The notes under the pieces are model-generated. The model saw only the letters and a program-made list of their open reading frames with translations, did not search any database and was not told where the DNA came from. Both the position numbers and the translations under genes were made by a program. Positions 1 through 61,188 of a DNA stretch of 61,188 nucleotides are shown one piece after another. Source of the DNA: an uncultured Gemmatimonadales bacterium (GTDB taxonomy: Bacteria > Gemmatimonadota > Gemmatimonadetes > JACCXV01 > JAHWKZ01); the NCBI GenBank assembly GCA_964619975.1, contig CAZUIY010000061.1, positions 1-61,188 on the forward strand. Direction: 5' to 3'. Within the stretch, counting starts at the first letter, position 1. Every line of letters starts with the position of its first letter.

Positions 1-71
1 AGCATCCGAAAGCATTTACGAGTGTGCCACCTGAGCATTATACGCTGTTAGGCGATAGGTCTCTGAGGGTA
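1..71. repeat. Terminal direct repeat, left copy (probably the circular-assembly overlap)
   Basis: Bases 1-71 (agcatccgaa...ctctgagggta) are identical to 61118-61188. Confidence 0.95.
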
Positions 72-504
72 GTAGAAAGTAAATTAAATGTTCTGGTGAT
101 GCCGTGGCTCACTCTACGGCGGATCGTTAGGGCAAAATTAGGAATAGAAAACAATTAGAAATTATGTGGTTAAAATACATTCTGCACAAAATTCCGCTCA
201 TCCATTTCTATGGCAAATGGAAAACTATTCGTAGAGTAGACGGCATACTTGCTGGTAATATTTATGCGTACCAAGAGCGGGATTGCCAGCTATGTGGAAA
301 AGTTGAAAACCGCACAGCGGCACCCCAGTTTTGGACATAATTTCTTTTTGTGCTATTCCGACCGAAGGGAATTTTGCCCTAACGTTATCGGGCTTGGCGA
401 AGGTGGGCTTGTAGGATGCTCAATTTTAGCAGAATGTTTCTGCCCGCTTTTGCCAAACCCGTGTTAGTGGCAGTTAAATTATTAAACAATAAATATATTT
501 TAAA

Positions 505-720
505 ATGAAACACTTTATAGTTATCCAAATGACAATTGAAAAAGAAGAAATTGTCGGTAGTAGTAAAAATACTATTATGCAAAATATAGTAAGACAAATC
601 AAAGCGGAAAGCAAGGAAATTGCTATTGGTAAATTTGTTATTGCTACACAAGATATTAAAGCAATTAAAAAATTAGAGATTGAATGTTACGATTTGTCGG
701 AGTTGAAGTCGGTCGATTAA
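505..720 (+). CDS. Hypothetical protein in an AT-rich patch
   Basis: 71-aa ORF with an A-rich upstream region; no recognisable motif. Confidence 0.45.
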   Translation: MKHFIVIQMTIEKEEIVGSSKNTIMQNIVRQIKAESKEIAIGKFVIATQDIKAIKKLEIECYDLSELKSVD

Positions 721-832
721 TTGCCACTAACTGGTGGATATGCTCCAGTATGGCTAACGGTCTAAACATGAACAGATTAAAATTTCAATATCGGAAATCT
801 CATAACTCAACATTCCGAAAAACAAAAATCAA

Positions 833-1489
833 ATGACATCACAAATCAAAGCCGGAAAGGATCGTGTGATCCTGCGCCCAAAAGAACAAGAGAATAAAAG
901 AGAATCCATAGGCCCACACTCTGCTATCAAAACAAAGAGTGGTCTGTATGTTCCCGTTTACGATCAGAACGAGTTCGAACCCGATGTGTGTGATCAATAC
1001 GCATACGTTGTGGCCGTCCCTGAATCAGCCCGTGAACGAGTGGACACCAATAAATGGAGAACCCACGAGATCATTATCAAAGAAGGAGATTTATGCCTTG
1101 TCACACACAGCCTGAGAAAAAGACATTTGAAAATCGGTTGGCCGGACAAAGAATGTATCTCCATTCCATACCACCACATCTACGCCATTGTCAAAGACAA
1201 CAAACTTATTCCCAACGCTTGTCACAATATTTTGGAGCCTATCTTTGTAGGGAAAGAAGAACACACCGATGAATCAGGAGTAGTTGTTCTCAGCACAAGA
1301 ACCAGAAGTGAATCATTTGCCCGGGCAAAATGGATCAGCCAAAGTTTAAAGGACAAAGGAGTGAAGGAAGGAGATATTGTGGGTCTGGCTCCGGATATCA
1401 ACTACGAAGTAAAGTTTCAACAGAAAGAGTACTTTATTGTCGATACGGATTATGTGATGTGCGTGGTTAATCCTGAAATATTTGAATAA
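833..1489 (+). CDS. Tandem (two-domain) GroES/Cpn10-like co-chaperonin
   Basis: Two GroES-like units: DRVILRP..KTKSGLYVP..VVAVP..IKEGDLCLV..IYAIV, and NILEP..TDESGVVV..GVKEGDIVGL..YEVKFQQKEYFIVDTDYVMCVV. Confidence 0.75.
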   Translation: MTSQIKAGKDRVILRPKEQENKRESIGPHSAIKTKSGLYVPVYDQNEFEPDVCDQYAYVVAVPESARERVDTNKWRTHEIIIKEGDLCLVTHSLRKRHLKIGWPDKECISIPYHHIYAIVKDNKLIPNACHNILEPIFVGKEEHTDESGVVVLSTRTRSESFARAKWISQSLKDKGVKEGDIVGLAPDINYEVKFQQKEYFIVDTDYVMCVVNPEIFE

Positions 1490-1491
1490 AA

Positions 1492-1515
1492 AACGGGGAC
1501 TAATACATCCCCGTT
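1492..1515. terminator. Hairpin terminator between convergent genes
   Basis: AACGGGGA/TCCCCGTT stem between the gene ending at 1489 (+) and the gene ending at 1602 (-). Confidence 0.7.
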
Positions 1516-1601
1516 CGTTCTGTGTAATGGGCTAAATCAATTTTTCAAATCAATATTCCTGCTAATAATCAAAAAAGAAAAAGGCCACGAACTTCAACAA
1601 C

Positions 1602-1820
1602 TTATTTTTTGAAAGAAAACTTTTCGCCAAGTAATTCAATCCTTTGCCCAAGCACTTGCAGATACTCGTTCATTAATCTTGACTGTTTGTAAAGCAAGTC
1701 TTTGTTTTCTCTGTCTAAGTCAACAAATTTTTGCGTTCTCATAAAATCATTTAAGGCGTTTGTTTTTGTCGCCAACTCTTGTGCTTCGTTCAGAAGTCTT
1801 TCGTAAAATGAATTATCCAT
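1602..1820 (-). CDS. crAss001_48-like small coiled-coil protein
   Basis: ERLLNEAQEL..LNDFM..F..L....DLLYKQ...M..YLQVL.QRI pattern; TATATTTG promoter element on the - strand near 1854-1861. Confidence 0.7.
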   Translation of the reverse strand: MDNSFYERLLNEAQELATKTNALNDFMRTQKFVDLDRENKDLLYKQSRLMNEYLQVLGQRIELLGEKFSFKK

Positions 1821-1898
1821 TTTTCGTGGGGTTTAAGTTAGTTAAGTGAAAAGCAAATATAACCAACCACAACCTTCAATCACGGACATTTAACAAAT

Positions 1899-1931
1899 TT
1901 TGTCTATTGTCAATGATATTTCCTATTTTTG
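1899..1931 (+). promoter_or_regulatory. Bacteroidota-type primary-sigma promoter for the glycan cassette
   Basis: TTTG (1899-1902)-N21-TATTTTTG (1924-1931), matching the -33/-7 TAnnTTTG consensus, 26 nt before the ATG at 1958. Confidence 0.65.
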
Positions 1932-1957
1932 ACATCGAATCTTTAACAACCTGAAAA

Positions 1958-2425
1958 ATGACTATCGAACTTACTCCTGTTGACGGCACCGGTGCATTTG
2001 ACCTCAACGAAAACGCATTCATCCTCGCTCAAACAGAGGGAGACAATACACGGGTGTTTTACCGCCACCAAGATACCAGTGTTCGGCAAGAAATCCTCGT
2101 AGAAGAAACCGTTCTGGAAATCTTTGACGAAAGCCAAGCCGATGCTGCAAACATCGTGGCCACAGAAATTATCAAGGACGACATCGTTCACCTTGTAGCG
2201 ATCAACAAGAATCGCGTTGTGAAAATCTTTGATACCGATCCATGCGAGTTTAATTACAACCTTGCCTCTGCTTCGATCAATGAGATTTTGGTACACAACG
2301 GAGACAAGACCTCTTTTGAATCTGATCTTGCCGGAGATTATTCACCAAGCGCCTCCGCAAGTGAATCTCCAAGCGCTTCCGAAAGCGAGTCTGCCAGTGC
2401 TTCTGAAAGTGCATCAGAGAGCTAA
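1958..2425 (+). CDS. Beta-rich protein with a C-terminal Ser/Ala/Glu repeat tail (candidate glycan acceptor)
   Basis: Ends in SPSASASESPSASESESASASESASES; no signal peptide. Confidence 0.8.
   Translation: MTIELTPVDGTGAFDLNENAFILAQTEGDNTRVFYRHQDTSVRQEILVEETVLEIFDESQADAANIVATEIIKDDIVHLVAINKNRVVKIFDTDPCEFNYNLASASINEILVHNGDKTSFESDLAGDYSPSASASESPSASESESASASESASES
2342..2422 (+). repeat. Low-complexity (S-A/S-E)n coding repeat
   Basis: 27 codons with Ser at nearly every second position, using varied synonymous codons. Confidence 0.85.
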
Positions 2426-2435
2426 GACCTAACAC

Positions 2436-2975
2436 TTGACTGTTAAAGATCGAATAGAAGAAGTTATCTCAAATGGCGCGACAGGCTCTTTCCCCGAGTA
2501 CCACGCCATTTGGGATGATATTCGAAAATCAAGGAAAAAAGTAAACCTTCTGATTTTTGGGGTCGGCCACGACGCATTGCTCTGGAAGGAGTGTAATAAA
2601 ACCGGAAAGACCCTCTTTATTGAAAACAATCCAAAACTGGCCAAGCTTGGAAAAAAGTTAGGATGTCAGGTTTCCGGAACCGCGTACAACAGCAGAAAGC
2701 TATCGAAAGACAAAATCCATCACCCTTCTATCCTGGCTCTGAACTTAGGTAGAGAAGTCGAGAACACCGAATGGACACACATCTTTGTTGACGGACCAAA
2801 ACAAGAATGCCACGGCAGAATCAAGTCTATTTTCAATGCCTCTCGATTGGCAGGGAAAAATACGATGGTCTACGTAAGTAATTACGACAGGAAATCAGAA
2901 AAACTCTACACCGATCATTTCTTAAAAGTCAAAAGTGTAGTTGACCGATTAGCGGTATGTCAAAAACGGACGTAG
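2436..2975 (+). CDS. DUF579 (IRX15/GXM-like) SAM-dependent polysaccharide O-methyltransferase-like protein
   Basis: NLLIFGVGHDALLW..N..GKTLFIE..WTHIFVDGP..GRIKSIFNA..VYVSNYDRKSEK parallels the DUF579 motifs FGLGHDS..W / VF.E / DV.MVD.P / GRM.AI / VFVHD..R..E. Confidence 0.7.
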   Translation: MTVKDRIEEVISNGATGSFPEYHAIWDDIRKSRKKVNLLIFGVGHDALLWKECNKTGKTLFIENNPKLAKLGKKLGCQVSGTAYNSRKLSKDKIHHPSILALNLGREVENTEWTHIFVDGPKQECHGRIKSIFNASRLAGKNTMVYVSNYDRKSEKLYTDHFLKVKSVVDRLAVCQKRT

Positions 2976-3673
2976 TTTACACCATTGGTCGGTCCTGTAA
3001 TTGGGGTGATTTTGATGAACTCCGATACTCTCTACGATCTTTAAGTCTTTTTACCAGTATCGGACAAGTCTTTATAGTAGGACACAAGCCAGAGTGGGTT
3101 CAGAATGTCATTCACTTACCGCTGTCGGATCCATACAAACACAACAAGGATGCGAATCTCAACAACAAGATAGTTCTGGCTTGCTGTGACCAAAGACTGA
3201 GCGATCAATTCATACTCATGTCCGATGATCAGTATTTCCTGCAACAAACATCTACCGGGGAATTACGACCAGTTATAAGCAACAACTCCCACAAGCCAAA
3301 AAGCAAAGATCAGTGGAATCGCAGAATGACCAGAACCCTTAAACATCTCCAAAAGCGCGGACATTCAACAAATGTTTTTGAGGCACACTGTCCTTATTTG
3401 CTTGAAAAGGCAAAATATCCATCGATTGTTTTGGACTATTGCTTTGGTGAATCAGTTGGAATGTGTGGAAACACACTGTACTTCAACACCCTTGGAGTAA
3501 AAGGAGAGCCGAATAAAAACTATGTCACGGGATCAGGACGACTTGCTACACTACAGGAAATCACTAAAAAAGTCAGTGGATTCAGATTTTTAAACATCAA
3601 CCACGGAGTGAACGATGATCAGAAACAATTCCTTCAATCCAGGTTCCCAGAAAAAAGCCAATATGAAATCTAA
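2957..3673 (+). CDS. Stealth-family-like sugar-phosphotransferase
   Basis: DVVYT (CR1-like), DELRYSLRSL..FIV (CR2-like) and FILMSDDQYF (FIL.NDD-like). Confidence 0.65.
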   Translation: MSKTDVVYTIGRSCNWGDFDELRYSLRSLSLFTSIGQVFIVGHKPEWVQNVIHLPLSDPYKHNKDANLNNKIVLACCDQRLSDQFILMSDDQYFLQQTSTGELRPVISNNSHKPKSKDQWNRRMTRTLKHLQKRGHSTNVFEAHCPYLLEKAKYPSIVLDYCFGESVGMCGNTLYFNTLGVKGEPNKNYVTGSGRLATLQEITKKVSGFRFLNINHGVNDDQKQFLQSRFPEKSQYEI

Positions 3674-4280
3674 TGGACTTTTCACTGGTAAAAAAGTTGT
3701 TCTCATAGGTCCAGCCCCACACATTACTGAAAAATTTCAAGACTTTTCTGATTACGACCTTGTGTGTCGTATCAACCTACAGGTTCATATGCCTGATGTT
3801 TTAAAAAAATACACAGGCGACAGGATTGACGTGTGGTTCCCTACCGACAAAATGATCCGGGACAACCATTCATGGGCAGAGTATGATCACGTTAAAATTG
3901 TCAGGGTAGGTGAGAGCCGAAAAAGATACTTCACCAAAGACACAAGACACAAGTTTTCCCGCATGAATGGGTTTCTAAGCCAAGTCCGTCGAGAAATAAA
4001 ATGTGAGCCAAACAGGGGTATGAAAGCAATAATAGATATATGTATGGACCGGCCATCGGAGCTATACATTACTGGATTTACATTCTATCAAAAAGATGTT
4101 GCGTACTACGATAATTACTGTCCTGCCTCCGGGCAACAAAGAATCTCGAAATCAAAAGGAGATGTGGCCAACCACAGGCAACGGCCTCAAATCAAATATT
4201 TCATTGAGAATATACTTCCGTTAAAGTTTGTGAGAATCGATCAGGAGCTTCGGGATGTCGTTGATCAATTTGATTCGTGA
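3663..4280 (+). CDS. GT29 (sialyltransferase-like) glycosyltransferase
   Basis: L-motif-like KKVVLIGPA..DYDLVCRIN..YTGDRIDV, S-motif-like PNRGMKAIIDI..ELYITGFTFY, and VS-like H....QIKY. Likely start is the ATG at 3663, overlapping the upstream stop. Confidence 0.65.
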   Translation: MKSNGLFTGKKVVLIGPAPHITEKFQDFSDYDLVCRINLQVHMPDVLKKYTGDRIDVWFPTDKMIRDNHSWAEYDHVKIVRVGESRKRYFTKDTRHKFSRMNGFLSQVRREIKCEPNRGMKAIIDICMDRPSELYITGFTFYQKDVAYYDNYCPASGQQRISKSKGDVANHRQRPQIKYFIENILPLKFVRIDQELRDVVDQFDS

Positions 4281-4723
4281 TATTCCAGAGCAAGTTTAGC
4301 CTTCAGTTCAAAAAAAGCCTTCCATTGCCGTCCGTGTTCCCCCTCTAAAAGTTCAGACTTTCCTTTGTTGTGGTAGTTGTCGTGCATCGCTAGGGTTTTC
4401 AGTACAATGTTTTCGGGGTTCAACTTGTACTTTGGATAGGATCCTTTTGGAAGGACGTGGCTGAAGCAGCACAGCCATCGCGGAAGATTCTTGTCTGGGC
4501 TTTCGGTTATGGTTTTTCCGCTGATTGCACACACATGAGCACGTTCAGCCCATATATCGTAGAACAACTGTAATTCACCGGCAGGTTCTTTTTTGGTTTC
4601 TGCCTTTCTTTTGCGGAGCCTGTTTTGATTCCCCTGGTGGCAGTATTTGCGGTCAGAAATCTTTTTGACGATCAACCTTTCTTCTCCGTGGCAGGTGCAA
4701 ATTCCTTTTTTGTATTGGATCAT
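4265..4723 (-). CDS. HNH/NinG-Ref-like putative nuclease
   Basis: CAISG..FSHVLPKGSYP..ENIVL..HDNYH pattern. Confidence 0.55.
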   Translation of the reverse strand: MIQYKKGICTCHGEERLIVKKISDRKYCHQGNQNRLRKRKAETKKEPAGELQLFYDIWAERAHVCAISGKTITESPDKNLPRWLCCFSHVLPKGSYPKYKLNPENIVLKTLAMHDNYHNKGKSELLEGEHGRQWKAFFELKAKLALEYHESN

Positions 4724-4926
4724 TGCCCGAAATTAACAATTTTCAACAATTTAGGTGCCGGACAATGATTAACTTTGGATTTATGAACTTCGACCATCAC
4801 AGAGGCCAACAGCTAAACGACCATCTTCGAATCTTCGATTGTGAGTGCGAAGGCGACGAATTCTGTGAGGTCTGCGATCCTGCTGAGTATCTATTGAGGC
4901 GGGAGGAAGAAAAATATAATATGTAA
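4723..4926 (+). CDS. Small Cys-containing hypothetical protein
   Basis: CECEGDEFCEVCD cluster; the start may be the Met at 4765. Confidence 0.45.
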   Translation: MPEINNFQQFRCRTMINFGFMNFDHHRGQQLNDHLRIFDCECEGDEFCEVCDPAEYLLRREEEKYNM

Positions 4927-4937
4927 AACCAATCACT

Positions 4938-5183
4938 ATGAAAACGACAATCATCCTACTGTTCTCTATTTTTATGTTCTCCGGAACCCCTGAACCCACT
5001 TTCTGCGACTGTTGGCCGGAAGGCTACAAGGAAGGCTGGTGCTACCATCAAGGAAACTGGTGCGCACAGGCCACATGGACACCGCATTGCCCATACCCTG
5101 AATACGGAAAGGACAAATGCAAAGATGGGTATAATCGGGGATTCAAGAAAGGTGAGGCTGATTACAAAGAAAGGAACTGGTAA
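4938..5183 (+). CDS. Small secreted Cys-rich protein
   Basis: MKTTIILLFSIFMFS signal peptide, six Cys, and GYKEGW / GYNRGFKKG repeats. Confidence 0.65.
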   Translation: MKTTIILLFSIFMFSGTPEPTFCDCWPEGYKEGWCYHQGNWCAQATWTPHCPYPEYGKDKCKDGYNRGFKKGEADYKERNW

Positions 5184-5188
5184 TCAAG

Positions 5189-5575
5189 TTATCCCGAAAT
5201 TTCTATTTCCGTAAAATTGTAAGCCAATAGTTTCTGCATTGCAACCTTTGAGTTGGTCACGTCAATATTCCCGTCACCATCAATGTCTGCATGGGTTAAT
5301 CCGGGAGCAATACACCCTCGTAATTGACGAACGAAATTTGCAGGATGCACAAGAATTTCAGATCGTCCAGGAACATTTTGAATCCAATAACACGGGCCAA
5401 ACTTCGGTGATGTGTGCTTGATCATCGAATAGGTTCCGGCGGGTATGCAGCTCACACTTGTTTGATTGTTTTTCCACGGTAATTCCAGACTTGGAAAGGT
5501 TGCGCCGTCCGGACATTCGAAAAGGCCAAGTGTTTGTTTTCTGTCGTCTGACTTTCTGAAAAGTAATAGTTTCAT
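5189..5575 (-). CDS. DUF5675-family putative endolysin
   Basis: TLG..LELPW..N..SCIPAGTY..NVPGRSEILVHPAN..LRGCIAPG signature; next to a holin-like gene. Confidence 0.8.
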   Translation of the reverse strand: MKLLLFRKSDDRKQTLGLFECPDGATFPSLELPWKNNQTSVSCIPAGTYSMIKHTSPKFGPCYWIQNVPGRSEILVHPANFVRQLRGCIAPGLTHADIDGDGNIDVTNSKVAMQKLLAYNFTEIEISG

Positions 5576-5973
5576 GGTTTTCTTATTTTATCAGCAAAGC
5601 AACCTTCAGGACATACGGATTGCGCTCTATCTATTTTATCTGTCAGTTCCTGTATTTGCCTGTTGAGTTTCGCTATTTTCTGACCGCAATCTGCTTCTTG
5701 AATAGAATGGCTTTCTACTTGTTTGCGCTGTCTTTCTTCGAGTATTTCCATACGCTCGATCAACTTCTTTCTATTGGCTTCCATGTGGTCCAATTCGGAT
5801 CTGTATCTCTCGATAATATGGTCCTCGTTTTCGATTTTTGCTGCCTGAATCCTGACTTCAGCTTCTTTGACTTCCACTGGATGTTTTGCCTGGTAACGCA
5901 AATATCCCATCACTCCGCCTACTGATCCGAGTAACCCTGCTGCTCCTGCAATAACAATGTTAATCCACTCCAT
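5572..5973 (-). CDS. Putative holin (N-terminal TM plus coiled coil)
   Basis: Hydrophobic N-terminus WINIVIAGAAGLLGSVGGVMGYL; stop overlaps the endolysin start. Confidence 0.55.
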   Translation of the reverse strand: MEWINIVIAGAAGLLGSVGGVMGYLRYQAKHPVEVKEAEVRIQAAKIENEDHIIERYRSELDHMEANRKKLIERMEILEERQRKQVESHSIQEADCGQKIAKLNRQIQELTDKIDRAQSVCPEGCFADKIRKP

Positions 5974-5999
5974 TTTCCTTGTTTTTACTGGTTAAATAA

Positions 6000-7202
6000 T
6001 CACTGAGGGTACAGTTTTACTTTTTTATCGTGAATAATTGAAGGATGTCGCACCTGTACAGCGTTGTCACTGATAATAATTCCTTCTTGTCCTGTTTTGT
6101 AGGCTGGTCGTGCCATGAGTGATATTCCTCTTGATCCGATAGCGCTTATATCGTTTCCTTCCAAGTAGGATATGTTTTTAGGAACAGTTCCATCCCAAAC
6201 ATTTCGGGTAGCTGGGTTTTCAGCTCCCTGCGCAGGTTGGTTGAACACCCATTTTATGCTTGCCTGTGATTTAAATGATCTCGCAGACCAAGGAATGTAT
6301 GTAAGATTATCGAAATAAACCTGACCGATATTTCCTTCAAACTCTAAAACAGGCACGTCGTGAATCTGGCTGTATAGTTGGCTGATATAGGTGTTCGGGA
6401 AATTCTTGACATACATCAAAGCCTTGGTTTCGTTATCACCGGTTTCAATATGCGCCCTGATGATATTGATAGTCCGAACAGTCGTGCTACCACGGCTGTC
6501 TGCGTAGATGCAATACTCCGGAGCAGAACCTTCAAATATTGGGTTCTCCATTGTGAATCCGTCTGACCCTTGAATCCGTGCCTGGCAAATTTGAAATGGC
6601 CGTCCGTAATGCCAGCAATCTTTTGTTCCGGATCTATTGGATTGGCTGTTTGAACTCGTGGAATTGGAGAACCATCTGTCGTTGTTTGGCTCGTAAAGCA
6701 CACCCCATTCATTCATCAGCGTTCCGTCAGACACCCCCGATCGGTAACAAAAGTCTTCTACAACATTGAATTGGAATTGTGTGTTTTCAATTTTACATTG
6801 CTGCGCCCACACTCCAAGCACACCACGACCACATAATTCAAAGGCACAGTTCGAGATCACACTACCTCTTTGAGCCGCCTGAATCACTGCGTTTCTTCCA
6901 CCGCGAAAAACCACTCTGTCAATATCAAAACGACACAGGTATTTGGACGCGTTGTTTGCATCACTCGAACCATCTATTTTCATCCCTTGCAATGAAGGGT
7001 CAGGAGCAATCCCATCAATATTGCCTTGGATTATTATTGTACCGTTAAAAAGTCTATACCTGCGGGAATTTGTCCCCAATCTGTAGTAAATCGTCTGATC
7101 GATATGCCATGTCCGACCTTCGAGATCAAAGTCAGCCATTCGCTTATTCGATGCATGGGCTTCGTCAAACTTTTCTTGTAGAATCTCGCTATCTGTTTTC
7201 AT
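6000..7202 (-). CDS. Right-handed beta-helix (pectate-lyase-like) protein; candidate tailspike/depolymerase
   Basis: N-terminal D...LQ..FD.A motif; repeated beta-helix rungs (IDRVVFRG, ISNCAFE, IENTQFQ, MENPIFEG). Confidence 0.6.
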   Translation of the reverse strand: MKTDSEILQEKFDEAHASNKRMADFDLEGRTWHIDQTIYYRLGTNSRRYRLFNGTIIIQGNIDGIAPDPSLQGMKIDGSSDANNASKYLCRFDIDRVVFRGGRNAVIQAAQRGSVISNCAFELCGRGVLGVWAQQCKIENTQFQFNVVEDFCYRSGVSDGTLMNEWGVLYEPNNDRWFSNSTSSNSQSNRSGTKDCWHYGRPFQICQARIQGSDGFTMENPIFEGSAPEYCIYADSRGSTTVRTINIIRAHIETGDNETKALMYVKNFPNTYISQLYSQIHDVPVLEFEGNIGQVYFDNLTYIPWSARSFKSQASIKWVFNQPAQGAENPATRNVWDGTVPKNISYLEGNDISAIGSRGISLMARPAYKTGQEGIIISDNAVQVRHPSIIHDKKVKLYPQ

Positions 7203-8187
7203 TGATGCTGTTTTTATCTGCTTGCTGACCCAAAATATTAAACCCCTGAACCGAAGATATTATTTGAACATTTATATGAATTGCGTTTGAGAACTTTGAG
7301 GACGATGCCACCATGTAGTAACCACTAGTTTCGACTCGATATGTGTTTCGGGTTGTTCGGGCTATTTCCGTCCACTCGTTATTTTCCAATCGAAACACAG
7401 CCCAATCAGTCAGGGTTTCACCCGTCCAAAACAAGTCAAGCCCTGAATGGGTCAATACTGCAGTAGTGTTCAATGGTTGCTGGCCGCAGATATTGATAGT
7501 CCCCTCACCGAACGATGTAATGGGCCCATATTCCGCGAATCCTGAAATCATAATCACGACTTCAGTGCCGGCAGGAAATGGAAATGTAACCGTCCAATCC
7601 TGTTGCGTGGGGTCGTATGGGTCATTGTACACTGACGGGTATTGCCCGAGATCGTGCCAGTACTGGATTAGCGGAACGGGGTCAGTGCACGGCGAATCGG
7701 TGCAGTTATCAATTGTTGGTGACGTGCCGGGATTACAGATACACCAAACCGGCCAATTAGGACAACTTGAAGCTGCTACCCAATTGGTATTATCACATCC
7801 GCCTACGCCTATCTTCCACAGTAGTCCGTCGTAGGGTCCGTAGTTACCGATATTCCCCGTGCCGGTGCTGTAATTACTCTGAATGTCCATTGCGTAAATA
7901 CCATCTTCAGGCACGGTGAACGCGAAGAATTTAGGCGCGTAGTGAACATTACCGCCGCAGCAAGTCGGGGACGTAGGGTGTTGCAAAACGCACTCAAAAT
8001 GGTTCTCGCAATTATAGTTGTCAAATGCTACGGTTACGCAATTAGATAGGTTTATGGCGGTTTCACAAGTATTGTTCGGGCATTGAGCCGTAGCCGACCT
8101 TACGCAATGTGAAAACATACCCGCCAATATAACCAGCGTTGCCAGCAAATCCACCGACCATTTTGCTCTATTTGAATTTACCATCAC
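7189..8187 (-). CDS. Secreted Cys-rich beta protein with a partial T9SS C-terminal-domain-like tail
   Basis: Signal peptide cleaved before Gln (SATA|QCPNNTCETAINL), multiple Cys pairs, C-terminal FNILGQ. Confidence 0.65.
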   Translation of the reverse strand: MMVNSNRAKWSVDLLATLVILAGMFSHCVRSATAQCPNNTCETAINLSNCVTVAFDNYNCENHFECVLQHPTSPTCCGGNVHYAPKFFAFTVPEDGIYAMDIQSNYSTGTGNIGNYGPYDGLLWKIGVGGCDNTNWVAASSCPNWPVWCICNPGTSPTIDNCTDSPCTDPVPLIQYWHDLGQYPSVYNDPYDPTQQDWTVTFPFPAGTEVVIMISGFAEYGPITSFGEGTINICGQQPLNTTAVLTHSGLDLFWTGETLTDWAVFRLENNEWTEIARTTRNTYRVETSGYYMVASSSKFSNAIHINVQIISSVQGFNILGQQADKNSINENR

Positions 8188-10031
8188 GCGAGTGGATTTA
8201 ATGCTGCGTTAGTACAGGCTTCAATATCAGCTCGATTGGCTTGTACACCCGTCCAAATAGAAGCCATCTGAATGTAGCCTGTGAAAAAACCTGAGGCCGC
8301 GCCTGAATTAAGCATACAACCAAGGCTTAATTGAGTTGTAGATGGATTAAAAAGGTTTCCTGAAATATCCGCAGAGGGGCTTCCGGATGTCAATTGAGTT
8401 AAATTTTTCCACACCTTCATTCTATTTGCTCCCGTCTGTGTTGTGTCGATCTGAAACGATGATATCTGAATCTGGCCATTAACGGAAGTATCGGTATAGG
8501 TTGCGTTTTGAGGGGTTGTTCCGTTGGATGAAAAAGAACCAAAATAGCCGCCAGAGCCATTGCCGATTCGCCATACCCTGCTGTTCGTGCCAAAATCAAA
8601 ATGTCCAGCTATCACTTGTGTGCTGCTTGCTGCGACGTTCTCATTCTGTACGGCAAAACATCCGTATAGAGCGGTGATTCCAGCTCCGAAGTAATCAAAG
8701 TAGGTCATTGTCATAAAATCATCTGTACCGTCAAAATACGGAGCCGGATAACCGTTCTGAGCCACACGGCAATCGCCTGACGAATCAACTATTTCGGGTT
8801 GGCTACCAACGGTCGCCTGAACCCACTCCCTGCCGGTGCCGTCCTGTTGTTTCCAATTCGATACCGTACAGCGTTGACCGCCTGAAAATGTTTCCAATTC
8901 TGTTTTGGAAAGTATGCCATTGATAGCAAGAAAGTCCTGTGTTGTGCTATCGTTTCTGCGCACCGTCATTATTGCGGTGTTCTCATAAGCCAACACCTGA
9001 AGGTTTACACCTGTAGATAGGATGTTATTGGTTGGGTATTTATCAACGATTCCACCGACTGCGAGGTAATCTGTTTTCAATTCCCTACCGCCAATAGATG
9101 CTGTTTCTGCCGCCATTAAACGAACGTCTTTGTGGCCTGCTAAAACAGGTACATAAGATGGGTTTTGCACAAATGAATTTTGATTTACTCCGAATCGCCA
9201 ACACCATGAATCCGGTGTGTGTGTGCTTTCATCTGTGAACGCAACCGTATCACCTACATTTGGAGTTAAGTCGTCTGCTTCGAAGTCTACGGTCATTGCC
9301 GGCAAATCATTGATCACAATTTTACCCGCTCCAAACGTTGCATCTACCAAATCATCATTGGTGTCTACAACTTCAATCTCTACGTTGTCACCATTAATGT
9401 AATTCTGGTTCAGAATCTCACCTGAAAGGGCGTTTATGATGAGGTTTACCCAATCCAAATTAATAGTACCCGTCATTCCACTGACTTGTGTGGTTGAAAC
9501 GTATGGTACTATTCCGTCATCAGGATCTCGTAGAGTGAGATTAATTCCAGATTGAGCGAGAAAAGTTAATGCGGCTGGATTGCCGTTTAGACGAATAAGA
9601 ATATCTATAAATTCAACCACATAAGGATTTGTAGACTCAACGGAAAAAAATCCGACTATCGAACTTCCATCACTCCTTTGCATGATAAAAGCCACAACAT
9701 CACCGTAGGGAGTGGTTCCTTCGTCTTCACCTTGGATGGTTACTGAGGTGGGGTCGCCGCCGCTACCGCCCGGCCCCTTGTAAAGTATAAGCCCACGATG
9801 GTTCAGCCCGAGATTACAGGCTCCGGAACTCATACTTCTTTGTTGTGGTTGTGGAAAATTCTCAGGCTCTTCTTCAGATTCTTCTTCGGACATCAATAAG
9901 TCCGCGGCCTCAGTAGGACTTTCCTGCTCAGATGATTTTTTTTTTTGAGAATCTACGCGGTAGAAATAATAAACAACTCCTGCTATTGCAAGAGTAAACA
10001 GAAGGACGCTATACAGCAGCTCCGAGAACAT
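8184..10031 (-). CDS. Membrane-anchored PKD plus ConA/LamG-like protein (fibre/adhesin-like)
   Basis: N-terminal TM, acidic linker, PKD motif VDFEAD..VGDTVAFTDES..SWCWRFG..QNPSY, and LamG-like PYFDGTDDFM..GFFTGYI. Confidence 0.7.
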   Translation of the reverse strand: MFSELLYSVLLFTLAIAGVVYYFYRVDSQKKKSSEQESPTEAADLLMSEEESEEEPENFPQPQQRSMSSGACNLGLNHRGLILYKGPGGSGGDPTSVTIQGEDEGTTPYGDVVAFIMQRSDGSSIVGFFSVESTNPYVVEFIDILIRLNGNPAALTFLAQSGINLTLRDPDDGIVPYVSTTQVSGMTGTINLDWVNLIINALSGEILNQNYINGDNVEIEVVDTNDDLVDATFGAGKIVINDLPAMTVDFEADDLTPNVGDTVAFTDESTHTPDSWCWRFGVNQNSFVQNPSYVPVLAGHKDVRLMAAETASIGGRELKTDYLAVGGIVDKYPTNNILSTGVNLQVLAYENTAIMTVRRNDSTTQDFLAINGILSKTELETFSGGQRCTVSNWKQQDGTGREWVQATVGSQPEIVDSSGDCRVAQNGYPAPYFDGTDDFMTMTYFDYFGAGITALYGCFAVQNENVAASSTQVIAGHFDFGTNSRVWRIGNGSGGYFGSFSSNGTTPQNATYTDTSVNGQIQISSFQIDTTQTGANRMKVWKNLTQLTSGSPSADISGNLFNPSTTQLSLGCMLNSGAASGFFTGYIQMASIWTGVQANRADIEACTNAALNPLA

Positions 10032-10528
10032 TAGAAGTTACCAGTGACATAGATTTCTGTTCCTGTTGCGTCAACTACCAGTGGAAAGCTGTCGGCATCA
10101 ATATAACCCGTTCCACCATCACCAAATCCTGCGGGGTAGGTTTGCTCACCACCTTTTTTATCGGTGATCTTTCCTCCGGCATCTGGACCAATCACAAAAG
10201 ACACCGATTTAAAGCCCGGAGCTGCTTTTATGATCGACACGTCAACTTCTTCAAGCGGGGTGTCAGAATCAAGGCCGTGGTTCTCCCACAGCTCTAATCG
10301 GATGCCATCTACCACTCGCATAACTTCTCCTACAAATTCCTCGGCAAGCCCCACGATGTAATCCCCAGGTTTAAAATCGTCGGTCGGTTGTTCGTCTCCA
10401 CTTGGAGAGCCAGAGAAAGAAAGTTCTAAAATGTTCCCCGGTAATGCCTTAAACTCTATCCCTGTAAGTGCCGTGCATCGTGGGAATGTCTGCTTTTCGT
10501 TGTCGTAGGTCTGGCGTAGTGCGCTCAT
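10031..10528 (-). CDS. Hypothetical beta-rich virion/fibre-associated protein
   Basis: First gene of the host-surface module; its stop overlaps the next start. Confidence 0.65.
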   Translation of the reverse strand: MSALRQTYDNEKQTFPRCTALTGIEFKALPGNILELSFSGSPSGDEQPTDDFKPGDYIVGLAEEFVGEVMRVVDGIRLELWENHGLDSDTPLEEVDVSIIKAAPGFKSVSFVIGPDAGGKITDKKGGEQTYPAGFGDGGTGYIDADSFPLVVDATGTEIYVTGNF

Positions 10529-10549
10529 GGTTCTTAGGTTTCAACAAAT

Positions 10550-10565
10550 TTAACAAAAATTAACA
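10550..10565 (-). promoter_or_regulatory. TGTTAA-N4-TGTTAA box overlapping a TAAATTTG -7 element
   Basis: The - strand reads TGTTAA TTTT TGTTAA ATTTG, 21 nt before the ATG at 10528. Confidence 0.6.
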
Positions 10566-10566
10566 T

Positions 10567-13500
10567 CTAAAGTGGTCGGTCTTCTGTTTTGGATTCTTTC
10601 AGTCTTTTCTTTTCTTCACGGATGTATTTGTCGATTTCTCGCTGAAAAGGAATTTGCGTTCCACCGACTAAAAGAAGCGATCTTTGAACATCATTTATCA
10701 GCGACATCATTACTAATGTCTCATTTTCTTCAGGTGTCAATTCTACTCCACGTTGCTGCTTGTCAATTATAGCGTACAAGTCTGTTGCGTTATCAAGAGA
10801 CGATTCAACATCACCGTACAGGTAATTTACCATAGGCAACATCGCTCCGTAGAAATCAGCCTCTGATTTATATCCTCCAAAATCAAACGGCTGAGAAAAA
10901 TATCTACTTCGGGTCCAGTCCAAGAGTTCCTTCAATTCCTCCTTAGATTCTTTGGTCCCTTTTTTCTTCAGAGCCATACTATAAATACCCGTAGCCATTA
11001 ACGCGGCTATTTTTGAAGAGTTACCAAATCGACCTCCGGCCAAAAACGCGATATTACTTTTTAAACTTTCCTGAACACCGTCGAAAGACATCAATTTCTC
11101 CTTTTCTTCATCATCTCCATTAAAGGCAGCAATCACATATCCCACTCCCCACACATACATAGCACCGCTTATTATTGCTCCAACACCTTCTCTTGCCGCA
11201 AGTTTTCTATCTTTATTTTCTCCATACAGAAATGATTCCCTAATATTTCGCATTATATTGTACTGTTCCAGAAAAGCGAAGTTCTGCAGTACCATTACTA
11301 ATTTTGCGACATCATTTCCCGCCTTTATACCACCCTTCCCTCCGGGGCTTAAGAAATCAGGTGCCACTCGAATAATTTCCCTCTGACCTGCTCTTGTTTT
11401 GGCTCCTTTAAGTTTTTCGGTACGAGCGTCTGCAAATCCTGAAGCAGAATTTATCGCATCAGAATTGGCCTCTATATATGCATCAGGATCATTATTAAAA
11501 TCTTTGACGTTAAATTCTTTCCCGGAAGCCCTTTTAAATTCAAGCATAAAAGAAGGCAGCCACGATAAGTTATTGGTCATTCTCTCTGGAAACGACTGAG
11601 CCTTTCCTGCTACGGTTTTAATTACATTCGTAGCCTTGCGAACTCCGCGTTTCCCTGCTCTCATACTTGTCCTGTCACGCTCCGCAAGAGATTCAAGGTA
11701 AATGTCCTGTAAGAATGAGCTCCCCGTTTTATCCATCAGTTTTCTCGCACCTTCATTTGTAAATGATGTAGAACGAAACTGTAGTGATTTAGCTATTTGA
11801 CCATAAGGCATTGCCGAAGCAGTACGAACAGTCTCTACTATCGGTTCAACTATCACCCTGTGTTTCGAAATAAGTGCACGAGCATAGAAGCCCATTGTTA
11901 ACTTACCAAAAACAGACCTTCGGTTTTCATATTCTGTCTTTATACGGCTTTTCAGAGCTTCATGTAGTGCGGTTGCATATTTAAAAGCATCCTTATCGGT
12001 GAGTTTGTTTCGTAGTTTACCAACCGCTTTCAATCCGGTTTTTATTGCTTCCGACAAATACAAATCCCTATTGGTAGAAAATATTTGTTCACGAACCAGG
12101 TTGTCCATATCCAAAGAAATCGGAGTAATTTTTCCGGATGTACGGGCAATACCACGATCCGATTTCATTTTTGTATTCGGATTCCCAGCCATACTCACTA
12201 CCTGAGAAACAAAGTCATTTATTCCGTCATTCGTAAAATCAAAATCCTGTCTGAATAATGGGAAATAGTATCTCGAATCTTCTTCTACAAACTTCTGGCC
12301 CCGTCGCTCATTGGCTGTACGCTGTCTCTCGGAATACTTTTTATTGTTCTCGACCAACCAAGAGTATAGTTTCTTTTCTTTCCCTGAAAGTGAGTTCAAA
12401 TATCCCTCAGCATCCACGCGGGTAATTTGTTCTCCATCGACCTCTATGGTTTCCTTCGGTAGTTCATCGTAGAGTTTTTGAATCTCTTTCTTGTCCTTTG
12501 CAGCCAGAGTTTCGAATTTCTCATCTCGAAGTAATTGTCCCCAATAATCGGAACCATCTTTTGATACATTCCAGTTACCCTGCATCATCGCCATCAAAAT
12601 CTTCTTTTGAGCAGTCTTTTTTACTGCCTTTAACCCGCCATCAACGATTTTCATATATCCATCCCTGTAATCTCGGATACTTTCATTGTACGACTTAACA
12701 ATTGGTCGGCTGAAAAATGGTGCAATTATGTTTTTATAAACCCATTCGCTTTTTCCTGTGCCAAAATAATCATCAAAGAACTGCCAGTTTTCAAGTTTCA
12801 ACTGTCGGACAGCACCCTCCAAATCTCTTCGATCTATTCCTTTTCTCTTAAATACGTCAGGTACGACCCAGCTTAGAAATTTACTTTCCCGAATAGTTTT
12901 ACCCGCTCCCCTGTTATTCATTTGTTTCGCTCCGTCAGTACTTATACTTTCAGATTCAAGCGAAGTGATGTACTCCTGCATTTTCTGCATCGGAGCGTAT
13001 CCGTAAGCAAGTTCTGTGGCTATATCCTGAAGCCTGACCGCTTTGTTGTAGTTCTTATTGTCTCCGGTTTCCCGAGACATCCGGACCGCTCTTTTCAGTT
13101 CCTTGACCTGTTCCTTTTGGAACTGGTTCATATCTGATTCATCCACCTGAATCAACATCTGCTCACTCTCAGCATTCATTTCTACCGCGGCCTGTTCCGC
13201 TTGCTCATTCAAATACTTTTGAGCTTCCTCAATTTTCTCAAGTGTTTCGTTGTACTCCGTTTCACCGATAATATCACGAGAAGCATTCAATATATTGTTG
13301 GCACGAGTAAGTGCCGCTTGCCGGGATCGGAATGTTTTTGACTCATCAAATACTACGTCAAGTTTGCGTTGAATTTCTTCCGGATCCGCGGGAGTTTCCA
13401 CTTTGTCATTTACTCTGTCGATCTTTTTAATCAGTGCATCTATTTGTTCTGACCGGACCTGAGCAACCGGACGAGTAGCGAGTTGATTCATCACTTCCAG

Positions 13501-16500
13501 AACCTCGTCAAGTGTCGCTGAACTTTGTTTACTGAAGTCGAGACCCAACAACTCAGTTACACGCCCTTCTTTATTGGTATATGTAGAGGACTGACGAAGT
13601 TTCTTGCTGACTTTTTTGGCTTGCTCCCTGATCTGTTTTATTTTCGAAAACCGGATTTGCTTCTCTACGTAAAACTCCAAGCCCTCAATAATCTTTTCGA
13701 TCTGCTTGTCAGTTTTCGCTTCTGCAGCACTTTTTAAGAACCTGGCAGGAACCTTTATTCCTTTGGGTAATTCCTTGACAACTTCAGCCAATCCTTTTCT
13801 TGCGGATTCAATTGCTTCTGCGCGGGATTTTGCCGTTCCTTCACGATTTAATGCGGCACGTAAATCTTTCCGTACCGCAGTCAACTTTTCCTGAATCTTG
13901 GACTTCACATCAGCAATTTTCTCTTTCACTCCTGTCACCGGAAGGTCTTTGCCAATATCCATTGAAGCAGCAATAAACTCTTTCTGTCCTTGTAACTTTT
14001 GACGACGATAACGGTCAACCTCTGGAATTGTAAGTAGAGTGTTGCCTGACATCCGGTGTTTATCCAATTGTTCTTGTGCATGATTCACTTTCATCCGGGC
14101 CTTACGTAAGGCAGAATCCTCTTTCACCTCAGCTTTTATTCCAAGTTGATCCCTGACAAACCTACCGGCCTTATCTTGTTGTGACTTGGTTAATCCTTTC
14201 CAAAAGTCAGTATTGGTAAAGTGATCCATAAACACCTTGTATTGCTGTGAAATTGTACCCGCAGCTTCTACCGCTTGTGCTGTTGCTTCCACAGCAAGGT
14301 TAAACGCTTCTTTGAATCCTGGCAGTCCAGACATCATTATGTCATCACTTATTTTACCCGCCCGGATATTATCAGCAATCGATTTAAATGGATTTTCTTT
14401 TGTCTTTTTTGGCTGTACTGATTTCTCAATTTGCTTTCGTGTGTACGGCTTACCTTCTGATTCAAGAGCGGCAGCACGTCTTATTGCTTTTGCAATATCA
14501 TCTACGGTAACTTTTGTGTCACTCTCGCCCATTCCTGCACTATCCAACTCTCCTTGAACGGCATCCCGGGCCTGATCCATGTTCATTCCATCCTCTGCGA
14601 AATACTCCCTTCTGAATGCAGGGCTTGGGTCAATGTTATCGTCTGCCTGAACAAAACTTTCGTAATTTATCTTTGGCAGCATCATCAAAATATCGGCTCC
14701 CATCGCTTCTCTTGCTCCGGTTTTCGCTTCTTCTCCTTGGTACTCGTAACCCGACTCAATAGCCGTGGCAACTCTTTCTTCGTTACTATCAAAGATCGAT
14801 TGCTCTACTTCTGAAAGTTCCTCGCTATTGGCTACTTTATAAGCCACACTACCAATAGCCAAATCAGATGCTTCTCCGGTTTCTTGGAATACAGCATACT
14901 CTTGTTCGGCTAAGGTTTGCTCTTGTTCAGCAATAGCCGATTCTCGTTCTGCGTAAAGAGCGTCCAACTCTTCTTCTGACATCTCGTCCAGCGAAGTTGT
15001 TGCTTCCTCCTGCGTTTCTCCTACAATTTCTTCTACGGGAGCATCAACTTCTTCGGTGTCCGATATTTCTTCCTGTGTCTGTTCTTCGACAGGTTCAACT
15101 TTCTCCGCTTTCGGTTCTGACTTGGCTTCTTCCTCAACGATTTTATTCCCGACAATCGCAGCAAGTTTCTGATTGATTTGCTCTATTTGTTCGTTCTCGT
15201 CGGTCAAAAACGATTCTTCGGTGTTGGCAATGACATCTTTCAAAGCCTGTTTTCTCTGGATCAACGGGAACGCTTTCATTTTCTGCTCCGTGGTCATTCC
15301 ATCTTTCATCTTGCCGTTGACTTCGATAAATTCATCTACACCAGCTTTCCAGCCTTCTGCGGTTTCCGGATCAAGATTCCCTGACTGCGCCTGAGCATCT
15401 ATGTATTGATCCACGTCCTCCCTGCCTTCGGGAGTCATTGCGGCTTCCGCGTTTTCGTAGTCCACCTCAGTCACTCCCTGAAGCATTTTTGGACTGCGTT
15501 CAATTGCCATTTTCCGGCCAGAAGTCACCACCGCAACCGGAGAAGTCATTAAAAGACCGGCGTTCAACCCCATTTTAAATGCGTGGAAGTTTCTATCCCA
15601 CACGTCTTGCCATTCATTGGGAGTAAACACTTCTTCGTCTTTCAGAATATTGGTTACTTCCTCCATTCCGATAGCCAAAGATTCCTGACCTACTTCTGTC
15701 AATCCCTCTGCTGTTGCACCCTTGGTTAAATTGAGTGCTGCACGTTGGACGTTGTTTAAAGTCAATTTCTCACCTCGACCAACAATAGATTTTATGACTC
15801 TGTTTGTAACATCAGTTGCCACCTTTCCCCCGGCTCCAACACCAAGCACGGCTTGTAAACCCGCTTTCTCCAATAAGGCTCCGACTGTTCCGTAAATGGC
15901 TTGATAGCCCATCTTTTCATGTATGGACATGTTCTCGGATCCGGGAGCTTCTTTGAGCATCTTATCTGCTTCTGCTGCCATGCCCAGGAACATGGTAACA
16001 TAACTTCCGGCCATCATTGGTGCGCTTTGAGCTACGGTGATAAGTCCAGACTTTAAGCCCATTTCCTTGGTATTCTCAGCAATAAATTCAGGAGTAGTTT
16101 CTTCGGTTGGAATGGAACCTGGGACTCCGGGCGTTCGACTTAAAAGTTTCAGTCCAAATTTCAAATCCTCTGCTTTCTCAGTCACATCTTCGTCGAGCAT
16201 TTTCATGTAGGCTTCCTGACCTTCTCCGCTTCCGAGTGTTCGGATATACCCGGCCATGCGGAGTGCTTGCGCTCCCATATCAACAAATCCGTCGATAACA
16301 ACATTCTGCATGGCCCCGGCAGTCGATCCTTTTTGGCTTCGCTTTGTGTACCGATCGGCCAATGCTTCGTCTCTACTGATTGCGGCCATGTCAGTCTCGG
16401 CTTCGAGTAGTGTGACCTGTTCTTTCAGTTGATCGTACTGCCGCCTTGTCTCGTTGTAGAATTGTTGTTCTTCAGGAGTGAGATTCAACAAGCCATCCAT

Positions 16501-16944
16501 GCGGTTTAAAATCTCCGCTTTTTCATTTGCCGTTGTAACTATTGAATCCCTTTGATTGATTAGGTCTGAAAATCTCAGATCAGCGTTTGCAGCGCGTTCT
16601 TCAATGAGTGGCATTGGAGTTTCAGCAATCACCTTTTGGCGCTCCACTGCTTTACCAACAACCTCTGATTCCTCCTTGCTTAAAACAGGTTCTTGAAATA
16701 CGCCAGTAGCATCCTGACGAGCTTCTGTTTCAAGCTTCGGAAGTTCGCCGTAATCCCGATCTTCTCTTTGGTTAAGGTCTTGGGAAACTTCTGACCCAGT
16801 CGTAGAGTCTTCGGAAGTAGTTTGGTCTGGACTTTTTTTTTCAACCACAGGTTCAGCACCCTCGGGCGGCTTCCATCCGGATGGTGAACTTACAGTTTTT
16901 GTTTCTTCTACGGCTTCCGCTCCTTCTGGTGGGGTCCAATCCAT
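10567..16944 (-). CDS. 2125-aa internal virion/DNA-ejection protein
   Basis: Last and largest gene of the ejection block; helical and Ala/Glu/Lys-rich; no catalytic motif recognised. Confidence 0.7.
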   Translation of the reverse strand: MDWTPPEGAEAVEETKTVSSPSGWKPPEGAEPVVEKKSPDQTTSEDSTTGSEVSQDLNQREDRDYGELPKLETEARQDATGVFQEPVLSKEESEVVGKAVERQKVIAETPMPLIEERAANADLRFSDLINQRDSIVTTANEKAEILNRMDGLLNLTPEEQQFYNETRRQYDQLKEQVTLLEAETDMAAISRDEALADRYTKRSQKGSTAGAMQNVVIDGFVDMGAQALRMAGYIRTLGSGEGQEAYMKMLDEDVTEKAEDLKFGLKLLSRTPGVPGSIPTEETTPEFIAENTKEMGLKSGLITVAQSAPMMAGSYVTMFLGMAAEADKMLKEAPGSENMSIHEKMGYQAIYGTVGALLEKAGLQAVLGVGAGGKVATDVTNRVIKSIVGRGEKLTLNNVQRAALNLTKGATAEGLTEVGQESLAIGMEEVTNILKDEEVFTPNEWQDVWDRNFHAFKMGLNAGLLMTSPVAVVTSGRKMAIERSPKMLQGVTEVDYENAEAAMTPEGREDVDQYIDAQAQSGNLDPETAEGWKAGVDEFIEVNGKMKDGMTTEQKMKAFPLIQRKQALKDVIANTEESFLTDENEQIEQINQKLAAIVGNKIVEEEAKSEPKAEKVEPVEEQTQEEISDTEEVDAPVEEIVGETQEEATTSLDEMSEEELDALYAERESAIAEQEQTLAEQEYAVFQETGEASDLAIGSVAYKVANSEELSEVEQSIFDSNEERVATAIESGYEYQGEEAKTGAREAMGADILMMLPKINYESFVQADDNIDPSPAFRREYFAEDGMNMDQARDAVQGELDSAGMGESDTKVTVDDIAKAIRRAAALESEGKPYTRKQIEKSVQPKKTKENPFKSIADNIRAGKISDDIMMSGLPGFKEAFNLAVEATAQAVEAAGTISQQYKVFMDHFTNTDFWKGLTKSQQDKAGRFVRDQLGIKAEVKEDSALRKARMKVNHAQEQLDKHRMSGNTLLTIPEVDRYRRQKLQGQKEFIAASMDIGKDLPVTGVKEKIADVKSKIQEKLTAVRKDLRAALNREGTAKSRAEAIESARKGLAEVVKELPKGIKVPARFLKSAAEAKTDKQIEKIIEGLEFYVEKQIRFSKIKQIREQAKKVSKKLRQSSTYTNKEGRVTELLGLDFSKQSSATLDEVLEVMNQLATRPVAQVRSEQIDALIKKIDRVNDKVETPADPEEIQRKLDVVFDESKTFRSRQAALTRANNILNASRDIIGETEYNETLEKIEEAQKYLNEQAEQAAVEMNAESEQMLIQVDESDMNQFQKEQVKELKRAVRMSRETGDNKNYNKAVRLQDIATELAYGYAPMQKMQEYITSLESESISTDGAKQMNNRGAGKTIRESKFLSWVVPDVFKRKGIDRRDLEGAVRQLKLENWQFFDDYFGTGKSEWVYKNIIAPFFSRPIVKSYNESIRDYRDGYMKIVDGGLKAVKKTAQKKILMAMMQGNWNVSKDGSDYWGQLLRDEKFETLAAKDKKEIQKLYDELPKETIEVDGEQITRVDAEGYLNSLSGKEKKLYSWLVENNKKYSERQRTANERRGQKFVEEDSRYYFPLFRQDFDFTNDGINDFVSQVVSMAGNPNTKMKSDRGIARTSGKITPISLDMDNLVREQIFSTNRDLYLSEAIKTGLKAVGKLRNKLTDKDAFKYATALHEALKSRIKTEYENRRSVFGKLTMGFYARALISKHRVIVEPIVETVRTASAMPYGQIAKSLQFRSTSFTNEGARKLMDKTGSSFLQDIYLESLAERDRTSMRAGKRGVRKATNVIKTVAGKAQSFPERMTNNLSWLPSFMLEFKRASGKEFNVKDFNNDPDAYIEANSDAINSASGFADARTEKLKGAKTRAGQREIIRVAPDFLSPGGKGGIKAGNDVAKLVMVLQNFAFLEQYNIMRNIRESFLYGENKDRKLAAREGVGAIISGAMYVWGVGYVIAAFNGDDEEKEKLMSFDGVQESLKSNIAFLAGGRFGNSSKIAALMATGIYSMALKKKGTKESKEELKELLDWTRSRYFSQPFDFGGYKSEADFYGAMLPMVNYLYGDVESSLDNATDLYAIIDKQQRGVELTPEENETLVMMSLINDVQRSLLLVGGTQIPFQREIDKYIREEKKRLKESKTEDRPL

Positions 16945-18338
16945 TATTTTCGTTTTACGTATGTTACTCCGTCAGGACCAACAAGAGATGTCCCTTTAGG
17001 CATTTTACTGAATATCTTGGTGAACTGCTCTGGTGTTGGGCGATTTTCTTTTGTAAACTCACTGGCCGCTATTCTCGCTGTTTCTGTGTCAAGATCACCT
17101 TTAGGGTCTTCTTCCATTTGAATCGCTTCTTTCGAAATATCCTCATTGATAGTGGAAATCTTATTTAGAATGGCTCCATAGTTTCCAGGACGAAGTATGA
17201 TGTACTCAAGATTATCTTCTGTTGTTGTCTTTTCTCCGACTGCATTTTCACTCAGCTTTCTTTCAAAGAATTTAGCCACAGGAATATAATCTTCTGCCTG
17301 TTTTCCTTCCGGTATTTTAGATACATACTTGCCAAAAGGATCTAAGTACTGACGCATAACATTAGTTCCATATCCTTGAAGATGTCGCTCAATACTTTTC
17401 ACGTCTCCAAAATTCACGGCTTCATTCACGTCTCTCTTGACTTCAGAGGCATACTGAATTTGTTGTGGAGTGATTTTGGTTCCGGTATCTTTTGGATTCA
17501 ACGGCTTATACGATTCTACCTCATCATCCACGTATTTAGTAACTCGATCCTTGAACTCAGCAAGGAAAAGTTCTTTACCGGTTTCAATATCTGTTTGATA
17601 GTAACTCGCAATGTCGTATTGTAGCGTAGGATCGACGATAAGTTTTTCATTCATGGCTTCAACAGCCCTGTTTATATTTGGTTCGAAAGACACAGCCATA
17701 GAGCCTCTACGCAATACTTCACTACCTGCTATTTCCTGAGATACAAGACCACCAAAATTGCCTACAAAATCTTTAAAAATAGGTTCAATATCCACCTTGT
17801 CTCCCCAATTCCATGTCGGATGATCTTTAACCATATCCTCATAGGCAATCTTGCCTTGAGAGAAATCTATAACACGTTGAACTTGTTCTTTACTCCACTT
17901 TTTAGGTTCCTGTAACGCCAGAGCCATCGCATCCACGGCTTGCTTTTTATATTCTTCTGTTTGCCGGCCTTTGTTTTTAGCCAATGCCATCTTCTCATGT
18001 ATGGTTTTCACAGCATCCGGATCACCGGAGATAAAACCCTCCATGTTGTTGAATATGGTATTCCTCGCATCTTCCACCGCAGAAGTAACTTCACCATAAT
18101 ACCGCTCATTGGTGTACCACATAGGAGTGTCATCCAACTTATCGAGCTCCGACTGCAGTAGTTCCCGGTTGTAGTTGATCTGATCGCGTTCCTGCTGTCT
18201 TTTCTCTGCCTGTTCATTGGCACGACGCGCACGCATGTATTCAAGATCACGGCTGACTTCAGGAAACGACAGAACCTGGGCCGATCCCTCGCCTATCTGA
18301 AGTCCTAATCGCTGTATTGGCATTACTCCGTCTGGCAT
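16944..18338 (-). CDS. Internal virion/ejection protein
   Basis: Position between the small ejection protein and the giant protein; helical; coupled start/stop. Confidence 0.65.
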   Translation of the reverse strand: MPDGVMPIQRLGLQIGEGSAQVLSFPEVSRDLEYMRARRANEQAEKRQQERDQINYNRELLQSELDKLDDTPMWYTNERYYGEVTSAVEDARNTIFNNMEGFISGDPDAVKTIHEKMALAKNKGRQTEEYKKQAVDAMALALQEPKKWSKEQVQRVIDFSQGKIAYEDMVKDHPTWNWGDKVDIEPIFKDFVGNFGGLVSQEIAGSEVLRRGSMAVSFEPNINRAVEAMNEKLIVDPTLQYDIASYYQTDIETGKELFLAEFKDRVTKYVDDEVESYKPLNPKDTGTKITPQQIQYASEVKRDVNEAVNFGDVKSIERHLQGYGTNVMRQYLDPFGKYVSKIPEGKQAEDYIPVAKFFERKLSENAVGEKTTTEDNLEYIILRPGNYGAILNKISTINEDISKEAIQMEEDPKGDLDTETARIAASEFTKENRPTPEQFTKIFSKMPKGTSLVGPDGVTYVKRK

Positions 18339-18341
18339 AGC

Positions 18342-19058
18342 TTATCCGTATAAAAAGAAATCACCTTGATTCTCCCATGGGTTATTATTAATTGGCGTGT
18401 CGTAATAATTCTGCGGTGTTGTGGCTGGAGACATCTGGCCAGTGCCGCCAGAGTTTAATTGATTGGTCAATGAAGCAGCACCATCCGCGTACTCAAACCC
18501 GCCCGATGGTGGTGGTTTTTGCTTTTTCTTGAAGTTCGCGTTTCCGGCTCCACTCGCAATCATTCCAGCCCCTCCCGCCATGTTCTGCATCCCTGCTCCA
18601 ACCAGTGCATTCGCCGTATCCAAATCCTGTTGATAAAACTGGTGATCGTAAGCAAAATCCCTGTCTTTGTATTGAGCAGCCACTTTGTTCGCTTCCATCT
18701 GCAACATCCGGCCTTCACGTCTCATATTTGCGTCCTGTGAATACAACCTGCTCGTAGCATCCATAGCAGCAACATTCGCCCCTGCAAGTCCTGACAACTG
18801 AGCGTTCATAGCCCCCTGAGAACTGAGCATCGTTGCCTGTTGCCGTTGAATCTCACGATTAAACTGCTGCTTGCTTGCTGCCGGTAGCCCTTCATAGGCT
18901 ATCTGCTCGGCAAGGTTTACGTTCTTCGCCGCCTCCGATGGTGGAGTATAATCAGGGCGATTCTTCTCTGCTTTTTTACGTTTGTTGTTACCGTCAACAG
19001 TCTGGTAAATACCAACTCCTAACGATACAACCCCTATACCAACTGAAATCCAGGACAT
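18342..19058 (-). CDS. Ejection (pilot) protein with hydrophobic N-terminus
   Basis: MSWISVGIGVVSLGVGIYQ followed by Gln/Ala/Gly-rich helices, typical of podoviral ejection proteins. Confidence 0.7.
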   Translation of the reverse strand: MSWISVGIGVVSLGVGIYQTVDGNNKRKKAEKNRPDYTPPSEAAKNVNLAEQIAYEGLPAASKQQFNREIQRQQATMLSSQGAMNAQLSGLAGANVAAMDATSRLYSQDANMRREGRMLQMEANKVAAQYKDRDFAYDHQFYQQDLDTANALVGAGMQNMAGGAGMIASGAGNANFKKKQKPPPSGGFEYADGAASLTNQLNSGGTGQMSPATTPQNYYDTPINNNPWENQGDFFLYG

Positions 19059-19582
19059 TATAGTAGTTTTTTGATGATGTAATTTTTCAGTTTCCGAACA
19101 GGACTTTTCTTTGATTCCACGTACTTCGCAAAGTCGTCAAAGTCCTTTGCAATAATCTGTTCTTCGAGTTCTTTCAAGTCCCTTGTGTTGGTTGGATTCT
19201 CGTGTACCGTAATCCAAACCAAGTCTGTTTTTGCAATCAAAGCCCGTTTTGTTCCGGCATCCGAAATCATAGCCAGAGGCCCAATCAAATATTCCTTTCC
19301 CCTGCCTTCAGTAATAACCACCACTTCTCCACTCATTAAAAAGTTTGGGTGTTGGTGCTTATGAATCTTTCCGGTCAACACAGTTCCGGCAGGAATAGAA
19401 ATCTGACGGACATACATATTCTCGGAGAACATGTGTTTGAGAGGACACAAAGGAGTATCGCCTTCAAACGACCCTTTGGACTTACGAATAGCATCTTCAA
19501 GCCTGCTGATACCCTCTTTGAAATCGGGTGCATCTTTTAGTTTGTCGATGTGGTTTTCGCTATGCTTTTCTACTCCTTCCAT
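19058..19582 (-). CDS. Cupin-fold protein of the tail/ejection module
   Basis: LKHMF..MYVRQISIPAGTVLTGKIHKHQH.NFLMSGEV..WITVHEN. Confidence 0.75.
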   Translation of the reverse strand: MEGVEKHSENHIDKLKDAPDFKEGISRLEDAIRKSKGSFEGDTPLCPLKHMFSENMYVRQISIPAGTVLTGKIHKHQHPNFLMSGEVVVITEGRGKEYLIGPLAMISDAGTKRALIAKTDLVWITVHENPTNTRDLKELEEQIIAKDFDDFAKYVESKKSPVRKLKNYIIKKLL

Positions 19583-22500
19583 TACGTAGATTTAATAGTG
19601 TATTCGCTGTCCTTGTGCTCCAAAGATACCGCAAATAGTTCAAATTTATTTTGCACTCCAAACGTCAGTTCTACAATAAAATACTGGCCCCGCATATCGT
19701 CTCCATTGATAATCGGATCTTCAACACCAGGAGTTAATTCGTTCTGCCATACAGATGCAAAAAACTGATCTTCCTGATACTCCCAATCGTCATTTCCCTC
19801 GAATAATGACGTGCGCTGACCACCTTTGTACGGTGAGGTGATTACTACTTCTTTTGGCTCCACAACATCGGCGTTCATCATTATACCGATTCCCTGTAAG
19901 AATTTAACTGCTTGTGGCCTTTGGTTGAACACCAGAGTAATCTTGCTGTCCTGAGCGGGTTCGTTGTCGTAGAACTGATTCCAGTTCTCATTTCTGTCAT
20001 GAATGTAAAGTTGGCCCTGCTTCCATGACACGAGTTTGTTTCGGTGGTTTCCCATTACATCAGGAAAAAATGGATAGTCCGTAACCCAACCTTTTTTATG
20101 TTCAGAATACGCCAAAGTTCGACCAAGAAAAACATTAAATCCGAACTCACTGTCCTCATCAACATACAGGAATCCCGGAACATGAACTATCAACTCTCCG
20201 TACTTCGGATCAAACGCTGTTAGAATATAAAGCGGAGATCCCTGACGACCCATGTAATCAGAAACAGTATTCCAGAAATCATCAATACCAAACTTTGAAA
20301 TTGGTGTAATCTCCCTACCTACCAACCGCAAGAATACACCGTTCTGAATCGATGGAAAATAAAACACACCTCCCCAATAAGTCAAGGATTCTCTAAAATT
20401 TCCAATTCCAAAACTCCCCGGAACGTAATTTATGTTACCAAGAACATTATCAGAGCGCATTATCATAGAAGACCCTGTAGCACTTAAAAGTTCCAGTGCT
20501 CTCACTGGTATCATTCCCGTTCCGAGCTCCTGAAAAACATACAAATAATCCTCTGGACATTCTAAACGCTGAATAAATCCACTCAGTTCATCGGGCTCAT
20601 CGCTTACATTGCCATCAAAAAACCGATTCAAACCGTTATTGTCCCCAAGTATGAAATCTGAATATCGTATCAATTCTTTTTTCCACGCTCTTTTTGCGTC
20701 TGGATTATACCTGTTAGCAGTACCAGGACCCCACCCATAAGAAGGATAAAAATCCGAGAACGACGAAGACTCAACTGTTCTGGTCTTGGATTTTGAACTA
20801 CTTAAAATCTTGCTGCGACCAATAACATACGCATCTCCTGTATTTTTTAATAATATCTCAGCGAATGGACTTGCCGACCCCGGGGTGTTTGACCCTTGGT
20901 TCAATCGGTTTCCATGATGCTGCGTCCCTGTCACCTTAAACGCCTGACCTATTTCATGGTATAAAACCTGATCTGTTGCTGCCTGATCCTTTGGAGTATA
21001 AACTTCTACGAGCGAACCCCTGCCAAACTGGGCAACATCTACGTAAGGCAACAACGACAGTTTATCCACTAAAAGCACGAGTCCAAACACCTCACCACTA
21101 TAAGACGCTGAATCCGTACCATCTCCAATGATTTCTATATCTACAAAAGTTTCTGCTTCTACATCTTCATCCGGATCGCCTGAACCAGAATCCTGATCTC
21201 CTGTCCAATACGTTACGAATCTTAGTCTATCTCCTTTTGTCCATGAATACGAAACATTACTACGTCCATCTACATCCGTAATGGTATTAAACGAACCAAT
21301 ATTATTTTGCCTATTATAAACAATAGTTCGGGACGAAAGAGCTATTTTAATTGCATCACCACCTTCTTCTATCCACGCAACTTCAAACGTAAGCCAATCT
21401 TGCATTGTGGCGTTCCCTGCATACATAAACTGATAATGGGTAGCCCAAGACGGGGCTGCACTCAATATCCGAATCAACATCGTTAATCCAAACGGCGAAG
21501 ACGCAAGGTTTTCATTGAAATATGGGATATAATGTATCTCCGGCTTCGTTACTGTAGCCCTACGACCCACGGAATCCCTGTACTCAATTGCCAGCGGATG
21601 ATTAGCTCCCATCTTAAAACCTCTACGACCGGCTGAATTAATTCCGGTAGCTTTCGTAATCATCCTGTTTACTCCGACCAGGCGATACCAGTTCCGTAAC
21701 TTGTCGAGTGATACTGTTCCTGCAAATGCACTTTGCCCCTGATCTGAAAAATCAAATTCTGCTACCAATGCTGTCGGACGAATCCGAAGCACAGGAGGAT
21801 AACCTGACGCAGTTGTGGTTTCCATTCCAACTGCAACGGTTGTAGTTTTACTTCTCCATGAACTCGGACCTCCCGAAGATAATTCCGACCATGTAGACAA
21901 TATGATTTCTACTTCAGTATTCAGGCTTTCAGAAGCCAATATCTCGGCTTCAAAGTAGTCCCTGATTTGTTCTGCGGTTTCTCCACCCTCACATTGGAAT
22001 GTGAATGTATCCGAAAGATACACGTATGAAGGATTGGGATCATCAAAAAACCTGCGGTATGACAACACCCCTAAATGATTCTGAGAAGAAAACGGAGAAC
22101 TCGTTACCTGAGCTATACCATCCTCCGGAGTAAGTCCGGGGAATTGTTGCAGCCATACCAAATGTCTTGATACCCTGAAATTAACTGTTATTGAAATTAC
22201 TGATCCCGCAACCGCCTCATACCCATCTGCTACAACTCCAAAGGGAGCCACATTGAAATACATATTGAGCCAACCCGTACCACTCAGAAAATCCGAGAAA
22301 GAATCCAACGCTTCCCAATCTGTTGGAAACGGAATTGTTAAAGGCTGACCTTCTGAAAATGTATATATCGGTAATCCCGCAGGTGAAATCTCTGCTGCAT
22401 ATAGCGACTCTGAACCAAGAGTGTTAAGATATAAATCATTATCGTTCCTGTTTCTCGGAAACATAATCGTAGACTGTATTGGCAGTCCGTCCAATGTTGT

Positions 22501-23970
22501 TGGAGCTTCAGATCCAGAAAACTGGACCGATAAAAACGGTTGGTCTACCTGGATTTGATTAAACGTATCAATCTCAACTTCTGCATCCACCTGGTCAAAC
22601 CCTTCTTCACACGCTCCAATTACATTTCTTTTATCCTTGATGAAACAAAAAGCGTTGCCAACATGCGGAATATAATCCATTGGTTGCGTTCCTACAGCTA
22701 CAGGTATATTGACTCTCACCTCATCTCCATAAAACTGGAAATTGTAACTGCTTTCAGAAGGAATTTCTAAATCTTCTTTTTTGAATTGACGAACCAACGC
22801 CCAATCCTGATTTACTTCATTTGACGACTCCCTGACAAGTAGTTCAACCGCTACAACATCATGTCCCCCGGTGTCAAACCACAAGTTAATAAAATTGTCC
22901 CGCCATACAGGTAAGTCATGGAACGGTACGTTCTGCTCAAATAACGGCGTAATAATGTCATTTATCGGTGACGGCACAGATCGCATTCCGTTAGGATATA
23001 CGTATCTGGTTTTAAATTGGTACAGGTGTCCTCGAAGTGTGTTTGTCCCCCTGCTTTCATCTGAGCCATACCTTCCAAAGACAGGAAACGGCGGGTTCGA
23101 ACGATACAGTTTTATATAGTCCTCCTGAAATGGTAATGTGAATTTACGGTCAGGGCTGTAGATGTATATCTTTCCTCCGATGTATGAAATATCACCATCA
23201 GAGTTCTGAACAAAATCCTGAACACCTGTCGGGGCCAGTACTATTCCCATAGAGTTGTCGGGTCCAATACCTGCTACCTCGTGCATCCCGCTATACGAAG
23301 GATTTGGATCGTAGTTGTGATACCTTGCCAATAAACCATCTTCAGGTACAGCGTCATGATCGAGCCATGCGCTACGCCAATCCCTGACTACCGTAACTAC
23401 ATCGCCAACCAAAAAAGGAGCGGGAGTATCGCCTTCAAACACTACCCCTGCATACCAAAAACTCCCTGCTTTTGTAGCGTTGAACTCCCATATTTCCGCA
23501 TCATCAAATAAAATACATTCTTCAAGATCAAGCCTGCGGACTTCATTGAAAGCATCATTGAAAAATAGTTGACCCTTCTCCTTGTTTTTAACATACCCAA
23601 TAATCTGCGCCTCAATAACCTTTGTTGGACTCTGAAAATTAAGTTCCGGAGTACGGAGTACAACAGTAAACACGTTTGAAGTCGTCCCGTGTTGGTATTT
23701 AATTATTTGATGTTCAGATAAACTATTGTAAACAAAAAAGTAAATACTATTGTCTTCCTCGTGACTGTACTGACCGATGCACAGATTCACCCCTGCAGGT
23801 AAGTTAAACTGCTGCTTCTCACTCCCACGTATGGGTTCAATCACCCCAACTTGCTCTCCTGTGCTCCCTGAGTTTCGAATGTTTAAGGCATACTGATAAT
23901 CCCCGTCCTGAATAAACTGAGGGGCTTTATCGTTATCGAGTTTTCCAAAGGTATTTTTGATCTCGGCCAT
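19582..23970 (-). CDS. Tail muzzle/stabilisation protein (P22 gp10/crAss muzzle-like)
   Basis: 1462 aa; N-terminal F.KLDND..P..I.DGDY..ALNIR; C-terminal SFG.G..ES..YFP and W..Y.F.PD motifs; follows the ring proteins. Confidence 0.75.
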   Translation of the reverse strand: MAEIKNTFGKLDNDKAPQFIQDGDYQYALNIRNSGSTGEQVGVIEPIRGSEKQQFNLPAGVNLCIGQYSHEEDNSIYFFVYNSLSEHQIIKYQHGTTSNVFTVVLRTPELNFQSPTKVIEAQIIGYVKNKEKGQLFFNDAFNEVRRLDLEECILFDDAEIWEFNATKAGSFWYAGVVFEGDTPAPFLVGDVVTVVRDWRSAWLDHDAVPEDGLLARYHNYDPNPSYSGMHEVAGIGPDNSMGIVLAPTGVQDFVQNSDGDISYIGGKIYIYSPDRKFTLPFQEDYIKLYRSNPPFPVFGRYGSDESRGTNTLRGHLYQFKTRYVYPNGMRSVPSPINDIITPLFEQNVPFHDLPVWRDNFINLWFDTGGHDVVAVELLVRESSNEVNQDWALVRQFKKEDLEIPSESSYNFQFYGDEVRVNIPVAVGTQPMDYIPHVGNAFCFIKDKRNVIGACEEGFDQVDAEVEIDTFNQIQVDQPFLSVQFSGSEAPTTLDGLPIQSTIMFPRNRNDNDLYLNTLGSESLYAAEISPAGLPIYTFSEGQPLTIPFPTDWEALDSFSDFLSGTGWLNMYFNVAPFGVVADGYEAVAGSVISITVNFRVSRHLVWLQQFPGLTPEDGIAQVTSSPFSSQNHLGVLSYRRFFDDPNPSYVYLSDTFTFQCEGGETAEQIRDYFEAEILASESLNTEVEIILSTWSELSSGGPSSWRSKTTTVAVGMETTTASGYPPVLRIRPTALVAEFDFSDQGQSAFAGTVSLDKLRNWYRLVGVNRMITKATGINSAGRRGFKMGANHPLAIEYRDSVGRRATVTKPEIHYIPYFNENLASSPFGLTMLIRILSAAPSWATHYQFMYAGNATMQDWLTFEVAWIEEGGDAIKIALSSRTIVYNRQNNIGSFNTITDVDGRSNVSYSWTKGDRLRFVTYWTGDQDSGSGDPDEDVEAETFVDIEIIGDGTDSASYSGEVFGLVLLVDKLSLLPYVDVAQFGRGSLVEVYTPKDQAATDQVLYHEIGQAFKVTGTQHHGNRLNQGSNTPGSASPFAEILLKNTGDAYVIGRSKILSSSKSKTRTVESSSFSDFYPSYGWGPGTANRYNPDAKRAWKKELIRYSDFILGDNNGLNRFFDGNVSDEPDELSGFIQRLECPEDYLYVFQELGTGMIPVRALELLSATGSSMIMRSDNVLGNINYVPGSFGIGNFRESLTYWGGVFYFPSIQNGVFLRLVGREITPISKFGIDDFWNTVSDYMGRQGSPLYILTAFDPKYGELIVHVPGFLYVDEDSEFGFNVFLGRTLAYSEHKKGWVTDYPFFPDVMGNHRNKLVSWKQGQLYIHDRNENWNQFYDNEPAQDSKITLVFNQRPQAVKFLQGIGIMMNADVVEPKEVVITSPYKGGQRTSLFEGNDDWEYQEDQFFASVWQNELTPGVEDPIINGDDMRGQYFIVELTFGVQNKFELFAVSLEHKDSEYTIKST

Positions 23971-24674
23971 TACTTTCGAATTGCATTGAGAATATCCTGT
24001 GGTTTAATCGGGTTGTTCTTCATTCTGGCCCTACGCTTCTCCTGAACCCATCTTCGGTGTCTCCATTGCATATCCACCCCGGAGCGACCTCTTTCTGACA
24101 TTTCCGATCTACGCATTTCTATGTAGTACTTTATTGCCGGGGCATCGTTTGGAAATACCAAGTAATCTCCATCCTGCTCATACAAGTCGCCTTCGTAAAT
24201 CAAAATAATTTCATCAATAGCAATCCCGAGCTCCTGGATCACGAAATATCCTTTATCATAGTATGGTTTGAAAAATCCTGCGTTTCCGTAACTCATTCCC
24301 CTGCCACGACCGTAAATATCGTGTCCCCCCATAAAGTATCCCACTTGTCGGCCCCTGTTCACTCTTTGTAGATCACCGCAATCATCGGTCATAGGCGGGC
24401 ACATATCGGGGCTGAACGTAAGACCAACAATACTCCCCTCGCAACACAAACCTACGTAATGGTAGTCGTGAAAATCTTGGGGGAAAGAGACTGTTCCGCT
24501 TTCCTGAACCGGTAGTTTTACTGTTTTGGTGTACCAACCCGCTGCTGCAGTTTCTGTTTTCAGTTCCCTCACGGCCTCAATACCTAATTGAAGAAACGAC
24601 ACAAACCGTTGGTCAATGTTGGATATCTCCTTGGCCACCATGTACTCTTTTACGATATCTGAAAGTTTATACAT
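23970..24674 (-). CDS. Tail ring/adaptor protein
   Basis: Third of three roughly 200-250-aa genes before the muzzle; KTVKLPV..VSFP.DF..Y motif. Confidence 0.65.
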   Translation of the reverse strand: MYKLSDIVKEYMVAKEISNIDQRFVSFLQLGIEAVRELKTETAAAGWYTKTVKLPVQESGTVSFPQDFHDYHYVGLCCEGSIVGLTFSPDMCPPMTDDCGDLQRVNRGRQVGYFMGGHDIYGRGRGMSYGNAGFFKPYYDKGYFVIQELGIAIDEIILIYEGDLYEQDGDYLVFPNDAPAIKYYIEMRRSEMSERGRSGVDMQWRHRRWVQEKRRARMKNNPIKPQDILNAIRK

Positions 24675-24676
24675 CT

Positions 24677-25297
24677 CTAAACTGGTTGGTCTATATCGTC
24701 TTTTGTTTCGTCTGCCTGCACCTGAAGTGAAGCCCCCATGGCTTGAAGTGTCATGTTGATCACCATGGCTTGTAAGTTCGCGGGAATCATCATGTATGCC
24801 TCCACATCTGCGTCCATTATCGGAGTCAGCATTTGAATCACTACTTTGCCCGGAGGCTCAAGCCCCAAAGTATTTTCTGCGAAGTATCCTTTATCACCAA
24901 GCACGTAGAACCCCATTCGGCCTCCGAGTTGATTTACTTTTAACCCTGCTGTCAGCGAATTGAATCCAGCAGGCAGAGGAACGTAGCTTTCAGATTTCAG
25001 GTTTTTCATTACCCTGATGCCTTGACCATGGGGTGCACTACTTATCGCTGCCGGAAGGTCGAAGTATTTACCGTGTTCGCTATCCAGTACGGGTTGATCG
25101 AAAAAGGTGTAGTACAGCGATCCGTCATAACTGGAAACGCCATCTACCTGAATGTCCTGAAGTCTTTTTTTTTCGGCAAGATCAGCCAAAGACTGTTGAA
25201 CCGCGATGATGCAGTCGTTCTCTGTAATATCAGAATCAGAGGTGAATTTCTTCAACCTGTCCAGTACCTGTTGTCCTAATGTTCGTGTCGTTATCAT
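24677..25297 (-). CDS. Tail ring/adaptor protein
   Basis: Size and position; YFDLP.. and IP..L...VI features of crAss-like ring proteins. Confidence 0.6.
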   Translation of the reverse strand: MITTRTLGQQVLDRLKKFTSDSDITENDCIIAVQQSLADLAEKKRLQDIQVDGVSSYDGSLYYTFFDQPVLDSEHGKYFDLPAAISSAPHGQGIRVMKNLKSESYVPLPAGFNSLTAGLKVNQLGGRMGFYVLGDKGYFAENTLGLEPPGKVVIQMLTPIMDADVEAYMMIPANLQAMVINMTLQAMGASLQVQADETKDDIDQPV

Positions 25298-26046
25298 ACT
25301 CTACCTCCTTCTTCTCTACGTTCTGAAACCTGAACCATGAATGGATCTCTTTCTCTGACTCCCATCATGTACAGCATTCTTTCTTTGAGTAGTCCTGTCA
25401 TGTGGTCTGGAATTTCTATATCTACTGATGTGGCGGGGTCGTAAACCGGTCGTCTTTGATTTGCAGGTAAAGTGTTGTCAACTGTGAATCCCCAAAATGG
25501 CCGCTGTGGTTCTTTGAGGTACACGAGCTCCACGTAATTTGCTGTTGGGTAAATGATGTATTCGGTGTTGTCAAGTTCTGCAATTGGGTTCTTTAAAGTT
25601 GGTTTGTTGATCTCGGAATCCAGCCTTCGTTGGATGTCGCGGCTTGGGATTATTTTGACTTCTCGCTTGTCTGCTTGGCTGGAACCAGGAGCGATGTAGT
25701 AGCATAAAATCTTATCCATTCTACGCATGGCCGGAACAACCTGCCCATCGGTGTTTAGCACTGTCTGTCCATCCGGGACCGGAATCCTGTTTTGAGTAAC
25801 AGCGATAGTCTCGCGCGTCATTAAGTATCTCTCTGCTTCAGTAACATCACGGCCTTTTGCTGATGCTACTATTGCAACGGGTCGGCCCTGTTGGTATTCT
25901 TGTGGCCGGCCAAGTAAATAATTGTACACCTCAGTCAAACTATCTGCCAGAAACGAGTTCAAGTCCTGTGGTTTTGGCTTGAAGCCTATAACCTCCTTGT
26001 TGGCTTGTGCCAGTACAGATTGTATGAAAGTGTTGACGTTTATCAT
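25294..26046 (-). CDS. Tail ring/adaptor protein
   Basis: MINVNT..ANKE..P.D.N.F..YLK.P..P.WG..Y..ATSVDIE.P..L...L..MGV pattern of crAss-like ring proteins. Confidence 0.7.
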   Translation of the reverse strand: MINVNTFIQSVLAQANKEVIGFKPKPQDLNSFLADSLTEVYNYLLGRPQEYQQGRPVAIVASAKGRDVTEAERYLMTRETIAVTQNRIPVPDGQTVLNTDGQVVPAMRRMDKILCYYIAPGSSQADKREVKIIPSRDIQRRLDSEINKPTLKNPIAELDNTEYIIYPTANYVELVYLKEPQRPFWGFTVDNTLPANQRRPVYDPATSVDIEIPDHMTGLLKERMLYMMGVRERDPFMVQVSERREEGGRV

Positions 26047-28346
26047 TAGAGTTGAATGACTTTTTCAACGATAGAATAAACTGTAGATTCATCCAAACGA
26101 ACAATGATAACCTCGCAATAATCTCCATTATCCCCATCCAAGGTTAATTGTCCCGTGAACTCCGAGTCAGACGGAGAGCTATCATCCCAAAATACAGGAG
26201 GAATTAAAATACTTCCATCGACAGGGCTTGACGCATCTGTTCCTAAAAATGTAATTGCAGTACCTTCTTCCGGTTTTAGTGTTACCCGGTTCAACACAGG
26301 ACTGCAATCAACTAATGAATCAATTGTTTCAGTGCTATTTGCACTTTCCAATAAAATCACGCCATAAATATCTTGATTCAATAAACTTAATTCCGTTTCC
26401 GATGTTACATCCACAGGAATCGGTAGGTCACTCTCTCCGATAGAAACAAGGTTTCCTTCTGATAACACGGATGATATTGTGCTTACAGCGTTAATCGCCC
26501 CGCCCTTACCTGTCAACACTAAACTAAGACCAGAAACTTGCGCCTCAATTGTTAGTTCGGTATGAATAAACGAGTGTATAGTACAATAACTTAATCCTCC
26601 ACTTCCGCTAATATTTAATTTTACTGATGACGCTAATATCAATGAACTCGCCGATCCTGTGTGGAGTTTGACTTCGTTGTGAAATAACACAGCAGCTACG
26701 GATGAATCAAGAAAAACACCTCCACTATAAATAGGAGTTCTCCCTTCTATTGTGTTTCCTCCCGCTCTAAATAAATAACTTTCAGATAGTGTTGATGTTA
26801 AGTACGACCGTTCAAGCATGTTTTCAGTAAAAGATATAATCCCATAAAACACACTTCTATTTATAGCTAAATCTATAAGGTGATTACCGCTAATATTGGT
26901 TTTTCCCCACCAGAAAAAATCAAGAGTACTTATTCCTGCCACCAAAGGAAAAATATCATGGGCAGAGTCACCCATGCTCACTGTATTACCCCTTTGGTCA
27001 GCACGAAACACCACCCTATCGGCGGTGTAATTGAATCTAACATCGTGAACCTCTACTATATAATTAATGTTTGTTGTCCGATCAAGTACGTCCCAATTCG
27101 TTGTATCAGTAGCCGGATTCGTAGAAGTGTTGGTTCCTGTAGTATTTATATACTGTGTTCCGTCTGCGTAAGTACATATTTGTCCAACCGAAGGTGTGAG
27201 TCCTGACCACCAATCACCGATAAAATTGCCTGTCGTGTTCTGATAATCTGGTACAGCAGCGATAAACTGCCCTTCCAGACTAAACCTGTTTGTAGTGATT
27301 GCTGTCAGGATAAGCCCTCTATCCCCTCTGTCGGTAATTAAGTATTGAGTTCCCGGCACAAGTGTAGAAGCAGCAATCGCAGCCAATCCCTGCCCATAAG
27401 TCATTTCAAGTAAACCTCCCGCAGCAGCACCGCCACTTCGCATCAACTCAATAAACACGCCTGATATGTGTCGGAACAAAATGTAATTCCCGACATCTGA
27501 ATTACTGATAAAGGATGCCGCATCTTTCAACAAAAAATTCCCGTTCTCATTTTCTTCGAATGTAATCGTGGTATCCGAATCTTCTGCACAGACATACACC
27601 AGATCATTGTCTGCATAGCCTTGTGGGTTAATCCCAATACAGGTATCGGAATCCCCCGACTGAGATTGTAGCTTTACGAAGCTGATCGCCCCCACTCGCG
27701 AAGTAGTTGCGATATCATCTTCCAACTCTACGATCTGAGCCGGTAACGCCCCATCCAACGTCTGAGGAACTATGAATTTTGTAATTTCTTCGGCTCCCGA
27801 AATTGAAAGCAATGGAGCGTTAGGGTCAGAATCAATGTAAAACTGATACCCATGTGTGGTTGAATAAATCTGTGTTTGGTCAGGAACACCAGAAACAGCA
27901 GTAATTGTAATGGTAATGTCTCCTGAATTACTGACTCCAACCGAGTCCCCATTGATAGCTGTAGAAGCTCCAACAGGAGCATACCCCACCACCAAGTCAC
28001 CGACATTTATTGCCGTATAATTTGGACCTGTCGCAGGAGTGTAATTCATAATCGCCGTAGCAATGGCATTCGCGACATCAATTTCTTCTCCTACATCGTA
28101 ATTTATGGATGTAGGAATTTGGTCAACAGCATTCACTGTAACCGCTGAAATAGTGCCTGAATCCGTGATTTCATCAATCTTAATTGTGAAGGTTCCACGC
28201 TGTCCGAGTGCCAATGCACGAGACTTTAACCCGAGTTCCTTCATTATCCGGACACCATCACGAGTATTGGTGTCTGTAGCTTTAATGATCCCGCCTTGCA
28301 CAGCGTACAAACGACCTTGACCAGTACCTAAGTCTGTGTAACCCAT
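26046..28346 (-). CDS. Tail fibre/structural protein
   Basis: Beta-rich and acidic; LVPGTQYLITD..LILTAI domain and a W...G....Y..NTT..NP.TDTTNW module. Confidence 0.65.
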   Translation of the reverse strand: MGYTDLGTGQGRLYAVQGGIIKATDTNTRDGVRIMKELGLKSRALALGQRGTFTIKIDEITDSGTISAVTVNAVDQIPTSINYDVGEEIDVANAIATAIMNYTPATGPNYTAINVGDLVVGYAPVGASTAINGDSVGVSNSGDITITITAVSGVPDQTQIYSTTHGYQFYIDSDPNAPLLSISGAEEITKFIVPQTLDGALPAQIVELEDDIATTSRVGAISFVKLQSQSGDSDTCIGINPQGYADNDLVYVCAEDSDTTITFEENENGNFLLKDAASFISNSDVGNYILFRHISGVFIELMRSGGAAAGGLLEMTYGQGLAAIAASTLVPGTQYLITDRGDRGLILTAITTNRFSLEGQFIAAVPDYQNTTGNFIGDWWSGLTPSVGQICTYADGTQYINTTGTNTSTNPATDTTNWDVLDRTTNINYIVEVHDVRFNYTADRVVFRADQRGNTVSMGDSAHDIFPLVAGISTLDFFWWGKTNISGNHLIDLAINRSVFYGIISFTENMLERSYLTSTLSESYLFRAGGNTIEGRTPIYSGGVFLDSSVAAVLFHNEVKLHTGSASSLILASSVKLNISGSGGLSYCTIHSFIHTELTIEAQVSGLSLVLTGKGGAINAVSTISSVLSEGNLVSIGESDLPIPVDVTSETELSLLNQDIYGVILLESANSTETIDSLVDCSPVLNRVTLKPEEGTAITFLGTDASSPVDGSILIPPVFWDDSSPSDSEFTGQLTLDGDNGDYCEVIIVRLDESTVYSIVEKVIQL

Positions 28347-30034
28347 TATGTTGTAATTGTTATTTTAGCGTTTATGATGGAATTGGAAGTGTCTGTCATA
28401 AAATCTGCAAGCCATGACCCTGTTATCAGGGTTCCGTCCGCATGCCTGAAACAAATATATGCGGTGTCGGACGTTACATCTTTGTCTATGACCTCAGCTT
28501 CAATTGGTAAATTCCTGTTTGTTGGAGCAACAAGACCCCGATTCCCCATTAAATCTGCCGTAATAAAATAGTCCTCCGAATCTCCTGAAAAGAAATTTGT
28601 CACCGCAAACTGTATAGGGGCGTTTAACCATTCGTTTAGATCAGCAACTCCTGTCACAGCTATAAAGGTATCCGGTGCGGACTGAGTAACCTCCTGTAAC
28701 ACCGTTCCGGTAAGGGATTGATACCTGATTGAGATTGCAGGTAATGCTGTTCCTGTTATTCCGAACTGAAGTTCTACATCCAATCGATTTCCTACAGTCC
28801 CCGCAGCAGCCGACAAATAGAAAGTTGTCACCCCGTTTACGGTGTCTGAGGTTATTGTAATTGAATCATCGGGTGAGTCAATATCGAAAGTCAAAGCGTT
28901 TATCAACTCCAATACTGCGGGGGCAAGACCTACCTGATACGTGTTTGAGCCATCAAAGCTGACTGTGGTCTCTCCCGCTGTTCCGATTACTATGGTATGA
29001 TCTCCGCTCATTCCCAACCCCTGGATGATTGTAGGACCATCTTCACCACAACAATCACAATCATCCGTTGATCCGGCTAATATCAAAATCACATCTCGAT
29101 ACTCTCCTACAAGACTTGTCTTCCCACAGACGAAAGCGTTTCGCATCAACTGTGCAATCGCAGAAGCCGCAAGAAACGGAGTTAAAGCATTGTTCGCTTC
29201 CTTAGCATTCGAACATTTTACAGCAATGTACCGATCATACAATTTTTTCAACGCACAAAATACAGTACAAACATCCTGCGGGTTATCAATATCTTCTTTC
29301 TTCTTCAGGTAGATTTCTGTGACAACATACAGGGCATCATTCGCGCTGGTTTGCGTTGTTGGTGACGTTCCCGATACATTTGTGTGTGGAACCGCTGCCG
29401 GATAAGTGTACAACAATTCATTACTGAGTTCAAACACGTATTCCAAACCGCCTACTTGTCCACCAAACACAGACGTTTGAACAACTGGCCCTGTACTCGT
29501 TGTAACCGCCGGAACAGGATCAAGAGCATTCGAAGGAATGATTTTGTTCTCCCTATCCATGGTAGGAGTAACTCCACCGACTACATAATTTGTAGCATCT
29601 ACCGACTTCAAAAGTGGTATGAAATAATCGATTGTTACTGTCAGAGCCGGAGTCGGGGTTACAAAATCAAGATCAACTTCATAATCCACTACGTCAATCG
29701 CCTCCACAACTTCTCCCGACACGTCTACCCAATACCGCGAACGTCTCAACTGGTAGGTTCCCTGAACAACCGCACTCGCAGAATCCAACAAAAGGTTCAT
29801 CGCAAACTCAGGGTCTGAGTCAGGATACATGTCAAGTTCTGTGGTACTGGTGTTGTTGTGAGTGGTGATTCCTGCCGGAGAAATGAGCCTGTAATTAACT
29901 CCTATTTGCGTGGCTCCTGCCGGTGGAGTGAGGCCGCTGTAATCGTTGGTATCCTCGGTTTGCAGTTCTTTTTCAATAAAGTCTGCGATAATCTTTAAGC
30001 CAGTCATGCTTCGTCGGTTTGCCCAAAAGTACAA
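28346..30034 (-). CDS. Structural protein (fibre-attachment/hub-like)
   Basis: Beta-rich, with a central Cys cluster (VCTVFC..KC..CG..CDCC); the real start is probably the ATG at 30007. Confidence 0.6.
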   Translation of the reverse strand: MYFWANRRSMTGLKIIADFIEKELQTEDTNDYSGLTPPAGATQIGVNYRLISPAGITTHNNTSTTELDMYPDSDPEFAMNLLLDSASAVVQGTYQLRRSRYWVDVSGEVVEAIDVVDYEVDLDFVTPTPALTVTIDYFIPLLKSVDATNYVVGGVTPTMDRENKIIPSNALDPVPAVTTSTGPVVQTSVFGGQVGGLEYVFELSNELLYTYPAAVPHTNVSGTSPTTQTSANDALYVVTEIYLKKKEDIDNPQDVCTVFCALKKLYDRYIAVKCSNAKEANNALTPFLAASAIAQLMRNAFVCGKTSLVGEYRDVILILAGSTDDCDCCGEDGPTIIQGLGMSGDHTIVIGTAGETTVSFDGSNTYQVGLAPAVLELINALTFDIDSPDDSITITSDTVNGVTTFYLSAAAGTVGNRLDVELQFGITGTALPAISIRYQSLTGTVLQEVTQSAPDTFIAVTGVADLNEWLNAPIQFAVTNFFSGDSEDYFITADLMGNRGLVAPTNRNLPIEAEVIDKDVTSDTAYICFRHADGTLITGSWLADFMTDTSNSIINAKITITT

Positions 30035-30070
30035 ATTTCCGAACGAAGTTGTTAAAAAATGTTAATTCCG

Positions 30071-30511
30071 CTATACGTCAAGCATCGCCAGGCAATACCC
30101 CTCGCAATGGCCGACTGCTTGCATCTTGCTTTTGCTTTTTCCCTGCTTTTTACGATCAAAGTTTTTTGATATCCGGTACAGCCATTCCTCGGTGTCGATC
30201 TGTTCGACTTCCAGATTCCATTCGCCTTTTTCGCAGACAAAATAAGTTTCTCCATCTTCATGCCACACAAACTCAGGAGTGCTGAACTCTGCTTCGGGGA
30301 GTGTTGTGATTTCAAACTCTATTTCAGGTTCGACATTAAATTTAACAGCCAAAGATTCGGGATCACCCTCTTGAAGGACGCTTGCGGTTTCTCCAAGTTC
30401 ATCGCCTGACTCCGGTTTAAGTTGCACAGACCGAAACGCTGACATGTAGGTTTCTGATTTCACCCACCGATCAACATTCCCCGACCGGACTCGATAATTC
30501 TTGCTTGCCAT
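30071..30511 (-). CDS. Hypothetical protein
   Basis: 146-aa ORF in the co-directional block. Confidence 0.55.
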   Translation of the reverse strand: MASKNYRVRSGNVDRWVKSETYMSAFRSVQLKPESGDELGETASVLQEGDPESLAVKFNVEPEIEFEITTLPEAEFSTPEFVWHEDGETYFVCEKGEWNLEVEQIDTEEWLYRISKNFDRKKQGKSKSKMQAVGHCEGYCLAMLDV

Positions 30512-30806
30512 ATTCTACTGTTGAGAAAAAACTGTGGACTGAATCTCTGGTTTCTATTTCACGAATTTGAGACAATGTATATTCGCTCTCTTCATTTTTA
30601 GCAACATTAAAATGCTCGAATAATTGCGTCAGGAAAAAACGGTTTATCGAACTTTTGAAATTGACGTGAACCAAACCATAGTCCCATTTATACTTCACAG
30701 AAATAACGTAATTTTCATTGGACAAACTCTCATAATACGCATAATTATACAACACCACCTTGTAGTACCCGAAGCGCAAAAGAAGTAGCCTGAGTTGTTT
30801 GATCAT
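30471..30806 (-). CDS. Hypothetical protein
   Basis: The ATG at 30806 (MIKQLR) lies downstream of the promoter at 30882; the longer ORF-track start runs through regulatory DNA. Confidence 0.5.
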   Translation of the reverse strand: MIKQLRLLLLRFGYYKVVLYNYAYYESLSNENYVISVKYKWDYGLVHVNFKSSINRFFLTQLFEHFNVAKNEESEYTLSQIREIETRDSVHSFFSTVEYGKQELSSPVGEC

Positions 30807-30819
30807 TTCGTTAGTTCGT

Positions 30820-30860
30820 AAAAAAGCCGGGGCGGGGAAAGTGTGGAAACCACCCCGGCC
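30820..30860 (-). terminator. Hairpin plus U-tract just downstream of a promoter (possible attenuator)
   Basis: GCCGGGG/CCCCGGC stem followed by T6 on the - strand. Confidence 0.5.
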
Positions 30861-30881
30861 TTTGTTGAGCAATAGCGACTT

Positions 30882-30932
30882 CAAATATAGCGTTTCACCT
30901 GCACCACAAAACAATCTTAACTTTTTTTAACA
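30882..30932 (-). promoter_or_regulatory. Promoter with tandem box: TGTTAA-N4-AGTTAA-N27-TATATTTG
   Basis: Read directly; same geometry as the sites at 46486 and 54619. Confidence 0.7.
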
Positions 30933-30933
30933 C

Positions 30934-30977
30934 AAAAAATCCGGCGAAAAAAAGCGTTTGCCCCCTCCCACCGGATT
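30934..30977 (-). terminator. Intrinsic terminator after the 428-aa gene
   Basis: ATCCGG/CCGGAT stem followed by a T-run on the - strand. Confidence 0.55.
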
Positions 30978-30999
30978 CTTATCTCCTGCAAAATAGTTA

Positions 31000-32286
31000 T
31001 CAGGCTACTTTCTCAAGAAATTCTTTGTAGTGATCAGGGTTCTTACTGAAGAACTCAGCGATGGTTTTGATATCCCAAGACTTCCCTTCGTTCAAGTCCT
31101 TCGACGGAACAAAGTTATTTCCCTCGATGTCCTTCACCCATCGGTTTGTTCCAAGCTGAAGTTTGGGTTCTTCGCCATGGCACAATCCACGAATTACTTC
31201 CTCGATTTCGAGTGGATCCTTCGCCGTCATTCCGGCACCAGTAATCTTCTCAGCCAGAGTTTTCCCTTCCGCTTTGGCTTCTTGATGTTCCGCCAGTTGG
31301 GCTTTGAGTTTGTTGATTTCCCCGGTCTCCTGGCGAACCTTCTTTCCAAAGCTGGCGAACACATCGCGTACAGCAAGAACAATCTGTCCAAGTTGTACTG
31401 TATTGGCCATGTTCATCACGGCTTCAACGACATTTCCTCCGCGTCCAACTATGGCAATGGTTTCGTCTGTCGGAGTTCTTACCGCTCCATCAGCACCTAC
31501 TATAAGGTACCCGGATTCCACGGCTTGCATCACGGACATACGCTGTACCATTTCCGGTTTGAACAATTCGTCTACCTTCTCTGGTTTGCGCATGGCTGTC
31601 ATAAGCAGGTAGTCTTCCGCTTCTGAGTAACTGAATCGCTCTCGGGCCTGTTTCAAAGTCAGTTCCCGAAGGGCTGCAAACATCACCCAAATCGTTTCTT
31701 TACGATCTGTTTGGATTAATGATGTGATTTCGCTGATCACTGTTGCTTTATCAAGGTTCGACCGCTTACGGTTTTCAGAGATTTTTTCTTTGTTCAACTC
31801 GTAAAAGGTCGGCACTCCCCTCCGCATCTTTGAATCGATGTCACGGTTGAGGTTGGTTGCTCGTAGGTAGGCCAGTTTGTTCACTTCATGGCGACCCACT
31901 CTGATCAATACGCTGTCATGGAACTGTAAGTCCTCGACTCTTTGATCGTAGACTTCTCTTTCTGTGAGTCCGGAATACTCCATGATTTCCTCCAAAAAGA
32001 TTGATCTGGCTCCCGGAACATAGCAGATAACGGATTCTTCCATTACCACACGACCCTCACTGTCTTTGATGATTTTTACTTCCCCGTCTTCCTGAGTGAA
32101 TTTTGGAACAAGGATTCGGTCTACTCCGGGAATGCTCTGAAAGTTCCCGTTCATTTTACCACCTTCCCGTTCTCGCAATGTTCGAAACACGACTTCTTCG
32201 CCTGTGTATTCCGGTTTTGCATAACCGTTTCGATATCCTAAGATCGTCATTAAATCACGATCCTTTGTTTTTACTGAATTTCTCAT
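31000..32286 (-). CDS. Conserved crAss-like protein downstream of the major capsid gene
   Basis: Position right after the MCP; ICYVPGARSIF.E..L.F.D..LI.V..KL.YL..TFYEL.KEK pattern. Confidence 0.65.
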   Translation of the reverse strand: MRNSVKTKDRDLMTILGYRNGYAKPEYTGEEVVFRTLREREGGKMNGNFQSIPGVDRILVPKFTQEDGEVKIIKDSEGRVVMEESVICYVPGARSIFLEEIMEYSGLTEREVYDQRVEDLQFHDSVLIRVGRHEVNKLAYLRATNLNRDIDSKMRRGVPTFYELNKEKISENRKRSNLDKATVISEITSLIQTDRKETIWVMFAALRELTLKQARERFSYSEAEDYLLMTAMRKPEKVDELFKPEMVQRMSVMQAVESGYLIVGADGAVRTPTDETIAIVGRGGNVVEAVMNMANTVQLGQIVLAVRDVFASFGKKVRQETGEINKLKAQLAEHQEAKAEGKTLAEKITGAGMTAKDPLEIEEVIRGLCHGEEPKLQLGTNRWVKDIEGNNFVPSKDLNEGKSWDIKTIAEFFSKNPDHYKEFLEKVA

Positions 32287-32312
32287 TTTGTTTATTTTGT
32301 TTGGTTTGATTT

Positions 32313-32346
32313 AAAAAAAGGGAGAGACTGTAAAGCCCCTCCCTTG
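32313..32346 (-). terminator. Intrinsic terminator after the major capsid gene
   Basis: AAGGGAG(G/A)G stem followed by T7 on the - strand. Confidence 0.8.
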
Positions 32347-32360
32347 TTGGTATTCAAGTA

Positions 32361-33788
32361 CTACCCTTGTGATACTTTTACGTATCCACTTTGGTTGGCA
32401 GCCATCAACTCAACTCCCATTGTAGAATAGAAACGGAGTTCTTTGTACTGCGCCCCTGTGTCACCATGCTTCGTTGCGTCAAACAACTCAGTTGTCATAG
32501 ACATGTCACGACCTTCGAGGTCGGTAGCATAACGAGCACGGATCGGCGTTACCATACTTCCAGAATCTTTATCCAAAGCCAATCGCTCAGGAATAATCAT
32601 TCCTTCGCGTGGGTAAGGATAACCCTCGGCTCCGAGCGTCTGCAAGTCGATGAAACTTGGCATGGTCTTCAAGTCGAAGTAAACACCGTCAACTTCAATT
32701 CTCTTGAACGACAGAGAAACGAATTTCTCTTCATCACCTTTGAAGTTTCCGATATTGATTACTCCACCTTGAAGTTCATCTAATCCCATCTTATTGATAT
32801 CGCTACGAAGTTTCTGACCCATCAAAAACATGTTGTAGTCCGCTCCTTTTTGTTTCTTCAACACCATTGCGATGTTTCGGGCCCAGTTAAAAGAAGGTCC
32901 GGTCACTGAACTGTACTCAAAGATGTTGGATCGACTCAACATTTCAGGGATCAGTCCGTTTCCGGAAGCAATCGGATTACCTGTGGCGGCAGATGCCTGA
33001 GTGATTGCGTTGTTGGTCATTTTTTGTCCAAGCATGCAAGCAAGCTCTCGCTGATTCAGCGCCACATCAAGATGCTCCGCATAAACTTTCGGAGTCCAGT
33101 ACTTGTTCTGACCACTGGCATCAGTAAACCACATGCGGCTCATTTCACCGTGGCTCGTGATTCGGGTGGAGTGGCTAGAACTGTTCAGCCCATTCTTATA
33201 GTTACTCCATGTCAAAGACAAAGGAGCAGCTACCCCTTGCGCGTCACCACTCTGGTTGTATAGGATAATGATTTCCTGAGCCGTGTTAATGGCAGGGATC
33301 GATTCATCACCCTTTACAGGTTGAGCGGTAAACTCACTTGAAGAGGGGTCAACAGCGGTTACACGACACTGGATCATGTTACCACTGGCAGCGGCTCCCG
33401 TGCCGGGACGCAATTGAATGATGTCTCGTACACGCACAGGGAATTTCTTCTGGTCAGAAGAATCCGCTGAGTTGTAGGGAGGGTCAGGCGTACCGTAATC
33501 GACATCGATTTCAGCAGCAGAGGTCACGGTAAATACTACCGCAGCACCGGCAGCGCCAGCACCCGCGTTCGTTGCGATGATTTTCGGCATCCAACGGTCG
33601 CGCTCATAGGTAATGTAAAACAGTCCTTCAACGGCCTTTCGGTCCATTAAAAGGTCTGCGAGGTCTGTGAAACGCTGATTGGCGAACGGATACACCAATT
33701 CGGGAGTTCGTGGCTCCTTTAATGTATCGTAGTAGTTCCCAAAGACAGCGTTAGTTTGGGCTTGCATAGCCCCAGGTTGATAGCTCAT
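32361..33788 (-). CDS. Major capsid protein (HK97 fold, crAss-like with insertion domain)
   Basis: 475 aa; downstream of portal and scaffold; C-terminal GNGLIP..F..I.VDG..F.LK..P.F..S.MGVELMAAN; strong terminator downstream. Confidence 0.85.
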   Translation of the reverse strand: MSYQPGAMQAQTNAVFGNYYDTLKEPRTPELVYPFANQRFTDLADLLMDRKAVEGLFYITYERDRWMPKIIATNAGAGAAGAAVVFTVTSAAEIDVDYGTPDPPYNSADSSDQKKFPVRVRDIIQLRPGTGAAASGNMIQCRVTAVDPSSSEFTAQPVKGDESIPAINTAQEIIILYNQSGDAQGVAAPLSLTWSNYKNGLNSSSHSTRITSHGEMSRMWFTDASGQNKYWTPKVYAEHLDVALNQRELACMLGQKMTNNAITQASAATGNPIASGNGLIPEMLSRSNIFEYSSVTGPSFNWARNIAMVLKKQKGADYNMFLMGQKLRSDINKMGLDELQGGVINIGNFKGDEEKFVSLSFKRIEVDGVYFDLKTMPSFIDLQTLGAEGYPYPREGMIIPERLALDKDSGSMVTPIRARYATDLEGRDMSMTTELFDATKHGDTGAQYKELRFYSTMGVELMAANQSGYVKVSQG

Positions 33789-33839
33789 TTCAGTTGAGAT
33801 TAAGGGTTAAAAAAAATCTACTGAAACCGCTAAAGATTG

Positions 33840-35087
33840 CTACCCGCCATACCGTTGTTTGAATTGGAGATCGAGCTCTGACGGTGCTGTGTTCTTTTCC
33901 GCAACACGCTCAGGCTTGTCTTTGTCTCGCTGAATATTGTCTCTCGAAGCTTCGTACTTTTTAATGGCTGCAGCCACACCGGCTTTTACCATTGATTTTA
34001 CGATGCTGTCGAAGTGCTGTGTCCGAACCCGATCCTGAACCATTAAAGCATGATTCGGTTTTCCTTCTTCGTCGTAGTAGCGACTTTTTATCCAGTCTTG
34101 ATTAAAAGACTTCCAACTCTCACTTTTTTGATCTTCCTTAAATGAATACTGAAGCTTTACTGGCCCCATATTCATCGGTAAATCTACTTCAACGGATTCC
34201 GTTGTGAATCCGTCCAACGCTTTTGATAAATCTCGGCGGGCAGCTTCGATCTGTTCTTGCGTTGCTTGCGGGCTGCTTGCCTTAGCAGCTTCTTCGGCTT
34301 CAAAGTTAATGTTTAAATCAAAGCCTTCTTTATGTTTTTTTAACATTTCCACACTTTCATGCAGAATTGTATCTCTTTCTACCTGTAACTCACGTAGTTG
34401 TTGCGGAGTAATTTTTTCTTCCTCCACCATTTCAGCCAGTTCTTCCTTGGTTTTATTCAGGACATCGAACTTTTCCATCTGAAATTCTACCCATCCGTTT
34501 GGTTTGGTGGGGTTGTTGATACGGAAATGGTACTGCATTTTTTCCTGATCCGACATCTTCTCGACATCTTTCTCCTTCCATCGCAGCGCATCCAGCAATC
34601 CGTAGCCTTTTTCCTCTCTGAGTTTCGCGTCGTAGGCCTCAATGGTCTCTGCGGTAACTGTCGGTTTTTTGTTGGCGGCTTCTCTGAGTTGTCCTACCTC
34701 TTGAAGAAAGTCGTCTACACTGGTGGTCTTACCATCTGTGAGTTGACGGATTTTGTTTTCCAGTTCGGCACGGAATGAATCATCCGCTTTGGGTTCAACT
34801 TTTTTCTCTGGATCAACTTCTGCTTTCGGTTCTTCTTCGTCCGCGTTGGCCTCAATCACTTCGGATTCCTCTGGCTTTGGATCTTCATTTTTCGGTTCCT
34901 CAGCCTTGGGGTCTTCCTCTTTGGGTTCCTCGGCAGGTGGTTCAGCGGCGGGAGGCTCAGTAGGCGGTTCTTCTGCTTTTGGTTCCGGTTTCGGTTCTTC
35001 CGTGGGATTCTCAGCGCCGGGAACCCCACCCCATTCTTGTTTCGCTTCTTCTTCGGTCATAAGACCGTTTGATTCCTTGGTAATCAT
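33840..35087 (-). CDS. Capsid scaffolding protein
   Basis: Highly acidic Pro/Glu-rich N-terminus and helical body; between portal and MCP. Confidence 0.7.
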   Translation of the reverse strand: MITKESNGLMTEEEAKQEWGGVPGAENPTEEPKPEPKAEEPPTEPPAAEPPAEEPKEEDPKAEEPKNEDPKPEESEVIEANADEEEPKAEVDPEKKVEPKADDSFRAELENKIRQLTDGKTTSVDDFLQEVGQLREAANKKPTVTAETIEAYDAKLREEKGYGLLDALRWKEKDVEKMSDQEKMQYHFRINNPTKPNGWVEFQMEKFDVLNKTKEELAEMVEEEKITPQQLRELQVERDTILHESVEMLKKHKEGFDLNINFEAEEAAKASSPQATQEQIEAARRDLSKALDGFTTESVEVDLPMNMGPVKLQYSFKEDQKSESWKSFNQDWIKSRYYDEEGKPNHALMVQDRVRTQHFDSIVKSMVKAGVAAAIKKYEASRDNIQRDKDKPERVAEKNTAPSELDLQFKQRYGG

Positions 35088-35111
35088 AACTTTATTTGTT
35101 TTGGTTTGTAT

Positions 35112-35501
35112 TTATATGAGTTCGGGCAATTCAGCACACGGTTTCAACTTGGTAGCAGCATGCTCTTCCTTCATGTAAAGAAGGCTTTCTATCTTTTCAT
35201 CGCTGAATCGAACAGAATAAACTCCGCTCCATGTGTCCTTAATTAGGTGTTCAAAACATCTCGGGTGCTCACTTCTAATCCTACGTTCTATTTTTTCATA
35301 CAGACGCTTACTTGACGTGAAAGCCTCCGTCCCTGAATCAACAGGCTTTACATCGACCAAGACTACTTCATGCCCTTGAAACATCAACTCAATTACATTA
35401 TTGATTATCCGTGTTGTATTACCACACCTTCTGTTTTCAACCATCGACAACCCCCCAAGGCTAGACACTACTTTAATGTCAATACTGTTCTGTGCTTCCA
35501 T
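35112..35501 (-). CDS. Small protein with a degenerate P-loop-like motif (RRCGNTT)
   Basis: ENRRCGNTTRIINNVIELMFQGHEVVLVD; inserted between portal and scaffold. Confidence 0.55.
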   Translation of the reverse strand: MEAQNSIDIKVVSSLGGLSMVENRRCGNTTRIINNVIELMFQGHEVVLVDVKPVDSGTEAFTSSKRLYEKIERRIRSEHPRCFEHLIKDTWSGVYSVRFSDEKIESLLYMKEEHAATKLKPCAELPELI

Positions 35502-35521
35502 GATTTATTTTGTTTTTGGGT

Positions 35522-38029
35522 TTACTCAGTTACCGACTCGGTTGTTCGTTGAGTCGCTTTTCTTGGTGGTGTTCGAAAGGTTTTTGGTTTACGGGAAAGG
35601 TCACTTGCGGTTTTTGTTCCACTTGATTGCTCTCCCTTGGAATACAATGCCTCTAAACGGTACGTGTCTTCAATCTGCTTGTCGTCACGATCTGCGGTAG
35701 CATGAATCTCATTGAGTTTGTTGCTGCCTTCCATGACTTTGGTTTCGTCGATCTCAGCCATTTTGTTGTTATGTCGCTGAGTTTCTTTCTCCATGTCGGC
35801 GATTTTCTTGGCTTCGATGATTCTTTCTTCTGCTCCGGCTCTGGCATCTGCGGAGCTCATGTTTTTCTGAGCCTCCAACTCTACGGCCATCTGCTGAGAC
35901 TGTGCCGCGGACTGTTGTGCTTTACGCTCCTCAAATTTCAGAAGCTGCATGATTTCTTTCACATTGCTCAGATTCCGTACATCGATCACAGTACTTGGGC
36001 GAATAGTGCCGGCTTGTAATCCGATTTCGATTTGTCGCTCCATCATTTGAAGCTCCGATTCATCCGGAAGGCTTTCTACGTGGGTTCCAAAAACAGGGAA
36101 GGCCAGTTCATCGTCCATTTTCAAGACTTCATAATAACTGTCTCCAATCACCTGGCGATACTCTTCCTCGCACATCCCGTTTCGGATTTGTGTCTGGATC
36201 ATATCCCTGACAGTGTCTCCTACCATCTGAAGGAAAGTCACGTTGTATGCGTTGAAAAGTTCACGTAGCAACCTGTGTCCGCTCATGGCTTTCATTTTCT
36301 GGATTCCGACAAGGGCATCCCGGCTTTGAACACTTCCGTCAATGGCATCATTTACACCGGTGGATTCCCGTAGGTTCACCATTTTGCTGTTGATGTGTTC
36401 AAGATGCATCCGCATATTGGGACCGAAGTCTGACTTCACTTCGTGGATGGGAGCGTTTACGTAATGACCATCATCAGTCCGACTCACATAGAATCCAATA
36501 CCTTTTGTCTGGTAAAGCCTGATGATTTCTGAAGGCTCGACCTTTTCACCCATGGCTGTGAACACTTCATTCAGTCCAAACCAATCCACGAAATATCCCG
36601 GCGGCCTGCTCTCCGCAACAAGCTGACGTATTTTATAGATAGAAACCAGAATATCTTCCACATCCGGAACCATGTCGTCAACAAGGCTTGAACTGCGCCC
36701 CATTCTTTTTGTAGGTTCCACGTAAAAGAACCGTCTCGATAGTTCTGCTGAACCTCCTTTTTCGGTGTATGGACGAACCATATTCTCCTGAAGGCACCAA
36801 CCAAGAGTCTCGTTGATCGCCGGAACAAACAGCCCTTCGTAACACACTTCCTTTTCACTGCGGACGTATTCGTGCTTCGTCTTTTCAGGAATTGAGTGCT
36901 TGATGTCGATGTACTCACCGTTCTCCTTGATTCGGACAAAATCACTATTGATCGTGTAATAATTAATCCACAGTGCCTCTACCCTGAAGTCATTGTAAAA
37001 ATAATCTCCATAGGCCGGGCGGTAGTCGAACATTACAAAATTCCCCTGTGGGTTCCCTTGTCTGCCCGCTACTTTCTCCGCAAGTTGATAAAGCACCTTT
37101 TCGACTTCGTAATCGTTGGCTTCCTTTCCGTCTGCCCCACGAATTGCTTTTTTGTCTTTTACAAAATCACGAATTTCGTTGATTGTCCAAAGTCCAAGAA
37201 GTCCATCGTAGTCGTTGTTCCTGTTGGTGATGTCGTCACTGGCCGGACGGACATACGCAGCGATGTCTCCGTACTTTATTTTTATCCTGTCGTTCTTATC
37301 AAAAATCGCATAACCAAGTAGCTTATTGTTCTCTACAAGATCATGGACAATTCTCGGCTCAATTTCTTCGTAGTACTTATTGCCTTTGAATACATGAGAA
37401 ACCAGTTTCTCCATGGCAATCTCCTTCATGAGCCTGTACTTCATCTGCATGTACATCTCAACGTCTGCCGAGGAATCAAGCCCTGCTTCTTCTGCGTTCT
37501 CAGGAACTTCTTTTTGTCCAAGGATTCCCGCCAACTGCTCAAGCATGTCTTTAGCGTAAATCCGTGACAGCAATTCGTTTTTCTTGCGCTCCTTTTCCTG
37601 ACGGCTGTTCCGGTCAATTGCGTTGTACCGCAGGACATTCTTGGTTTCTATGATTGCTCCAACGACCGAATTAACAAATTTCTTACACGGACTCCATGGC
37701 TTCCACGAAATGTTTACAAGGCTGCCTTTGAATAATGATTTTTCTTTTGTCTCTTGGTTGAAGTATGGATCCACCAGAGTTTTCAGGTGCTCAATCGGTG
37801 GTTGGTTGGCCGCGTGTTGGCGGTTCAGGTGAATGCGCTCGACTTCTTCAAATGCCAAGGCGTGATACATGTGCTTGTTGTAAACGGCAAGCCCGACCTT
37901 ATTGGCAAAATCTTTCGTCTCTTTTAGATGGGTCGGAATGTTGGTGCCTGGAAACGGGTTTTCCATACATCCCTTTTCGTACTTATTCAGGCTATTTTGC
38001 CTGTATTGCTGCTGAATTTGATCTTGCAT
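35522..38029 (-). CDS. Portal protein (crAss-like, large)
   Basis: 835 aa; PKFV-like KKFVNSVVG, IRESTG.N..DG-like LRESTGVNDAIDGS..ALVG; long C-terminal coiled coil; first gene of the head module. Confidence 0.85.
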   Translation of the reverse strand: MQDQIQQQYRQNSLNKYEKGCMENPFPGTNIPTHLKETKDFANKVGLAVYNKHMYHALAFEEVERIHLNRQHAANQPPIEHLKTLVDPYFNQETKEKSLFKGSLVNISWKPWSPCKKFVNSVVGAIIETKNVLRYNAIDRNSRQEKERKKNELLSRIYAKDMLEQLAGILGQKEVPENAEEAGLDSSADVEMYMQMKYRLMKEIAMEKLVSHVFKGNKYYEEIEPRIVHDLVENNKLLGYAIFDKNDRIKIKYGDIAAYVRPASDDITNRNNDYDGLLGLWTINEIRDFVKDKKAIRGADGKEANDYEVEKVLYQLAEKVAGRQGNPQGNFVMFDYRPAYGDYFYNDFRVEALWINYYTINSDFVRIKENGEYIDIKHSIPEKTKHEYVRSEKEVCYEGLFVPAINETLGWCLQENMVRPYTEKGGSAELSRRFFYVEPTKRMGRSSSLVDDMVPDVEDILVSIYKIRQLVAESRPPGYFVDWFGLNEVFTAMGEKVEPSEIIRLYQTKGIGFYVSRTDDGHYVNAPIHEVKSDFGPNMRMHLEHINSKMVNLRESTGVNDAIDGSVQSRDALVGIQKMKAMSGHRLLRELFNAYNVTFLQMVGDTVRDMIQTQIRNGMCEEEYRQVIGDSYYEVLKMDDELAFPVFGTHVESLPDESELQMMERQIEIGLQAGTIRPSTVIDVRNLSNVKEIMQLLKFEERKAQQSAAQSQQMAVELEAQKNMSSADARAGAEERIIEAKKIADMEKETQRHNNKMAEIDETKVMEGSNKLNEIHATADRDDKQIEDTYRLEALYSKGEQSSGTKTASDLSRKPKTFRTPPRKATQRTTESVTE

Positions 38030-38046
38030 AAGTCAACTGAGTTGAG

Positions 38047-38087
38047 CAAATGTAATCAAAATCAGCCGAACTGTTAAAAAGTGTTAA
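38047..38087 (-). promoter_or_regulatory. Portal-operon promoter with an inverted tandem TGTTAA box
   Basis: TACATTTG on the - strand at 38047-38054; TGTTAA-AAAG-TGTTAA on the + strand at 38072-38087. Confidence 0.65.
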
Positions 38088-38092
38088 AAAGC

Positions 38093-38121
38093 AAAACCCC
38101 ACCAGTCACGGTAGGGTTTTT
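38093..38121 (-). terminator. Hairpin terminator after the 123-aa gene
   Basis: AAAACCC/GGGTTTT stem. Confidence 0.55.
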
Positions 38122-38156
38122 CGCATGATTAAACGTGTTTTCGATTTTTTCTTAAA

Positions 38157-38528
38157 CTACGCATTGTAACTCAATCCGTCACGTGCCTTCCGAAAGACTG
38201 ACAAATTGGGTGATTTGATAATGGCATCATTTAAGTAGGGTCTATTCTCATTTCCGGCAGTCTTACCGCATTTATCAGAAAATGTCACCTCCGGGTTTTC
38301 CGAAATAAAATAAATATGGTCATAGCCTTGCTCCTGTTTACCATCACTACGCTTGACCTCTGCGGTCGCCACGTAATCATTGGTTGTAAGCAAAACATCC
38401 ATTTCAACATCCTGACCGATGTCGATATCAACTACCACTTCTTTTTCGACACTGCCTGTGGTTAGGGCAATGGCTGGGAGGGAAAACATCAGTAATCCGA
38501 CCAGCATTAGATTGAACAATCGTTTCAT
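38157..38528 (-). CDS. Secreted hypothetical protein
   Basis: MKRLFNLMLVGLLMFSLPAIA signal peptide; monocistronic, with a TGTTAA-N4-TGTTAA box at 38563-38578. Confidence 0.7.
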   Translation of the reverse strand: MKRLFNLMLVGLLMFSLPAIALTTGSVEKEVVVDIDIGQDVEMDVLLTTNDYVATAEVKRSDGKQEQGYDHIYFISENPEVTFSDKCGKTAGNENRPYLNDAIIKSPNLSVFRKARDGLSYNA

Positions 38529-38710
38529 GGGTCCTAAATTAATAACAATTTTGGAAAAAGGTTGTTAAACCCTGTTAAAAACAGACACCCCAACCGAGTA
38601 AACGGCTGAGGTGTCTGCTAACCAATCCTCCATTATGAAAAAAATACAGGAGCAATTTAAGCAAATCTGTGGATTCTACAAATCCGGACGCGAAAAATGT
38701 AAGAAACACA

Positions 38711-38740
38711 AAGCCCCAACCGAATGAACGATTGGGGCTT
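38711..38740 (-). terminator. Terminator closing the ncRNA cluster
   Basis: AAGCCCCAA/TTGGGGCTT 9-bp stem followed by a T-rich tail on the - strand. Confidence 0.7.
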
Positions 38741-38752
38741 CTCTGTCGTAGC

Positions 38753-38887
38753 GGGGGCATCCATGTAACGGCATCGCACTTTGTAGCTTTCCACGGCTCC
38801 TTGATCTGAGCCGACTCGGATTCACAGCAGAGGTACGCAGACTGTGTTTCGCAAACCTAACCGCCGTTAGACAGTTTGATAGCCCCC
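38753..38887 (-). ncRNA. Candidate 135-nt structured ncRNA
   Basis: Ends pair (GGGGGC/GCCCCC, ATC/GAT, TAACGGC/GCCGTTA); internal hairpins CACAG/CTGTG and GGCTC/GAGCC; non-coding, between the tRNA-like RNA and the terminator. Confidence 0.55.
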
Positions 38888-38903
38888 TTTTCTGGGTGGT
38901 ATG

Positions 38904-39069
38904 TGGACAGAGTAGGAGTTGAACCTACACCCTACTTTTTACAAGTCGATTAAGCTCGTCAACTTCAATAAGCCAGACAATCAACCTAACTTACATTCAT
39001 TGATTCAGGACGGATCACAGAGGACAAAATGTCTTGTTTCCGCGCGTCTACCAATTCCGCCATCTATCC
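38904..39069 (-). ncRNA. 166-nt tRNA-Leu-like RNA with an expanded anticodon/variable region
   Basis: Acceptor GGATAGA/TCTGTCC+A; Leu-type D arm GCGG-AATTGGTAGA-CGC; T arm GTAGG-TTCAACT-CCTAC; 114 nt between the D and T arms instead of about 30. Confidence 0.8.
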
Positions 39070-39205
39070 ATGTCGGTCTTTCCCGCCGTCACGATTTTTT
39101 ACGACCTCTTGACTTATTGTTTAAGCCGCAATAACCTGTGTCGTCTTGGGTGTGCTCCCTTCGCCCGTCCTGCACACATCGGTTTACTCGGGGTAGGGTA
39201 TGACA

Positions 39206-39251
39206 CAAATATAATCCGGTACGACAAAACCACCAAGTTAAAAACTGTTAA
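39206..39251 (-). promoter_or_regulatory. Promoter of the ncRNA cluster with an inverted tandem box
   Basis: TATATTTG on the - strand at 39206-39213, TTTG upstream; AGTTAA-AAAC-TGTTAA on the + strand at 39236-39251. Confidence 0.65.
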
Positions 39252-39252
39252 C

Positions 39253-39301
39253 AAAAAAAAGACCTCCCAATTTGAGCATTGTGAAGAGGCTTGGGAGGTT
39301 C
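39253..39301 (-). terminator. Intrinsic terminator ending the replication/middle operon
   Basis: ACCTCCCAA/TTGGGAGGT stem plus T8 on the - strand. Confidence 0.75.
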
Positions 39302-39348
39302 TACCTTTTTGCGACAGGTCATCGGTTACCGCGAAGATAGTGTTTTCC

Positions 39349-39777
39349 TTAAAGTTTCTCGTCTTTGTGCCACTTCAAATAGTCTTGAACCGCAAAATCA
39401 GGAACACTCCTGCCGTAGCCGTCCTTCAGGAACTTCAGGAAGTGATTGATCCGATCCTCTGCCGGAGCTATTTTGTCCAGTACAGCCTTTTTGTTTTCGT
39501 CGGGCATACGCAGGAAGTTGACGACAATAGTCTGTACTACCTCTGCCCACATTTTTTGAGGGTCAGGTGGTATTGTCGCGGTTTCAGGAGAAGGCATTCG
39601 TAGTGGACGGAGAATAATTGAGATCACATCGTTACTATCCTTAAATGAATGAGCAATCATCTCGAAAGATTCTTCATCCATCGCGGTGATTCTGTACGTT
39701 TGCGAGTCTCTTTTATTTATTGAAACAGCGATGTCCTGACCCGGTGCTAATAGGTGTGATTTTTCCATCTCGCTCAC
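39349..39777 (-). CDS. Hypothetical protein
   Basis: 142-aa ORF coupled to its upstream neighbour. Confidence 0.6.
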   Translation of the reverse strand: MSEMEKSHLLAPGQDIAVSINKRDSQTYRITAMDEESFEMIAHSFKDSNDVISIILRPLRMPSPETATIPPDPQKMWAEVVQTIVVNFLRMPDENKKAVLDKIAPAEDRINHFLKFLKDGYGRSVPDFAVQDYLKWHKDEKL

Positions 39778-40025
39778 GATTCTTGTTGCTCATCTATTTT
39801 CGCACGGACAATCTCTTTCAATTCCTCATACTTCACTTCGTCAAAATCTTTCTCATAGAACACTTGAAAATCTGGTTCCCCGCCTTCATCCTCACACTTC
39901 AAATAAACGAGCACATGATAATCAGCAAACTTTTCTTCAAGCATTTTTTGAATATCTCTTACGTCACCCGTTCTGCTATTGCCAATAATGCGTGGTATTC
40001 CGGCTATAAATATTGGTTTTGCCAT
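39774..40025 (-). CDS. Hypothetical protein
   Basis: 83 aa; L.EK..DYHVLVY..F.VFY pattern. Confidence 0.6.
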   Translation of the reverse strand: MAKPIFIAGIPRIIGNSRTGDVRDIQKMLEEKFADYHVLVYLKCEDEGGEPDFQVFYEKDFDEVKYEELKEIVRAKIDEQQES

Positions 40026-40040
40026 GATTTTATCCTTTAA

Positions 40041-40529
40041 TTATTGATTTACTTTTGGAATTTCACCATCAACTATTTGTTGAAAGCTGATTACTTCATG
40101 CGTAGACTCTCCTATCACAACATAATCCTCCTTGCCGTCGTCATACCGAACATGGTAACACGGTCGACTTGAGTATTTACCGTACTGAACCATCTTAACG
40201 CCAATTATTCTGGCTGGCTCTCCGGGCCGGAATCCGTACCTGTGAGTATGGACTAAATAAGCACCACCAATTTTAGGTTCCGTTGCCGGAGCAGTCTTAC
40301 CCACTTCGTCTATTGAAGTCCAATTTAAACTTTTAGGTGACTCGAATTTTAGATCTGGTTTCGCTATAATCAGGTCGCTTATATCGTGTTCCTTCCCGCA
40401 GTTATTACATTGAGTCATGGGATTTTTTATGAAGTCCTCAACTAATCCTAACATCCGAAAAAACGAGAAACAACATGGTGTAACTTTGTTTGTATTTATC
40501 ATTGGTTTTAGTTTGAAACAGCCATCCAC
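40041..40529 (-). CDS. Hypothetical protein (CxxC; HRYGFR.GEPA.IIGV domain)
   Basis: Co-directional ORF; true start uncertain. Confidence 0.55.
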   Translation of the reverse strand: MDGCFKLKPMINTNKVTPCCFSFFRMLGLVEDFIKNPMTQCNNCGKEHDISDLIIAKPDLKFESPKSLNWTSIDEVGKTAPATEPKIGGAYLVHTHRYGFRPGEPARIIGVKMVQYGKYSSRPCYHVRYDDGKEDYVVIGESTHEVISFQQIVDGEIPKVNQ

Positions 40530-40918
40530 AGCACCGCTCCGATAAGAGCAACTGTGGTTCCGGCCAAAATTGTTTTCTGAGTTTTCTCCTGTCGCAACTT
40601 TTTATTGACGGCATCCAGATCACCTTCGCAAAGCTCACCCGCCTGAGTTTCCCGAGACAACGCTTCCTTCAAATCTGTGATCGATGAATCTTTCGCCAGG
40701 ACGACCGAGTTGAACTGCCGCTCCCGAACTTCATAAATACTCACCCTCTCATTGAGAAGGTGCAGCTTATCCATTGCCGCGTGATACTCTGCCATTACAG
40801 ACAGGGCAAAATCACTTTGAACCTTGGAGAAGCAGATAAGCGTGTCCGGGAATGTTGTTGGCTGCGAAAATGCTGTCCCATTCAGAAGCAGCAGCGAAAA
40901 CAGTAGCAGGTGGCGCAT
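40508..40918 (-). CDS. Spanin-like protein (outer-component candidate)
   Basis: Signal peptide, coiled coil and C-terminal hydrophobic segment; overlaps the upstream gene by about 100 bp. Confidence 0.55.
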   Translation of the reverse strand: MRHLLLFSLLLLNGTAFSQPTTFPDTLICFSKVQSDFALSVMAEYHAAMDKLHLLNERVSIYEVRERQFNSVVLAKDSSITDLKEALSRETQAGELCEGDLDAVNKKLRQEKTQKTILAGTTVALIGAVLWMAVSN

Positions 40919-41174
40919 ACGGTGGTCTGTTTTTGAGTTTGTCGAGTTCCTTTTGGTTGTCCTTCAGAATGTCGTCAGAGACGCTCAGACTGTCGAGAAT
41001 GAGTGCAATCCTATCTTCCCTGTCAGACGCTACCCCTACCAGACTGTCTCGCTGTGACCGAAGCCTATCCCTTTCGTCCTTAGTGTCGGGAACAGGTGTC
41101 GGATCCTTGGTGAGATACAGCACCAAAAATACAACAGCCAGTATTGCGAACAGTATGGTGGGTAGGTGTTTCAT
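40812..41174 (-). CDS. Spanin-like protein (inner-component candidate)
   Basis: N-terminal TM (LPTILFAILAVVFLVLYL) followed by a coiled coil. Confidence 0.55.
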   Translation of the reverse strand: MKHLPTILFAILAVVFLVLYLTKDPTPVPDTKDERDRLRSQRDSLVGVASDREDRIALILDSLSVSDDILKDNQKELDKLKNRPPYAPPATVFAAASEWDSIFAANNIPGHAYLLLQGSK

Positions 41175-41341
41175 GGCTTATCCAATGCATACATTTTATT
41201 CGCACACCCGAAAGCACACGCTACATTGAAAACAAAGCAAGCCACAGTAAACCACTCTGGCTCTTCTGGGTAGTACTTACAGCAAAGCCCCGCAAAAAGA
41301 CTGTGAAGAATTAATCCGATTAAATAGGGGATCCAATTCAT
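41171..41341 (-). CDS. 56-aa two-TM protein not in the ORF track (holin-like candidate)
   Basis: MNWIPYLIGLILHSLFAGLCCKYYPEEPEWFTVACFVFNVACAFGCANKMYALDKP; ATGA overlap with the spanin-like gene. Confidence 0.6.
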   Translation of the reverse strand: MNWIPYLIGLILHSLFAGLCCKYYPEEPEWFTVACFVFNVACAFGCANKMYALDKP

Positions 41342-41347
41342 GGTTTC

Positions 41348-42217
41348 TTAATTCATCTTGTGATTCACGACGGCTTCATCGGATGCTTCCAAGCCCCAAG
41401 CCGTAACAATCAGGTAGTACTTCACTCTTTCAAACACTACAGGTTGTAAAACTACAGGGTCAGGGTAAGACTTGGTTATTTTGAATCCCGAAACATCCAT
41501 GTTCTTGGTGTCGAAGTCTGTCTTTGGAGCTGCAATTTCAAGAGGACATTTCTGAATAACATCATTAGACATAGCCATGCGTTGGTATGCATAATAATCT
41601 CCTGTTAACCTTTCCTGGATTTTTTTGTTGGTGATTTCTTTCGCCTCATTTTCTGATAAAATCTTTTCGCCATATCTGGTTCCACTCATAAAAATGAAAC
41701 TATACATTTCCCAGGCAACATCCTCTTCGTTGATCTTGAAATTCTCCATGTGCTCAAGATTCGCGTCAGGAACATCGCCTTGGTAATGCTCAACCTGTCC
41801 GTAAACCAATCCATACTTCTCACAAATTTTCTTTACCGATTCTTCTGTGATGAATTTGTACTGTGGGTACTTATGCGAGAAATACTGAACTGCTTTTTTC
41901 ACCTTCTCCTTAGCGATGTTCATAGATTCAGCCAGCGCAATTTCCCGTTTGACTGCTTCGCCTTTCTCAACATCTTTAGTGCCGATAAATCCAAGTGCTT
42001 TTAGCCTGTCGGTTTTCTCAACCAGTTTCTTATCGGATGGTTCTGTGCTGACCTTAATGTTGGCTTCTTCGAGAATCCTGTCAACTTCAGAATAAAAGGT
42101 ATCGTGAATCTCCTGAACGACTTCGGAAACCGGTCGCTCTTTTTGAACCTCTTCGGAAACCGGACGATCCTTTTGAAGGACGGGTTTCACAGTTTTCTTT
42201 TTGAATAACTTAATCAT
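41348..42217 (-). CDS. Conserved Bacteroidota-phage hypothetical protein
   Basis: C-terminal LEIAAP..F..DPVVLQPV..YLIVTAWGLEASD. Confidence 0.75.
   Translation of the reverse strand: MIKLFKKKTVKPVLQKDRPVSEEVQKERPVSEVVQEIHDTFYSEVDRILEEANIKVSTEPSDKKLVEKTDRLKALGFIGTKDVEKGEAVKREIALAESMNIAKEKVKKAVQYFSHKYPQYKFITEESVKKICEKYGLVYGQVEHYQGDVPDANLEHMENFKINEEDVAWEMYSFIFMSGTRYGEKILSENEAKEITNKKIQERLTGDYYAYQRMAMSNDVIQKCPLEIAAPKTDFDTKNMDVSGFKITKSYPDPVVLQPVVFERVKYYLIVTAWGLEASDEAVVNHKMN
42121..42178. repeat. Imperfect 30-bp tandem duplication within the CDS
   Basis: cttcggaaaccgg unit twice; encodes QKDRPVSEE / QKERPVSEV. Confidence 0.7.
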
Positions 42218-42239
42218 AACTTATTGGTTTTAGGTTAAT

Positions 42240-42719
42240 TTATTTAGTTTGCAAGGTACTTATTCTCTGTTGAACTACCGATGCCAACCGCTCTCCCAAC
42301 TCCCTCAAATATACATCCTTTTCACTTTTCAGATAAGCGGTGATATTGCGAAGCACCCGGCCATAAGGTATCCTTATCCTACGATGAGTCTCTTTCAAGT
42401 CTTGATGGCACCTGTACCACATCACGTAACAAAACAATCTCTGTATTCGCGCCCTGTTATACGCCTGCTCCATTGTAAGAGCGTCGAAGTGCGAGAAAAA
42501 ATAGATGATAAATTCCCTATCCTTTTCTTTGAAATTGTCGATGTTAAAATTAAACTGGGTAGAAACCCATCCGGCTAAACTTTCGTGTTGAACCCTGTCT
42601 ACGTGTTTGTAAAACGTGGTGCCGCTGATTTTCGCCGACCTTACGGCGTTCATCAATGTAGCCCCGGTTTTGACCTTGGAGAGAATAGCGCTGTATGTTT
42701 CTTCCGGCAGAGGCATCAT
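42240..42719 (-). CDS. Putative HTH DNA-binding protein
   Basis: GATLMNAVRSAKISGTTFYKHV is HTH-like. Confidence 0.5.
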   Translation of the reverse strand: MMPLPEETYSAILSKVKTGATLMNAVRSAKISGTTFYKHVDRVQHESLAGWVSTQFNFNIDNFKEKDREFIIYFFSHFDALTMEQAYNRARIQRLFCYVMWYRCHQDLKETHRRIRIPYGRVLRNITAYLKSEKDVYLRELGERLASVVQQRISTLQTK

Positions 42720-42991
42720 TACGATAGTACAGCCATCACGTATTCTTCGTTCATCAAAAGATACGATTCATTCTTGACTTTCATTTCCGTTCCACCCGTG
42801 GCTCCATACATCACCAAATCACCGACCTCGACTTCCACAACTTCCTTTCCGACCGCAACAACGGTTCCGCGTCTTGATTTTTCTTTTGCCTGGTCGGGAA
42901 TGAAGATTCCTGAATCTGTTTTATCCTTGGCGACTTCCGGAGAGATCAATACTCTACTCCCCAATGGTCTGATGTCTTTCTTTTTGCTCAT
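42719..42991 (-). CDS. groES: Co-chaperonin GroES (canonical single domain)
   Basis: IRPLGSRVLI..KTDSGIFIPD.AKEK..G.VVAVG..VEVGDLVMYG..GTE.K...YLLMNEEYVMAVL; likely start at 42991. Confidence 0.9.
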   Translation of the reverse strand: MSKKKDIRPLGSRVLISPEVAKDKTDSGIFIPDQAKEKSRRGTVVAVGKEVVEVEVGDLVMYGATGGTEMKVKNESYLLMNEEYVMAVLS

Positions 42992-43328
42992 TTGATTTTT
43001 GTTTTTCAAGTTCAAAATAATGCATCACTGTTTCATCGAACAACCCGTCTCCTGCCAGTCTCAAAAACTTCCGAACCGCAGAACTTTGTTTTGACAGTCC
43101 ACTCCATACGTTTGCGATGGCAGGAATGAAGTCCTCTTCGGAATCCACAAAAGTATCAAGAAGTGTCCTGCGATACCTCGGACGCGACGGTAGTGTAGGT
43201 CGTGATCGTTCTTCTCTTTCCTTTTTCTTTCGCTCGATATACGCCGTGGCCTTTTCGATGAACACAGGGTCTTTCACTATATCCCCGACTGTAGGGAATC
43301 TTTCGTCTATGATTTTTTGTGGGGTCAT
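42954..43328 (-). CDS. Hypothetical protein
   Basis: 124-aa co-directional ORF. Confidence 0.55.
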   Translation of the reverse strand: MTPQKIIDERFPTVGDIVKDPVFIEKATAYIERKKKEREERSRPTLPSRPRYRRTLLDTFVDSEEDFIPAIANVWSGLSKQSSAVRKFLRLAGDGLFDETVMHYFELEKQKSNEQKERHQTIGE

Positions 43329-43363
43329 TGGGTTGAGGGTTCTATTCTAATATCATAAAAAAA

Positions 43364-43645
43364 TTACTCATATCCATACTGCGAACAAACATCGTCCATA
43401 ATTTCTTCGAGCGTTTCTGCATTGAAAGTCATGCGATATGAGCCATAACACCACACCTCACAATTCCATAATTCGTTCTGCCACCAAACTCTTCCATTAA
43501 AATTCCAACCAGGGTACCGACTAAACAACTCTTTACCCTTTATGGCTTTTGCTGTTTCAGAAATAATACAACCGTCAAAATTTGACATGATATCTTCTCC
43601 ATCATACTCTAAAAAACTTTCAGGGATACGTGAGGATACATCCAT
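43364..43645 (-). CDS. Hypothetical protein
   Basis: 93 aa; Trp-rich. Confidence 0.6.
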   Translation of the reverse strand: MDVSSRIPESFLEYDGEDIMSNFDGCIISETAKAIKGKELFSRYPGWNFNGRVWWQNELWNCEVWCYGSYRMTFNAETLEEIMDDVCSQYGYE

Positions 43646-43646
43646 T

Positions 43647-43826
43647 TTATACCGTTTTTGATTTTCCGATTATCATATTCTTCACCGCCCGGCAAAAAGC
43701 CCGTTGGTACTCGTGGGAAAGCTTGTGTGTTCCGGTTCCTTCTCCGGCCAGTTCCCCCGCCTTTACAAGATCAGCGTCCAGTTTCCCCGCATTGTAATCC
43801 GCCCATATTTCACTGAATGTTGCCAT
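43647..43826 (-). CDS. 59-aa hypothetical protein not in the ORF track
   Basis: MATFSEIWADYNAGKLDADL...; fills the gap between its neighbours exactly. Confidence 0.5.
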   Translation of the reverse strand: MATFSEIWADYNAGKLDADLVKAGELAGEGTGTHKLSHEYQRAFCRAVKNMIIGKSKTV

Positions 43827-43830
43827 GATG

Positions 43831-45081
43831 TTATTTTTTCTGTTCCACTTCGTCCTCCGCGATGAACTCTATTTTCAAGTTTTCCTCTCCACGTCTTACT
43901 TCTTCTGTCAGCACCTGCATGTTGTACTTTTTGGCAATGTCGAGAATTGTTTTCAATCTCTCCGAACCAAGGCTCTCCCCCCTCTGGATGATTAAAGGAA
44001 GTTCAGGATTTTCCACGATTTTCATTCTGACTCCAAGTTCCATGATTTCTGACGTACTCAGGGATCCCACTTCTACCGGAACACCGTTGTACATCAGCCT
44101 GTCCTCGTCAAAGGCAAGCCCTTCCACCGGAAGATCACAATCACGAATACAATCCTGCACGGCTTGACGGCAACTATCAATAAGCGCTGTCATTTCTCCG
44201 CTTTCATCTTCGAGTTTTTCGATTTCTCGCTGCTTCTGCTCCAAAGATTCAAGATCGGAAACCCGTTTGTTATGTGTCTCGGCTTTTTCCAATTCATCGC
44301 TCAATCCGGATATATCGATCTTTTCATTGGATTTCAACCATGCTTCTCCCTTTTCCTTTTCTTCGACAAGTTTTCCATGTTTCTCCTGGAGGCGAAGAAT
44401 TTCTGCCTCAACCTCTGTGATCTCCCGAGTTCGTTCTTCCACTCCGTTTTGAACCTTCTCTACCTTTTCGTTGGTTTTACTGGCCTCGATGATTTGCTCA
44501 CGGATTTGAGAAGCGTCAATCTTTTTCTGATCACCGAGTCTCTGCCCGTACAAGGGATGGTCTTTTACGGCCCCCTTGAGTCTTTTAATATCGCGGTTAG
44601 TATCCTCTCGATCCCTGTAATGTCCGTCTATCTTCAATTCGTGGTTCTTCACAAAATCTTGAATCTCCTGATCAAGCAAAGACTTATAAATATTCACTTG
44701 CTTTTTTCTTCCTGCCTCTGTTTCGCTCAATGACACAAATTCGTCAATGTCAAAATCAACAGCTCCGGTGACTTGTTTGAGCGCTGAAACCCGGACATCA
44801 CGAACTCCTTCGGGGCTTGTTGTTTCTACTGTCGGTTTGCCGTCCTTCATTCTAACGCGAAACTTCCACTCCCTGCCGTCCTTGTCGGCCCACACTTCCC
44901 ATTCTCCGTTTTCTCCGGTAGGTAGTTTCTTTTTCTTACCAAGAGCAATATCTATCGCTTGTAGGAACGTGGACTTCCCCACTCCGTTTTCTCCGACAAC
45001 AAAGACATTCTTGCCTTCTATGTTGGATTCAAAATCTTCCAACGACTTGAACTTACTGATCGATACTTTTAGAATTTTCAT
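43831..45081 (-). CDS. SMC/Rad50-like coiled-coil ATPase
   Basis: Walker A GENGVGKST, long coiled coil, and degenerate signature/Walker B SLSTSE..LIIQRGESL. Confidence 0.85.
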   Translation of the reverse strand: MKILKVSISKFKSLEDFESNIEGKNVFVVGENGVGKSTFLQAIDIALGKKKKLPTGENGEWEVWADKDGREWKFRVRMKDGKPTVETTSPEGVRDVRVSALKQVTGAVDFDIDEFVSLSETEAGRKKQVNIYKSLLDQEIQDFVKNHELKIDGHYRDREDTNRDIKRLKGAVKDHPLYGQRLGDQKKIDASQIREQIIEASKTNEKVEKVQNGVEERTREITEVEAEILRLQEKHGKLVEEKEKGEAWLKSNEKIDISGLSDELEKAETHNKRVSDLESLEQKQREIEKLEDESGEMTALIDSCRQAVQDCIRDCDLPVEGLAFDEDRLMYNGVPVEVGSLSTSEIMELGVRMKIVENPELPLIIQRGESLGSERLKTILDIAKKYNMQVLTEEVRRGEENLKIEFIAEDEVEQKK

Positions 45082-45506
45082 CGCGCTTGCTTTACTGTTA
45101 CGTAATCTTTTGAAAAAGTCACTTTCGGAATTTCCCCAATCTCTCCGGTTTCTGAGTTCGCAGCCATAGCTCCATTGCTCTCCATATACCGATAGTTCGC
45201 CTGAAGGTTAGCTTCAACACTTTTCAGTTCTTTAGCCACCTTCACATGAGAAGGACATCCGCTGTAATCCCAATTCCTGCGCCCGTTGGTTCTGGTGAAA
45301 ATATAGCCTTGGTGAGCGTAAGACTTCTCTCCTGAGCGGTCCAGTTCTTCCAGTGCCACTTCTTCTACGCGCTTCCGGGCAGACTCCAACACTTTCTCCA
45401 TTTGCTTAAGCGTAGCTAAGTCCAGCAACACATCGGATTCACCGTCTTGACTTTTTTGGACTATTAACTCTACCTGATCGTAGAACTTCTTTGCTTGTTC
45501 TGTCAT
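45078..45506 (-). CDS. Conserved Bacteroidota-phage protein of the recombination cluster
   Basis: Lies between the SSB-like gene and the ATPase; R.NWDYS.C..ETGEI..P pattern. Confidence 0.65.
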   Translation of the reverse strand: MTEQAKKFYDQVELIVQKSQDGESDVLLDLATLKQMEKVLESARKRVEEVALEELDRSGEKSYAHQGYIFTRTNGRRNWDYSGCPSHVKVAKELKSVEANLQANYRYMESNGAMAANSETGEIGEIPKVTFSKDYVTVKQAR

Positions 45507-45625
45507 TTGAATTTTTCTTTTAGTTTTTCGTCACCTTCTTCGCCTACCCACTTCTGAGGTGGACGGCGCTTTTCAGTGAAAGCCTCGTCGTGGAGTTCTC
45601 GTAAGTAGTCTGATTTACAATACAT
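45503..45625 (-). CDS. 40-aa hypothetical protein not in the ORF track
   Basis: Coupled at both ends (TAATG and ATGA overlaps). Confidence 0.45.
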   Translation of the reverse strand: MYCKSDYLRELHDEAFTEKRRPPQKWVGEEGDEKLKEKFK

Positions 45626-46449
45626 TAAAATGGCAAATCGTCCTGTTCATCCTCGTCCTCAACCTGTTCTTCAAAAGTTCCTCCCCTGTGATCGGTTGGC
45701 TCCTGACGGCTTCGCAGTCTTTCGGATTCGTCCTGAAGCATATCCTGACCATCTTGTGATCCGGCTTGGCTTTCGGCGTACTCATGCTTGTAACCTGCGT
45801 CTGCTGCTGTCGGAATTTGCTGCACTGTCATTTTCTGCGCATTGAAAAATTCCTTCAGTAATTTAGCCTGTTCCATAGCTGCATTATCTTCCTCTTCGCT
45901 GGCGTCTTTCTGTACGAACAATGGAACTTCATAATCTACCTTGCCCATTTTTTCGGGCCGACTTCCAGCGAACTCAATAACACCATGACCAGTAGTCTTT
46001 TTATTCTTGTAGCACTCTTTGGCAAACTCGATCCACCCACCAAGGGCTGCTCCGTACATACAAATACAAACGATCCTGAATCCGCTTTTGGTTTCCAGCA
46101 TGGCGTAAATATCGGTGCTGAATTTACCGCCAATGCCTGTAACCTGAGATTTGATCTCTGCCCATGTTCCGGTAGCGATGTGGTCTTTTTTCATGTTCCT
46201 CACCTTCAGGATGCCGTCAGTGATGTCCAAGACTTGATTGGATATGATTGAGCATTCTTCGGCTTTGTGAAATCCTCGAACACTTTTCACTTCTTCGAGA
46301 ACCAGGAAGCGGAGTTTCTTTACCGGACGGTTTTTGTCGGATCCGTCAAACTCTTTGTCGTAGTAGGTAAAGCATTTTTTATCTGAACTCCATTCGAGCC
46401 ATATTTCTGCGGGATTGGGAACTTGCTTGTCCCGGTCTAATCTTGACAT
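45625..46449 (-). CDS. Putative single-stranded DNA-binding protein
   Basis: Beta-rich core; acidic tail ending EDEDEQDDLPF (SSB-type C-terminal motif). Confidence 0.65.
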   Translation of the reverse strand: MSRLDRDKQVPNPAEIWLEWSSDKKCFTYYDKEFDGSDKNRPVKKLRFLVLEEVKSVRGFHKAEECSIISNQVLDITDGILKVRNMKKDHIATGTWAEIKSQVTGIGGKFSTDIYAMLETKSGFRIVCICMYGAALGGWIEFAKECYKNKKTTGHGVIEFAGSRPEKMGKVDYEVPLFVQKDASEEEDNAAMEQAKLLKEFFNAQKMTVQQIPTAADAGYKHEYAESQAGSQDGQDMLQDESERLRSRQEPTDHRGGTFEEQVEDEDEQDDLPF

Positions 46450-46485
46450 GATAATTTTGGTTTAGTTTTTTTTGAGTTGAGATTT

Positions 46486-46536
46486 CAAATGTAGTGATTT
46501 ACCTGTTGGGTGATGTGGTTTTAACAGTTTTTAACA
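46486..46536 (-). promoter_or_regulatory. Promoter: TGTTAA-N4-TGTTAA-N27-TACATTTG
   Basis: Read directly, upstream of the SSB-like gene. Confidence 0.75.
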
Positions 46537-46549
46537 GGTGTTGGTATTC

Positions 46550-46990
46550 TCATCCAATATCCTTTCGAGTCAGGTGGTAAAGGTGAATTGCGTCGGCCTC
46601 GTCGTCGGAATCGCCTAAATAGCCGTATTGTTCTTTCGCTGCCTGAACCATTGATTCCTTGTTCGCGTTACCCTTTCCCGTGGCAAACTTCTTGATCTCG
46701 GTAGCGGAATAACAAGCCAGATCCAATCCTGCTTCAATGCAAAGCTCTTTGAGTACACCAACCATTTCGGATGCAACCATGATGCTCGACTTGAACCTTC
46801 CGGCAGGGCGCTCATATGATATCAACTCGATCCCTTCGAGTTCGACCAACTCCTTTACTTTGGATTTGAACCGGACAACACGCATTCCTTCGCTTTCTCC
46901 GCGATTGGGCTTGAGGTTCCAGGTTCCACTTGCTGTTTCGGTTTTCCAGCCAGTTGTCGTTGCGATGTCAAGTGCTAAAATTTTCTTCAT
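46550..46990 (-). CDS. ruvC: RuvC-like Holliday junction resolvase
   Basis: ILALDIATTTGW, ISYER, ATEIKKFATGKGNANKESM, DDEADA. Confidence 0.85.
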   Translation of the reverse strand: MKKILALDIATTTGWKTETASGTWNLKPNRGESEGMRVVRFKSKVKELVELEGIELISYERPAGRFKSSIMVASEMVGVLKELCIEAGLDLACYSATEIKKFATGKGNANKESMVQAAKEQYGYLGDSDDEADAIHLYHLTRKDIG

Positions 46991-47159
46991 GGTTGTTTGT
47001 TTTAGAATATATTTTCAAATTCAATTCTCGTTTTCTCTGCCGTTTCATCAACAAGTGGAGCACTTCCATTTCGGATAGCCCGTACTCCTGAATACGTACT
47101 TCTCCTTTTTCATCCGATTCAATCAAAAATGTGTTGTTCATTGGTCTGAGGGTTGAGGG

Positions 47160-47606
47160 TTAATATCTGAAGTCTGTAAAGTGAATAATTGCCATTGGTT
47201 CTGATAGGTCGTATTTAGCAAACCAGTCTTTGAAGTCTCGTTTGGATAGCCCGTCGTTTTTCGCTAAGAAGCCGTAACCGCCGCCGTATTTCCCGCCAAT
47301 AACGAATCGGTGAATATTGTATTCAAACGATAGTTTCTGAATCCCTATCCCGTCCGCTTTGTCAAAAACGAAACACTCTCTTTGCTTTGAATTGTATGGT
47401 TTACCCGCCCACACCCGAACCGATAACACGGCTTCTCCGGCTTCGATCTTTTCAAATCGTTTCCGCCACAACTCATAGTTCCCGCGAATGGTGTGAATCT
47501 TTTCCTTTGCCCAAATTGATTCCACAAAGTTTGTCGGCTCACCGGCTCGTGGGTGTGTCTTTGGGAATTGCTCTGAAATGGTGAGTACGTAGGTTGATTT
47601 TTTCAT
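47160..47606 (-). CDS. Conserved Bacteroidota-phage protein (possibly ASCH/PUA-like)
   Basis: FPKTHPRAGEPT.F..KIHTIR.NY..W..LSVR.W.GKPY.SKQ..NDGLS..DFKDWF. Confidence 0.7.
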   Translation of the reverse strand: MKKSTYVLTISEQFPKTHPRAGEPTNFVESIWAKEKIHTIRGNYELWRKRFEKIEAGEAVLSVRVWAGKPYNSKQRECFVFDKADGIGIQKLSFEYNIHRFVIGGKYGGGYGFLAKNDGLSKRDFKDWFAKYDLSEPMAIIHFTDFRY

Positions 47607-47827
47607 GTCAGTAATCGTTTAAGTTCATTTGTTGCCGCGTTCATCTCTCGCTGTATCTCCCGCAAAGAAGGAGTTTGACGAGGAACCTGGTGTCGATATG
47701 CACGACAAATTCCAGTGGCATTGATAAATCCTTCACACTTTCCGCAGTAGTTCGCTGTCCGACCAAGAGCGGTTGTTGATTTCATGGGTTCCGGATCCTC
47801 GCCGCAGTGCTTACACTTTTTCATCAA
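47603..47827 (-). CDS. Small zinc-finger-like protein
   Basis: CxxC..CxxC. Confidence 0.55.
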   Translation of the reverse strand: MMKKCKHCGEDPEPMKSTTALGRTANYCGKCEGFINATGICRAYRHQVPRQTPSLREIQREMNAATNELKRLLT

Positions 47828-49914
47828 TTAAAGTTTAATTGGTCAATATCCATTTCTTCATCTTCTGTTGTAAGATCGAAAGAGTTATCAGGCTTTATCG
47901 CTGTTTCGTGGTGTGCGGTGTTGGGTTCACGAGTGATAGTTTCTTGCTTTATTTTTATCTCAGGATGATTCTTTGCCCACTCAGGTATTACTTGCTCCTG
48001 TTTACCCGTCTCAGGGTTGTTCCTAAATGCGAATTTTCCGTTTCTAATGTCATGCCAATGCTTCACGGGGTCGAAACCTTCCAGTGTCTCAAATCCGGTA
48101 ACGTATGGCTTTGCTCGAAGTTGAACGGGTTGGTCTTTTGTTGTTGGTTTCCCGCCTGTTTCAGTTTCTTTAATTTTCCTGACATGAATATCCGTAATGT
48201 TCCAATCCGTAGGATGGTCTACTATCCTGTGAATAGTCCAGAAATCATCTGCCTTGTTACTGAATTTCCCACCGCCTTCAGTGTGTGCTTTCATTGGTGG
48301 TCGCGCGTAACCATCGCCGTCAAACATTCTCAGGGCTTCAGTTACGGCGTGGCAATTCACGATTATACTTAGGTCATTGGCGGCTCCGAATTGCTTCAGA
48401 GCATTGACAGCTGTGTAGTGGAATGAATGCTCATTGACACCGATCGGAACGTCGAGCGAGTTGTACGGGTCAATCATTGCCATGCTGTTTTTCCGAACTT
48501 TGTTTGCAGCCCTGAACATTTCAATGATGTCTCGGTAATTGTACAAATCTTCTTTGTTTTTGATGATTTGGAAATGCTTTTTTACAAACGCTCCCGCCTC
48601 TTTTCTTTTGACCGCTGACATTCCCTTGTAGCTTTCACCCCAATAAAACTCAGATAGTTTCCTGACGACAAACCCATGCCCGTTTTCACCGGTGTAGATG
48701 ATCGAATTTAAGCCGTGAAACATTGCTCCGAGCAGCATAATGAACCATATCACTACCGACTTACCTACGTTGTCATGGCCGTTGATAATTAACAGCGTCG
48801 CAGATTTGAACAACCAGTGTTTATCCAGTTCGGGAATACCGGTAGTTTTACCCATCGGTAAAGTGCCGTTGGCCGCCATTTCCAGATACTCGGAATAATC
48901 TTTTTCGTCTGCTAAGAAATCTGTGACCGGTGTTTCTTCAGTGATTTTTGGCTGCACGTATTCGACCGGCTTTGTCGGTGTGCTTTTCACCGGTTCCATC
49001 CGGTCGCCGTAACCTTCAGCGTACAGTTTCTTTGCGGCTTCATTCCAATCTCCACCACATTCGAGCATCGCGTACACCGCGTATGGTCGGTATGCTTTCT
49101 GCGGTTCAAATTCTGTTGAGGTCGTGAATACACTGAACCAACCCCTACCTTCATCCCAATTGCCCGAATATGCCGCGCTTGTGGTCCCAGGTCGTTTAAG
49201 TAGCGTTTTATCGCCTTTTTGCTTCACAACTACCCATTGGTGCCGTTCCAGCAATCCAACAACGTCTGCCTTCTCGTTGTAGTCGTCAAACGGGGTCAGG
49301 TCTGCAATGTTCCGCGTTTGTCTCTGTGATGGTTTCTTTTCCTCTTTGATTACTTCATTGAACGATCGGCACACACTGATAAGGGTTTCCCGTTGATCAG
49401 GTGTAATTTCTTTGATGTCGTCGAGACTTCCATAAGTCACAGTGTAACCTTCCGTTGGGGCCACAGCAAAGTAACCGCCTTCACCGCGCGTTTCGATTAA
49501 TACTTTCACCTTTTCACCGGTCGTCTTTTCTTCATCCGTGGCCAGTCTTTGCGCCAACTTCAGGTTACCTTCAATCTCGCTGCACCGGTAGATCATGTGA
49601 TAACCACCATTGCGCGTTGTCTGCACGGTCATGAGCGGTAAAATGGTTTCGTCTATTTCGTTTATAGCTTTTTTGAGTTCCGGCCAAAGTTTACCGGTCA
49701 GGTCGTACTTACAATCCACGTCAATGCCTTCTACTCCACCAGATAATTTACCACAGACCATACCCACACCATCACCATTCAGCGGAAAATCTTCAGTTGA
49801 GGTCTGCCAATTTTCAACTATTGGAATTTTGGTTTTTGAAATCGGTATGAGCTTAATTGACATAGGGGAACATTTCAGGGTTGGTCTTAAAATGATGTTG
49901 GATGATCTTGACAT
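47824..49914 (-). CDS. Bifunctional AEP primase(-polymerase) / SF4-like helicase
   Basis: Prim-pol motifs GIDVDCK and TTRNGGYH; helicase TGIPELD..INGHDNVGKS..MIDPYNSL..IVNCH..GGGKFSNKAD..HVRKIK. Confidence 0.85.
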   Translation of the reverse strand: MSRSSNIILRPTLKCSPMSIKLIPISKTKIPIVENWQTSTEDFPLNGDGVGMVCGKLSGGVEGIDVDCKYDLTGKLWPELKKAINEIDETILPLMTVQTTRNGGYHMIYRCSEIEGNLKLAQRLATDEEKTTGEKVKVLIETRGEGGYFAVAPTEGYTVTYGSLDDIKEITPDQRETLISVCRSFNEVIKEEKKPSQRQTRNIADLTPFDDYNEKADVVGLLERHQWVVVKQKGDKTLLKRPGTTSAAYSGNWDEGRGWFSVFTTSTEFEPQKAYRPYAVYAMLECGGDWNEAAKKLYAEGYGDRMEPVKSTPTKPVEYVQPKITEETPVTDFLADEKDYSEYLEMAANGTLPMGKTTGIPELDKHWLFKSATLLIINGHDNVGKSVVIWFIMLLGAMFHGLNSIIYTGENGHGFVVRKLSEFYWGESYKGMSAVKRKEAGAFVKKHFQIIKNKEDLYNYRDIIEMFRAANKVRKNSMAMIDPYNSLDVPIGVNEHSFHYTAVNALKQFGAANDLSIIVNCHAVTEALRMFDGDGYARPPMKAHTEGGGKFSNKADDFWTIHRIVDHPTDWNITDIHVRKIKETETGGKPTTKDQPVQLRAKPYVTGFETLEGFDPVKHWHDIRNGKFAFRNNPETGKQEQVIPEWAKNHPEIKIKQETITREPNTAHHETAIKPDNSFDLTTEDEEMDIDQLNFN

Positions 49915-50839
49915 AAGAATCTTGTAACTTTTCTTCCATTACAAACACAGCTACTTCCTCTGTTTTGCGCGGATCGATTTTATTCCGGATAAGCCTGTCA
50001 AGGTACGTCTCACCTTCTTTGAATTTAGTGTGATCGTATTTTAAAGTGGGTATAGCTGACTGCGCCCGTTTGGTTTCAGATAGGTAGCCGTCAAACTTGG
50101 TGGGACCAAACAGTGTTTCAGGCCTGAGATACTTCGACATTTTAGTGTCGTTCGACCATTCCCGCACCTTTAAGTCAATAACAGCTTTCAAATCCTGTAC
50201 GGTCGCGCCTTCAATTATGCGGCCACTGATAAACTTCCTGTGTGCTTTGGTGGATAGTTTGAAATTCGCACCGGCCTTTTGGTTGAGGTAGGTTAAACTT
50301 TCATCAATTTCAAGTTTACGAAGATTTTTAGCTTCGTCGGCCTCGCGCGCGCCAACACTCACGCTTGCGGTGGGGCTGTTTTTCGTTTTACTCGGAGACT
50401 CACTATCGCCCCCTTGGGGGGTAGGGGGGCATTGTTCTTTACTTCTTTTGTTCTTTACTTCTTTAGTTGTTGCCCTCTTCCTGCCCTCTTCCTGCCCACC
50501 ATCTGCCTTACTGCTTGCCCCTTCATTGTCTTTAGATTGTAATTTATCCCATTTACGTAGGGTTATAAGCTGCCCTTCGCGTGCCTTTTCGCGTGCCACC
50601 TCACCGCTACTAATTAATTTATCCATCGCAACTCTAACTTGTTTTACCGACATTCCAGTGTGCTCGGCTAACTTCGGAAAAGATGTTACTATTTCGCCAG
50701 GTTTTACATCAATACCTTTCCACCTCTTGTTTTCATAATTCACCGCGCAAAGAAGGTACGTTAAAAGACGTGTGGCGTTGTGGTCATCCCACCACTCCCA
50801 ATCAATTAAAGTCCTATGGAGTTTTACCCATCCTATCAT
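49853..50839 (-). CDS. Replication initiator (winged-helix N-terminus, Phg_2220_C-like C-terminus)
   Basis: GWVKLHR.L.DWEW..; C-terminal YLNQK..F..R..EG.T..D...VID.K..EW..M.KYLRPETLFG.KF..YL. Confidence 0.8.
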   Translation of the reverse strand: MIGWVKLHRTLIDWEWWDDHNATRLLTYLLCAVNYENKRWKGIDVKPGEIVTSFPKLAEHTGMSVKQVRVAMDKLISSGEVAREKAREGQLITLRKWDKLQSKDNEGASSKADGGQEEGRKRATTKEVKNKRSKEQCPPTPQGGDSESPSKTKNSPTASVSVGAREADEAKNLRKLEIDESLTYLNQKAGANFKLSTKAHRKFISGRIIEGATVQDLKAVIDLKVREWSNDTKMSKYLRPETLFGPTKFDGYLSETKRAQSAIPTLKYDHTKFKEGETYLDRLIRNKIDPRKTEEVAVFVMEEKLQDSYVKIIQHHFKTNPEMFPYVN

Positions 50840-51165
50840 TGTCCAGCGAATTGAGGTAGGTAAATTTTATCAGATTTAGATCGATTGCATTTATCGCACA
50901 GTATTTGGCAATTCTCAGGTAAATTTCTCCCGCCTTTCATTACCGGAAAAACATGATCGATAACCAGTTTATCGGTAGATCCACAATATGCACAAAGGGA
51001 ATTATCCTTCAGCATTACTTTTCTCATATCCCTTGTGAAAAGACTCGCGTACGTGCGTACACTTCGAGACACGCTTAATCTAATATGGCTCTTGTGGCTA
51101 TATATAGACCTGTAATATTTTATCCAATCAAAAACTGTCCAGGAGTAGTAGTCTCTAAATTTCAT
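50836..51165 (-). CDS. HNH endonuclease
   Basis: CAYCGS..L.IDHVFP..KGG.N..ENCQILC.KCN..K; likely start is the ATG at 51165. Confidence 0.85.
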   Translation of the reverse strand: MKFRDYYSWTVFDWIKYYRSIYSHKSHIRLSVSRSVRTYASLFTRDMRKVMLKDNSLCAYCGSTDKLVIDHVFPVMKGGRNLPENCQILCDKCNRSKSDKIYLPQFAGQ

Positions 51166-51473
51166 TTCGAAAAACTCCCCCAAACAGCAAAGGAAACCCC
51201 AGCGACTCCGGACGGAGAAGAATTTTGGCGATGCTGTAAGGGGGTGTTTTAAATATCATATTACTAGGGTTTCGACGCACAATGTAGAACTTCTTCCCCA
51301 AATCCAAAACTTATGTAAGTCGAAGTTATTAACACGTTCATGTGTAAAAATCACCATTTACACGTAACCACTACTGTTTCAACGTGCCATGCCAGAAATA
51401 AATTTTGACAGAATTTCCCGACCAGTTACACAAGTTTTGGGTGGATTTACACTTTCTTTGGGTTTCGGGCATG

Positions 51474-51502
51474 AAAAAACCCCGCCAGAATGAATGACGG
51501 GG
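51474..51502 (-). terminator. Intrinsic terminator
   Basis: CCCCG/CGGGG stem plus T6 on the - strand. Confidence 0.55.
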
Positions 51503-51552
51503 CAGAAGTGGGGAGAAAGTTCTACGGGTTTTTTATGTTCCTTCAGGGAGCA

Positions 51553-51882
51553 TTATAACGGCTCGAAATTATCCTCAAAGTATTGTTTAGCAACCAACCA
51601 TTGGTCGAGGTGGTTGGTTGGATTCCGAGCAATCATATCTCCTATATGCGGGCTTCCATTTTTCAAGTCGGCATCGCTAATAGACACGGATATCCAATTA
51701 TCGCTTGTTTCATGAACAATTATCATTTTGTGTTTTTCGAATTGTTCAATATCGATAACATCAACAGGTCTTAATTCGGCAATTTGTTTTCTTCGAAACT
51801 TAGTAAAATTTTTCATCTCATTCGTTTTTCCAAATCTTTGGGTGTGGTTATTTATTACCAACACTTTCATTTGAATCTTCAT
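51553..51882 (-). CDS. Conserved phage hypothetical protein
   Basis: GDMIARNP.NH.DQWLVA..YF.DNFEP; the start is probably the internal MKNFTK. Confidence 0.65.
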   Translation of the reverse strand: MKIQMKVLVINNHTQRFGKTNEMKNFTKFRRKQIAELRPVDVIDIEQFEKHKMIIVHETSDNWISVSISDADLKNGSPHIGDMIARNPTNHLDQWLVAKQYFEDNFEPL

Positions 51883-52135
51883 ACAAGGGCTTCCCTGTAA
51901 ATGGACAGAATTTCGCGTACACCATTATTTCTTTGTATGACTGCGTAAAAGTTTCCTTTCCTTTTTTACCCTTCTTTCCGCGATACATACAAGGTAGTGC
52001 TAAATGCCGGTCTTCTGATCCGAGCCAAAAAGTAGAGGCATTGAATCCGGCTTCAGGATCACCGGTTTTGTCTCTGACTTTTTGTTCAACCGCTTCTATT
52101 GCCTTCCAGTTTTCTTTGATGTTGTTTTCCATCAT
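51848..52135 (-). CDS. Hypothetical protein
   Basis: Ends with a FCPFTGK zinc-ribbon-like motif. Confidence 0.6.
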   Translation of the reverse strand: MMENNIKENWKAIEAVEQKVRDKTGDPEAGFNASTFWLGSEDRHLALPCMYRGKKGKKGKETFTQSYKEIMVYAKFCPFTGKPLYEDSNESVGNK

Positions 52136-52297
52136 TCATTTGTTTTGTGCCACTTGCTTGGTGGCGGGGTTATTGTTGCATGCCTTTAAATATCCGTGAA
52201 ATCCCTTTCAGAGTGATCCATCCTATGAACCACACTACCGATAAGGATAATGCGAGCGCGAGTATTGCGTATAGAATTGTCATTATTTCTGTGAGTT

Positions 52298-52735
52298 TCA
52301 TTGTTCGATTGTGTTGAGGTCAACAGCAAGTCCGTGTTGGATAAGGTTGTGGATGTCGAAGTGCCACTCGAACAACAGCCTAACTATCCAGTAAGGGCAT
52401 AACATTGAGTTCCACCATGTGTCAATTGAATCAATAGAGTCTTGAATATAGGTGTCACGTAAGTTTTTATTTTTTCCGAGTCTCTTTAATGTGTCCATCG
52501 GCACAAAAGTCTCCCCGTTGTGTGTGATGGGCTTGGTGAGGTCGGATAATGGGCGAAGAATGGGTTTTTCCTGCAACCTCAAACAGCCGGAAATGGTTCT
52601 TAAAGCTAAGGGGTATGCGTATTTATCATATTCACCATCATCTTCAAGTCCGAACGGCATAGGGTACTTGCCGCGAATCTTCAACCCATACGGCAGATAA
52701 CCCGCCAAATGTTCTAAAGTAAGTTGTTCCATCAC
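52298..52735 (-). CDS. Conserved Bacteroidota-phage hypothetical protein
   Basis: LEHLAGYLPYGLK..KPILRPLSDLTKPI..L.EWHFDI..LI..GLA.D.NT. Confidence 0.75.
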   Translation of the reverse strand: MMEQLTLEHLAGYLPYGLKIRGKYPMPFGLEDDGEYDKYAYPLALRTISGCLRLQEKPILRPLSDLTKPITHNGETFVPMDTLKRLGKNKNLRDTYIQDSIDSIDTWWNSMLCPYWIVRLLFEWHFDIHNLIQHGLAVDLNTIEQ

Positions 52736-52781
52736 TTCTCGTTTTTGGTTAGTATTTCTTTGATTTGCTTTAAATTGTCTC

Positions 52782-54587
52782 TCAATTCTTGAAATTTGGC
52801 CGCGAACCTTGCACGGCGGGTTCTCCGGTGACGGGGTGGGTGTCGGAGGCGTAGCGATATTCTTGCGTTTGAGTTTTCCAAGGGTAGGAGTGTGTTTTTA
52901 CGTGGTGATCAACCATTCTAGGCTTCATTTCTTTTATGTAGTCACCAACCCACATCATCCTCGGAAACTTGTCAGCTTCCGGTTCCATCTTGCTGTCCTG
53001 CGCGGGTTCGATTATGGTCGCCCATTGGCCGTTCAGGAATAAGAAAACACCTTCTACAGAGACCGTACAGTCATTATCGCTATCACACAACTCAATTTCA
53101 ATATCCAACTCTTCAATAGTTCTATTGTTTCCGCTCCACGTGCTTTCAACCACATCACCAACCTTGTACTTTTTCTCGGTCATTTCGGTCAACATCCGCT
53201 CAACCTCTTTCGGGTTGGCGGGGGTGAGGTCATCGTATTCATGAACAGAAACCCACGGTGAATGAAATTGATTACTATTGTCAAGCCATTCTCCATTAGT
53301 TCGAACTCCATAACCGTGAATTCCCCCCTTGTCGTTTATTGAAGTCGCCATAAACATACCTGTCTCGGAATACTTCCACCACTTCCCAACCCGATCAACT
53401 TTCAGAAGTTCACGGGCTCGGTCGTAGTTGCCGTGAGCAACTTCATTCCAGAACTGGTAGCCTTCATCCTTATCATCCCACTTTCCAATTGCAGCAACAG
53501 CGGCAGGCAAATCTTCAGGGTGCAACGTGTAATATTCGGACGTCTCATCCACCTGCCTCAAAGCCCTTTCCGCAATGTCCTCCGGTAGTGTTTTCAGGAA
53601 GTCGGTGAGAGTGGCGCGGCGACAATGCTCTATACGCACTCCGTTCGGCACCCCTAATTCTGGTCGAGCCCAAGGCTTCTCGTTAATACCTTGGATACTT
53701 ATTTCTTCTATCTTAAAAATTGGTATAAACTCTTCCTTACGAAAATCATCTTCCGATTTGTCAGCGTAAGCCATCATCCCCACCTTCAACTCATCTTCGG
53801 TTGGTTCTAGCTCGTTCAAACAAGAATCTTCTTTTTCTTCTTGTATTCTCCTGTCTTCAAAAGATTCGATAAATATAGGTGTGTCGGATGCGTACTCCCA
53901 AGCACTCAATAGTTTTTCTTTGAAGGTTCCCAATTCATCCGAGTCTTGAAACTCAAAGCCTCCAGTTATCTTCCATTCGACATCAGGTATCCCAACAGAT
54001 TGGTCGCCTGAAAACACAACGTAAAACCCATCAATACTCAACGGTTTTTGTTTTTCTGACCCAAACACAAGGGCGCGGGCTTCGGAGAGGGGGATTTCGG
54101 TGCGGGTTTTCGCATCATAATGCGCTTCACCTGCTATACACCCATACCAAAGCTTCCGTTTGAAATCGAATCCAAAAGACTCCCACCCATCAACCCTAAG
54201 TACTTCATGAATCCGGTTCACCGTATCTCTTTTGTTGTCGCTTTTAATAGCGCGTCCTGATAATTTGTGTTTCACCTGCCCAGTTTTCACATCCGACGAC
54301 TGTTCATTTTCACCCCAAGAAAACTCAACCCAATGCTCTTTACCGTCGAAACACACCACACACTTAATACCGATACCACGAAGAACTTCAAAGTCCTGGT
54401 ACTCATCTTCTGTTGGAGGTTCCGGCGGTGTAGACGCGTAGTAGTACTTCAACGATGTTTTTCCTTCTTTCATAGCCCTCAGTATCGAATCGCATTTATG
54501 CCTTAACCCGCTACGTGTATCGATATCCAGTAACAACGATTCAAGGGACTTCTTGATCTGTTTCTGCGGCTTTTTCTCAGTACTCAT
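52782..54587 (-). CDS. 601-aa multi-domain hypothetical protein
   Basis: First gene of the leftward operon; appears to be a string of short unrelated domains. Confidence 0.75.
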   Translation of the reverse strand: MSTEKKPQKQIKKSLESLLLDIDTRSGLRHKCDSILRAMKEGKTSLKYYYASTPPEPPTEDEYQDFEVLRGIGIKCVVCFDGKEHWVEFSWGENEQSSDVKTGQVKHKLSGRAIKSDNKRDTVNRIHEVLRVDGWESFGFDFKRKLWYGCIAGEAHYDAKTRTEIPLSEARALVFGSEKQKPLSIDGFYVVFSGDQSVGIPDVEWKITGGFEFQDSDELGTFKEKLLSAWEYASDTPIFIESFEDRRIQEEKEDSCLNELEPTEDELKVGMMAYADKSEDDFRKEEFIPIFKIEEISIQGINEKPWARPELGVPNGVRIEHCRRATLTDFLKTLPEDIAERALRQVDETSEYYTLHPEDLPAAVAAIGKWDDKDEGYQFWNEVAHGNYDRARELLKVDRVGKWWKYSETGMFMATSINDKGGIHGYGVRTNGEWLDNSNQFHSPWVSVHEYDDLTPANPKEVERMLTEMTEKKYKVGDVVESTWSGNNRTIEELDIEIELCDSDNDCTVSVEGVFLFLNGQWATIIEPAQDSKMEPEADKFPRMMWVGDYIKEMKPRMVDHHVKTHSYPWKTQTQEYRYASDTHPVTGEPAVQGSRPNFKN

Positions 54588-54618
54588 TTTTCCGGGGTTT
54601 AATTTGGTTTATTCCCTC

Positions 54619-54669
54619 CAAATGTAACCATACACCAAAAACAAAAAACAACTTTAACAGAGTTTAACA
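54619..54669 (-). promoter_or_regulatory. Leftward operon promoter: TGTTAA-N4-TGTTAA-N27-TACATTTG
   Basis: Read directly. Confidence 0.75.
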
Positions 54670-54783
54670 AATCCAGCAAACCATTCCGTGGTAATCCGTG
54701 ACTCAACAACCAGTTCAACGGAAAACCCTGTAGTGGTGTGTGGTATAGGTTACTTATGCGTTCGGGGGTGGGGTCGTCACCAG

Positions 54784-54826
54784 GAAAACGGACCCCCAAA
54801 CAGGCCGGGGGGTCGATCCGGTTTTC
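54784..54826. repeat. GC-rich imperfect inverted repeat in the divergent intergenic region
   Basis: GAAAAC-GGA-CCCCC ... GGGGG-...-TCCG-GTTTTC. Confidence 0.5.
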
Positions 54827-55103
54827 ATCCTGTTTTCGCTCGGATTCAGTGGTTACGTTTCCTGCAATAAACGTAACAAACCCCTCTATCATGCTGTGTA
54901 TCATTTCTATCAGTACATGTTATTACTGTGCGCCGCTCTACGTGTACGAAAATCTGTTTATATTTGAACTGTGATACAGTCTGAATCCTATTTGAACGGT
55001 CTCGGCGGGTCTCAGCCCGAGAATAGCGAGACAACAAAACGGACAACCAACTGACGCACAACAGACAAACAGCAAACAATTATTTACCTACCAATTGAAC
55101 GCT

Positions 55104-55633
55104 ATGAGCCAAATAAAGACGGCAAAACCAAAGAAAACCGGTTCCAGGAAGAAAACCGGACAAAAAAAGGCGGGCTCGGGTAAAAAAAAGGTTTCAACGC
55201 GGAAAGTTTCGCGCGTACGTTTGGAGGGAGTAGCCACCTACGAAATACCTACGGAAGAGCGTATAAATGCCACCTTTGAGCGGATGAAATGTCCCGAATA
55301 CCAATCAAAAAGCATCGCTAAGCCTATTGTTTGCGGTCACAACGCTAATGCATGGAGTAAATTGATGTCTCAAAAGGGAGTTACACGCACCACCCTGCTG
55401 AATTGCTTGTTTATAACACGAACCACCTATAAGCGAGCGCTTGAATATCCCAGTCAGTTTTTGACGCTCCATGACCTTTTTTTTTTGCCGCTATTACGGG
55501 CGTGAGCGTAGGAGAGCAGATAGAACTATTATTTATGGGCGCTGCAATAGGTGGGAACGGCAATGGTCCTGCGCTTCGCGCTTATGACAGTTCCTCGGGC
55601 AATAGTCTTTCTTCCCTTGTCTCCGAGGATTGA
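55104..55633 (+). pseudogene. XRE/Cro-like HTH regulator interrupted by a frameshift at a T10 tract
   Basis: With T11 the ORF reads ..TLHDLFFFAAITGVSVGEQIELLF.. to the stop at 55633, completing an XRE helix; T10 at 55477-55486 stops it at 55505. Confidence 0.6.
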
Positions 55634-55823
55634 GGCTGTCATATGTCTGCTCACCGGTGGAATCCATCCATTTGTATATATTGTTATGCGTTCCATTTAT
55701 AGTGGTAAATAATTGCGGTGTGTTCGTAGTGTAGTGAAAGATTTATTTCAGTGTTTTCGGGGGTTGTAGAGCCAACAAATGTTAAAATTCACCTTACCTC
55801 TTGCAAGTGCGCCTATTTACGCT

Positions 55824-55831
55824 TATGTTTG
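55824..55831 (+). promoter_or_regulatory. Early promoter -7 element
   Basis: TTG-N20-TATGTTTG, with a single TGTTAA at 55780-55785. Confidence 0.6.
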
Positions 55832-55857
55832 TTGTGTTCAAATTAATCATTGAACAA

Positions 55858-55947
55858 ATGGCTATCCTCTTGAAAGAAAACCAGCAAGATTGGGTTGATA
55901 AAGCAATCGAAGAACGTGAAACTTTAAAAACGAACGGAATCAAATAA
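55858..55947 (+). CDS. 29-aa first early ORF, not in the ORF track
   Basis: MAILLKENQQDWVDKAIEERETLKTNGIK, directly after the promoter and before a strong hairpin. Confidence 0.4.
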   Translation: MAILLKENQQDWVDKAIEERETLKTNGIK

Positions 55948-56001
55948 CCCCGCAGCACCGGATCTTCATTTGTCCGGTGACTGCTCCAAATCTAAACAGC
56001 C

Positions 56002-56208
56002 ATGAAAGACCTATTCGAACACTACCAAGAATTACCACAGCAAGTACAGCACATCATTCTCGCGTTTGATAACGACGGAATGACCTACGACGACTGTAAA
56101 ACGGCATTAGCCCAATTAGAACCTCTGGGATATACTTTTGAGTATGGGCTGGATGCTGTGCCGTATGGATTAAGGAAAACTGAACCCCAAAATGTTAAAC
56201 TATGTTAA
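56002..56208 (+). CDS. Early hypothetical protein
   Basis: aaacagccATG start; Y..C....LE.LGYTFEYGLDA.PY.L. Confidence 0.7.
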   Translation: MKDLFEHYQELPQQVQHIILAFDNDGMTYDDCKTALAQLEPLGYTFEYGLDAVPYGLRKTEPQNVKLC

Positions 56209-56243
56209 ACCCTTGTGCATTGGGTAGTAATTATGCACCTTTC
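56193..56243 (+). promoter_or_regulatory. Early promoter: TGTTAA-N4-TGTTAA-N27-CACCTTTC
   Basis: Same 27-nt spacing as the other sites; degenerate -7 element. Confidence 0.55.
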
Positions 56244-56281
56244 ACCCATTAACCAGAAAAAACACAACTAAATTAAAAGCC

Positions 56282-56485
56282 ATGATTAAGCAATACAACA
56301 TTATCGGATACCTGAAAGGAAATGAAGTCGGGGTAATAGACACCGACGGAAAATTCAATACTTCGGATCGGTTAGACTTTAATAGCCGGATGTTTTTTGA
56401 ATCCAAAGAAGAGGCACAGAAGTTTATTAACCGATTGAGCATCGAAGAAGAAAATCACCCCGAATTTGAATACTCAATAGAATAG
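56282..56485 (+). CDS. Early hypothetical protein
   Basis: aaaagccATG start. Confidence 0.65.
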   Translation: MIKQYNIIGYLKGNEVGVIDTDGKFNTSDRLDFNSRMFFESKEEAQKFINRLSIEEENHPEFEYSIE

Positions 56486-56511
56486 TAATATAATTTAATC
56501 CAACAAAAGCC

Positions 56512-57072
56512 ATGAGAGAAGTCATAATTGAATTATCAAACCACTTCGGAGTAAACGTCGAAGAAATCACAACGGGGACCAATGATTACCCCGAGAACCT
56601 ACAGCCAGTACTGACGGACTTTGAATCCATCGACCATTTAAAGGCAGTCCGCGAGGAATTGGAAAGTACAGGCCATAAGTGCATAGAAATCGAAATGCAC
56701 AAGAAAAACGGTTGGAGCCTTTGGAACTACGTGCGCTACGAATCATTTCCAGGAATGTACCGAAAGGCCAAAGACAGAGATTGGACATTCGACATTGACA
56801 CCAACAAGAAGCGAAAAGCGCAGCGAAACCACGTTAAAGTCACTTTGTTCGGGGATAGACCCGAAAACCCCTCAGAAGCCAAGGAAATAAGCGACAGCAT
56901 AGTTTCTGAACTTCCAGAGAACGTAGGAACGGTGACAGTATTTTATGACCCTGATAATGGTTACGCGTTTGAACGATGGGCTAGTGACCAAACCACGGGA
57001 TATTACGAAGATACAAATCATTATAAAATAGCCCTACTGATTGAGTCAGCACCAGATCAGGAAGAAGAATAA
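56512..57072 (+). CDS. Early hypothetical protein
   Basis: 186 aa; aaaagccATG start. Confidence 0.7.
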   Translation: MREVIIELSNHFGVNVEEITTGTNDYPENLQPVLTDFESIDHLKAVREELESTGHKCIEIEMHKKNGWSLWNYVRYESFPGMYRKAKDRDWTFDIDTNKKRKAQRNHVKVTLFGDRPENPSEAKEISDSIVSELPENVGTVTVFYDPDNGYAFERWASDQTTGYYEDTNHYKIALLIESAPDQEEE

Positions 57073-57133
57073 AAAACTCATGGCTGAGTCCCGAAAGCCG
57101 GTTATCCGGTGAGTAGGGTAAGCCATTTCACAC

Positions 57134-57358
57134 ATGAAAAAACACGCCAAAAACCACAAGCATCTCCGCAACTGGTTCAGCCACAAAAAGAACTTTTGGG
57201 AGAAAGTAGTGGAAGATATTTACTTTAGCGTTCGATGTGTCAATTCAAAATGGATCCTCGTTATACGCCGGAACGGGGAAAGAAAAGAAATACCGGCGAA
57301 CAACTCATTCCATGCGTACTGCATGGCAAATAAGTACATCCAAAAAATGAACTCATAA
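57134..57358 (+). CDS. Early hypothetical protein
   Basis: Co-directional small basic ORF. Confidence 0.55.
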   Translation: MKKHAKNHKHLRNWFSHKKNFWEKVVEDIYFSVRCVNSKWILVIRRNGERKEIPANNSFHAYCMANKYIQKMNS

Positions 57359-57369
57359 AATAAATCACG

Positions 57370-57669
57370 ATGGAATATTCAGAATTAGAGAAAAAGATCC
57401 TCCAAAAAGGAAGAGCAAACTTCAGAAAAGAGTTGGAAGAAGCGTCTAAACCTATGTTGGAAGTTCTAAAGAAATACCGCATGCGCCATGATCACGAACT
57501 CCTAAATAAAATCACATTATCGTATCCTTATGATAGTTCAATCTATTACCAGCGTGCCGTTAGAATACCCAATGATAGTGAACTCACAAGCCTTGACGGC
57601 TTACTACTTGACCTATTTATGGAAGAAGTAAAAGAGCTGAAAGGCAGAATTGACGAATTAGGTATTTAA
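57370..57669 (+). CDS. Early hypothetical protein
   Basis: Co-directional ORF. Confidence 0.6.
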   Translation: MEYSELEKKILQKGRANFRKELEEASKPMLEVLKKYRMRHDHELLNKITLSYPYDSSIYYQRAVRIPNDSELTSLDGLLLDLFMEEVKELKGRIDELGI

Positions 57670-57673
57670 AACC

Positions 57674-57880
57674 ATGAAACACCTTTTACAATTCTTACTT
57701 CTGGCAGGGATAATCTTTGCCGCAACTTTTGGAATCAACTACCTTTTCATCCAGGCAGACCCAACAATGAACTTTGATGGTGTCCGGGAACCCGTGGCAT
57801 ACGGATCTATGATGTTCGCCATTCTAATCTCTGGCGCGATATTGCTCTACCAACCACCGAAAATAAAATTCACCCGATAA
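57674..57880 (+). CDS. Early two-TM membrane protein
   Basis: Two hydrophobic segments. Confidence 0.6.
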   Translation: MKHLLQFLLLAGIIFAATFGINYLFIQADPTMNFDGVREPVAYGSMMFAILISGAILLYQPPKIKFTR

Positions 57881-57890
57881 AATCAAGAAA

Positions 57891-58154
57891 ATGGCACACA
57901 CAATCAATACCAAAGATATTGCAGAATGTATTGAAGTTCTGACCACAATTAAACCTGAAGAAACCATAACTCCGGATCGCTACGAACTCCGTTTAGGACG
58001 AAAAGACCCTTTAGAAATGGGTTATGATAAAAGCCGGAGATTAGCACCCGAAGAACAGTTAAGCCGTAGCGCTCACATTAGAATGCTGCAAGAGGTTTGC
58101 GAAATGATGAAATTAGGAGACCAATTTATAGAATGGTGTCAAGCAAACAGATAA
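57891..58154 (+). CDS. Early hypothetical protein
   Basis: Co-directional ORF. Confidence 0.6.
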   Translation: MAHTINTKDIAECIEVLTTIKPEETITPDRYELRLGRKDPLEMGYDKSRRLAPEEQLSRSAHIRMLQEVCEMMKLGDQFIEWCQANR

Positions 58155-58252
58155 CGAAATGAAAACCCTCTGCACACAATTTGAGAACTGGTTCGACAAG
58201 CACTTCGGATGGTTCTTTGAGAACGGAATGAAGCACCAAAACAGAAACCAAG

Positions 58253-58537
58253 ATGGCCTCTGAATCAAATATGACTAGTCACCGCAAACCCCTTACAGAC
58301 TTCCGCAGGGCCACACCCAAGGATATCGGATGGGATAAAACCATCTTCCTGGTATGTGATGAAAACAGCCGGAACGTCATTTTGCACGAAATGAAGATCA
58401 AAAAGCTGAACTTATCCGAGGTCCCTCCAAAAGTAGGACACAACGCATTCCAGCACGATACCGAGAGAGACAACGAAAACGCAGAAATGATGCGACGACT
58501 GAAAAAACTTGCAGGGCATTATCTTGTTATGACATGA
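58253..58537 (+). CDS. Early hypothetical protein
   Basis: Co-directional ORF; start uncertain. Confidence 0.55.
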   Translation: MASESNMTSHRKPLTDFRRATPKDIGWDKTIFLVCDENSRNVILHEMKIKKLNLSEVPPKVGHNAFQHDTERDNENAEMMRRLKKLAGHYLVMT

Positions 58538-58716
58538 AAACTATGAGCCATGAACCCTATAACAAAAATAGAGATAGCAATTTTACGCGATTCTCAAAGC
58601 ATCTACCAGTTGAACGCACGATGGGAACTACTCACCGAAAAAGAGCAGAAAAACAGGCGTCTCAGGAAAATAAAAGTCGTGATGCTTAGAAAATTGAGAA
58701 AACAACAACCGAACCC

Positions 58717-59052
58717 ATGAAGAAATTAAACAGAGGTGATAAAATTTACCTTGACACCGAAAAAACAAAAGAATCGAGTGTAAACACATACTTAGGCTGT
58801 AGAGATGGCATTGTAGAAGTTTATGAATACATCGACACATCGGGATACGGCTCTAAAACACGATTGTTTCTTTGTAGAAACACCAAACACGAATGCACGT
58901 CTATTATTCGTCAAACATGGAATATTATCGTAAATCAATGGCTTGAAGAAGAAATGAGTTTTGATTCGGATTCGTTTGAATACCTAGAAGCCATTATTAA
59001 CGGAAGAAAAGACGAGTCAGGAGGAACATACACTCTTATACGCGATTATTAA
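58717..59052 (+). CDS. Early hypothetical protein
   Basis: Co-directional ORF. Confidence 0.6.
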   Translation: MKKLNRGDKIYLDTEKTKESSVNTYLGCRDGIVEVYEYIDTSGYGSKTRLFLCRNTKHECTSIIRQTWNIIVNQWLEEEMSFDSDSFEYLEAIINGRKDESGGTYTLIRDY

Positions 59053-59063
59053 AAACCAAAGCC

Positions 59064-59423
59064 ATGAAATCAAAAGAAATTTATAAGGAGATCAGACGCA
59101 TAACCGACGAACATCACGCTTACGTCGATCAAATGCTTGCAGTGGCTAAATGGATAAAATCCGAGTTTATGCCTAAGCGCTCTAAACAGACGTTTTTTAA
59201 TCCAAAATTCAACAAGCCAAAACCATCGCCGGATGACGTTACATTCAGTGTTGACGTGCTTATAATTGACGAAAATGAACTTCACGGAGTAGCCTGTTAC
59301 TCTTTTGAAGATGAAAAATGGATATTTCATACTGATACGCTCGTTGATTACGATGAAGTGGGCCATGAAACACAATGGCGATGGTATTACCCAACATTCA
59401 CAAAGGAAGATGTAAACTTTTAA
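59064..59423 (+). CDS. Early hypothetical protein
   Basis: aaagccATG start; DUF551-like C-terminal Trp-rich segment. Confidence 0.6.
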   Translation: MKSKEIYKEIRRITDEHHAYVDQMLAVAKWIKSEFMPKRSKQTFFNPKFNKPKPSPDDVTFSVDVLIIDENELHGVACYSFEDEKWIFHTDTLVDYDEVGHETQWRWYYPTFTKEDVNF

Positions 59424-59425
59424 CC

Positions 59426-59650
59426 ATGAAAACAGAAATCACCAAATTCAATCTCCGACCCCTGCAGTACCTCTCAGGACTGAAATCCATGATCTACACC
59501 CAGGCATTAATTGAATGCGCCCTACACGGACAGATGGTGCCATTCCTGCAGCTCATAGAACTCAGCAAAAGGAAAGCCAAGGCTCAGAACATCGTGGAGG
59601 AACAAGGACAAGTGGAACTCAATAAATTTTTACGGATTATTCAAAACTGA
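59426..59650 (+). CDS. Early hypothetical protein
   Basis: The ATG at 59426 follows the upstream stop. Confidence 0.55.
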   Translation: MKTEITKFNLRPLQYLSGLKSMIYTQALIECALHGQMVPFLQLIELSKRKAKAQNIVEEQGQVELNKFLRIIQN

Positions 59651-59654
59651 AATT

Positions 59655-60056
59655 ATGAACAAAGAAAACCTTTTAAAAGCAGCCGACTACATCGAAACCA
59701 TTCCGCAGGAGAAGTTTGATATGCGCGATTGGCGCAGCGGTCAAACGTCTACCCATAAATGCTGTAGCGTGGGATGTATACTGGGACATTGCACTATACT
59801 TGACGAAAAAGAAAACGTTTTTAGATTTAAGAGATGGGATGGCCATATTGATTTTTACGATTGGGCTGCGTCTTTTTTCAGCTTACAGAGGTATTCCGAC
59901 GAAATGACATGGCTGTTTCGTTCACAATGGGGGCATAATAACACCGACAACACCCCCACCGGTGCAGCCAAACGAATACGGCACTTTGTCGAACACGGAC
60001 TACCAGAAAACTGGAGAGAACAAATGAACGGAAACGCACCCCTCTGCTACCTATAA
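59655..60056 (+). CDS. Early hypothetical protein
   Basis: L.KAADYIE..FDM..W..C.SVGC.LGH. Confidence 0.65.
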   Translation: MNKENLLKAADYIETIPQEKFDMRDWRSGQTSTHKCCSVGCILGHCTILDEKENVFRFKRWDGHIDFYDWAASFFSLQRYSDEMTWLFRSQWGHNNTDNTPTGAAKRIRHFVEHGLPENWREQMNGNAPLCYL

Positions 60057-60210
60057 TCTCAGAGCCATGCAACGACTGACCCCACACCGACAAAAAGCAA
60101 TGGAGAACTACCGGAAATGGCTTGTATGGACTCCGTTTGCTCACTGGCAACACTGGAAAGAATGGGAAACAAAACGACAACGAGGAATTATACAATAAAA
60201 CCCAAAACAA

Positions 60211-60585
60211 ATGAAAAAGTCAAAAACAAGAGAGGAATTATTGATTAATACTTGTAAGTTTTACAACTCAGAAAATAGAGGTATTGATAAGCTGTATGAT
60301 TGCCGATACATGACTGATGAAAAAAAACGTTGCTCAATAGGTAGGGAGGTGTCTACCAATAAAGCTGTAGAATTGGAAAGAGAAGGCGGTACTGTTCGTC
60401 ATGTGTTCTCACTCCTCCCTAAAAGACTACAATCAATGGGTGAAGACTTCTTGTTATCCATTCAACAGCTACACGATTCAGGATTGAATTGGACAAAAGA
60501 TGGATTATCCTACGCTGGTGTAGAAAAGGTTATGGGTCTAATCCGTGAGTACAAATTAAACGTCACCAAAGAAGATTTGACATGA
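60211..60585 (+). CDS. Early hypothetical protein
   Basis: CRY.T....RC.IG..FL..IQQLHD pattern. Confidence 0.65.
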   Translation: MKKSKTREELLINTCKFYNSENRGIDKLYDCRYMTDEKKRCSIGREVSTNKAVELEREGGTVRHVFSLLPKRLQSMGEDFLLSIQQLHDSGLNWTKDGLSYAGVEKVMGLIREYKLNVTKEDLT

Positions 60586-60736
60586 ACCAACACCACCTCA
60601 GAGAACGCTACACCGGATACGCCATGATCGCCGGATGCCTGATTGCACTAGCAGCCTGTTACCTTCTTATTTCAGCCATCATCAAACCGAAAATGGATTG
60701 GATGTGCCCGGCAAAAACTCAAATCGAAATCAAACT

Positions 60737-61039
60737 ATGAGAAAACTCAAAATACCCAAGCACCTCGACAAGAGACGAAAGTTGACGGACGACCAACGAG
60801 CGGAAATCAAGAGACTCTTTGACTCCGGTCAAACCAATAAGTCTGAACTGGCAAAAAAGTTCAACGTAGGACGAAAGCTTATTGGATGCATTGTTCATCC
60901 CGAAAGAATGGAGCGTCACCTGAGCCAGAACAGGGAGAGAAACCGCGGAAAAACGGACAAAGAAAGAAACGCCGCAGCACAAACCCGGTACAGGGAAAGG
61001 AAAAAAGACCTGTTCCTGGATGGAAAGATCAGGGAGTGA
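60737..61039 (+). CDS. HTH DNA-binding protein
   Basis: RRKLT.DQ..EIK.LF..G.TNKSELAKKFNVGRKLI.CIV.PE; likely start is the ATG at 60737. Confidence 0.7.
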   Translation: MRKLKIPKHLDKRRKLTDDQRAEIKRLFDSGQTNKSELAKKFNVGRKLIGCIVHPERMERHLSQNRERNRGKTDKERNAAAQTRYRERKKDLFLDGKIRE

Positions 61040-61060
61040 TTGTCTGTCCGCAGGCAATTG

Positions 61061-61188
61061 AGCCTGAATGATCCGCCGTATAATGCGCGGGTGGTGCACG
61101 GTGAGGAACGAGCCGAAAGCATCCGAAAGCATTTACGAGTGTGCCACCTGAGCATTATACGCTGTTAGGCGATAGGTCTCTGAGGGTA
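61061..61188 (+). ncRNA. Candidate structured RNA of about 190 nt that continues across the circular junction to base ~133
   Basis: 61068-61080 pairs with 115-127; TATAATGC/GCATTATA and GGGTGG-GCAC/GTGC-CACCT inner helices. Confidence 0.5.
61118..61188. repeat. Terminal direct repeat, right copy
   Basis: Identical to 1-71. Confidence 0.95.

Follow-up and report, generated by a model that had tools for sequence, protein, structure and literature searches.

The phage contig analyzed here carries, across the join of its circular sequence, a non-coding element of ~180 nt (61066..61188 + 72..128) that folds stably, is conserved in other genomes, has moved between them, and matches no Rfam family. 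It is probably a new functional RNA element, outside the catalogued RNA families. Coordinates refer to the window, by which we mean the whole stretch of DNA that was analyzed, at its full length of 61,188 nt; because the window is a circularized contig, the element has to be read across the join. It is present as a single copy in the genome. We infer that it is a + strand RNA with two-state folding and a role in cis, and the reading that we favor, tentatively and with slightly less than even confidence, is that of a horizontally exchanged, ~180-nt cis-acting + strand RNA module that has two folds and lies ahead of a variable small gene.

The phage contig and its circular join

Portal, virion protein, and primase-helicase genes identify the contig as that of a phage; ARAGORN detected no tRNA or tmRNA in the window. 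Its first 71 nt are exactly identical to its last 71 (Table 1). The join is therefore an assembly overlap of 71 nt, which leaves a unique circle of 61,117 nt.

The phage is present in one public run, from soil (X1). In the Logan unitigs of this run, the main contig (60,966 nt, equal to window 112..61077) has a depth of 56.7, and the junction is contained in a separate 211-nt unitig (61048..141) with a depth of 95.5, to which further contigs are joined at both ends. The alternative left neighbor reads AAAGTTCGG and then 61048-61077. The alternative right neighbor is a 938-nt contig that has 112-141 in common with the window, followed by 212 unlike letters and then by 359-385, again in common. 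The X1 soil sample contains a second, related genome with the exact 211-nt element and the 359-385 box; its left flank is another one, and where the window has the gene for a 58-aa protein it has a 212-nt cassette of different sequence. That this second genome shares the element, with different neighbors, is probably why the contig breaks there and why the 211-nt unitig has a doubled depth.

It should be noted that, given a junction inside a unitig common to two genomes, the circular phasing depends on the original assembler. A direct terminal repeat, or physical genome end, was considered and rejected: the double depth is that of a second genome with its own flanks, and other copies of the element are internal to contigs. 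The preliminary description took the structured RNA as support for the circular join being real. The join does agree with the Logan unitigs. It falls, however, within a repeat that a co-occurring genome also has, and the element is in itself weak evidence of circularity.

Occurrence, conservation, and mobility

When a run index was queried with the element alone, near-identical copies were recovered from at least 10 other public runs, and others were found on JGI/ENA contigs. The holders are runs from soil (X4, X15, and X16), sediment (X5-7), bovine sources (X8-9), and a freshwater metatranscriptome (X10), as well as X11-14; contiguous copies occur on JGI contig L010 and on ENA/JGI contigs L011, L015, and L017. 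A 5' portion that is 93%-99% identical is present in X4, X16, X5-7, X8-9, X10, X11-12, and the four contigs (L010/L011/L015/L017). Ten sequences were rebuilt from difference tables and aligned (alignment A2), and these agreed with loose-end read-outs where those existed. Conservation varies along the element: the 5' ~90-100 nt are 93%-99% identical, the next ~57-60 nt are 63%-88% identical with indels, and over the last ~25 nt conservation returns. Among all copies, the only changes at positions 61070-61117 are U61102A in L010 and G61112U in X16, and the bulk of the substitutions in the 5' domain fall in 1..21. In every copy with a recovered 5' end other than X15, the start base is 61070 (GATCCGCC...), preceded by ..AAC. 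The left flanks differ in all cases (9/9 read), and the right boundary differs among copies as well (123, 141, 150, or 166).

The exact 10-nt tandem had been interpreted in the preliminary description as two identical protein-binding loops. The tandem itself (CCGAAAGCAT at 61113 and 61123) is there, but it is kept exactly in the window, X4, and X5 only, and elsewhere takes the forms CCGAAACCAT/CCGAAAGCAT, CCGAAGCCAT/CCGAGAGCAT, and CCGAAGGCAC/CCAAAAGCAT, so the idea of two identical loops does not hold for the family. The search for homologs recommended at that time did find conservation in relatives; the size of ~190 nt proposed for the transcript is corrected here to ~180 nt, for an element present in a single copy. 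The one RNA-derived sequence is an unstranded metatranscriptome contig (X10), which includes the flanks and could be contaminating DNA. No inverted orientation of the element was seen in the contigs of 12 runs, although contigs hide rare forms.

Two groups of copies depart from this pattern. The X15 soil contig has bases 4-53 of the element only, with unrelated sequence upstream (..GTGCGTAAGTGTGCGTTGGCAAAT); the element may recombine as submodules, or a more distant branch of the family may exist. In the L010-type copies (L011 470-610 / L010 1060-930 (-)), ~130 nt replace the 3' arm and tail and contain two further hairpins (CUAUGC..GCAUAG and GUCCG..CGGAC), and part of this replacement also occurs in bovine run X9.

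The element had no match in INPHARED (blastn), was absent from IMG/VR, where pattern scans with five conserved words gave chance or coding matches only, and was absent from the 185,579 genomes of GTDB, with one chance match in an Acidimicrobiales MAG. A first scan of JGI for homologs was unproductive, and a covariance model of the element (R1), run against the collected sequences, returned no copies beyond its own members. Searches with the neighboring proteins (HTH, GroES-like, and 58-aa proteins) gave one short relative each, or none, and the relative found via the GroES-like protein has a different upstream region.

Some close relatives lack the element. In L004, whose HTH protein is 84% identical, the HTH stop codon joins window position 343 directly, and L012 and L014 have the same 85-aa upstream gene as L011 with the element absent. 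When L012 and L011 are compared, the inserted stretch is flanked by the microhomologies TAACG and ACGGC, 4 bases are replaced, and no target-site duplication is seen at the junctions (by eye). Unlike flanks, together with presence and absence in close relatives, establish that the element is horizontally exchanged between phages. Incidentally, N6/N4 methyltransferase genes lie at or near the site of L011's element in two relatives of the L011 phage (L012 347-1135 and L016 990-1661).

Predicted folds

The re-linearized 200 nt fold on the + strand at -78.4 kcal/mol, compared with -58.1 +/- 4.1 for 200 dinucleotide shuffles (z = -4.94), none of which is as stable (0/200). The reverse strand reaches -60.8 kcal/mol (z = -4.06), which is 17.6 kcal/mol weaker. 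A strongly folding non-coding element, as had been proposed, is thus present, and the pairings quoted for it are found where they were placed: ATGATCCGCCGTA (61068) is complementary to TACGGCGGATCGT (115) with one U.G pair (U61069.G126), TATAATGC at 61079 pairs with GCATTATA at 35 (=61152), and GGGTGG at 61089 pairs with CACCT at 28. The strings of the suggested alternative pairing, GTAGA (72) and ACTCTAC (111), are also present, and folding confirms that the competing helices are genuine.

The two ends of the element pair in a helix of 13-16 bp (P1). In the window its arms are 13 bp long with one U.G (G.T) mismatch, and in other copies they form 15 perfect base pairs (TAACGATCCGCCGTA). What lies inside P1 can be folded in two ways. 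Model B, which is the RNAalifold consensus and corresponds to the preliminary description, is a P1-closed, 22-bp hairpin (P2/P3) with a 39-nt apical loop, in which P2 pairs CGUAUAAUGC with GCAUUAURCG and P3 pairs CGGGUGGUGCAC with GUGUGCCACCUG. Model A is a three-way junction with a P1 of 14-16 bp, a left arm made up of Pa (AAUGC/GCAUU) and Pb (CGGGUG(G)/(C)CAUCCG), and a right arm, P3' (GAGUGUGCCAC/GUGGCUCACUC), that bears the variable domain. Model A is the minimum free energy structure in five of five full-length copies with diverged 3' domains (window, X4, X6, X10, and X12), and in the full RNA it is favored over B by 3-9 kcal/mol; the 5' 101 nt alone form hairpin B, at about -39 kcal/mol. 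Given the preference for A in the full RNA and for B in the first 101 nt, a co-transcriptional switch from B to A is plausible. No common fold was found for the variable 3' domain.

No pair of model A or B has a compensatory double change. Of the cells, 92.5% are paired under model A and 97.2% under model B, but because the helices hardly vary, covariation cannot choose between the models; the structure therefore rests on thermodynamics and on the location of the substitutions. These are rare in the P2/P3 stems (2 of 44 positions, vs. 9 of 39 in the apical loop; Fisher p = 0.02). The change A42>G, in about seven of nine copies, retains a U.G pair that is possible on the + strand only, and hairpin B, because it has 4-5 G.U pairs, would function only as + strand RNA. 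Each of G2>C, U5>C, and U17>G adds or strengthens a model A pair, and the U25.U109 mismatch becomes a U.G pair in L010. In X5r3, A25 opposite U109 would pair, where base 109 is assumed from all other copies because the contig stops before it. The avoidance of stems, A42>G, and the pair-strengthening changes appear to lend the folds indirect support. The L010-type copies have 6 bp of P1 only and no tail, yet are unchanged in four samples.

Table 1. Features of the element and its immediate surroundings (window coordinates)
Feature	Coordinates	Strand	Remarks
Assembly overlap	61118..61188		Identical to window 1-71
Degenerate left box (AATTGAGCCTGAAT)	61056..61069	+	Imperfect inverted copy of tail box; other copies ..TTGCC..(T)AAC
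P1 5' arm (AAUGAUCCGCCGUA)	61066..61080	+	AAC in all other copies, where the window's U.G becomes C-G
5' strand of conserved hairpin, model B (P2 CGUAUAAUGC, P3 CGGGUGGUGCAC)	61077..61099	+	
Model A alternatives in 61077..61099	Pa 61082-86, Pb 61088-94	+	
Apical region, first half	61100..61117	+	
Apical region, second half	1..21	+	Tandem CCGAAAGCAT x2 = 61113-61117 + 1-15
Hairpin B 3' strand (GUGUGCCACCUG, GCAUUAUACG)	22..44	+	Bases 20-30 can instead pair with 104-114 (P3', model A)
Variable A/U-rich 3' domain	45..103	+	63%-88% identity among copies, indels, no common helix
P3' 3' strand (GUGGCUCACUC)	104..114	+	Conserved
P1 3' arm (UACGGCGGAUCGUU)	115..128	+	
Tail box	124..150	-	Reverse complement TTTCTATTCCTAATTTTGCCCTAACGA; perfect Bacteroidota -7 motif TAATTTTG
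58-aa cassette gene	164..340	+	3' of element
Promoter-like box	347..383	+	TTTG-N18-GAATTTTG, then CCCTAAC

Neighboring genes, boxes, and transcription

Upstream of the element is a gene for a 100-aa, HTH-only protein (60737-61039). Its start is most likely at 60737, with the 134-aa ORF call being too long; a 38-aa hydrophobic ORF (MIAGCLIALAACYLL..) at 60624-60740 (+) ends in an ATGA that overlaps this likely start. After the element come the 58-aa gene, a 71-aa gene (505-720), and the tandem GroES gene (833-1489). The location given earlier, in non-coding DNA between the HTH gene and the tandem GroES gene, is therefore right on the upstream side, but two small genes (164-340 and 505-720) intervene before the latter. 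In a sediment homolog of the 58-aa ORF, seven of nine substitutions are synonymous, a pattern that marks the ORF as a real gene under purifying selection. The ORF that follows the element varies among copies (MWLKY.. in the window, MKIDIE.. in X10, MMVKDLKQALE.. in X8, and an 89-aa protein in L011), and no family match was found for these.

All flanking genes are on the + strand, and the phage promoters are of the Bacteroidota type (TTTG...TAnnTTTG). No TAnnTTTG promoter was found between the element and the 58-aa ORF, by eye or in a strict scan, and no terminator or U-tract was found after the element. Since a real gene follows with neither a promoter nor a terminator in between, the element is presumably transcribed on the + strand together with that gene; for the same reasons, a leader or intercistronic RNA is favored. 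In X4, and less clearly in X5r3, the element lies directly 3' of a promoter-like box.

The tail box repeats the promoter-like box at 347-383 in inverted orientation; it is conserved beside the element and is also found without it. A degenerate ..TTGC..(T)AAC box survives to the left of most copies, and this accounts for the imperfect inverted ends of the element (33-nt arms, 76% complementary). The promoter-like box is common to several genomes in other runs and is identical over 41 nt in L004. Just 3' of it is a long hairpin (388-462, +), whose L004 counterpart is at 528-610; seven compensatory double changes separate the two sequences. The hairpin probably serves the 71-aa gene as a structured 5' leader, or else is an sRNA lying before it. 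The identity of the box in L004 and the covarying hairpin behind it make 347-383 probably a real promoter with a structured leader. The box pair (..CTATTCC..AATTTTGCCCTAACG) is inverted around the 58-aa gene, and occurs in several genomes of the sediment runs at a depth above that of its neighbors. In this, the box behaves like a recombination point of the PeSL (promoter-early stem-loop) type.

Identities considered

A gathering-threshold scan of the window with Rfam 15 placed no family at the element, including 6S, 6S-Flavo, Y RNA, tmRNA, ribozymes, riboswitches, HEARO/omega, and RAGATH. When both window ends and the contiguous L010 copy were scanned permissively, only chance matches to hairpin models appeared (E 0.8-10). 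The window's only Rfam match over the gathering score is an abiF RNA at 39262-39298 (-), with 54.5 bits against a threshold of 37.

We also considered whether the element is, or was, coding. Its first bases (GATCCGCCGTATAAT) encode DPPYN, and the 17-mer GATCCGCCGTATAATGC matched three methyltransferase genes in IMG/VR, at ordinary DPPY motifs. A methyltransferase remnant was rejected, as the peptide has no Pfam match. Coding in this frame was rejected too, as six copies have a TGA stop introduced by T17>G and no codon pattern is seen among the substitutions. Nor is there a link to the methyltransferase at the empty site of L012, which has DLPY and no similarity to the element. The DPPY resemblance thus appears to be coincidental. 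A 22-codon ATG..TGA micro-ORF in the hairpin was rejected as well: its substitutions are not biased toward synonymous ones, and stops interrupt it in L010 and X5r3 (alignment A2).

Among mobile and DNA-level elements, a MITE is a poor fit: terminal inverted repeats are present, but there is no target-site duplication, no precise empty site, only a single copy, and a varying right boundary. An inverton of the kind known from Bacteroidota fits poorly as well, given the single orientation in contigs and a neighbor that is a 100-aa HTH-only protein rather than a recombinase. A retron msr-msd was set aside because the neighboring small ORFs lack an RT domain. A replication origin with iterons was rejected: other copies carry degenerate versions of the 10-nt repeats, the GC skew tracks the direction of the genes without marking this site, and the existence of close relatives without the element means that it is not an essential origin.

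Competing explanations

In the cis-acting + strand reading that we favor, the carriers would be uncultivated phages with Bacteroidota-type promoters, and the element would be transcribed together with early or accessory genes, immediately upstream of a variable "cassette" gene. Hairpin B would form first, during synthesis; once the conserved 3' strand (104-128) had been made, its bases would rearrange into Pa, Pb, and P3', with P1 as the closing helix. The RNA would act on its own transcript: it might govern processing or stability, serve as an insulator, or form a switch-like leader of the gene that follows, and it would spread among phages by recombination, along with the short flanking promoter-like boxes. 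Several observations sit uneasily with this: the RNA evidence is limited to the unstranded X10 contig, neither fold has compensatory double changes, and L010-type copies persist with a 6-bp P1 and no tail. A ligand-sensing leader of the riboswitch type does not fit downstream genes that are mutually unrelated and not functionally coherent. Primary sequence is 93%-99% conserved across unrelated flanks and habitats, which suggests that a conserved partner is contacted and that structure is not the only constraint. This would suit a stand-alone, stable sRNA acting in trans, which would be cut at the P1 duplex (e.g., by RNase III) and whose target would be a conserved component of host or phage, for instance RNA polymerase, the ribosome, a nuclease, or a defense protein. 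Its paired 5' and 3' ends resemble processing stems, a promoter-like box stands directly before the element in X4 and X5r3, and there is precedent in the early non-coding RNAs of phi14:2 (10.1101/2020.03.07.982082). We nevertheless regard a trans-acting sRNA as unlikely, given that no terminator or defined 3' end follows the element, that no promoter precedes it in the window or in L011 (where the upstream stop codon overlaps the element's first bases), and that it matches neither 6S, Y RNA, and tmRNA nor other Rfam models. In a more specific proposal, to which we give a small but appreciable chance, the element would be the founding member of an undescribed phage RNA class, a bistable three-way-junction module in Bacteroidota phages whose invariant 5' domain binds a host machine (RNA polymerase, ribosome, or nuclease), and which serves as a put-like processive antiterminator, a host-takeover RNA, or an anti-defense RNA.

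The main non-RNA rival is a role at the DNA level, as a MITE-like unit, a recombination or operator site, an invertible segment, or an accessory origin, with the fold as a by-product of inverted repeats. The imperfect 33-nt inverted ends fit a mobile DNA element as well as they fit the cis-acting RNA, and to these are added the 13-15 bp of perfect terminal repeat, presence/absence polymorphism in many contexts, the good fold of the - strand (z = -4.06), the almost entirely Watson-Crick and hence strand-symmetric helices of model A, and an A/T-rich middle that adjoins 10-bp direct repeats. We judge this, too, to be unlikely: the element is single copy, with imprecise junctions (microhomologies and 4 replaced bases, and no target-site duplication by eye) and a right boundary that varies; no contig has it inverted and no recombinase or transposase gene adjoins it; its direct repeats are degenerate in other copies and close relatives do without it; and its 4-5 G.U pairs are kept, with A42>G tolerable only as + strand RNA. 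The conserved inverted promoter box at the 3' end, which also counts against the cis-acting reading, could instead drive an antisense RNA leftward from 140-124 (TAATTTTG-CCCTAAC), beginning at the P1 arm. This box has a perfect -7 motif and is conserved beside nearly all copies, its forward version (363-383) precedes the covarying RNA hairpin, and P1, P3', Pa, and Pb form on the - strand too. It has, however, no properly spaced -33 TTTG (the nearest TTG is 11 nt upstream), the - strand fold is 17.6 kcal/mol weaker, the best-conserved stems, P2/P3, would contain 4 A.C mismatches, and no terminator is present, so that we see only a slim chance of an antisense RNA. Finally, the element might have no function of its own, being recently spread hitch-hiking DNA or a gene remnant, for example of a DPPY methyltransferase: the DPPYN-encoding 17-mer did match three such genes in IMG/VR, and high identity could come from recent transfer. 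We consider this very improbable in light of the missing Pfam match, the TGA stops in six copies, the unrelated methyltransferase of L012, and conservation that is more uneven (93%-99% vs. 63%-88%) than recency alone explains.

Significance and comparison with known systems

To our knowledge, almost no regulatory RNAs are known from phages with Bacteroidota-type promoters, and the translation and transcription signals of these phages differ from textbook ones. Should the element prove to be a functional RNA, a new non-coding element, and one of unusually high conservation, would be added to those known from environmental phages of this kind. Because it is portable and always lies ahead of exchangeable small genes, it is a candidate handle on the expression of accessory (maybe anti-defense) genes. 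Its conserved core is a ready probe for finding such phages in metagenomes, and the practical yield is a defined 180-nt RNA with two testable folds.

Three described systems come nearest, none of them homologous to the element: for the RNA itself the long non-coding RNAs of phi14:2 and the processing hairpins of T7-like phages, and for the short boxes the PeSLs. Cellulophaga phage phi14:2 produces abundant, stable non-coding RNAs of unknown function from its early region (10.1101/2020.03.07.982082). As with our element, these are intergenic and lie in an early, rightward-transcribed region, in this case of a podovirus of Bacteroidota; in our case the RNA is a predicted one, and no sequence similar to the element was found in the phage collection.

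T7-like phages carry RNase III processing hairpins between the genes of a polycistronic early transcript. These are intercistronic, irregular duplexes of at least 20 bp with internal loops, in the early transcript of a podovirus, and the element offers two predicted counterparts, hairpin B (22 bp) and P1 stacked on P3' (about 26 bp). Unlike such hairpins, it is much larger and multi-branched, has competing helices, and is conserved in sequence beyond what a processing site needs. Among cis-acting switch and antiterminator RNAs are riboswitch leaders and the put RNAs of HK022. The element shares with these a helix that closes the structure, a core of high conservation, helices that exclude one another, and placement upstream of genes, as well as, in X4 and less clearly in X5r3, a location just after a promoter-like box. 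The element departs from them in its unrelated downstream genes, in involving no terminator, and in having no Rfam match and no covarying pairs.

The closest described systems are the PeSLs, the mobile regulatory cassettes of T4-type phages (Arbiol et al. 2010, PMC2839356; Comeau et al. 2014, PMC4122927). The element differs from them in several respects. At ~180 nt it is far larger, it is single copy (only the short boxes occur twice per genome), and no U-tract terminator was found to go with the Bacteroidota-type box at 347-383 and its inverted copy at 124-150. Its sequence is conserved across habitats and unrelated phages and not just within one genome, and its junctions are microhomologies rather than products of PeSL-PeSL exchange. 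The likeness lies in the arrangement: PeSLs are short, conserved non-coding modules with a promoter and a stem-loop, placed in plastic regions on either side of small ORFs that vary and are mostly unknown, and they serve as recombination points at which genes are shuffled among related phages. Here, variable ORFs likewise lie between short boxes, and the boxes at 347-383 and 124-150 bracket the exchangeable 58-aa gene, so it is the short boxes and the exchange of cassettes between them that the PeSL model fits.
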